From sequence record DRR723986_5413: a stretch of 34,124 bases of DNA, one strand, 5' to 3'. Positions 1 to 34,124 of this stretch are shown here, piece after piece (within the stretch, counting starts at the first letter, position 1; every line of letters begins with the position of its first letter). Made by a program: the position numbers and the translations under genes. The notes under the pieces are model-generated. The model saw only the letters and a list, made by a program, of their open reading frames with translations, did not search any database and was not told where the DNA came from.

Positions 1-627
1 GTCGTAGAACCAGCCGGTTTTCTGGCCGCCGTGCACAGGGGCTTCGAACCGCACCCCGTTTTCTTCCAGGGCTACCCACTCCGGCACCTCCCCGTAAGCA
101 ATCTCGACCCTGTCCTCCAGGCCCTGCTCACGCCGCAGGCGACTGTCAGAGCGCAGCAGAATGCCGGCCGGCTGGAGCACATCCACCAGCGCCGCCAGCA
201 AGGGCTCCTGGTAGCGCTCGACACCGGCATTGTTGAATTGCAGCACCAGGTAGGGCCCGTAGCGATCCACCACCAGTCCCGGCAGCAGGTCGCTGTCGCC
301 GTAAACCAGCCGGTAGAACGGCTTCGGAAAACACTGGTCGCGCCCCGCCAGTGCCCGGCGCAAGGCCGCGCCAAACCATTCCCGGTCCGGCTCACGCAAG
401 TCCCGCGGAGCAAAGACCCGTGCACAGATCAGGGACTGGGGATCCATGTAGGCGCTGCCCAGCAGAGCGCCATCGCTGCCACGCACGGCCACGAGGTCGC
501 CGGCGGCGAAACCCGACAAAGGCGAGCGCTGCTTGTCGACCTCGTTGGAATAGACCCACAGGTGGCCGCCACGAAGGCGCTTTTCGGCGCCTTTCCGCAA
601 CAGTAAATCAGGGATAGGAGCGGCCAT
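1..627 (-). CDS. rlmI: Class I SAM-dependent rRNA methyltransferase, RlmI family (23S m5C1962-like); 3' end runs off the window
   Basis: Not in the ORF track. Manual translation from ATG at 627 gives MAAPIPDLLLRKGAEKRLRGGHLWVYSNEVD... (PUA-type N-terminus) and ...LEENGVRFEAPVHGGQKTGWFYD at the window edge (GQKTG[FW][FY]xD motif). Confidence 0.85.
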   Translation of the reverse strand, partial: MAAPIPDLLLRKGAEKRLRGGHLWVYSNEVDKQRSPLSGFAAGDLVAVRGSDGALLGSAYMDPQSLICARVFAPRDLREPDREWFGAALRRALAGRDQCFPKPFYRLVYGDSDLLPGLVVDRYGPYLVLQFNNAGVERYQEPLLAALVDVLQPAGILLRSDSRLRREQGLEDRVEIAYGEVPEWVALEENGVRFEAPVHGGQKTGWFYD

Positions 628-641
628 CCTGGCCGGACCGC

Positions 642-1031
642 TCAGTCGTCAGCGCAGCTGGCGGTGTAGTCCTCGGCACTGAGCAACTTGTCGAGCTCAC
701 CGGTATCGCCGGGTTGCAGGCGGAAAAACCAGCCGTCGTTATACGGATCGGAATTAACCGTTTCCGGTTCGTCTTCCAGCTGGGCGTTGACCGCGATGAC
801 CTCACCACCGATCGGGGCGTAGATATCCGAGGCGGCCTTCACCGATTCGACGACGCCGGCCTCATCGCCGGCGGCGAGGGTGTCGCCCACCGCAGGCAAC
901 TCGACAAACACGACATCCCCCAGGGCTTCCTGGGCATGGTCGGTAATCCCGATCGTGACCGTTCCGTCCTCCTCCAGCCGGGCCCATTCGTGGCTGCTGG
1001 CATACCTGAGTTCACTGGGGGTATGGCTCAT
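642..1031 (-). CDS. gcvH: Glycine cleavage system H protein
   Basis: [22 protein letters not shown], lipoyl-lysine motif [22 protein letters not shown]. Confidence 0.97.
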
Positions 1032-1123
1032 GGAATATCCTCTGTGCTGGGGGTTGAGACGCCCGACGCCGGACGGCGCCTGTCAGGGCCACATTCTATC
1101 CGGCATCCGCGGAAAAACAATGC

Positions 1124-2359
1124 TCAGGCGGTGTGACGCGAGTCGCTCAGGCCCATGGCCCGGCGAATCAGCTGCTGCTTCAGGGGCGCCAGTCCGTTAA
1201 CGCCACGCAGGCCGACGTTGCGCAACCAGCGCAGGGGTAGTTGCTGCCCGCCGAACAGGTGCTTGAATCCATCCATGGCCGCCATCATCGCCAGGTTCTC
1301 CCCTTTGCGGCGCCGCTGATAGCGTTTCAATACCGCCAGCTCCCCGGGCGCCAGACCCCGGTCATGGGCTGCGAGCACCTCCTCTGCCAGCACCGCGACA
1401 TCCTGCAGGCCCAGGTTGATTCCCTGCCCTGCGAGCGGGTGGATAGTGTGGGCTGCGTCGGCCACCAGAGCGACCCCCGGCTGCACGTAATCGACCGCGT
1501 GGCGCTGGCGTAGCGGAAAACCGATGCGTGGTGCCGCCGCCAGGACCCGGCCGAGGGAGTTTTCCGAAGCTTCGGTGAGAGCATCGCAAAAAGCGTCGTC
1601 CGCCAAGGCCAGCAGGTCGTCCGCCAGCGCCTCGTCAATCGACCACACGATAGAGCACAAATGCCGCTGGTCATCGCCCGGCAGCGGCAGCAGGGCGAGC
1701 GGGCCCGTGGTCAGGAATCGCTGCCAGGCCGTGTCCTGATGATCGCGCTCGACCTGTACCGTGGTAACGATGGCGCGATGGCCGTAATCCCACTCGCGGG
1801 TGTTGAAATCGAACAGCGTGCGCACCCGGGACTGGGCGCCATCGGCGGCGACCAGCAAGCCGGCACTCAGCCGCTCGCCACTTTCCAGTTCGACCGCAAT
1901 CTCCCCCGTGCTGCCGGCGCTACAGTCCGCCAGGCCCGCGGGGGCGAGCACGGTGACGTCCTTCGCCGTCTGCAGGCGCCGCAACAAGGCATTAGTGATC
2001 GCCCTGTTCTCGACAATCGTGCCCAGGGAGTCCGTGCCGACCTCGGCGCAGTCGAACTCGATCCTGCCGGTTCCCTCCGCATCCCAGACGGTCATATGAC
2101 GATAGGGACAGCAGCGATAGGCGGCAATCTCGTCCCAGATACCCAGTTGTTCCAGCAGCGCAATGGAGCGCCGGGTCAGCGCGCTGACCCGCGGGTCAAA
2201 GCTGCTGACGCTGCGCTCTTCCGGTTGCGGCGCCGGCTGCAAAGGCCGGGCTTCGATCACGGCGATAGCCAGCCCGCGTCCGGCAAGTGCCAGGGCGAGC
2301 GCCGAGCCCGCGAGTCCGGCGCCGACGACAAGCACATCAAAACGGGTCGGCTCAGCCAC
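1124..2359 (-). CDS. UbiH/UbiF/VisC family FAD-dependent ubiquinone biosynthesis hydroxylase (UbiI/VisC-like)
   Basis: GAGLAG Rossmann motif, DPRVSAL, ADGAQSRVR, DAAHTIHPLAGQGINLG. Probable GTG start at 2359 overlapping the ubiH stop; the ORF-track start at 2401 is likely too long. Confidence 0.9.
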   Translation of the reverse strand: MAEPTRFDVLVVGAGLAGSALALALAGRGLAIAVIEARPLQPAPQPEERSVSSFDPRVSALTRRSIALLEQLGIWDEIAAYRCCPYRHMTVWDAEGTGRIEFDCAEVGTDSLGTIVENRAITNALLRRLQTAKDVTVLAPAGLADCSAGSTGEIAVELESGERLSAGLLVAADGAQSRVRTLFDFNTREWDYGHRAIVTTVQVERDHQDTAWQRFLTTGPLALLPLPGDDQRHLCSIVWSIDEALADDLLALADDAFCDALTEASENSLGRVLAAAPRIGFPLRQRHAVDYVQPGVALVADAAHTIHPLAGQGINLGLQDVAVLAEEVLAAHDRGLAPGELAVLKRYQRRRKGENLAMMAAMDGFKHLFGGQQLPLRWLRNVGLRGVNGLAPLKQQLIRRAMGLSDSRHTA

Positions 2360-3596
2360 GGGCGCCAACCAGGGCGGTGACACCCGCCGCCTGTTCCACA
2401 AACTGGCGCTTCAACGGTGTCACCACGTCCAGCCCCGACAGGGCCAGGTCACGAGCCAGGCCCAGCACCGGGTCCGAGCGCATGAACAGGCGCGGCAGCA
2501 AATCGCTGAGGCGAATGGTCTGCTCCTGGTCACCGAGCTGGCGCTGGCGATAGCGTTCCAGCACCGGCAGCGCACCGGGGGACTGACCGCCGGCGACCGC
2601 TTCCGCAGCAACTTCCGCCAGGGCGGCCACATCGCGCAGGGCCAGGTTAAATCCCTGTCCGGCAACCGGGTGCAGGGCATGGGCGGCATTCCCCATCACC
2701 ACGATGCCCTGGCGCACCTGTTCCTCGGCTTCCATCAATGCCAGGGGATAACTGTGGCGCTGCCCAACTTTTTTCATGCGCCCCAGGCGGTAGCCAAAGC
2801 GGGTCTGCAACGCGGCGAGGAATTCGGTCTCGTCACAGCCCAGCAGATGTTCGGCCTCGGCGGCGGGCAGGGTCCAGACCAGGGCACTGCGATGCGGCGC
2901 ACCATCGGTCGGCAGCAGCGGTAGCAGGGCCAGCGGCCCCTGGTCAGTAAAGCGTTCGAACGCGCAGCCCTCGTGGCCGCGGGCGAAGGCGACATTGGCA
3001 ATCAGCGCGACCTGGCCATAAGGCTTCTCCGCCACGCTGACCCCAAGGGAACGGCGCAAGCCCGAGCCGGCGCCGTCGGCTACCACCAGCAACCGGGCCT
3101 GGAGCTCTTCCGCTTGTGCGCCCTCCAGTGTCAGGCGCACGCCGGGCTCGGCGGCGACTGCCTCGGTCACCCGCGCGGGCGCGAGCAGTTCCACCCGAGC
3201 CTGACGCTGCAGGCAGTGCAGCAGGTAGCGTCCAAGCCAGGCGTTCTCCACCACGTAGCCAAGAGCGGGCCAGGCGTAATCGGCCGCTCGCAGCAGCGCG
3301 CTACCGAAGTGGCCGCGATTGGAAACGTGAATCGTGTCGATCGGGCAAAGCCAGCGCTCCAGGCCATCCCAGATACCCATGTCCCGATAGATACAGCGCG
3401 AGCTGAAACTGAGTGCCGTCGAGCGGGCGTCGAAGGAGGGATGGTAATCCGGCTCCTGCCCGGCGCTGCCGGTCAGGGCTACCCCCTCCACCAGGGTGAT
3501 CGAGACTGATTCCGGCAGGCACGCCGACAGCTGCAGGGCGAGGCTTAGCCCCACCATGCCGCCGCCGGCAATAACAATGTCGCGCTGCCGGGTCAT
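2352..3596 (-). CDS. ubiH: 2-octaprenyl-6-methoxyphenol hydroxylase
   Basis: GGGMVG, FDARSTALS, AFERFTDQGPLALLP, GNAAHALHPVAGQGFNLALRD; lies downstream of pepP as in the conserved operon. Confidence 0.93.
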   Translation of the reverse strand: MTRQRDIVIAGGGMVGLSLALQLSACLPESVSITLVEGVALTGSAGQEPDYHPSFDARSTALSFSSRCIYRDMGIWDGLERWLCPIDTIHVSNRGHFGSALLRAADYAWPALGYVVENAWLGRYLLHCLQRQARVELLAPARVTEAVAAEPGVRLTLEGAQAEELQARLLVVADGAGSGLRRSLGVSVAEKPYGQVALIANVAFARGHEGCAFERFTDQGPLALLPLLPTDGAPHRSALVWTLPAAEAEHLLGCDETEFLAALQTRFGYRLGRMKKVGQRHSYPLALMEAEEQVRQGIVVMGNAAHALHPVAGQGFNLALRDVAALAEVAAEAVAGGQSPGALPVLERYRQRQLGDQEQTIRLSDLLPRLFMRSDPVLGLARDLALSGLDVVTPLKRQFVEQAAGVTALVGARG

Positions 3597-3600
3597 GGCA

Positions 3601-4914
3601 TCAGGCCGCCATCAGCGCCTCAATTTCCGCCGCAGTCTTCGGCACCCCGGAGGTGAGCACGTCGCAGCCGTCGGCAGTCACCACGACATCGTCCTCGATC
3701 CGCACACCGATACCGCGCCAGCGCTTGGCAACCTTGCGGTTATCCGCGCCGATATACAGGCCGGGCTCCACCGTCAGCACCATGCCCGGCTCCAGCAGGC
3801 GCCACTGGTCATCCACCCGGTAGTCACCCACGTCGTGCACGTCCATGCCCAGCCAGTGCCCGGTGCGGTGCATGTAGAAGTCCCGGTAGGCTTCTTTCTT
3901 GATCAGGGTGGAGACCTTGCCCTTGAGCAGGCCCAGTTCCACCAGACCCTTGGTCAGGATCTTCACCGTGATGTCATGCGCCTCGTTCCAGTGCCGCCCC
4001 GGCCCGATCCTGCTGATCGCAGCCAGCTGGGCCTTCAATACCAGGTCGTAGATCGCCCGCTGCTCCTTGCTGAACCGGCCGTTGACCGGGAAGGTGCGGG
4101 TCACATCGGCCGCGTAGTGCTGGTATTCGCAGCCGGCATCGATCAGCACCAGGTCGCCATCGCGCAGGCGCTCGCTGTTGGTTACGTAGTGCAGGACACA
4201 GGCGTTGGCGCCGCTGCCGACGATGCTGGAATAGGCGGGGTATCGCGCGCCACTGAGGGCGAACTCATGCTCGATCTCCGCCTGCAACTGGTACTCGTAT
4301 TTGCCCGGTTCGGAAAAACGCATGGCACGGCAATGGGCGTCAGCGGTGATCTCTGCCGCCTTGCGCATGATCCGCAGTTCAGCAGCGCTCTTGATCAGGC
4401 GCATATCATGTAGCAAGTGATTGAGATCGGTGAACTCGCCGGGCGGCACTGCGCCAGCGGTCTGGCGGCTGCGGATATTGTTGACCCAACCCATAATGCG
4501 CTGGTCGAAGCCCGCGCTGCGACCCATCGAGTAATACACCCGTTCGCGGCCCTCGATCAGACCGGGCAGGATATCGTCGATATCACCGATGGGAAACGCA
4601 TCATCGGCTGCATAATCCTTACAGGCGCCCTCGGGCCCCGAGCGATAACCATTCCACTGCTCCAGCGTCAGATCGCGCTCCCGACAGAACAGTACGAACT
4701 GCCCGTGACGCCGCCCCGGAATCAGCACCAGCACCGCATCCGGCTCATTGAAGCCGCACAGGTAGAACAAGTCGCTGTCCTGGCGAAAGGGGAAGTCCGT
4801 GTCCCGGCTGCGCACCTGCTCCCGCGATGAGGGAATGATGGCAATACTGTTCGGCTCCATCAGCGCCATCAGGTTTTTACGGCGACGTGCAAATTCGGCT
4901 TTACTGATCTTCAT
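3601..4914 (-). CDS. pepP: Xaa-Pro aminopeptidase
   Basis: FRQDSD, LHY, LIDAGCE, DVTRTFP, HRTGHWLGMDVHDVG, TVEPGLY, GIGVRIEDD (M24B metal ligands). Confidence 0.97.
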   Translation of the reverse strand: MKISKAEFARRRKNLMALMEPNSIAIIPSSREQVRSRDTDFPFRQDSDLFYLCGFNEPDAVLVLIPGRRHGQFVLFCRERDLTLEQWNGYRSGPEGACKDYAADDAFPIGDIDDILPGLIEGRERVYYSMGRSAGFDQRIMGWVNNIRSRQTAGAVPPGEFTDLNHLLHDMRLIKSAAELRIMRKAAEITADAHCRAMRFSEPGKYEYQLQAEIEHEFALSGARYPAYSSIVGSGANACVLHYVTNSERLRDGDLVLIDAGCEYQHYAADVTRTFPVNGRFSKEQRAIYDLVLKAQLAAISRIGPGRHWNEAHDITVKILTKGLVELGLLKGKVSTLIKKEAYRDFYMHRTGHWLGMDVHDVGDYRVDDQWRLLEPGMVLTVEPGLYIGADNRKVAKRWRGIGVRIEDDVVVTADGCDVLTSGVPKTAAEIEALMAA

Positions 4915-4981
4915 GATGCGGGTTTCGCTCCAGGGGTTACGGGTTGCTGACTGCGCCAGAGATTAGCACAGCGCGCGAGGG

Positions 4982-5584
4982 CTAGTGCAGCTGCCGGTCA
5001 CCGTCCGATGACGCGGCTTCTTCGCGCTGGCCGAGGCTGTCCATGACAACGTTGAGTGCGGCGAAGCGGACATACTCCAGAATCTCGTAATAGTCTTCCT
5101 CCGAGCCCTCACCGTCCTCCTCGTCATCCAGCGCCGCCTGTGAGATAGCGGCAAAGTCCTTGATGATTTCAGCACTGTCAGCAGCCACCGAAGCACTGGT
5201 CTGCCCCGCAGTCACCTTGCCCTGGGCATAGCCGGCGAGAAAGCCGCGGCACCAACCGGCCAGGGCAAGCGTACGCTGGCCCAGCTCGACATCGTCGTCC
5301 GGGAGCAGCGGGTGGAAATCGAAGGTCTCGTCCTCCACCGCGGCAGCGGTAACCTCATACAGTTGCAACATCTGCTCCGCCAGTTCGCCATGCAGGTCAA
5401 GCCCCAGGGCCTGGTTCAGGCCGGCCAGCGCGGCCTCGGCGCTCACCCTGCCGAGGCTGCCGAGCAGCCCAACCAGGCAACCGTGCAGTTCTGAGGGCGA
5501 TACCTGCTCGCCCTGCTCCAGCAGGTGATTGGCGATTTCATCAAAGTCGAACACGCCGGGTTCGTCGGGCCGCGCTTCAAACAT
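4982..5584 (-). CDS. UPF0149 family protein (YgfB-like)
   Basis: SPSELHGCLVG, LLPDDD, LAGWCRGFLAGY, EILEYVR; conserved position upstream of pepP. Confidence 0.9.
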   Translation of the reverse strand: MFEARPDEPGVFDFDEIANHLLEQGEQVSPSELHGCLVGLLGSLGRVSAEAALAGLNQALGLDLHGELAEQMLQLYEVTAAAVEDETFDFHPLLPDDDVELGQRTLALAGWCRGFLAGYAQGKVTAGQTSASVAADSAEIIKDFAAISQAALDDEEDGEGSEEDYYEILEYVRFAALNVVMDSLGQREEAASSDGDRQLH

Positions 5585-5686
5585 TTTGCTTCCTCAGGTC
5601 GCACGGTGCCGCCCGGGCACCCGGATAATCCACGGAGGGCTTCAAGAAACCGTGGCATGCTATTGAAAATACAGGTTTTTATGGCG

Positions 5687-5715
5687 TTGACCTGCACTGG
5701 ATGCGGTTCTATAGT
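5687..5715 (+). promoter_or_regulatory. Sigma70-type promoter for the TIGR02449-zapA genes
   Basis: TTGACC (5687-5692), 17-nt spacer, TATAGT (5710-5715), ~36 nt upstream of ATG 5752. Confidence 0.7.
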
Positions 5716-5751
5716 AGAGCGCAATCCAGCCTCACTCCAAGTATAGCGCCA

Positions 5752-5961
5752 ATGGCAGATAATCCGCTCAAGGCCCTTGAGGGCAAGATCGACGAACTTA
5801 TCACGCTGTGTGCCCAGCTGAACCGCGAGAACCGCGCCCTGAAGGCGGAGAACGCAAGTTGGCAGCAGGAGCGGCGAGAGTTGCTCGAACAGAATTCCCA
5901 GGCTCGCAGCAGGGTGCAGGCGGTACTGGATCGGCTGCGCGCCATGGAGCAAGCCTCATGA
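5752..5961 (+). CDS. TIGR02449-type small coiled-coil protein (ZapB-like position)
   Basis: MADNPLKALEGKIDELITLCAQLNRENRAL...ARSRVQAVLDRLRAMEQ; heptad pattern; ATGA overlap with zapA. Confidence 0.85.
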   Translation: MADNPLKALEGKIDELITLCAQLNRENRALKAENASWQQERRELLEQNSQARSRVQAVLDRLRAMEQAS

Positions 5962-6281
5962 CTCCCCCAAACACGGTTACCGTCACTATCCTGGAGAAGG
6001 AATACCAGGTCGCCTGTCCGGAAGAGAAACAGGCAGATCTCATCGTCTCCGCAAAGTATCTGGACAAGCAGATGCGGTCGATCCGCGAAACCGGGAAGGT
6101 CATTGGCCTGGAGCGCATCGCGGTCATGGCTGCGCTGAATATCAGCTACGAATTACTGCACGCCTCCGAACCCGGTGAGCCACTGGACCTGCCGGCGGAA
6201 GGCGCCGCAGATACCTTCCGTAGCCTGAATCGCAAGGTGGACGAGGCGCTCTACCAACTCCGGCAGCTCGAACTGGGCTGA
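5958..6281 (+). CDS. zapA: Cell division protein ZapA
   Basis: VTILEKEYQVACP, LDKQMRSIR, ERIAVMAALNI; directly upstream of 6S RNA. Start at ATG 5958. Confidence 0.93.
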   Translation: MTPPNTVTVTILEKEYQVACPEEKQADLIVSAKYLDKQMRSIRETGKVIGLERIAVMAALNISYELLHASEPGEPLDLPAEGAADTFRSLNRKVDEALYQLRQLELG

Positions 6282-6332
6282 GGATTTTTCAACCGAAACG
6301 ACCGGCCACTCGGTCCCGGGCCCCAGCTACGT

Positions 6333-6338
6333 TATAAT
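6333..6338 (+). promoter_or_regulatory. -10 element of the 6S RNA promoter
   Basis: Perfect TATAAT ~7 nt before the predicted 6S 5' end; -35 poorly conserved. Confidence 0.6.
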
Positions 6339-6345
6339 GGCGCGC

Positions 6346-6525
6346 GGATCCCTGGTGTATTCGCCAGGCAGTCAGTCCTCGAGCCGATAATGTTGTACCT
6401 GGGGGCTGCCGACCACTGTTGTTGTGCAAGTCCGGTTCGACCGGGAAGCCTGATTCAGTGCGGGAGCCACCACCTTGAACCGTCGGGTTCAAGGGCAGTG
6501 CTGCCAGCGGTATACCGGGAATCCC
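6346..6525 (+). ncRNA. ssrS: 6S RNA
   Basis: ~180 nt between zapA and the 5-formyl-THF cyclo-ligase gene. 5' GGATCCCTGGTGTATTCGC pairs with 3' GCGGTATACCGGGAATCC, and the conserved CCTTGAACC...GGTTCAAGGG hairpin is present. Confidence 0.92.
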
Positions 6526-6536
6526 ACTTCACAGCC

Positions 6537-7127
6537 ATGACCAACGCCACTCCCAGCAAAGCCGAACTCAGAACCCTGCTTCGCCAGCGACGCCGGAACA
6601 TCCCCGCGCTGCAGCGCGAGCAGGCCGCCGCAGCGACCGCCGCACGGATCCGCGAACTCCCGGGTTGGCAGAGCTGCCAGCGACTTGCCCTGTACAGCCC
6701 CGCGGACGCGGAAATCGATCCGCAGCCGATCGCCCGCGCCGCCCGGGCCCGCGGGATAGCCCTGTTCCTACCGGTCATCCAGCCCGGGCGGAACCTCCTG
6801 TTCGCCCGCTGGGAGCCCGGCCAGGCGCTGCATGCCAATCACCTGGGTATCCCCGAGCCACCTGCCGATGCGGAGCGTTGCCCGGTGGACGCCATCGATA
6901 TCATGCTGCTGCCGCTGGTGGGCTGGGACCGCAGCGGCAGCCGACTCGGGATGGGTGGTGGTTTCTATGATCGTACCTTGCACAACGCGCGACCGGGACT
7001 GGTGACGGGCCTGGGCTATGCCGCGCAGGAATCACCCAGGCTGCCCCGGGAGAATTGGGATATTGGCATGGATTACGTGTTGACCGAGGAGGAGCTGGTC
7101 AGGTGCACACCGGCGGCGCCGGTTTAG
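6537..7127 (+). CDS. ygfA: 5-formyltetrahydrofolate cyclo-ligase (YgfA/Fau)
   Basis: KAELRTLLRQRR, GIPEP, PLVGWDRSGSRLGMGGGFYDRT, WDIGMD. Start ATG 6537. Confidence 0.93.
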   Translation: MTNATPSKAELRTLLRQRRRNIPALQREQAAAATAARIRELPGWQSCQRLALYSPADAEIDPQPIARAARARGIALFLPVIQPGRNLLFARWEPGQALHANHLGIPEPPADAERCPVDAIDIMLLPLVGWDRSGSRLGMGGGFYDRTLHNARPGLVTGLGYAAQESPRLPRENWDIGMDYVLTEEELVRCTPAAPV

Positions 7128-7288
7128 TCGTTGACGATAACCCCGGCGTGCAGCGCTGAGGCCGGCGCAGCCACCGTATCGCTGGAGGTCATGGGTAAAA
7201 TTAGGGTCGCCAGGACACCCAGGCCAAACAGGGCCATCAGGATAAGCAGGGCATCGGGTCTTTGCTTCACGGCAGGGCTCTCTCGCAT
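7124..7288 (-). CDS. Small hypothetical single-pass membrane protein (54 aa, or 48 aa from GTG 7270)
   Basis: Manual translation: MRESPAVKQRPDALLILMALFGLGVLATLILPMTSSDTVAAPASALHAGVIVND*. Basic N-terminus plus a hydrophobic helix, GC-rich third positions, fills the intergenic gap; below the ORF-track length cutoff. Confidence 0.65.
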   Translation of the reverse strand: MRESPAVKQRPDALLILMALFGLGVLATLILPMTSSDTVAAPASALHAGVIVND

Positions 7289-7452
7289 CAACAACCGGCG
7301 CGGTGGTCTCTGCCACTTGTGCCAGCTTCCATTTCAATTATGCAGACGCGTTTTGTGATTATGTAATTATTTCACAAACTCGCGGCGAGTCTAACCTAGA
7401 CAAAAGCTATTGCAAACCCCCAAAACCGCTAAATCACTGGGTTTAGGAGAAC

Positions 7453-8982
7453 TCAGTCGGATTTCTGGCCGAGGTAGAGCTTATAGGCGAGGTTGTCAGT
7501 CTCTTCCCAGTAGCGATAACCGATGCCATCAAGGACCTTGCGAAAGGCAACGCGCTCGCCCCGGGGCACCTGGATACCGACCAGGATCCGGCCATACGCT
7601 GAGCCGTGGTTGCGGTAGTGGAACATGGAAATATTCCAACGCTGGCCGAGCCCTGACAGGAATTTCAGCAGGGCGCCGGGGCGCTCGGGAAACTCGACCC
7701 GGTATACCGCCTCATTGCTTACGTGCTCGGGAGGCCGGCCGCCCACCATATAGCGGATGTGCAGCTTGGCCATTTCGTTATCGGTGAAATCCTCCGCCTC
7801 GTAGCCTTTCTCGCGGAGTTCCTCGAGCAGGTGCGGGAAGTCCTTACCGCCGGGGGTCACGCTGAGGCCCACAAAAACCCTGGCGGTTTCCGCATCCGTA
7901 TAACGGTAGTTGAACTCGGTGATATTGCGCCGGCCCAGGGCACTGCAGAACTCGCGGAAGCTGCCTGGCCGCTCGGGCACGGTGACACTGATAATCGCCT
8001 CCCGGTGCTCACCGATTTCGGTACGCTCCGAGATATAGCGCAAGCGGTCAAAGTTGGTATTGGCACCGCTCAGGATCGCCAGCAAGTGCTGGTCCCTGAC
8101 CCCGGTTCGCTCCACGTACTTTTTCAGGCCCGCGAGAGCCAGCGCACCGGCTGGCTCGGCGATACAGCGGGTGTCTTCGAAAATGTCCTTGATGGCGGCA
8201 CACATCTCGTCGGTGGAGGCGGTGATCACTTCATCCACCGTATCGCGGATTACCCGGAACGTTTCCTTGCCCACCTGGGCCACGGCGCAGCCGTCGGCGA
8301 ACAGCCCCACCTCGCTGAGTTTTGCCCTGCGCCCGCGCTCCAGGGCGAGCTTGAGGCAGGCCGCGTCCTCCGGCTCAACACCGATGATGCGTGTCTGGGG
8401 CCACACGTAACGCACATAGGCGGCAACGCCTGCCAGCAGACCACCACCGCCCACCGGGACAAACAGGGCATCCAGGGGTTCCTGGTGTTGGCGCACGATC
8501 TCCATGCCCACCGTACCCTGGCCGGCAATCACATCAGGATCGTCGAAGGGGTGCACGTAGGTCATGCCGTGCTGCTCAACCAGCAGTTGCGCCTGGGCGG
8601 AGGCCTCGTCGAAGGAATCACCATGCAATACGACCCGCGCTCCGCGATTGCGCACCGCGTCGACCTTGATCTGCGGTGTCGTGCGCGGCATCACGATAGT
8701 CGCCCTGACTCCCATACGCTGGGCCGCCATGGCAAGTCCCTGGGCGTGGTTGCCGGCGGACGCTGCGATCACGCCGCTCTGGCGCTGCTCCTCGGTGAGC
8801 CGGTGCATCTTGTTGTATGCGCCGCGCAACTTGAATGAGAACACCGGCTGCAGGTCCTCACGTTTCAGCCAGACGCGGTTTTCCAGCCGGCGCGACATCA
8901 ACGCGGCCTCGTCCACGGGCGTCTCGCGGGCTACATCGTAGACCCGAGCATCGAGAATGCGCTTTATATAAGACTGCGGCAT
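7453..8982 (-). CDS. ilvA: Threonine ammonia-lyase, biosynthetic
   Basis: KREDLQPVFSFKLRGAYN (PLP lysine), ASAGNHAQG, PVGGGGL, two C-terminal regulatory repeats (PERPGS, PERPGAL, FHYRNHG). Confidence 0.97.
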   Translation of the reverse strand: MPQSYIKRILDARVYDVARETPVDEAALMSRRLENRVWLKREDLQPVFSFKLRGAYNKMHRLTEEQRQSGVIAASAGNHAQGLAMAAQRMGVRATIVMPRTTPQIKVDAVRNRGARVVLHGDSFDEASAQAQLLVEQHGMTYVHPFDDPDVIAGQGTVGMEIVRQHQEPLDALFVPVGGGGLLAGVAAYVRYVWPQTRIIGVEPEDAACLKLALERGRRAKLSEVGLFADGCAVAQVGKETFRVIRDTVDEVITASTDEMCAAIKDIFEDTRCIAEPAGALALAGLKKYVERTGVRDQHLLAILSGANTNFDRLRYISERTEIGEHREAIISVTVPERPGSFREFCSALGRRNITEFNYRYTDAETARVFVGLSVTPGGKDFPHLLEELREKGYEAEDFTDNEMAKLHIRYMVGGRPPEHVSNEAVYRVEFPERPGALLKFLSGLGQRWNISMFHYRNHGSAYGRILVGIQVPRGERVAFRKVLDGIGYRYWEETDNLAYKLYLGQKSD

Positions 8983-9129
8983 GATCAGGGTTACCTGACA
9001 GCAAACGGGCCATGTTAATCAAGCCACCGCCAATTTGCAGCCCCGCAAGCGGCAGGGATTTGGGTATTTTTCGTGCCCCGCACGGGCGCCTCTCCTATAC
9101 TGGGGCGCGCACATCATCACGGAGCTCGC

Positions 9130-9804
9130 ATGACCCAGGACGAACTGAAGCAAGCAGTGGCCGACGCCGCACTGGCCTACCTGCGCCCGAAGCTGGAGAA
9201 CGATACGGTGCTGGGCATCGGCACAGGGTCAACCGCCAACCTGTTCATCGACAATCTGGCAGCAATTCGCGGCCAGATCAGCGCCACCGTCGCCAGTTCC
9301 GAAGCATCGGCGGAGCGCCTGCGCAAACACGGTATCCCGGTGTATGACCTGAATACCGTCGACCAGGTCGACTTCTACATCGACGGCGCCGATGAGACCA
9401 ACCGCGCCCTGCAACTGATCAAAGGCGGTGGCGCCGCCCTGACCCGGGAGAAGATTGTCGCCGCGGTCGCCCGGGAGTTCATTTGTATCGCCGATGAGAG
9501 CAAGCTCGTGCACACCCTTGGCGCCTTTCCGCTGCCCGTGGAAGTGATTCCCATGGCTCGCAGTCACGTCGCCCGCGAGTTGGTGAAGCTGGGTGGCGAC
9601 CCGATCTACCGGGAGGGCGTGGTAACCGACAACGGCAACGTCATTCTCGATGTGTACAATTTCAGCATTCCGCAGCCATTGGCTATGGAGCAGAAGATCA
9701 ACAACATCACCGGCGTCGTCACCAACGGCCTGTTCGCCCTCAAACCCGCAGACGTGCTGCTGCTCGGCACGGCGGATGGCGTCCAAACCCTGTTTCCGGA
9801 GTAA
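9130..9804 (+). CDS. rpiA: Ribose-5-phosphate isomerase A
   Basis: [45 protein letters not shown] before ATG 9130. Confidence 0.97.
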
Positions 9805-9981
9805 GCGCTCGCTTACTCTTTAAAACAGTTATCCTGAGCACTTAGCCGCCACATACACGGCGTGGGGCGGGCAGATACTCAACGGCACCGTACATGGCAA
9901 CTCGGGCGCGGCCCACACCGCGCCTGCAGCTTCTGCCATGCCAGCTACTGGAACTGCCAGAGCCAGAGGGCGAATCCGGGA

Positions 9982-10138
9982 GCCGCTGTGAGCCGGGGCG
10001 GGGAGGGTACGGCTTCGCGGCGGCGGCCCTCCGGGCTGCCCTCGGTCGGTCAGGAGCCCGGTTCCCGGTCTCCCTCCACTCCCTCGGCGCTCGCCTCTGA
10101 TGCTGCGCCGTACCCTCCCCGCCCCGGCTCACTGCGGC
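9982..10138. repeat. 157-bp element bounded by 32-bp inverted repeats (REP-doublet/MITE-like)
   Basis: 9982-10013 GCCGCTGTGAGCCGGGGCGGGGAGGGTACGGC matches the reverse complement of 10107-10138 at 31/32 positions; lies between convergent rpiA and the FAD oxidoreductase. Confidence 0.85.
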
Positions 10139-10167
10139 ACCAATACCCCCTCGAAACCCAGCCGTTA

Positions 10168-11580
10168 TCAGAGATCGAAAATCTTCCCCGGATTCATAAT
10201 CCCGTGCGGATCAAAAGCCAGTTTGATCTGGCGCATGATCGCCAGCTCGGCGTCACTGACGCTGTAGGAGAGGTAGGGTTTCTTCAGCAGCCCGACCCCA
10301 TGTTCGGCGGACACGCTGCCACCGTGGGCCTGAACCCTGTCGAACACCTGCCGGCTCACCTCGCCGCAACGCTGCTGGAAGTCGGCCATCGGCATGGCTT
10401 CCGGCTTCAGTACATTGAGATGGACGTTACCGTCACCGATGTGGCCGAACCAGACGATCTCGAACTCGGGATACTGGGCATGGACCACGGCCTCGACCTC
10501 GGCCAGCAGCACCGGCACCCGGGATATCACAGTCGAAATGTCGTTCTTGTAGGGCGTCCACCGGGAAATCGTTTCCGAAATGTCCTCGCGCAGGCGCCAC
10601 AGATCCCGTGCCTGGGCCAGGGACCCGCTGATCACCCCGTCCAGCACCCAGCCCTGCGCCACACAATCCTCGAACACGGCCATGGCCCGGTCACCGGCGG
10701 CGTCATCGGTGAACTCTACCAGGGCGTAAAACGGGGCGGGCTCGGGAAACGGCCGTTGCAGACCGCGATGGGTGACGACTTTCTGCAGGGCCAACTCGGA
10801 GAAGAACTCGAAGGCCTCCAGTTCCAGGCTGTCGCGGCAGCGCGCGAGCACCTGCATGATCGAGGCCATATCGGGAGTTCCCAGCACCATCACCGCGAGA
10901 TTATCCGGCGGCGCGGACAGCTTCATCGTTGCTTCCACCACCAGGCCCAGGGTGCCCTCGGCGCCAACGACCAGGTGACGCAGGTCGTAACCAACGTTGT
11001 TCTTCACCAGGCCGCGATTGAGATCGAGCAATTCGCCAGTACCAGTAACCAGCTTCAGGCCCGCCACCTGGTCGCGGGTCATGCCGTGCCGAATCACCTT
11101 GATACCGCCGGCATTGGTGGCGATGTTGCCCCCGATCTGGCTGGAGCCGCTGGAAGCAAAATCTACCGGGTAGCCAAGCCCCTGTTCCTCGGCGAAGGCC
11201 TGCAGACGTGCGGTCACCACCCCCGCGCCGCAGCGCACGGTCCGGTCCACCGGGTCGAAGTCGGCAATCTCATCCAGCCGCTCCAGGGAGACTACCAGTT
11301 CCCCCGCAGCCGCCACGGCGCCCCCGCTGTAGCCCGTGCGACCGCCGGAGGGCACGATGGCCAGGCGGTGCTTGCCGGCCAGGCGCACCAGGGCCTGTAC
11401 TTCCGCCACCGTCCCGGGGAGGGCAACAGCACAGGGGTTTGGCTGGTATACGCGGGTCCAGTCGCAACCGTAGGCGGCCAGGGAGTCACTGTCGGTCAGC
11501 AGGGCATCTGGCCCGACAATCTCCACAAATTCAGCCCGGAGATTCGGGTCCAGGGGGGCGGAGACGGGGGAATCCGGCAT
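10168..11580 (-). CDS. FAD-binding oxidoreductase (VAO/GlcD family), probable D-2-hydroxyglutarate dehydrogenase
   Basis: PSGGRTGYSGGA, DFASSGSSQIGGNIATNAGG, GAEGTLG, FGHIGDGNVHLN, SAEHGVG, DPHGIMNPGK. Start ATG 11580; the ORF-track extension to 11958 overlaps the sigma gene. Confidence 0.85.
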   Translation of the reverse strand: MPDSPVSAPLDPNLRAEFVEIVGPDALLTDSDSLAAYGCDWTRVYQPNPCAVALPGTVAEVQALVRLAGKHRLAIVPSGGRTGYSGGAVAAAGELVVSLERLDEIADFDPVDRTVRCGAGVVTARLQAFAEEQGLGYPVDFASSGSSQIGGNIATNAGGIKVIRHGMTRDQVAGLKLVTGTGELLDLNRGLVKNNVGYDLRHLVVGAEGTLGLVVEATMKLSAPPDNLAVMVLGTPDMASIMQVLARCRDSLELEAFEFFSELALQKVVTHRGLQRPFPEPAPFYALVEFTDDAAGDRAMAVFEDCVAQGWVLDGVISGSLAQARDLWRLREDISETISRWTPYKNDISTVISRVPVLLAEVEAVVHAQYPEFEIVWFGHIGDGNVHLNVLKPEAMPMADFQQRCGEVSRQVFDRVQAHGGSVSAEHGVGLLKKPYLSYSVSDAELAIMRQIKLAFDPHGIMNPGKIFDL

Positions 11581-11737
11581 AATTACGCTGCGGTCTGGTA
11601 AAGGGAAAATATGGTAGCATGCGCGACTTTTTTCGAACCGGCCCTCGCGGGGGGCGCGTAAGCAACTATGCGGGGCATGGACTGCCCGCTCAGCCCTTGC
11701 GTAACATTCCCCAAGGCCCGGCAACAGGCAACAACCG

Positions 11738-12313
11738 GTGGATTCATCCGATCCCGTGAGTGACCACGCGAAAAAGCAGTTCCTGGAAGAACTCGTCCAG
11801 GAACACGGCCTGTACCTGGAAAAATACCTCGCCCGCAAGCTGGACAGTCCTGAAGACGCAGCCGAGGTAGCCCAGGAGGCTTTTCTGCGCCTGCACCGCC
11901 TGGAGGCTCCCGAGCAACTCGACAACGCCCGCGCATTCCTGTTCCAGGTTGCCACCAACCTGGCGGTAGACCAGCTACGCCGTCGGCAGCTTCACTTCCG
12001 CTTCATCCGCGTCGAGAAAAGCCTGGCGCCGGAAGGCGAACCCATCGACATCAATGCCAGCGCCGCTTCACCCGAACAGATACTCGGTGCCAGGGAAAAG
12101 CTGGCCACTATCTACCGCGCAATCGACGAACTACCGCTGAAGGTCAGGCAGGCCTTCCTGCTCCACCGGCAGAGCGGCATGTCCTACAACGACATTGCCC
12201 AGGAGATGCAGGTTTCAGTATCAAGTGTCGAAAAATACATCCTGCAGGCGCTGAAGCACTGTCGAACAAGCCTGGCGACTTATTTCCCGGGCGATGATAA
12301 ACCGGAAAATTGA
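11738..12313 (+). CDS. ECF RNA polymerase sigma factor, FecI-like
   Basis: Region 2 DAAEVAQEAFLRL...AFLFQVATNLAVD; region 4 LPLKVRQAFLLHRQSGMSYNDIAQEMQVSVSSVEKY; upstream of fecR. Confidence 0.93.
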   Translation: MDSSDPVSDHAKKQFLEELVQEHGLYLEKYLARKLDSPEDAAEVAQEAFLRLHRLEAPEQLDNARAFLFQVATNLAVDQLRRRQLHFRFIRVEKSLAPEGEPIDINASAASPEQILGAREKLATIYRAIDELPLKVRQAFLLHRQSGMSYNDIAQEMQVSVSSVEKYILQALKHCRTSLATYFPGDDKPEN

Positions 12314-12437
12314 TGATTTTTTTATGCGGGATAGGCCCGCTTGCTCGTTAAACGAAGACAACAATACAACTCACCGGGCCAACCGACCCGGGCCGTGGTA
12401 GGGATGCGAGGGCAGGACTGTCTTCGCGTGGGAACAA

Positions 12438-13421
12438 GTGATGAAACAGGCGCGCACAGAGCAGTACGAGCAGGAGTGTGAAGCCGCACTGGGCTGGATT
12501 GCCCGGCTGCGCCGTCATGACACTGCTGATCAGGACCGGGCGGACTTCGCCCTGTGGCTGGCAGGTAGCGCCGATCGTCGGCACGCCATGGATGCCATGC
12601 TTGATCTCTGGGACGACCTCGGCGTCGTCCGCGAGCTGACTTTCCCCGAAACCGCGCCTCAAGAAGCGGCAAATCAATCCCGCTTCTGGTTGGGCTCCGC
12701 AGTAGCGGCGGCGGCCTGCCTGGTGGTCGCTATTCTGCTCTGGCCGCTGGGCCAGCAGGTTTCCGAGCCACTGGAATTCCGCACCGCGATCGGCGAGCGC
12801 CAGAGTTTCGAACTGCAGGACAGCTCGAGGCTTAACCTGAACACCAACTCGCAGGTAAGCGTGCACTTTGCCGACGACCAGCGCCAGCTGATCCTGGTTA
12901 GCGGGGAAGCCTTCTTCGAAGTGGCACCGGATGCGGACCGCCCGTTCCACGTGGACGCGGGCAACACCCGGACTACCGCTATCGGCACCGCCTTTAACAT
13001 CCGGCGCACTGAGGACAGCACCCAGGTCACCGTTACCGAAGGCGTCGTCCGGGTTGTCGAGCTGGGCGACACCGGCAATCGAGCGCCCCACCAGGATACC
13101 CTGCGCGCCAGCCAGCGGCTGCTCGCCACGCGTCAAGGCCTGGGCGCTGCCGAAGCGGTCGACGACGACCGGGACATTGCCTGGCGCAATGGTGAACTGA
13201 TCGCGGATGGCATGTCATTGCACGATCTGGCCAGGGAGATCGAGCGCTATCACGACACCCATATCCTCATTGCCGACCGCGACCTGGCCGCACTTTCCGT
13301 CTCCGGCGTGTTTCGCCTGGACCAGCCGGACACCATGCTGCAGGCTGTGGCGCTCAGTCTCGATCTGCAGATCAAGCCCCTCGATGAACACAGCGTGCAG
13401 TTGCTGAAAGCCCCCCGGTAA
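12438..13421 (+). CDS. FecR-family anti-sigma/transmembrane sensor
   Basis: N-terminal AxxW...FxxWL motif, TM helix, TAIGE...LQDSSRLNLNTNS, GEAFFEVAPD, AIGTAFNI, AWRNG, VSGVF. Confidence 0.93.
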   Translation: MMKQARTEQYEQECEAALGWIARLRRHDTADQDRADFALWLAGSADRRHAMDAMLDLWDDLGVVRELTFPETAPQEAANQSRFWLGSAVAAAACLVVAILLWPLGQQVSEPLEFRTAIGERQSFELQDSSRLNLNTNSQVSVHFADDQRQLILVSGEAFFEVAPDADRPFHVDAGNTRTTAIGTAFNIRRTEDSTQVTVTEGVVRVVELGDTGNRAPHQDTLRASQRLLATRQGLGAAEAVDDDRDIAWRNGELIADGMSLHDLAREIERYHDTHILIADRDLAALSVSGVFRLDQPDTMLQAVALSLDLQIKPLDEHSVQLLKAPR

Positions 13422-13543
13422 GATATAACAATCCCTCGGGTCCACTCGTGGACTAAAAATTCACATTTTTCAAAAGGTTACGACCACGGGTCGGGGCCTC
13501 TACTGCCATGTCGTTTGCGCTGCCGGCAAGACGTCGTTCAGGG

Positions 13544-16501
13544 ATGAACACCGCACCAATACGCACTGTACGGCACCTGGCCGTTGCAGCCCTCCTGCTG
13601 TGCCTGTCGCTGACGGTCCGCGCCAACATGGCCACGACCTCCCATTTCGTCATCGATGCCCCCCAGCTGTCCCCCGCGCTGATCCAGTTCAGTCGCCAGA
13701 GCGGGCTGTCGATCGTGTTCCCCGACCACGTTACCCGCAACCTCAGCAGTGACCCGGTCATCGGGACCCTGAGCAATGCCGAGGCGCTGGACAGCCTGCT
13801 GGAGGACACCAGGCTCGAGTGGCAACTGGTAGAAAGCCGGATCATCGCGATACATGAGAGCGACTGCGCCCGCCGACGCGATTGCGCGACCACCGAAGAC
13901 ATCCTTGAGCGCTATCCGGTCTATGTTCCGGGCATGGAGCAGACCTACGTCTACGGCAGCCAGATGACCGGTTCCCGGATCCGGCGCCCCGGCTACGACA
14001 GCGCCGCGCCAGTGGATGTGCTCTCTGCCCCCGACATCGAGCGCAGCGGTGCGCAGACCCTGGGTGAATTGCTCAAGTTCGTCCCGGCGGTGGCGGGCAA
14101 TTCGCTCAGCACCGCGATATCGAACGGCGGTGACGGCACGGCAACTGTGACCCTGCGCGGCCTGCCGGCCAGCAATACCCTGGTCCTTATCGATGGCCGG
14201 CGGGTGGCCAACGATGGGCTGGCCGGGGATTCAGTCGACCTGAACAGCATTCCACCGGCGGCCGTGGAGCGGATCGAGATCCTCAAGGACGGCGCTTCGG
14301 CAATCTATGGCTCGGACGCCATCGCCGGCGTGGTCAACGTGATCATGAAGCGCGATTTTTACGGCTTTCTGGGCGAAACCTATTACGGACAGGCCGCGGC
14401 CGGCGATCTCGAAACCCAGACCCACACCGTGCAGTACGGAACCGGCTTCCAGCGTGGTTCATTCTTCGTTTCGGCATCCCACTACAGCCAGGACCCCATT
14501 TTCAGCCGCGACCGCGACGTCTCGCGCTCTGCGGATACTCGCCTGCTGGGCGGCAGCGACCAGCGCTCCAGCGCTACGCCCGATGCGCGGGTAGTGCTGC
14601 CCGACGGCAGCGCACTGATTGCGACCAGCGAAGGCTATCGGCCGGTCGGTGAGGAGGATCGTTTCGACTACCCCGCCTTTACCTCCGCTGTTGTACCCCT
14701 GGAACGTACCAGCCTGTACAGCAATGCCAGTTTTGACTTCAGCGACCAGGTAGTCGCCTACATCGACGCCAGCTATGTCGATACCGATGCCACCGCGACC
14801 CTGGCACCGGTGCCGGTGTTCACGGCGTTCGAACAAGTGCCGATCACCGTGGCGGCGGACACAATCTACAATCCGTTCAACGTCCCCCTTGAGGATGTCC
14901 GGCGGCGGCTGGTGGAGGCCCCCACGCGGACCCAGCGCAACGACTCCAACACCACCCGCTTCGGCCTGTCGCTGGAGGGCCTCGCGGCCGACTGGAACTG
15001 GGACCTGAGTTATAGCTGGAGCCGGACCGAGGCTCGGGAGACCCTGCTTAACCTGGTGGACGCCGACCGGCTCGCCCGCGCGGTGGGGCCCGCCAGCGGC
15101 TGCCAGGGTGCTGAGCTCGATGGCTGTACGCCGGTGAACCTGGTCGGCCCCGCGGGGAGCATTACCCCGGCGCAAGTTGATTACCTGCTCACCCGTGCCG
15201 AGATTACGGGCTACGCCAAGCTCGCCAGCTTCAGCAGCCACATCAGCCGCTCCCTGTTTGACATGCCCGGCGGCCGCGGCGACCTGGCCCTGGGGGTAGA
15301 GCATCGCATGGAGTCCATCCGGCAACGGCCCGATGCCCTGCTCACCGCCAACGGCACCGTGGGCGGCACCAACCGTCAGCCCAGCAAGGGCGACCGGCGG
15401 ATCATGGAATTCTACGCGGAGACGATCCTGCCAATGTGGCGCTCTGAGAGTGGCCTGTCATCGCTGGTGCTGGAAGCCGCGTTGCGCTATTCCGACTACA
15501 GCGACTTCGGCGACAGCAGTACCCCGAAGCTCGGTGCCAGACTCCAGCTCGGCCCAAGCGTCCTGCTGCGTGCCACCTACGCGCGGGGATTCCGCGCGCC
15601 CAGCCTGAACGAACTTTACGAGGGCAACAGCGAAAGCCAGGCCTTCATCAGCGACCCCTGCACCCAGGCCAGCAATGTCGCGGTCCTGCCCGGCTGCTCG
15701 CAGCAGGCGGACCCCAGCCGAATCCAGTTTCTGACGGTGAACGGCGGCAACCCGGAACTGGAGGCAGAGACTGCGAACAGTTTCAGCGCGGGCATGGTGT
15801 GGACGCCGGACTTTCTCACGGGACTGACGATGTCGGCAGATGTCTTCCAGATCGAACAGCAAGATGTGGTGGCATCCAGCGCCCAGTTCATCGTCAACCA
15901 GAACGCACGCTTCGGCCGCTTCGAAGACAATGTCCAGCGTGACCAGGCCGGCAATCTCAGTCTGGTCACGGCAACCAATATCAACGTCGGTGAACGCGAT
16001 ATCCGCGGCCTCGACCTGGCGTTCAATTACCAGTACCCCGCGCGTCGCCTGGGCAAGTTCTCGATCGTCGGTAATGCCACCTACATCGACCAGTTCCTGG
16101 CCAGGCTGGATGCCTCCGCGCCGTCCCTGGACCTGGCGGGGACGTTTCGCGACGAGGCCTCGGAGGGACTGGGCGGAATTCCGGAGTGGAAAGCACAGGT
16201 AGGCTTGCGCTGGGCGCGGGAGCGCTGGCGGGCCAGCTACGATTTTCACTTTGTGAGCGAGCTGGAAGAGATTGTCCCGGGAACCGGGGCAACGCGTTCG
16301 ATCGATGACTGGCTGGTGCAGGATATCCAGCTGAGCTACAAATTCGACGTGCTGGAGGGCCTGCGGCTCAGCCTGGGCGTGGACAACATCTTTGATGAGG
16401 AAGCACCGCTGGCAGCCTCAGCCTTCAACGACAATATCGATGGACGCACCCATGAACTCAAAGGCCGGTATTGGTACACCAAGCTGAGTCAGCGGTTTTG
16501 A
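13544..16501 (+). CDS. TonB-dependent receptor/transducer with N-terminal STN signalling domain
   Basis: Signal peptide ending VRA; STN-like segment (QLSPALIQFSRQSGLSIVF...EALDSLLEDTRL); plug motifs LRGL, TLVLIDGRR, IEILKDGASAIYGSDAIAGVVNVI; FRAPSL; C-terminal F. Alternative start 13508. Confidence 0.93.
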   Translation: MNTAPIRTVRHLAVAALLLCLSLTVRANMATTSHFVIDAPQLSPALIQFSRQSGLSIVFPDHVTRNLSSDPVIGTLSNAEALDSLLEDTRLEWQLVESRIIAIHESDCARRRDCATTEDILERYPVYVPGMEQTYVYGSQMTGSRIRRPGYDSAAPVDVLSAPDIERSGAQTLGELLKFVPAVAGNSLSTAISNGGDGTATVTLRGLPASNTLVLIDGRRVANDGLAGDSVDLNSIPPAAVERIEILKDGASAIYGSDAIAGVVNVIMKRDFYGFLGETYYGQAAAGDLETQTHTVQYGTGFQRGSFFVSASHYSQDPIFSRDRDVSRSADTRLLGGSDQRSSATPDARVVLPDGSALIATSEGYRPVGEEDRFDYPAFTSAVVPLERTSLYSNASFDFSDQVVAYIDASYVDTDATATLAPVPVFTAFEQVPITVAADTIYNPFNVPLEDVRRRLVEAPTRTQRNDSNTTRFGLSLEGLAADWNWDLSYSWSRTEARETLLNLVDADRLARAVGPASGCQGAELDGCTPVNLVGPAGSITPAQVDYLLTRAEITGYAKLASFSSHISRSLFDMPGGRGDLALGVEHRMESIRQRPDALLTANGTVGGTNRQPSKGDRRIMEFYAETILPMWRSESGLSSLVLEAALRYSDYSDFGDSSTPKLGARLQLGPSVLLRATYARGFRAPSLNELYEGNSESQAFISDPCTQASNVAVLPGCSQQADPSRIQFLTVNGGNPELEAETANSFSAGMVWTPDFLTGLTMSADVFQIEQQDVVASSAQFIVNQNARFGRFEDNVQRDQAGNLSLVTATNINVGERDIRGLDLAFNYQYPARRLGKFSIVGNATYIDQFLARLDASAPSLDLAGTFRDEASEGLGGIPEWKAQVGLRWARERWRASYDFHFVSELEEIVPGTGATRSIDDWLVQDIQLSYKFDVLEGLRLSLGVDNIFDEEAPLAASAFNDNIDGRTHELKGRYWYTKLSQRF

Positions 16502-16515
16502 GCAGCACTGACGGG

Positions 16516-17421
16516 ATGAGCTCCAGCGATCCGTGGTCCCTCTACTGGCAGGGCGGCCAGCTTCACAGCTGCATCACCACGCAGGACCCCGGTGACCAGG
16601 GGCCGATCGAAGCGCTCTGGGCAGACCTGGCCAAGAGCCTGCCGCCGGCTGCGCGCGTGCTGGACCTCGCCAGCGGCAACGGCGCTGTGCCGCGGGCCCT
16701 GCTGGCAGCCAATCCGGGGCTGGCTATCACCGCCGCAGACCTGGCAGATATCGCCCCGGAAAAACTGCAGGCCAGCTTCGAGGTCCTGGCCAGGGTGACT
16801 TTTCTTCCCAGGACAGACATCTGCAAGCTGCCGTTCACCGACGCGCAGTTCGACGCGGCCACCAGTCAGTTCGGACTGGAATACGCGCCCCGTGAACCGG
16901 CACTGCGAGAAGCCGCGCGAGTAATGAAACCCGGCGCCCCACTGCGCCTGCTGTTGCACCACCGCGACAGCGGGGTCGTACGCCCGGCGGCAGCAGTGAT
17001 CGCGGAGATCGGGCGCCTGTTCCAACCCGGCGGACTGCTGGAAGCGCTTAGGCAATTCATCGCCGGCGATTGCGATCTGCCTGGTCTGGAAACTGCGGGG
17101 CAGGCCTACCTCAACAATCCGCAGGAAAAAACCCGCCACATATCCGGCCAGATCCTGACCGGCATCGGCCAGGTGATCCGGGATTTCCAACGCGATCCCG
17201 CACGCGCCGGCGCGCTGGCGCGGTCAATGCAGGAGCGCCTGCATGCGGAGCGCCTGCGCCTCGCGCAGCTGCAATCCGCCGCACTGGACCCGGCTGGCAT
17301 GGAGAGCTTTTGTGCGACAGCCAAGGCGGCCGGCTTCGCGGTGGAGCTCGTCGAAGCACTGCGGACGGGTGAGGACCGCGAGGCACTGGTGGGCTGGGAG
17401 CTGCGGGCCCGGCGGAAGTAG
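16516..17421 (+). CDS. Class I SAM-dependent methyltransferase
   Basis: VLDLASGNG (motif I), LPFTDAQFDAATSQFGLEY, RVMKPGA; start ATG 16516, 15 nt after the receptor stop. Confidence 0.88.
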   Translation: MSSSDPWSLYWQGGQLHSCITTQDPGDQGPIEALWADLAKSLPPAARVLDLASGNGAVPRALLAANPGLAITAADLADIAPEKLQASFEVLARVTFLPRTDICKLPFTDAQFDAATSQFGLEYAPREPALREAARVMKPGAPLRLLLHHRDSGVVRPAAAVIAEIGRLFQPGGLLEALRQFIAGDCDLPGLETAGQAYLNNPQEKTRHISGQILTGIGQVIRDFQRDPARAGALARSMQERLHAERLRLAQLQSAALDPAGMESFCATAKAAGFAVELVEALRTGEDREALVGWELRARRK

Positions 17422-17481
17422 GTGCCACAGGCGGCGCTGGAAGGTATCATGCGCAGCCACTGTTTTACTTAAGGACGAGAC

Positions 17482-18270
17482 ATGACTGATACTTCGCAAA
17501 CGGCCGGTGGTGCCGGAATTCGCGCCCCCGAAGGAACGATGTTCCTGTACAAGCAACCGGAATTTCTGAACCGGGAAGAACACGGCAAACTGGGCTGGAG
17601 AACGCCGGAGAAGCCCTTCGAATTCGCCGCCAACATCACCTCAGTACCGCTGGTTGCCACCGAAATCAGCTCCGCGCAGAAGAACTACCCGGTCGTATTT
17701 TCCGGCAAGGAAAACGCGGTGCCCCTGGCCGTGGTCTCGCTGATGAAGGACCGGAATATGTTTGTCGATGGAGACGGCAAGTGGGAGGCCGGCGCCTACA
17801 TTCCATCCTATCTGCGCCGCCATCCCTTCGCCACGGCAATGGGCCAGGACGACCAGTTCGCAATTGTCATCGACCGCGCCTCAGCCGCCATCAGTGACAA
17901 TCCGGAAACCCCGTTCTTCAACGGTGACGTGGTTTCTGAACAAACCCAGGGCATGATCGATTTCTGCGGCCGCTTCGAAGCCGAGCGCCGCCGGACCAAG
18001 GAATTCAGTGACAAGCTGGCCGAGCTCAACCTGCTAAGGGAGCAGCAGGCCACCGCCGGCGAAGGCGACCAGGCGAAGCCCATAGCGAGCTACTTCGCGG
18101 TAGACGTGGACAAGCTGAACGAGCTGCCGGCCGAGGAGCTGCTCACCCTGCACCGGGCCGGCTACCTGTCCTTCATTTTTGCGCACTTGTTCTCGCTGGA
18201 AAACTGGAACCGGCTGCTCGCCCGCCGGGCCGGCATGATCGCCGAGGCCGACGCTCGGGTCCAGATCTAG
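17482..18270 (+). CDS. SapC family protein
   Basis: LYKQPEFLNREEH, YPVVF, NMFVD..GKW...YIPSYLRRHPF, DVDKLNELP, FAHLFSLENW; strong TAAGGA RBS. Confidence 0.88.
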   Translation: MTDTSQTAGGAGIRAPEGTMFLYKQPEFLNREEHGKLGWRTPEKPFEFAANITSVPLVATEISSAQKNYPVVFSGKENAVPLAVVSLMKDRNMFVDGDGKWEAGAYIPSYLRRHPFATAMGQDDQFAIVIDRASAAISDNPETPFFNGDVVSEQTQGMIDFCGRFEAERRRTKEFSDKLAELNLLREQQATAGEGDQAKPIASYFAVDVDKLNELPAEELLTLHRAGYLSFIFAHLFSLENWNRLLARRAGMIAEADARVQI

Positions 18271-18291
18271 CGGCCTGGTCCCGATCGGCCA

Positions 18292-19494
18292 GTGGTTGCG
18301 GCAGGGGACAATGCGTCCACTGATGCCCTCACCGCCGAGGCAGACAGGGCTTTTGACCGTGGTGACCACCGCCACGGTCTGGACCTGCTGCGCAGGGCAG
18401 CCGCCGGCAGCAGCGATTCCGCGCTGCTGCACAGACTCGCTGTGGTCGAAGAGCAGATAGGTACTCAGCAGCTGGCCCTTGCAGCCCATTTCAGGTGCCT
18501 CGCGCTCGCCCCGAACAATCCGCTGGCCTACCTTTATGCCGGCTACAGCCTGCAGCAACAGGGACGCACTAACGATGCGCTGAATGTGTTGTCGCTCGGC
18601 TCTGACCTCGATCCGACGCTGTTGGCCGCAGCAATCCCGGAAGAACCGTCGCCTACTGTGCAGCGCAAACAGCTATCGCGGGTACTGCTGCGCCGGCATT
18701 TCAGCGAACTGCATCGCGCCGCCGTTGGCGCAGACGAGGGGTTAGCCAGGGTTCGGGAATCAGTCTGGACCCGCACCCACGACCAGCCGTTTGAGCCGCC
18801 GCGCAGTGGCCAGCAGCCGCAGTTCTTTTACCTGCCTGGGCTGACCCCCATTCGCTTTGCCGACACTGCGGCCTGGCCATGGGCTACCGCGTTGCAGTCC
18901 AGGTCGCAGGATATCATCGCTGAGTATCGCAGCGCCCAGTCGCGTGTCGAGAGCATGGGACGGCCCTATCTGGATAGCGCGAACTTTACCGGAGGCGATT
19001 TTGACGAGCTGGCGGGTTCGCACAACTGGACCGCATTGGACCTCTACAGGAACGGCAGTCGCAACGACGCACTGTGCCAACACTTCCCCCGTACGCTGGA
19101 AGCGCTGGCGCAGGTTCCGCTGTATGGGATGGACAGAAACCCCTACGAAGTGTTTTTCTCAGTTCTGCGGGCCGGGCAACACATCAAGCCGCACTACGGG
19201 CTGTCCAACCATAGCTTGACCGTGCACTTGCCGATCATCACCCCTGAGTCTTGCCAACTGGTGGTAGACGGGGAAAGTCGCAGCTGGTCAGCCGGTCAGC
19301 TGCTTGCCTTCGACGACACCTTTTTACACGAGGCAGTCAATGCCAGCAACGAGGACCGCGTTGTGCTTATTTTTTCTGTCTGGCATCCGGAACTCACCCT
19401 GGCAGAGCGCGAGGCCGTGCAGCGTAGCTTTAACCGCCGCAGTGCCTGGCTCGCAGCTCGGTCCCTTCCCCCCGGAGTTGAACAGGGCCACTAA
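18292..19494 (+). CDS. TPR-containing aspartyl/asparaginyl beta-hydroxylase (AspH-like 2OG-Fe(II) oxygenase)
   Basis: FSVLRAGQHIKPHYGLSN..LTVHLPI, FDDTFLHEAVN, RVVLIFSVWHPEL; N-terminal TPR-like helices. Confidence 0.9.
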   Translation: MVAAGDNASTDALTAEADRAFDRGDHRHGLDLLRRAAAGSSDSALLHRLAVVEEQIGTQQLALAAHFRCLALAPNNPLAYLYAGYSLQQQGRTNDALNVLSLGSDLDPTLLAAAIPEEPSPTVQRKQLSRVLLRRHFSELHRAAVGADEGLARVRESVWTRTHDQPFEPPRSGQQPQFFYLPGLTPIRFADTAAWPWATALQSRSQDIIAEYRSAQSRVESMGRPYLDSANFTGGDFDELAGSHNWTALDLYRNGSRNDALCQHFPRTLEALAQVPLYGMDRNPYEVFFSVLRAGQHIKPHYGLSNHSLTVHLPIITPESCQLVVDGESRSWSAGQLLAFDDTFLHEAVNASNEDRVVLIFSVWHPELTLAEREAVQRSFNRRSAWLAARSLPPGVEQGH

Positions 19495-21350
19495 GGGGTA
19501 GCGAGACATCCCTCTCGCTCAAGCGCTTCAAACAAACCGGGCAGCAACTGCTCATAGCGCTGCCAGCGACCAACGGCAGCGTCGGATATCGTGCGCCTGA
19601 CCTGACGCTCACTGAAGGTAAAGCTCGGGGCATCATCTCCTCCGGAAACGAGGCATTCCGGTCGCCACTCAAGACCGCAGAACTGCGCCAGCTCATGACT
19701 TGCCTGCTCCGGCCTGGCGACAAAACCCTCAAACTGCAGATCCAGCACCCGCTCCGGGTCCAGCCGCGCCCAGTGATCCATCAAATCACGGGCTTCCCGC
19801 CAGGCGTGGGCCAGGGCGGTGGGATCACAGGCATAGGTGTGCCCTTCCGGAAACGGACGTTGGTAGATCGACAGACAGGTATCGCGGGGGTCACGGCGCA
19901 TCTGGATAACCCGTGCCTCGGGATACATGCCGAGAATCATGCCGACGTGCAGGAAGTTGTGCGGCATCTTGTCGGTGAAGACCCCGGCGAAACCCGGCGT
20001 CAGCGCCGCATAGCGTGTTGCCAGTGACTGCCACTGGCGCGAAGACAGTGCCAGAGGTGCGGGCAGGCGCCCGGCGTTCACGTCCCGCTGATACTGCGCA
20101 ACTACAAAGCCCAGCGCTTCGTTTTCACCGCCAGCGACCACGCCAGGCAAGCGCGACAATACCTTTTCCACCAGCGTGGTTCCCGAGCGTGGCATACCGA
20201 GCACGAAAATTGGACGCGCCGCCCCCGGCGGTGCCGGCGTGTCGGGCAGCGCCCTAAACTGTTCACGGAGCCGCTGCATGCGGGCGGTTTCAAACACTGC
20301 ATCGTAAGCCCGGCCCGTCGCCGTCAATGCCTGCAGCTGCAGGCCATTGGCCTGCTCCAGGGCATCGACCGCCGCCGCGAGCTCACTCCCGCGATCACAG
20401 GCATCGGCCAGGGCGTAGTACATCAGGGTCCGGAAATAGGGGCTGTTGCCGACATCCGCAAGCTGCCCGGACAGCTGGTCAACCAGTTCGTCCAGTTCCG
20501 AGCCGTCGGCCGTTTCCATGCGCACCGACCAGGCCTGCCCATGTCCCGGCTGGCGCTCCAGCGCAGCAATGCTGCTGGTCCTGGCCCCCGCATCGTCGCC
20601 CCGCAGGCGATCCAGGCGGGCACGCAACACATGATAATCAGCGCTGTCGGCTCCCGCCTGCCGTGCCAGCTGCAATTGCCGGTCGCTGTGCTCGACATCC
20701 CTGGCAATCAGGTAGAGGTCGGCGAAACGCAGGTAATCAATGGCCCGGGGTTCGATCAGGCCCATGTAGTGCTGGTAGCTGGCAATCGCCAACGGGTAAT
20801 CCCGAAGTTTGCCCGCCGCTACGGAGAGTTCACTGGCGATCGCCGGATCGTGGCTATTGTCAGCAGCGAGCTGCCTGAGCAGGGCAACGGCCTGATCCCA
20901 GTCACCCAGCGCCCCCATGGCCCGGGCACACAAAATCGATGTGCCGGCTTGCGTGACAGGACAACTGCGCAGCAACTCCAGCGCGGCTTCCGGATTTCCC
21001 AGATCGAGCAGCAGCTTGCCCAGGGCATTGGCAAAGTGCTCGTCGCCCCTGGCCAGGCGCGCACCGTGCAGCGCCTGTGTCACCGCCTCGGGATCGCGGG
21101 CGCATCGGTGCAGGGCAAGCGCGAGCTGCAGGGCAATATCGGCCGCATTGGGTTCAATCTGCGCGGCCTGTGCCAACAGCTCTGCTGCAGCCTGGGCCTG
21201 GTTGCCTTGCATGGCGAGGGTTCCCAGCCCATACAGTGCGCTGGCATTGCGTGGATCCGCGGCCAGCAGCTGTCGGTACAGGCGCTCGGCCTCCGCCAGT
21301 TCGCCGCGCCGGTGGGCCGCTTCAGCCAGCTGTATCAGGTCGGGTGACAC
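19491..21350 (-). CDS. TPR-containing PAPS-dependent sulfotransferase
   Basis: 5'-PSB loop PIFVLGMPRSGTTLVE, DKMPHNF, 3'-PB motif RRDPRDTCLS, SERQVRR; TPR-rich N-terminal region. Probable GTG start at 21350 (ORF track 21392). Confidence 0.9.
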   Translation of the reverse strand: MSPDLIQLAEAAHRRGELAEAERLYRQLLAADPRNASALYGLGTLAMQGNQAQAAAELLAQAAQIEPNAADIALQLALALHRCARDPEAVTQALHGARLARGDEHFANALGKLLLDLGNPEAALELLRSCPVTQAGTSILCARAMGALGDWDQAVALLRQLAADNSHDPAIASELSVAAGKLRDYPLAIASYQHYMGLIEPRAIDYLRFADLYLIARDVEHSDRQLQLARQAGADSADYHVLRARLDRLRGDDAGARTSSIAALERQPGHGQAWSVRMETADGSELDELVDQLSGQLADVGNSPYFRTLMYYALADACDRGSELAAAVDALEQANGLQLQALTATGRAYDAVFETARMQRLREQFRALPDTPAPPGAARPIFVLGMPRSGTTLVEKVLSRLPGVVAGGENEALGFVVAQYQRDVNAGRLPAPLALSSRQWQSLATRYAALTPGFAGVFTDKMPHNFLHVGMILGMYPEARVIQMRRDPRDTCLSIYQRPFPEGHTYACDPTALAHAWREARDLMDHWARLDPERVLDLQFEGFVARPEQASHELAQFCGLEWRPECLVSGGDDAPSFTFSERQVRRTISDAAVGRWQRYEQLLPGLFEALEREGCLATP

Positions 21351-21415
21351 GGTGGAAGGTGATCCATTAGGATTGGGCAGGCAACAGCGCACATGCTAAC
21401 AAAAAAGGGGCTTTA

Positions 21416-22132
21416 ATGAGACTTGCGGCAAAGGCCGGCGACTGGGCCGGACAGTTTGCGCGAAACAGCCGGTTGCAGGTACCCGGACTGCTGGATGACG
21501 CGAGCGCAGAGCGCCTGCACCGGAGTCTCGCCGCGCAGGCGCAATGGAACCTCGTGTTCAACCGCGCGGGGGAGCATGTGGATATCGGCGCTGACAGCAT
21601 GGACCTGTGGAACGAGGACCAGCGCAAGCAGTTCAACGAGCTCGTCTTCGCCCAGGCAAGCGACGGTTTCCAGTACCTGTACAAGGCAGTTCCGATCTAC
21701 GACGTCTACCATGACGGCTCACTGCCGGGACACTTCTTCAACAGTTTGTTTGAGTTTCTCAATAGTGCGCCATTCCTGGACTTCGCCCGGGAGTTACTGG
21801 ACCGGCCCGACATTGGTTTCTGCGATGCCCAGGCCACCTGTTACCAGGCCGGCCACTTCCTGACCACCCACGATGATGCTACCGAGGGCAAGAACCGGGT
21901 GGCAGCCTACGTTATCAATATGACGCCCGAGTGGAATCCCAACTGGGGCGGCGCGCTGCAGTTTTTCGATGAACGCGGCAACATCGAACAGGGATTCACC
22001 CCCGCGTTTAACGCCCTCAACGTGTTCCGTATCCCGCAGCGCCACGCCGTGGAGTATGTCACGCCTTTCGCTCGGGGCTCACGCCTGTCGATCACTGGCT
22101 GGTTGCGCAGCGGGCAGGATCCCCGCGGCTGA
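21416..22132 (+). CDS. 2OG-Fe(II) oxygenase, prolyl-hydroxylase (Tpa1/OGFOD1-like) type
   Basis: YQAGHFLTTHDD (HxD), RVAAYVINMTPEW..WGGAL, PAFNAL..F, HAVEYV, RLSITGW; AAGGGG RBS. Confidence 0.88.
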   Translation: MRLAAKAGDWAGQFARNSRLQVPGLLDDASAERLHRSLAAQAQWNLVFNRAGEHVDIGADSMDLWNEDQRKQFNELVFAQASDGFQYLYKAVPIYDVYHDGSLPGHFFNSLFEFLNSAPFLDFARELLDRPDIGFCDAQATCYQAGHFLTTHDDATEGKNRVAAYVINMTPEWNPNWGGALQFFDERGNIEQGFTPAFNALNVFRIPQRHAVEYVTPFARGSRLSITGWLRSGQDPRG

Positions 22133-23965
22133 TCACTCGCCCTGGGCGAGTGGTATCACATCGAACGGCGCTGTCAGGCGGAAGTCATCTTCTGCGCAAG
22201 CGAAGTCGAAGGTGCCGTGCCAGGCATAGGACGGGAACAGGGCAAGCTGCCCGGGCCGCGGATGAACTACCCGTTCGATCACTTCCCGCTCGCCCAGGTT
22301 GAGCGCGCTTTCCCCGAATTTGATGCATCCCGCAGTACTGCCCGCATCGTCCATGGCGGCGGGCAGGTGGATATAACAGGCGGAGCTGATCCAGCCTTCC
22401 GGGTGCACGTGGTTTACATGGTAACCACCGCTGCGCAGCCGGACCGACCAGGAGCCTGAAAACTCAAAGCGGGACGATTTTCGCGAAAACAGCGGGTGCG
22501 AGGGATCATCCGGCATCCCGACTATGTACTCGCGCACCGCTTCCGCCAGCGCGTCGCGGTACTGGCGGATCACCGGGTGGGGTTTGTGTAGCAGGCGCCC
22601 GGGCGTCTGGGTGCCGCTGACCAGGGTTTGTCGCATGGGGGCAGCGCGAGTGCTGTGCATACCCAGCAGCACCTCCTGCAGGGTCTGCAGAAACGCCTGC
22701 AATGAGCTGTAGCCTGCGGGTGTTGGCAGGGTCGATACCCGGACATCCCGCTCATAGTCGATCAGCCAGTGGTAGCGCGGATCACCCTGCAGGCGCCAGC
22801 AGGTACCGATCAACGCCCAGGTCAGCTGGTTGTCCGGCTCCTTGTGCTGCTCGGCTTCAAGCACCTGCATTGCAGTTGCGTAGTCTCCCTCCAGAATCAG
22901 CAGGCGCGCAAAGTCGTGGACCACGTCCCGCGACCGGACCAGGGCGAGGGACGACTGGAAGCACTCGCGGGCGCGCAGGTAATCCCGGTCGTTGGCATAC
23001 AGTTCACCCGAGGCGCGCAATAGCTCCGGCGTGCGCTCGATGCGCAGTGATTCATTGACCAGCTCCCGGGCCTCGGCGAAGTGCTCGCTGTTGATTAACA
23101 GGCGCAGCAGGGAATGGCGCAGGGCCAGGTTTCGGGGATGCTCAGCCAGCGCCTGCCGGTAGGAAGCCGTGTAGTCATCCTCCCGACCCAGCTGCCAGCG
23201 CAATTCACTCAGGGTCTCATGGGCAAGCACGTAGCCCGGGTCCTTGCCGATGGCGCTTTCGTAACACCGTTCAGCCAGCACATAGTCCCGCATCTCGAAG
23301 GCTGCATTACCCCGGTTAAGGTCGATCTCGGCTACTCCCGGTGCGAGTTGAGCGGCGCGCTCAAAGCAGGCACTCGCCCGCTCCGGATCCTCGCCAAGCT
23401 TGTAGCACAGGCCCAGGTTATGGATCGCATTGACGTATTCCGGGGCGATCTCCAATGCCGCCCTGTAGCAGCTGACTGCACGCTCATAGTCTTCCTGTCC
23501 GCGATAGACATTACCCAGCGCGGTAAACACTGCCGGGTCAGCCGGTGCTAGTCGCGTGGCCTGCTCCAGCACCTCGCCGGCCTCCTGCAGTCGACCCGCG
23601 GCAAGCAGCAGCAGGCCCAGGTTCTTGATCCCGTCGAGGTAGTCCGGCTTCAGGCTTACCGCCTTGCGATAGTGTTGCTCTGCGGCCGCATTCTCTGACA
23701 GCGCCCGGAGGCTGTTACCCAGATTGTTATGCACCTCTGGCTGGGGCGGATGGGCGCGCAGCGATGCCTCCAGGGCAGTAACTGCATCCTGGTGCTGCTT
23801 GAGGGCCGCGTGCGCGAGCCCCTTGAGATGCAGGAAGTTCGGATCGGTAGACCGTTGCCGCAGGCGTTTTTCCAATTCTTTGATGGCACGAGCGGGTTCC
23901 GCTCTGACCAGCGTCGCAAGCTGGGCGAGTAACTGCTGGTAGCGCTGTTGCGGGTCAGGCGGCAT
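22133..23965 (-). CDS. TPR-repeat protein with C-terminal putative 2OG-Fe(II) oxygenase domain (TIGR02466-like)
   Basis: Many TPRs (HNNLGNSL, NLGLLL, ALGNVY, HNLGLCY) followed by SWSVRL..GGYHVNHVHPEGWISSACY...PGQLALFPSYAWHGT...RLTAPFDV. Confidence 0.88.
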   Translation of the reverse strand: MPPDPQQRYQQLLAQLATLVRAEPARAIKELEKRLRQRSTDPNFLHLKGLAHAALKQHQDAVTALEASLRAHPPQPEVHNNLGNSLRALSENAAAEQHYRKAVSLKPDYLDGIKNLGLLLLAAGRLQEAGEVLEQATRLAPADPAVFTALGNVYRGQEDYERAVSCYRAALEIAPEYVNAIHNLGLCYKLGEDPERASACFERAAQLAPGVAEIDLNRGNAAFEMRDYVLAERCYESAIGKDPGYVLAHETLSELRWQLGREDDYTASYRQALAEHPRNLALRHSLLRLLINSEHFAEARELVNESLRIERTPELLRASGELYANDRDYLRARECFQSSLALVRSRDVVHDFARLLILEGDYATAMQVLEAEQHKEPDNQLTWALIGTCWRLQGDPRYHWLIDYERDVRVSTLPTPAGYSSLQAFLQTLQEVLLGMHSTRAAPMRQTLVSGTQTPGRLLHKPHPVIRQYRDALAEAVREYIVGMPDDPSHPLFSRKSSRFEFSGSWSVRLRSGGYHVNHVHPEGWISSACYIHLPAAMDDAGSTAGCIKFGESALNLGEREVIERVVHPRPGQLALFPSYAWHGTFDFACAEDDFRLTAPFDVIPLAQGE

Positions 23966-23983
23966 CGAACAGGAATTCCGGGC

Positions 23984-24012
23984 AAAAAAAACGGCGGGCC
24001 AAGGCCCGCCGC
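23984..24012 (-). terminator. Rho-independent terminator of the second TonB-dependent receptor
   Basis: On the minus strand CGGCGGGCC-TT-GGCCCGCCG followed by T8, ~25 nt after the stop codon. Confidence 0.9.
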
Positions 24013-24037
24013 ATTAGTGTAGCAGTGTGAGCGCCGA

Positions 24038-26887
24038 TTAGAACTTGTAGCTGGCGCTCAGGAAGTAACGCGGTCCAAACAACGGGTAGGTTGATGGGAA
24101 CGTGTTCGCCTGCTCCTGCGAGTCACCCAGCTTGGTCGGCTCGGTATCGAGGATGTTGGTAGCACCGAAGCTGAGGTTCAGGCCCTGCTCGAAAGCGTAG
24201 GCAACCGTCAGATCCAGGTAGTACTCTTCGTCGATGGTCGGCGCCGGCAGATCGCTGGCGGATACACCCGCGTTCTCGATCTGGTCGTCGTCGGTCTCAC
24301 CGATGTAGCGCAGCAGACCGGAGAAGGTCCAGCTACCCGTACGCCAGGTGGCGCGGGTGTTCCACTGGATTTCCGGCAGCGGTGAGCCACAGGTGTTACC
24401 GAAGGTTCCGGCACAGACGTCAACACGATCAGCCAGGTCGGCAACCGGGGTCACGTCGTACGTGTCCAGGAAGGTGCTGTTGAAGTTGATGTCCAGCGTG
24501 GAACCGCTGCTGCCGATACCGAAACCAAAGTCGGTAGAGTAGTACACGTTGAAGTCAACACCGGAGGTTTCGATCTTACCGATGTTGGCGTTCAGTACGT
24601 TAACCACGTCAACGTTGCTGTCGGCGCGACGATCAATCGCCTGACAGAACGCGGAGCCGGCATCCTGAACCACGTTGTAGCAGAGGTCCAGAACGTTGGT
24701 TACGCTGCCACCGAGAACGGAGATCGCGTCTTCGATTTCGATGTCGTAGTAGTCAACCGTGATGTCCAGGCTGTCGATGGGCTGCCATACGAAACCAACC
24801 GTGTAGGTGTTGGAGGTTTCTTCCTGCAGATCGGGGTTACCACCGAAGCGGCCTTCGATCTGGGAGTTGGCCTGGGTGAACTGGCCCACCAGGGCAGGAT
24901 CAACACCGGTCGCGGCACACAGTGCTGCATCGGTTACACCCGGCTGGAAACCACCGACGCTACAGGGGTCATCGGCGCCCGGGAAACCGTTGGACTGGCC
25001 AAGGAACAGCTCGGATACGTTAGGTGCACGTACCGCTTCCTGGTAACCAACACGGAACTTCAGGCTATCGATCGGCGAGTAGTTGATCGCCGCGGCGAAG
25101 GAGTTCACCTGATCGTCCAGGTTGTCGTAGTCAGACGTACGCGCAGCACCCCACAGGGTCAGGTCTTCAGCGAAGGCCTTGCCCTGCAGCAGAGGTACAG
25201 AGATTTCCGCGAAGAACTCGGTGGCCTTGTAGCTACCGACAGTTGCTTCACCGGCGTTGAAGCCCAGTACGTCACCTGATGCCAGGAAGGTATCAGGACG
25301 GAAGCTTGACTCGTCTACGCGGTGCTCGTAACCGAACACAACGGCAACCGGGTACTCAGCAGTCGGGATAGTCCACAGGTCGCCGAATACGCTGGCCTGG
25401 ATAACTTCCTGGGAGATGCTGGTGATGTTGGTCGCGCCGATGTTGACGAAATCAACCGCTTCCTGGCTGATGTTGCCGGCGCCCCAGATGTTGATCGGGA
25501 CACAGCCGCCAGACGGGTTCTGACACGCGGTGCCGGCATCATTGGTCGCAACAGCCTGGATGAAGCGCGACGCAGAAACGTCGTTATTCAGGGCCTGATT
25601 GTTGTCCAGGTTTGAGTAGCTGTAGTAAGCATCGTAGGACCAGTTATCCGTGATGTCACCGTTGGCACCAACCAGCACGCGGAACGCGTCACGCACGTCG
25701 ATCGCCTGGCGGGAGCCGTTCTCAACCATACGACGACCGACGAAACCAAGTGCGTTGTCATCGCCATCAACCACGCCGTCACCGTTAGTATCGGTGCGAA
25801 TGGTGTCGAGAGCGCGCTGGGCTTCCGGAGAGAAGAACGCGCTGTCCGGGTTGATTTCAACCGTGGTAAATGCCGGGGTTGGCGCCAGTTCCTGGGGAAC
25901 CTTGTTGTACGAGTAAGCGAACTCACCGTAGGTGCGCACGTGCTCGTTCACGTCATAGTGCGCGAAGGCACTGATCAGGTAACGTTCCTGCGGCAGCTGG
26001 AGGAAGTTGTCCGGCGCGTAGTTGAAGCGGCTGTCGGGCTCTACCCAGGGCAGGAGCTCACCGTTCGGGCCGAAAGTACCCAGCGACTGACCGGTTACGG
26101 GATCCGTCGGGTTATCGAACAGGCGGGTGCCTGGTACACCGGAAGAGCCACCAGCAACCAGCGTGGGGTTGCCATTGGCATCGGTGCTTTCGGTCAGCGC
26201 AACATCGGAGAAGTCACGATCACCCTGGTACAGTGCTTCACGCTTGCTGTACGAGGCGTAGACAACCGCGTTACCACGACCATCGGCGAAGTTGCCACCA
26301 ATCGTGATGTCCATGTTGTACTTCTCAGCGTCGCCGTCTTCAGCCATGTCGTACAGGCCGGTGATTTCCACGCCTTCGAAGTCGTCGATCATTTCGAAGT
26401 TGACAACACCCGCGATAGCGTCGGAACCGTATACCGCAGAAGCACCGCCGGTTACCACGTCAACGCGCTTGATCAGCGTGCCGGGGACGGTGTTCAGGTC
26501 AACAACACCGGTCTGGGTAGCGGGAATCCAGCGACGGCCGTTTACCAGTACCAGGGTACGTGAAGAGCCGAGACCGCGAAGGTCGACACGCGCGGTACCG
26601 TCACCCGGGTTGTTGGAGCTGGGTCCAAAGCTGGGCAGGGTAGATGGCAGTTCTGCCAGCTTCTGTTCAACGTTGATGGTACCGGAGAGTTTGAATTCCT
26701 CGGCATTTACGACCGTGTACGGGCTGACAGCCTCCAGATCCGGACGCTTGATCCGGGAACCGGTGATGACAACCTCTTCGATCATTTGCTCTTGTGCAAT
26801 CGCGAGCTGTGCCACGGGCAGGGATGCGGTAACCGCACCTGCACCAATAGCAAGCCTGACTGCTGAAGTCAGCTTATTCGTCTTCAT
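24038..26887 (-). CDS. TonB-dependent receptor (no STN domain)
   Basis: Signal peptide, TonB box EEVVITGSRI, LRGLGSSRTLVLVNGRR, GASAVYGSDAIAGVVNF, RAPNVSELF, C-terminal YKF. Confidence 0.95.
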   Translation of the reverse strand: MKTNKLTSAVRLAIGAGAVTASLPVAQLAIAQEQMIEEVVITGSRIKRPDLEAVSPYTVVNAEEFKLSGTINVEQKLAELPSTLPSFGPSSNNPGDGTARVDLRGLGSSRTLVLVNGRRWIPATQTGVVDLNTVPGTLIKRVDVVTGGASAVYGSDAIAGVVNFEMIDDFEGVEITGLYDMAEDGDAEKYNMDITIGGNFADGRGNAVVYASYSKREALYQGDRDFSDVALTESTDANGNPTLVAGGSSGVPGTRLFDNPTDPVTGQSLGTFGPNGELLPWVEPDSRFNYAPDNFLQLPQERYLISAFAHYDVNEHVRTYGEFAYSYNKVPQELAPTPAFTTVEINPDSAFFSPEAQRALDTIRTDTNGDGVVDGDDNALGFVGRRMVENGSRQAIDVRDAFRVLVGANGDITDNWSYDAYYSYSNLDNNQALNNDVSASRFIQAVATNDAGTACQNPSGGCVPINIWGAGNISQEAVDFVNIGATNITSISQEVIQASVFGDLWTIPTAEYPVAVVFGYEHRVDESSFRPDTFLASGDVLGFNAGEATVGSYKATEFFAEISVPLLQGKAFAEDLTLWGAARTSDYDNLDDQVNSFAAAINYSPIDSLKFRVGYQEAVRAPNVSELFLGQSNGFPGADDPCSVGGFQPGVTDAALCAATGVDPALVGQFTQANSQIEGRFGGNPDLQEETSNTYTVGFVWQPIDSLDITVDYYDIEIEDAISVLGGSVTNVLDLCYNVVQDAGSAFCQAIDRRADSNVDVVNVLNANIGKIETSGVDFNVYYSTDFGFGIGSSGSTLDINFNSTFLDTYDVTPVADLADRVDVCAGTFGNTCGSPLPEIQWNTRATWRTGSWTFSGLLRYIGETDDDQIENAGVSASDLPAPTIDEEYYLDLTVAYAFEQGLNLSFGATNILDTEPTKLGDSQEQANTFPSTYPLFGPRYFLSASYKF

Positions 26888-27333
26888 AATTACCCCTGTA
26901 GTAACTGAGAACGTTCTTTAAAGTCAGATTATGATTACCAGATCTCGGCTTAATCCCTAGCCTCTGGGTCTGGATGTATCGCTCATAAAACGGTTATGAA
27001 AAGTTCACCCTCAATTCCATGAAGTGTGAATTTTCACATTTTTTTATGAATATGAGCATTCTTTTTATAGTCCAGGCACTCACTCATGCCCAACCATGTC
27101 CGGCCACCCTATACCCGAAAGCCCAAACTGGTAAGTTCAAACCGCTCCTTTGCGACATTTTCACGCTTTAGGGGCCCAACTTTTCTGTAAACCGGCCATT
27201 CGCGGGCTTTCCGGGGCCCAAGCCCCGGTAGCATCCGGCCCTGGCACACCCGGGGACATCCTCAGCCGCTTCCCTTCGCAACGGCAGCACTGCATCATGC
27301 CTTGCATCGCACAGCCCCCGGAACCTCCAGCCC

Positions 27334-27936
27334 ATGGACACCCTGATCGCCACTTTTATTACCCTGGTCTTCGTCATGGACCCGCTGGGCAACGTACCGA
27401 TCTTCCTGTCGGTGCTGAAGGATGTCCCCGCCAAAAGACGCCAGTGGATCATCCTGCGCGAGCTGCTGATCGCGCTGGTCGTGCTGCTGGTCTTCCTCTA
27501 TGCGGGCAGCACACTGCTACAGGTGATGGGCCTGCGCCAGGAATCGGTCAGCATCGCCGGCGCAATCATCCTGTTCCTGATCGGTATCCGGATGATTTTC
27601 CCTTCGCCCCACGGGCTAATGGGCGATACGCCAGAAGGCGAGCCGTTCATCGTACCGCTGGCAATTCCGGCAGTGGCAGGCCCGTCTTCCCTCGCGATCG
27701 CCATGTTGATGGTAAACAGCGATCCGGGGCGCATGGTGGAGTGGACTATCGCCCTGATCGCCGCCTGGGCCGTGGTCGCGGTGCTGCTGATGGCCTCGCC
27801 CTTACTGCTGCGCGCGCTCGGCAACCGCGGCCTGATCGCCATGGAACGCCTGATGGGTATGATCCTGGTGATAATCGCGGTGCAGATGTTCTTCGATGGG
27901 GTAATTACCTTCCTGCAGCTGAAGGTCGGCCCCTGA
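27334..27936 (+). CDS. MarC/YhgN family (NAAT) membrane protein
   Basis: MDPLGNVPIF, EPFIVPLAIPAVAGPS, AMERLMGMIL; about six hydrophobic segments. Confidence 0.92.
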   Translation: MDTLIATFITLVFVMDPLGNVPIFLSVLKDVPAKRRQWIILRELLIALVVLLVFLYAGSTLLQVMGLRQESVSIAGAIILFLIGIRMIFPSPHGLMGDTPEGEPFIVPLAIPAVAGPSSLAIAMLMVNSDPGRMVEWTIALIAAWAVVAVLLMASPLLLRALGNRGLIAMERLMGMILVIIAVQMFFDGVITFLQLKVGP

Positions 27937-27943
27937 AGTCGGC

Positions 27944-28873
27944 TCAGGCAGCAAGGTAGCGCGCGATCACGGCGCAATAGCGCTCCCGCAGAGGAGGTGC
28001 TTCATTGGCCAGGTGATGGCCGGCACCTGGCACATACTCAATCTTACTGCCCGGAAACAGGCGCTGGATACGCGGCAGATTCCAGCGCCAGTCCACGGTG
28101 CCATCCCGGTCGCCCTGCACCACCAGAACCGGGTCTGCGCCGAGGTCGGCAAACTCCAGCCCCGCCAGCCAGCGATCCAGGGCGGCGACCCAGCGTACGG
28201 AAATGTGCCGGGGCTGCAGCGGATCGCGTTGCAGGAATTCCAGGAAGGCCCGATCTGAAGAGTTCTCCGCGAAGCGACGGGGCACCCGGTCTGTGAACAA
28301 TTGCACCAGGCGCCGGGCAAGGCGCACCCGCGGCCAGGCCACCGGGCGAAGCAGTGGCGCCAGCAAAACCGCCCGGTCGAAGCACCAGCTGTGGTGACGG
28401 GCAAACTCGATAAGCGCGGCGCAGCCGGTGCTCTGGCCGATCACCCAGCGCGGCAGGGGCGGTAGCTGGTCACCGGCGATCACGTCGGCGACCGCCTGGC
28501 CGTAATCCGCGAAATCATCGATCACCGCTTGCTCACCGGTGGACAAGCCGTGACCGGGCAGGTCAAACACCACCACGTTACAGCCCTGTTCCAGGCCAAA
28601 GCGCACCAGGTGGGCAAACAGGCCACTGTGATCAAAATAGCCATGCACCAGCAGCAGGTTGGCGCGGGCGCCGGGTTGCAACCAGCGGTGGACCAGCAGC
28701 TGGTAAACGCCGGAGCGGACCGTGCCGGCTCCATAGCTGGCGCGGGGAAACTCTGCGCTGAAATCGAGGCCATAAAGCCGGCAAAAGTCGCGCAGCGGGG
28801 AAGAGGGCGGAGCCTCATCGGCCAGCGGCGGCAGTTCCGCACGCAGGCTGGCCAGGGCTGCTTGGCTCAACAT
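27944..28873 (-). CDS. Alpha/beta hydrolase (lysophospholipase-like)
   Basis: HGYFDH, DLPGHGLS, nucleophile elbow GQSTG, QGDRDGTVD, GAGHHLANE. Confidence 0.88.
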   Translation of the reverse strand: MLSQAALASLRAELPPLADEAPPSSPLRDFCRLYGLDFSAEFPRASYGAGTVRSGVYQLLVHRWLQPGARANLLLVHGYFDHSGLFAHLVRFGLEQGCNVVVFDLPGHGLSTGEQAVIDDFADYGQAVADVIAGDQLPPLPRWVIGQSTGCAALIEFARHHSWCFDRAVLLAPLLRPVAWPRVRLARRLVQLFTDRVPRRFAENSSDRAFLEFLQRDPLQPRHISVRWVAALDRWLAGLEFADLGADPVLVVQGDRDGTVDWRWNLPRIQRLFPGSKIEYVPGAGHHLANEAPPLRERYCAVIARYLAA

Positions 28874-28917
28874 GGCAGGCTAAGCGCGACCGCGCCGACG
28901 CGGCCGCGGGCAGGCAA

Positions 28918-29982
28918 TCAGTTGACCTGCTGGTCCAGCTTGCCCGCTGCGTAAAGGTCGTGCATGGCGTCCAGGGAGATGACCTTGATCTTGCTGGCAT
29001 TGCCCGCGGTGCCAAAGGCCTCGTAGCGCGCGATACAGATATCCCGCATCGCCTCGGTGGTTTTCGCCAGGTACTTGCGCGGATCGAACTCGGACGGGTT
29101 CTGGGCCAGGAAGCGACGAATTGCCCCGGTCGATGCCAGGCGCAGGTCGGTATCGATATTCACCTTGCGTACGCCGTGGCGAATGCCTTCCTGGATCTGC
29201 TCTACCGGGACCCCGTAGGTTTCAGGGATCTCACCGCCGAACTCATTGATCACCGCCAGCCATTCCTGGGGTACGGACGATGACCCGTGCATTACCAGGT
29301 GGGTGTTGGGAATTCGCGCGTTGATTTCCTTGATCCGATCGATAGCGAGAATATCGCCGGTCGGCGGGCGGGTGAACTTGTAGGCCCCATGGCTGGTGCC
29401 ACAGGCGATGGCCAGGGCATCGACGCCGGTCGCCTTGACGAACTGCGCGGCCTCCTCCGGGTCAGTGAGCATTTGCTCATGGGTGAGTTTGCCCTCGGCC
29501 CCGATACCGTCTTCTTCCCCGGCCTCGCCGGTTTCCAGCGAGCCCAGGCAGCCCAGCTCGCCTTCCACGGAAACACCGCAGGCGTGGGCCATGTCCACCG
29601 CAAGGCGGGTCACGCGCACGTTATAGTCGAAATCCATCGGGGTCTTGCCATCTTCACCCAGCGAACCATCCATCATTACCGAGCTGAAGCCGAGCTGGAT
29701 GGAGCGCTGGCAAACCGCCGGCGACACCCCGTGGTCCTGGTGAACCACCACCGGGATATGTGGGAATTCATTCATCGCCGCTTCCATCAGGGCGCGCAGG
29801 AAAGGTGCTCCGGCATACTTCCTGGCGCCGGCACTGGCCTGCATGATGACCGGGGAGTTGGTCGCATCCGCCGCCTCCATGATCGCCCGGGTCTGTTCCA
29901 GGTTATTGACGTTGAACGCGGGCACGCCATAGCCATGCTCGGCGGCGTGGTCCAACAACTGGCGCATACTGATTAAAGCCAT
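28918..29982 (-). CDS. fba: Fructose-bisphosphate aldolase class II
   Basis: [51 protein letters not shown]. Confidence 0.97.
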
Positions 29983-30015
29983 GACTTACTCCTTATAGAT
30001 GAGCGGGGGCCGCTG

Positions 30016-31191
30016 CTAGGCGTCATCGCGGGCCCGCTGCTCGAGGACCGCGACGGCCGGCAGGGTCTTGCCCTCGACGTACTCGAGGAAAGCGCCCCCG
30101 CCGGTGGAGATATAGGAGACCTTATCGGCGATGCCGAATTTGTCAATTGCGGCCAGGGTGTCACCACCGCCGGCCAGGGAAAAAGCGCCGCTGTTGGCAA
30201 TCGCCCGCGCCAGCGCCTCGGTACCCCCGGCAAACTGATCGAGTTCGAACACGCCCACCGGACCATTCCACAGGATGGTGCCGGCGCCGGTCAGAACATC
30301 GCTGATCAGGGCCGCGGACTCCGGACCGATATCGAGAATCATGTCGTCATCGGCCACCTCGCTGACATGCTTGAGAGTGGCCTCAGCCTGTTCGTCGACA
30401 GCCTTGCCGGTGACCACATCCACCGGCAGCGGGATCGAGGTTTTACTCATCAGCTCACGCGCCTGGGGAATCAGGTCGTGCTCGCACAGGGACTTGCCCA
30501 CCGGGGCGCCACTGGCGGCGAGGAAGGTGTTGGCGATACCGCCGCCCACTACCAGCTGATCCACTTTTTCCGACAGGGTTTCCAATACCGTCAATTTGGT
30601 CGACACCTTGGAGCCGCCGACGATTGCCACCATTGGTCGGGCGGGGTTACCCAGCGCCTTGTCCAGCGCTTCAAGCTCTCCGGCCAGCAGGGGGCCGGCA
30701 CAGGCCACGGGCGCGAACCGCGCCACCCCGTGGGTGGACGCCTGGGCCCGGTGGGCGGTGCCGAAGGCATCCATCACAAAGATCTGACATAAGCCGGCAT
30801 AGGCACGGGCCAGAGTCTCGTCATCGGCCTTTTCACCGGGATTGAAGCGCACGTTCTCCAGCAGGGCGACTTCGCCGTCACGCAGTTCTACGCCCAGGCG
30901 CCAGTCCTCCACCAGGCTGACTTTCTGCCCCAGTAGCGAGGCCAGGTGTTCAGCCACCGGAGCCATGGAAAACTGGCGATCGAACTCGCCCTCCACCGGC
31001 CGGCCCAGGTGCGACATCAGGATGACCCGGGCACCGGCATCCACTGCGGCGCGAATCGTCGGCAGCGCCGCCCGGATGCGGGCATCACTGCTGACCTTGC
31101 CGTCTTTCAGCGGGACGTTCAGGTCCTCACGAATCAGCACCCGCTTGGCCGCAAGGTCCAGTTCGCTCATCAATTTAACTGCCAGGGTCAT
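30016..31191 (-). CDS. pgk: Phosphoglycerate kinase
   Basis: [63 protein letters not shown] before ATG 31191. Confidence 0.97.
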
Positions 31192-31207
31192 AGGCTCCTC
31201 CGATAGC

Positions 31208-32218
31208 TCACAGCTTGCCCCAGTAACAGGCGACGTCCAGCATGCGGTTGGCGTAGCCCCACTCATTGTCGAACCAGGTCAGCACCTTGACCAGGCGCTT
31301 GCCGCTGACCCGGGTCTGGCTTGCATCGACAATGCTCGAGCGCGGGTCGTGGTTGAAATCACAGGAGGCCAGCGGCTCTTCTGTGTAGCCCAGTACACCA
31401 TCGAAGCGCGCCTCTGCCGCCTCCGCCAGTACCCGGTTAACTGTCGCCACGTCCACGTCGCAGCTGGCCTGGATAGTCAGGTCCATGGCCGACACGTTGA
31501 GCGTCGGCACGCGCAGGGCCTGGGCGGTAAAACGGCCCGCAAGAGCGGGAAGTATGCGCTCGATACCCAGCGCAAGCGCCGTATCGACCGGGATAATTGA
31601 CTGCGATGCCGCGCGGGTCTTGCGCAGGTCGGTATTGTGATAGGCATCCAGCACCGGCTGGTCATTCATCGCCGAATGGATAGTGGTGATCGTGCCGCTC
31701 TCGATCCCCAGGGCATCATCCAGCGCCTTGATCACTGGCACGATACCGTTGGTGGTGCAGGAGGCGTTGGAAACCACGGCCTGGCCCGGCTCGAGAATAC
31801 CGTGGTTGACCCCATACACGACGGTGGCGTCCACATCGGCCTGCGCCGGCTGGGAGAACAGTACGCGACCGGCGCCGCGTTGCAGGTGCTGTTCCGCCGT
31901 TGCCCTGTCACTGAAGGCACCGGTGCACTCCAGCACCATATCAACCCCCAGGTCAGCCCAGGGCAAGCTGCGGATATCGGGCTGGCGCAGCAAGGCAATG
32001 GCCTGCCCAGCCACTGTCAGCGAGTGCGCATCGCCGCTGATCGCAGTGGGAAAGCGACCATGGGTCGAATCGTACTTGCTCAGGTGCAGTACGGTGCGGG
32101 CATCAGCCAATTCGTTGATCGCCACCACCGAGAGCTCGTCACGGTGGGGGCTCTCATACAGGGCGCGCAGGACACTGCGCCCGATTCGCCCGTAGCCATT
32201 GATTGCCAGTCGCAGCAC
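31208..32218 (-). CDS. epd: Erythrose-4-phosphate dehydrogenase (GAPDH family)
   Basis: [46 protein letters not shown]; located between tkt and pgk. Confidence 0.9.
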
Positions 32219-32226
32219 GGCGGTTC

Positions 32227-34124
32227 CTAGAGGATCACCTCTTCTACGGCGAGCACCACGTTGTCGACGGTGAAGCCAAACTGGCTCATCAGCTCACCTG
32301 CCGGAGCTGACTCGCCGAAGCTGGTCATACCGACAATGCGGCCGTCCAGACCGGTGTACTTGTACCAGTAATCAACATGGGCGGCCTCGACGGCGACCCG
32401 TGCCAGCAGGTCGCTGGGCAGTACCGCCTCGCGATAGGCCGCATCCTGTTGCTCGAAGAGTTCAGCGCAGGGCATGGATACCACCCGAACCTGTTTGCCA
32501 GCCTGGCCAAGCTGCTCCGCCGCCGCCATGGCCAGGTGCACTTCGGAGCCGGTGGCGATAATCACCGCTTCCGGTGCTCCCGCCGGTTCGTGAAGGATGT
32601 AGGCGCCGCGCGCGATATCCGCCAGCTGCTGGGCACTGCGCGCCTGGTGCGGCAAGCCCTGGCGGGAAAACACCAGCGAGCTGGGGCCGTCGCTGCGCTC
32701 GATAGCGGCTTTCCAGGCTACGGCGGACTCCACCGCATCACAGGGCCGCCAGGTGTGCATGCCCGGTGTGGCTCGCAGGGCAGTGAGTTGCTCTACCGGC
32801 TGGTGAGTGGGCCCATCCTCCCCCAGGCCGATCGAATCGTGGGTATAGACGAAGATCACCCGCTGCTTCATGAGGGCAGCCATGCGCACCGCGTTGCGGG
32901 CGTATTCCATAAAAATCAGGAAGGTGGCGCCGTAGGGAATAAAGCCACCGTGCAGGGCGATCCCGTTCATGATCGCGGACATGCCGAATTCACGCACGCC
33001 ATAGTAGATGTAGTTGCCAGAGGCATCCTCAGCGGTGAGCCCCTTGGAGCCGCTCCAGATCGTGAGGTTGGAACCGGCCAGGTCCGCCGAGCCGCCCATG
33101 AATTCGGGGACCAGCGGCCCAAACGCATTGAGCGTATTCTGCGATGCCTTGCGCGAGGCAATGGTTTCACCCTCAGCCTGACAGCGCGCGATATAGGCGT
33201 CCGCCTGGGCAGAGAAATCCGCAGGCAAATCTCCCGCGAGTCGGCGCCGCAGCTCCGCTCCCAGCTCCGGGTGCGCACTGGCGTAGGCGTCCATCGCCGA
33301 GTTCCAGGCCTGTTCCCGCGCCGCGCCCTGCTCCCGGGCATCCCAGCCCTGGTAGATATCCTGCGGGATTTCGAATGGCGGGTACTGCCAGCCGATGGCT
33401 TCCCGGGTCGCGGCCACTTCCTCGGCCCCCAGGGCGGCGCCGTGGCAGGACTCGCTGCCCTGCTTGTTCGGGGCACCCTTACCGATAATCGTCTTGCAGC
33501 AAATAAGCGTCGGCTTGCCGGTCTCGGCACGGGCCGCCTCGATTGCAGCCTTGACCGCCGCCGGGTCATGACCATCGACGTTCGCGATCACCTGCCAGCC
33601 ATAGCTGGTGAAGCGACCCGGCGTGTCGTCGGTAAACCAGCCCTCCACCTCACCATCAATCGAGATGCCATTATCGTCATAGAAGGCGACCAGCTTGCCC
33701 AGGCCCAGGGTTCCCGCCAGGGAGCAGGCCTCGTGGGAGATACCCTCCATCAGGCAGCCGTCGCCGAGAAACACGTAGGTATGGTGATCGATCACCTCAT
33801 GGCCGGGACGGTTGAACTGGGCCGCCAGCGCCTTCTCGGCGATCGCCATGCCAACCGCATTGGTCACCCCCTGACCCAGGGGGCCAGTGGTAGTTTCCAC
33901 CCCCGGCGCATACCCGTATTCGGGATGACCCGGGGTTTTGCTATGCAGCTGGCGGAAATTGCGCAATTCGTCCATCGGCAGCTCGTATCCGCTCAGGTGG
34001 AGCAGCGAGTACACCAGCATCGAACCGTGGCCATTGGACAGCACGAAGCGGTCCCGGTTGGGCCAGCCGGGGTTGCCGGGGTTGTGGCTCAGGAAATCGT
34101 TCCACAGCACCTCGGCGATATCCG
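32227..34124 (-). CDS. tkt: Transketolase (5' end beyond the window)
   Basis: Frame is open to the window edge (..[11 protein letters not shown]); [50 protein letters not shown]. Confidence 0.97.

Follow-up and report, generated by a model that had tools for sequence, protein, structure and literature searches.

Neighbourhoods that bring together a TonB receptor, SapC, a tryptophan halogenase and a JmjC or classical 2OG dioxygenase were described by Iyer et al. (2010; PMC2938197), and the passages of that paper concerned with them include variants that add sulfotransferases and methylation and predict a siderophore-like metabolite. Methanobactin operons are a second point of reference, some of which carry a FecIR-like sigma/anti-sigma pair and an N-terminally extended transporter, as related in the relevant part of Kenney and Rosenzweig (2013; PMC3621798). 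Here we analyse ten genes of a marine bacterium within a window of 34,124 nucleotides (the whole stretch of DNA under study; sequence record DRR723986_5413). The original prediction had presented them as an undescribed system, a claim that does not stand because the neighbourhood type was already predicted in the passages of PMC2938197 cited above. Literature searches found no experimental characterisation of the system, and the new element of the present locus is the coupling of a sigma factor and FecR to a guild of receptor and enzyme genes. The best reading of this locus, which we put forward tentatively, is signal-controlled tailoring of a polypeptide.

Gene content and signalling trio

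An ORF check of the whole window recovered all ten genes at the coordinates first assigned to them, and Pfam matches agreed with the gene list and domain families originally proposed, with the exception of an STN domain in the first receptor. The genes for the sigma factor, FecR, receptor 1, the methyltransferase, SapC and the TPR-AspH oxygenase all lie on one strand, with a gap of 125 bp between sigma factor and FecR and gaps of at most 86 bp among the later co-directional genes. The FecI-type ECF sigma factor (11738..12313, + strand; Pfam Sigma70_r2 and Sigma70_r4_2) matches NCBIfam FecI models at E 7e-30, yet falls under the cut-offs of those models. It is followed by a FecR-type anti-sigma factor/signal transducer (12438..13421, + strand; Pfam FecR, E 1.7e-23) with weaker Pfam matches to DUF4880 and FecR_C, slightly below their cut-offs, and by TonB-dependent receptor 1 (13508..16501, + strand; 997 aa; Pfam Plug and barrel), in which an N-terminal extension of ~110 residues precedes the plug. 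Pfam gave no STN match to receptor 1, whether the whole protein was searched (E <= 0.01) or only residues 41-131 (E <= 1), and the domain has weak sequence support from other methods: an NCBIfam FecA alignment spans residues 19-280, weak phmmer matches link it to signalling regions in FoxA, FpvA, PupB and HasR (E 0.0019 to 0.54), and the extension is kept in three orthologues, with tblastn alignments beginning at residues 44-51. Judged by these sequence features, receptor 1 is a probable signalling transducer.

The complete trio of sigma factor, FecR and transducer accompanies the guild in three other genomes, adjacent to it in G002 and G410 and ~10 kb away in G588. Orthologues of the sigma factor lie next to the guild in loci L106, L108 and L111, where FecR orthologues are present too. 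An OG4-type gene stands immediately after the transducer gene in G588 and G410, while in G002 the transducer is followed by two small ORFs and then by TPR-AspH and an OG4 paralogue. Together with the small gaps of the co-directional block, this recurrence makes the proposed control by a surface signal plausible. A comparison of upstream regions defined no shared promoter motif, and regulation of the enzyme genes by the sigma factor would be read from the gene layout only.

Enzymes encoded by the locus

No N-terminal signal peptide was seen by eye in any of the six enzymes, and they are probably cytoplasmic. The TPR-fused AspH-type 2OG oxygenase (18292..19494, + strand; Pfam TPR and Asp_Arg_Hydrox, E 3.5e-41) matches human AspH as a single sequence at E 6e-26 (94.7 bits) and as a family profile at E 4.7e-39 (137.9 bits). 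Its TPR domain precedes its oxygenase domain, as in human AspH (PDB 5jqy and others), with which it is collinear over both parts alike, and both iron-binding histidines, H301 and H346, are conserved. The predicted model (pLDDT 94.3) finds human AspH TPR-plus-oxygenase constructs as its top Foldseek matches (E ~1e-18, ~380 columns); its oxygenase part superposes on 5apa with a TM-score of 0.80 (target-normalised; rmsd 3.4 Å), whereas the whole-chain TM-score against human AspH is only 0.43, and the two domains are therefore oriented differently. Free-amino-acid hydroxylases, namely L-proline cis-4-hydroxylase (E 4e-6) and proline 3-hydroxylase, form a second tier of structural neighbours. Neither a signal nor a membrane anchor was seen in the enzyme, which, unlike human AspH, appears to be cytoplasmic, and the two receptors of the locus contain no EGF-like motif.

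Overlapping this gene at 19491-19494 is that of a TPR-fused PAPS-type sulfotransferase (19491..21392, - strand; Pfam TPR and Sulfotransfer_3, E 2.6e-38). Outside the TPRs, the solved protein that its catalytic part matches best is human TPST2 (E 7e-6); TPST1 and the CurM sulfotransferase are matched too. Two stretches, PRSGTT (residues 401-406) and R500...S508, are near-invariant among 13 relatives; read as PAPS-binding motifs, they are a likeness to TPST1/2, from which the present enzyme differs in its probable cytoplasmic location, its N-terminal TPR region of ~380 residues and its low identity. Among bacteria, RaxST is a protein-tyrosine sulfotransferase.

The genes of the remaining two oxygenases abut at 22132/22133. 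OG4 (21416..22132, + strand; Pfam 2OG-FeII_Oxy_4 and Oxy_3) is a single-domain, prolyl-hydroxylase-like enzyme from a family of 249 clusters at E <= 1e-30. Its best solved matches by sequence are OGFOD1 (1.9e-7), the Pseudomonas putida prolyl hydroxylase (7.9e-5; bound to EF-Tu in PDB 4iw3), Tpa1 and PHD1, and with OGFOD1/Tpa1 and the bacterial prolyl 4-hydroxylases it shares the HxD...H iron site and the arginine for 2OG binding (conserved residues H152, D154, H210 and R223). It departs from OGFOD1/Tpa1 in consisting of one 238-residue domain without the second, and from this whole group in being linked to receptor genes, not translation genes. TPR-OG5 (22133..23965, - strand; Pfam TPR repeats and 2OG-FeII_Oxy_5) has six residues invariant among 15 relatives (H516, N518, H519, H521, H583 and R596), and the solved structures closest to it, 2rg4 and 3bvc, are both of uncharacterised proteins.

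The class I SAM-dependent methyltransferase (16471..17421, + strand; Pfam Methyltransf_25 and Methyltransf_11) probably starts at an ATG near 16516, because tblastn alignments open at residues 15-22; its closest solved relatives are generic O-methyltransferases. For the SapC-family protein (17482..18270, + strand; Pfam SapC, E 6e-61), an AlphaFold2 model of pLDDT 90.4 found no fold match in the PDB (Foldseek E > 0.3; top VIA-align Z 2.5). Elsewhere, 6 out of 30 loci have SapC next to protein-secretion components (HlyD, OEP, ShlB), which hints weakly at a connection with exported proteins.

A guild around one receptor clade

TonB-dependent receptor 2 (24038..26887, - strand; 949 aa; Pfam Plug and barrel) is the core receptor of the guild, with identities of 88% to Halieaceae orthologues, 60% to those of Arenicella and 50% to that of Yunchengibacter. 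Fifteen receptors adjacent to TPR-OG5 and three more from the same loci split from five glycan-locus receptors with an SH-aLRT of 100; the guild receptors, receptor 2 included, are a clade specific to the guild. A terminator-like hairpin follows receptor 2 (23991..24012, - strand), with a nine-pair stem containing eight G-C pairs and then a T run, and is also plain in the sequence itself. Upstream of the same gene lie conserved non-coding blocks (26990..27039), a TTGAGGG-N15-CGT element at 26990-27014 and a palindrome at 27024-27039. Each occurs once within the window, and its spacing to the start codon is the same in the window as in L001 and L002. Just beyond the range originally described, 11738..26887, lies a gene for a membrane protein of the MarC family (27334-27936, + strand).

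Seven genes were taken as the core: receptor 2, TPR-OG5, OG4, the TPR-sulfotransferase, TPR-AspH, SapC and the methyltransferase. At least five of these recur in seven other loci (L001, L002, L003, L004, L034, L086 and L087), which comprise two from Halieaceae, two from Arenicella, one from Yunchengibacter and those of genomes G588 and G619. Gene order differs from locus to locus. At least four other guild genes are held by 5 of the 34 loci recovered via the sulfotransferase; the 20 loci recovered via TPR-OG5 contain a receptor in 11 cases, a sulfotransferase in nine and an AspH-type gene in five. A reduced module, in which a receptor lies beside TPR-OG5 (11/20 fetched loci), is more widespread than the full set, and TPR-OG5 is the gene that most often adjoins the receptor; the minimal module is receptor, TPR-OG5 and sulfotransferase (L088, L091 and L101). 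The methyltransferase family was found in 10 of the 17 genome labels clustered. Guild neighbours are absent from 6/20 loci with TPR-OG5 relatives and from 6/10 loci with OG4 relatives at 30-38% identity. This co-occurrence of families exceeds chance, and the genes form a real guild around one clade of TonB-dependent receptors. Absence of the genes together from other genomes would have spoken against the original prediction; instead they recur, and do so with a specific receptor clade.

Proposed function and alternatives

The reaction order, the regulation and especially the kind of substrate are inferred, as follows. A ligand would bind the transducer receptor (13508-16501), upon which, as the families suggest, FecR would set the ECF sigma factor free; the sigma factor may then drive the run of co-directional genes from the receptor through methyltransferase and SapC to TPR-AspH, as the gene layout indicates. 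The six putatively cytoplasmic enzymes would tailor one shared substrate, with three different 2OG oxygenases hydroxylating it, the PAPS-dependent sulfotransferase O-sulfating it and the SAM methyltransferase methylating it. This substrate would most likely be a polypeptide whose gene lies outside the locus, perhaps a protein or peptide destined for export; receptor precursors are among the candidates. It would be held by the TPR arrays that three of the enzymes carry.

Several observations favour a polypeptide substrate. The original family assignments proved sound, and for three enzymes the closest solved relatives (human AspH, TPST2 and OGFOD1/P. putida prolyl hydroxylase/Tpa1) are protein modifiers; catalytic residues are conserved, and TPR-AspH shares the layout of human AspH. 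As originally claimed, NRPS, PKS, siderophore synthase, glycoside hydrolase and transporter domains are absent from the ten genes and the 14 flanking ORFs tested, so that no scaffold-building enzyme or transporter gene was found among them. The claim of polypeptide tailoring is partly supported, by the enzyme families and their protein-acting solved relatives but not by a precursor gene: all-against-all clustering of ORFs of at least 30 codons from 20 loci, a procedure blind to shorter or fast-evolving peptides, yielded no conserved small ORF apart from shadows of the large genes. TPR repeats can also hold enzyme complexes together and are therefore no proof of a polypeptide substrate, and the dedicated receptor clade and transducer suit a protein substrate no better than a specific imported ligand.

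In two alternatives a small molecule is handled instead. The enzymes might make an amino-acid-derived secondary metabolite, hydroxylated, sulfated and methylated, that is siderophore-like or scavenges another metal or nutrient and is released, re-imported via the guild receptors and sensed by the transducer in its loaded form. A dedicated receptor clade with a FecIR-type switch is typical of siderophore and chalkophore systems, the treatment of TonB receptor-SapC-dioxygenase neighbourhoods in PMC2938197 predicts such a product for them and for the sulfation and methylation variants, and methanobactin operons, on the account in PMC3621798, join a TonB-dependent transporter with a FecIR-like pair and a sulfotransferase. 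However, neither scaffold enzymes (including NRPS, NIS synthetase and ATP-grasp ligase) nor an exporter were found in the window or the conserved loci, the minimal module has merely its three genes, and the TPR arrays and protein-acting solved relatives also weigh against this proposal, which we regard as doubtful; the siderophore-like metabolite predicted in the cited passages is not favoured for this locus. Conversion or detoxification of an imported environmental compound by the cytoplasmic oxygenases, sulfotransferase and methyltransferase, for example of a proline- or betaine-type compound, a phenolic or a xenosiderophore fragment, has parallels in the receptor-oxygenase pairs Fiu-YbiX and PiuA-PiuC and is consistent with the OG4-type gene directly after the transducer in G588 and G410 and with free-proline hydroxylases among the structural neighbours of TPR-AspH. 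We nevertheless consider it unlikely: the locus has no linked inner-membrane importer, catabolism seldom uses sulfation or methylation, the TPR fusions would be left unexplained, and OG4 matches no PiuC/YbiX-type NCBIfam model, its sole match being YhhC (E 9e-4).

The only NCBIfam matches of the TPR-AspH oxygenase part, to OlsC (E 1.9e-16) and LpxO (E 2.6e-13), raise the possibility of envelope lipid modification, with the AspH-type enzyme working in the manner of LpxO or OlsC on lipid A or ornithine lipids, and the same lipid being decorated by the methyltransferase and sulfotransferase. Both matches are far short of their cut-offs (60 bits against 450 for OlsC, 49.7 against 500 for LpxO) and are outscored by human AspH, by single sequence and by profile, with which the TPR layout is held in common; the model is moreover that of a soluble two-domain protein, and modification of lipids is very improbable. 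Inconstant gene order and the relatives of single genes that sometimes stand alone would suit neighbours without any shared function, yet the families occur together in at least three named lineages despite the differing order, their receptors are one clade and gene neighbours overlap or abut, which makes a chance assemblage barely credible. Signal-controlled tailoring of a polypeptide thus remains our preferred, if tentative, reading.

Comparison with known systems

The signalling trio has the gene order of FecIRA-type systems, in which the ECF sigma factor comes first, FecR second and an N-terminally extended receptor third, and differs from them in the missing Pfam STN match and in having tailoring enzymes downstream, not an uptake ABC system. 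Methanobactin operons, as covered in PMC3621798, follow the same logic of cytoplasmic tailoring that includes a sulfotransferase and of a TonB-dependent transporter. The MbnA precursor, MbnB, MbnC and MATE exporter families were not found by Pfam in the ten genes and flanks, and the methanobactin sulfotransferase is of PF00685, whereas the best family here is PF13469; this locus does not belong to the methanobactin system. The neighbourhoods described in the cited passages of PMC2938197 are alike in uniting a TonB-type receptor, SapC, several unrelated 2OG dioxygenases, a sulfotransferase and methylation, in having one dioxygenase family fused to TPRs and in their sporadic presence in alpha- and gammaproteobacteria. 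Relative to that description, the present locus is without a tryptophan halogenase or JmjC/Cupin_8 gene (Pfam); its additions are AspH-type and TPST-like enzymes fused to TPRs, a second receptor and the FecI/FecR switch.

Gene content and surroundings

The ten genes of the locus (11738..26887) carry the domains originally listed for them and are set between housekeeping genes, as judged by Pfam, the one exception being the STN domain of the first receptor. In order, they encode an ECF sigma factor, FecR, a 997-residue TonB-dependent receptor (receptor 1, the probable transducer; 13508..16501, plus strand), a SAM methyltransferase, SapC (17482-18270), a TPR-AspH protein, a TPR-sulfotransferase (minus strand), a small Oxy_4 oxygenase (OG4; 21416..22132, plus strand), a TPR-fused 2OG-FeII_Oxy_5 oxygenase (TPR-OG5; 22133..23965, minus strand) and a 949-residue receptor (receptor 2; 24038..26887, minus strand). 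The genes are tightly packed: those for TPR-AspH and the sulfotransferase are convergent, with stop codons overlapping by 4 bp, and OG4 abuts TPR-OG5. A strong terminator-like hairpin lies 3' of receptor 2, and a signal peptide is absent from all six enzymes, as judged by eye. GC content of the window is high (about 0.57-0.68 per kb). The stretch occurs in marine plankton metagenome runs, with no RNA dataset among the runs listed for it.

One flank holds ubiH/visC-like genes, pepP, UPF0149, 5-formyl-THF cyclo-ligase, ilvA, rpiA and an FAD-linked oxidase, and the other a MarC-family gene, an alpha/beta hydrolase gene, fba, pgk, gap and tkt. Two open reading frames at the borders were rejected as wrong-frame shadows, that at 27150-27959 of the MarC-family gene (27334-27936, plus strand) and that at 9862-11601 of the FAD-linked oxidase gene, which runs on the minus strand from 10168.

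As originally reported, Pfam detects neither a scaffold synthase nor an inner-membrane importer in the ten genes or tested flanks; it detects no exporter gene in the ten genes or flanks either. All-against-all blastp of 20 loci revealed no conserved small open reading frame of at least 30 codons that might encode a precursor peptide, the only hits being shadows of large genes. The substrate is therefore not visible at the locus.

Relatives of the enzymes

TPR-AspH matches human AspH at E 6e-26 with a single sequence and E 4.7e-39 with a profile, and its invariant H301 and H346 align with the His-containing stretches of human AspH (two-histidine iron site). Its model (pLDDT 94.3) places six to seven TPR-like helix pairs ahead of the oxygenase and aligns with human AspH TPR-plus-oxygenase constructs over ~380 columns, with a whole-chain TM-score of only 0.43, because the domains in the model are oriented differently from those of human AspH; the oxygenase part by itself reaches TM 0.80 against 5apa, normalised to the target. 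Free-proline hydroxylases form the next tier of structural neighbours. TPR-AspH relatives are also present in named isolates of Colwellia, Thalassotalea and Microbulbifer. Membership in the LpxO or OlsC families was rejected on NCBIfam scores of 49.7 bits against a cut-off of 500 and 60 bits against 450, respectively.

The catalytic part of the sulfotransferase is nearest TPST2 (a distant sequence match, E 7e-6) and TPST1. Two of its stretches, PRSGTT (401-406) and R500...S508, are almost unchanged across 13 relatives, and we take them to be the 5'-PSB and 3'-PB motifs that bind PAPS.

OG4, whose family comprises 249 clusters at E <= 1e-30, is nearest OGFOD1, a Pseudomonas putida prolyl hydroxylase and Tpa1, and conserves H152, D154, H210 and R223. 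With 238 residues and one Oxy_4/Oxy_3 domain, it lacks the two-domain layout of OGFOD1 and Tpa1 and aligns with the catalytic domain only of both. Membership in the PiuC/YbiX family was rejected, the NCBIfam scan returning YhhC alone (E 9e-4); a PDB sequence search with OG4 (E <= 1) likewise did not recover the PiuC-like Shewanella structure 3dkq. The catalytic domain of TPR-OG5 has an invariant histidine cluster, and its solved relatives are uncharacterised proteins only; its Oxy_5 domain also has weak relatives among cyanophage and pelagiphage 2OG oxygenases (eight records, 29-33% identity, E 2e-5 to 2e-4), Syn9, whose gp52 typifies the dioxygenase family of the neighbourhoods in Iyer et al. 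2010, not being among the eight. The methyltransferase is a generic class I enzyme.

Recurrence of the gene set

Gene-neighbourhood surveys revealed that these families co-occur in other genomes, as the original prediction had expected, and the closest loci among those found belong to a Halioglobus MAG and Candidatus Seongchinamella marina. We treat seven genes as the core of the receptor-linked set: receptor 2, TPR-OG5, OG4, the TPR-sulfotransferase, TPR-AspH, SapC and the methyltransferase. One scan of species genomes with the sulfotransferase yielded 34 loci, five of which (two from Halieaceae, two from Arenicella and one from Yunchengibacter salinarum) also hold receptor 2 and at least three of TPR-OG5, OG4, the methyltransferase, TPR-AspH and SapC; the remaining 29 had matches to the sulfotransferase or TPR only. 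A search with the C-terminal half of TPR-OG5 across 301 genomes of the same order gave matches in 19, and 20 loci were fetched, three of them contigs under 5 kb. All seven core genes, reordered, are present in two of these 20 (L086 and L087). A receptor lies next to TPR-OG5 in 11 of the 20, a sulfotransferase is present in nine and an AspH-type gene in five, and six loci have no neighbour from the set. OG4 alone, searched for in 401 genomes of the class, had matches in 9, and only four of ten loci held a neighbour from the set; its linkage is looser.

A reduced module of receptor, TPR-OG5 and sulfotransferase adjoins fba and an alpha/beta hydrolase gene in L088, L091 and L101. This flank, at 27944-29982 in the window, is common to the reduced-module genomes L088, L091, L101 and L102; the place of the gene set on the chromosome is therefore conserved, and what stands there varies.

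Two families without a Pfam assignment were seen beside the set in other genomes, and neither is present in the window. One, a small secreted protein whose C-terminal part carries a conserved NGQ(I/V)W motif, adjoins the receptors of the set in seven related loci (L001:1445-2050, L002:1481-2032, L034:14990-15790, L089:11202-11687, L090:7488-8012, L092:4964-5554 and L095:8750-9460). The other, of 344-348 residues, has a CGST(F/L)L motif that resembles a PAPS-binding loop and accompanies the set in three genomes (L001:13966-15012, L003:6586-7620, and L108:3071-4108 and 4128-5171).

SapC and its neighbourhoods

The SapC model is confident (pLDDT 90.4, pTM 0.85) and has no match in the PDB (Foldseek E > 0.3, best VIA-align Z 2.5), a result that does not by itself establish a novel fold. 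SapC occurs in 54 of 401 sampled gammaproteobacterial genomes. Its paralogues follow receptors in glycan-utilisation loci of the same genomes (L112-L115; genomes G001-G004), which contain GH20 and a BadF-type kinase, or LacI, MFS and GH1, or CBM9, together with tryptophan halogenases and Cupin_8 proteins; this corresponds to the classic arrangement described by Iyer et al. 2010 (PMC2938197).

The proposition that SapC always follows a receptor was rejected, since no receptor lies within 1.5 kb on each side in the best-scoring 30 SapC loci of the 401 genomes, as searched with a custom profile that scored two control loci at E 5e-101 and 7e-97; many large frames flanking those 30 loci have no Pfam match and are possibly wrong frames. 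Halogenase neighbours are present in three of the 30, and parts of type I or two-partner secretion systems in six. Receptors are thus not the only partners of SapC, which is also associated with protein secretion.

Receptor clade

The 15 receptors that adjoin TPR-OG5 share 154 positions conserved at 85% or more. Together with three more receptors from the same loci, the window transducer included, they split from five receptors of SapC/halogenase glycan loci with an SH-aLRT value of 100, in a quick, midpoint-rooted tree in which long branches were flagged. AspH hydroxylates Asp/Asn in EGF-like domains of secreted proteins, and the corresponding consensus C-x-D/N-x4-Y/F-x-C is absent from both window receptors. 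Complex prediction for TPR-OG5 with residues 30-230 of receptor 2 gave no answer (score 0.00 in a run without controls) and weighs neither for nor against an interaction.

Putative signalling switch and upstream elements

The sigma factor scores above Pfam cut-offs for Sigma70_r2 and Sigma70_r4_2 and matches NCBIfam FecI models below their equivalog cut-offs; the adjacent FecR reaches 83.3 bits against a Pfam FecR cut-off of 24, with DUF4880 and FecR_C slightly below theirs. An STN domain had been claimed for receptor 1. Pfam STN was not detected there, and what stands of the claim is a pre-plug extension of ~110 residues conserved in three orthologues. Phmmer also gave weak matches to the signalling regions of FoxA, FpvA, PupB and HasR (E 0.0019-0.54), and extension, conservation and matches together point to a putative signalling domain. 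The sigma/FecR/transducer trio accompanies the gene set in three further genomes: G002, where order is as in the window with an FAD oxidase gene upstream, G410, and G588 (~10 kb off). An OG4-type gene lies directly 3' of the transducer in G410 and G588.

No common ECF promoter motif was seen by eye in four transducer upstream regions, and the window holds a single TTGAGGG-N15-CGT, upstream of receptor 2, which is no more than expected by chance. In the window (26990-27039), L001 and L002, a 16-bp palindrome of the GTGTGAA-WW-TTCACAC type is followed by TTGAGGG-N15-CGT and two further conserved blocks, ~150 bp upstream of the receptor-2 start in all three Halieaceae genomes; these blocks are a likely operator and promoter. 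In the Arenicella loci (L003:8452-10068 and L004:15675-16944), the place of FecI/FecR beside the set is taken by genes for an EF-hand protein and a different ECF sigma factor and by a short downstream open reading frame.

Possible substrates and significance

We tentatively favour the interpretation that the signalling switch controls enzymes that tailor a polypeptide whose gene lies elsewhere, because three of the enzymes have affinities to protein modifiers, three carry TPR fusions, the AspH-like architecture is retained, a scaffold pathway is lacking and SapC has links to secretion systems. A more specific version, which we regard as a long shot, is that they act in the cytoplasm on receptor precursors, or on some other envelope protein, ahead of Sec export, hydroxylating residues whose hydroxyls would then be sulfated or methylated, so that ligand binding by the receptor clade would depend on such chemistry. 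Autotransporters and the HMW1 adhesin, which are glycosylated in the cytoplasm before export, provide a precedent.

Two observations count against the polypeptide reading: the dedicated receptor clade, and the transducer, which suits an extracellular ligand being sensed and probably taken up. They sustain two small-molecule interpretations. The metabolite proposed by Iyer et al. is one, which we consider doubtful yet credible; the other, processing of an imported compound, seems to us somewhat less probable. Lipid modification is very unlikely, as the OlsC and LpxO models score far under their cut-offs on TPR-AspH, and that these recurring genes are mere chance neighbours is more unlikely still.

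Marine Gram-negative bacteria take up nutrients with high affinity mainly through TonB-dependent receptors, one clade of which is linked here to a recurring set of cytoplasmic enzymes similar to the protein hydroxylases and tyrosine sulfotransferases of animals. Should the enzymes modify a protein or peptide, as we favour, the gene set would represent an unrecognised bacterial post-translational modification pathway and would be relevant to how the eukaryotic AspH, P4H and TPST enzymes arose; if receptor precursors in particular are modified, these would be the first TonB-dependent receptors to be tailored enzymatically, and a bacterial parallel to the modification of animal secreted proteins by AspH, P4H and TPST. 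Were the substrate instead a small molecule, the set would point to a marine scavenging or signalling compound that is both sulfated and hydroxylated. The sigma/FecR switch of the window offers a practical handle, since overexpression of the sigma factor should turn the system on.

Comparison with known systems

The locus had been put forward as an undescribed system, a claim that gives way to computational precedent: Iyer et al. 2010 (PMC2938197) already describe neighbourhoods of TonB receptor, SapC, halogenase and dioxygenase genes, with sulfotransferase and methylation variants, and, for operons of beta-hydroxylases and sulfotransferases, propose hydroxylation followed by sulfation of collagen-like proteins. 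Like those neighbourhoods, the window brings together a TonB-type receptor, SapC and a classical 2OG dioxygenase, a combination conserved in other loci; unlike them, it has no tryptophan halogenase and no JmjC (Cupin_8) protein in the ten genes or flanks; both stand beside SapC paralogues elsewhere in related genomes. No experimental work on the gene set was found in the openly accessible literature; the kind is therefore known from computation and uncharacterised at the bench. Methanobactin operons are the nearest characterised analogue in logic, but the ten genes and flanks hold no MbnA, MbnB or MbnC family (Pfam) and no conserved small open reading frame. What distinguishes the window locus is its coupling to cell-surface signalling.
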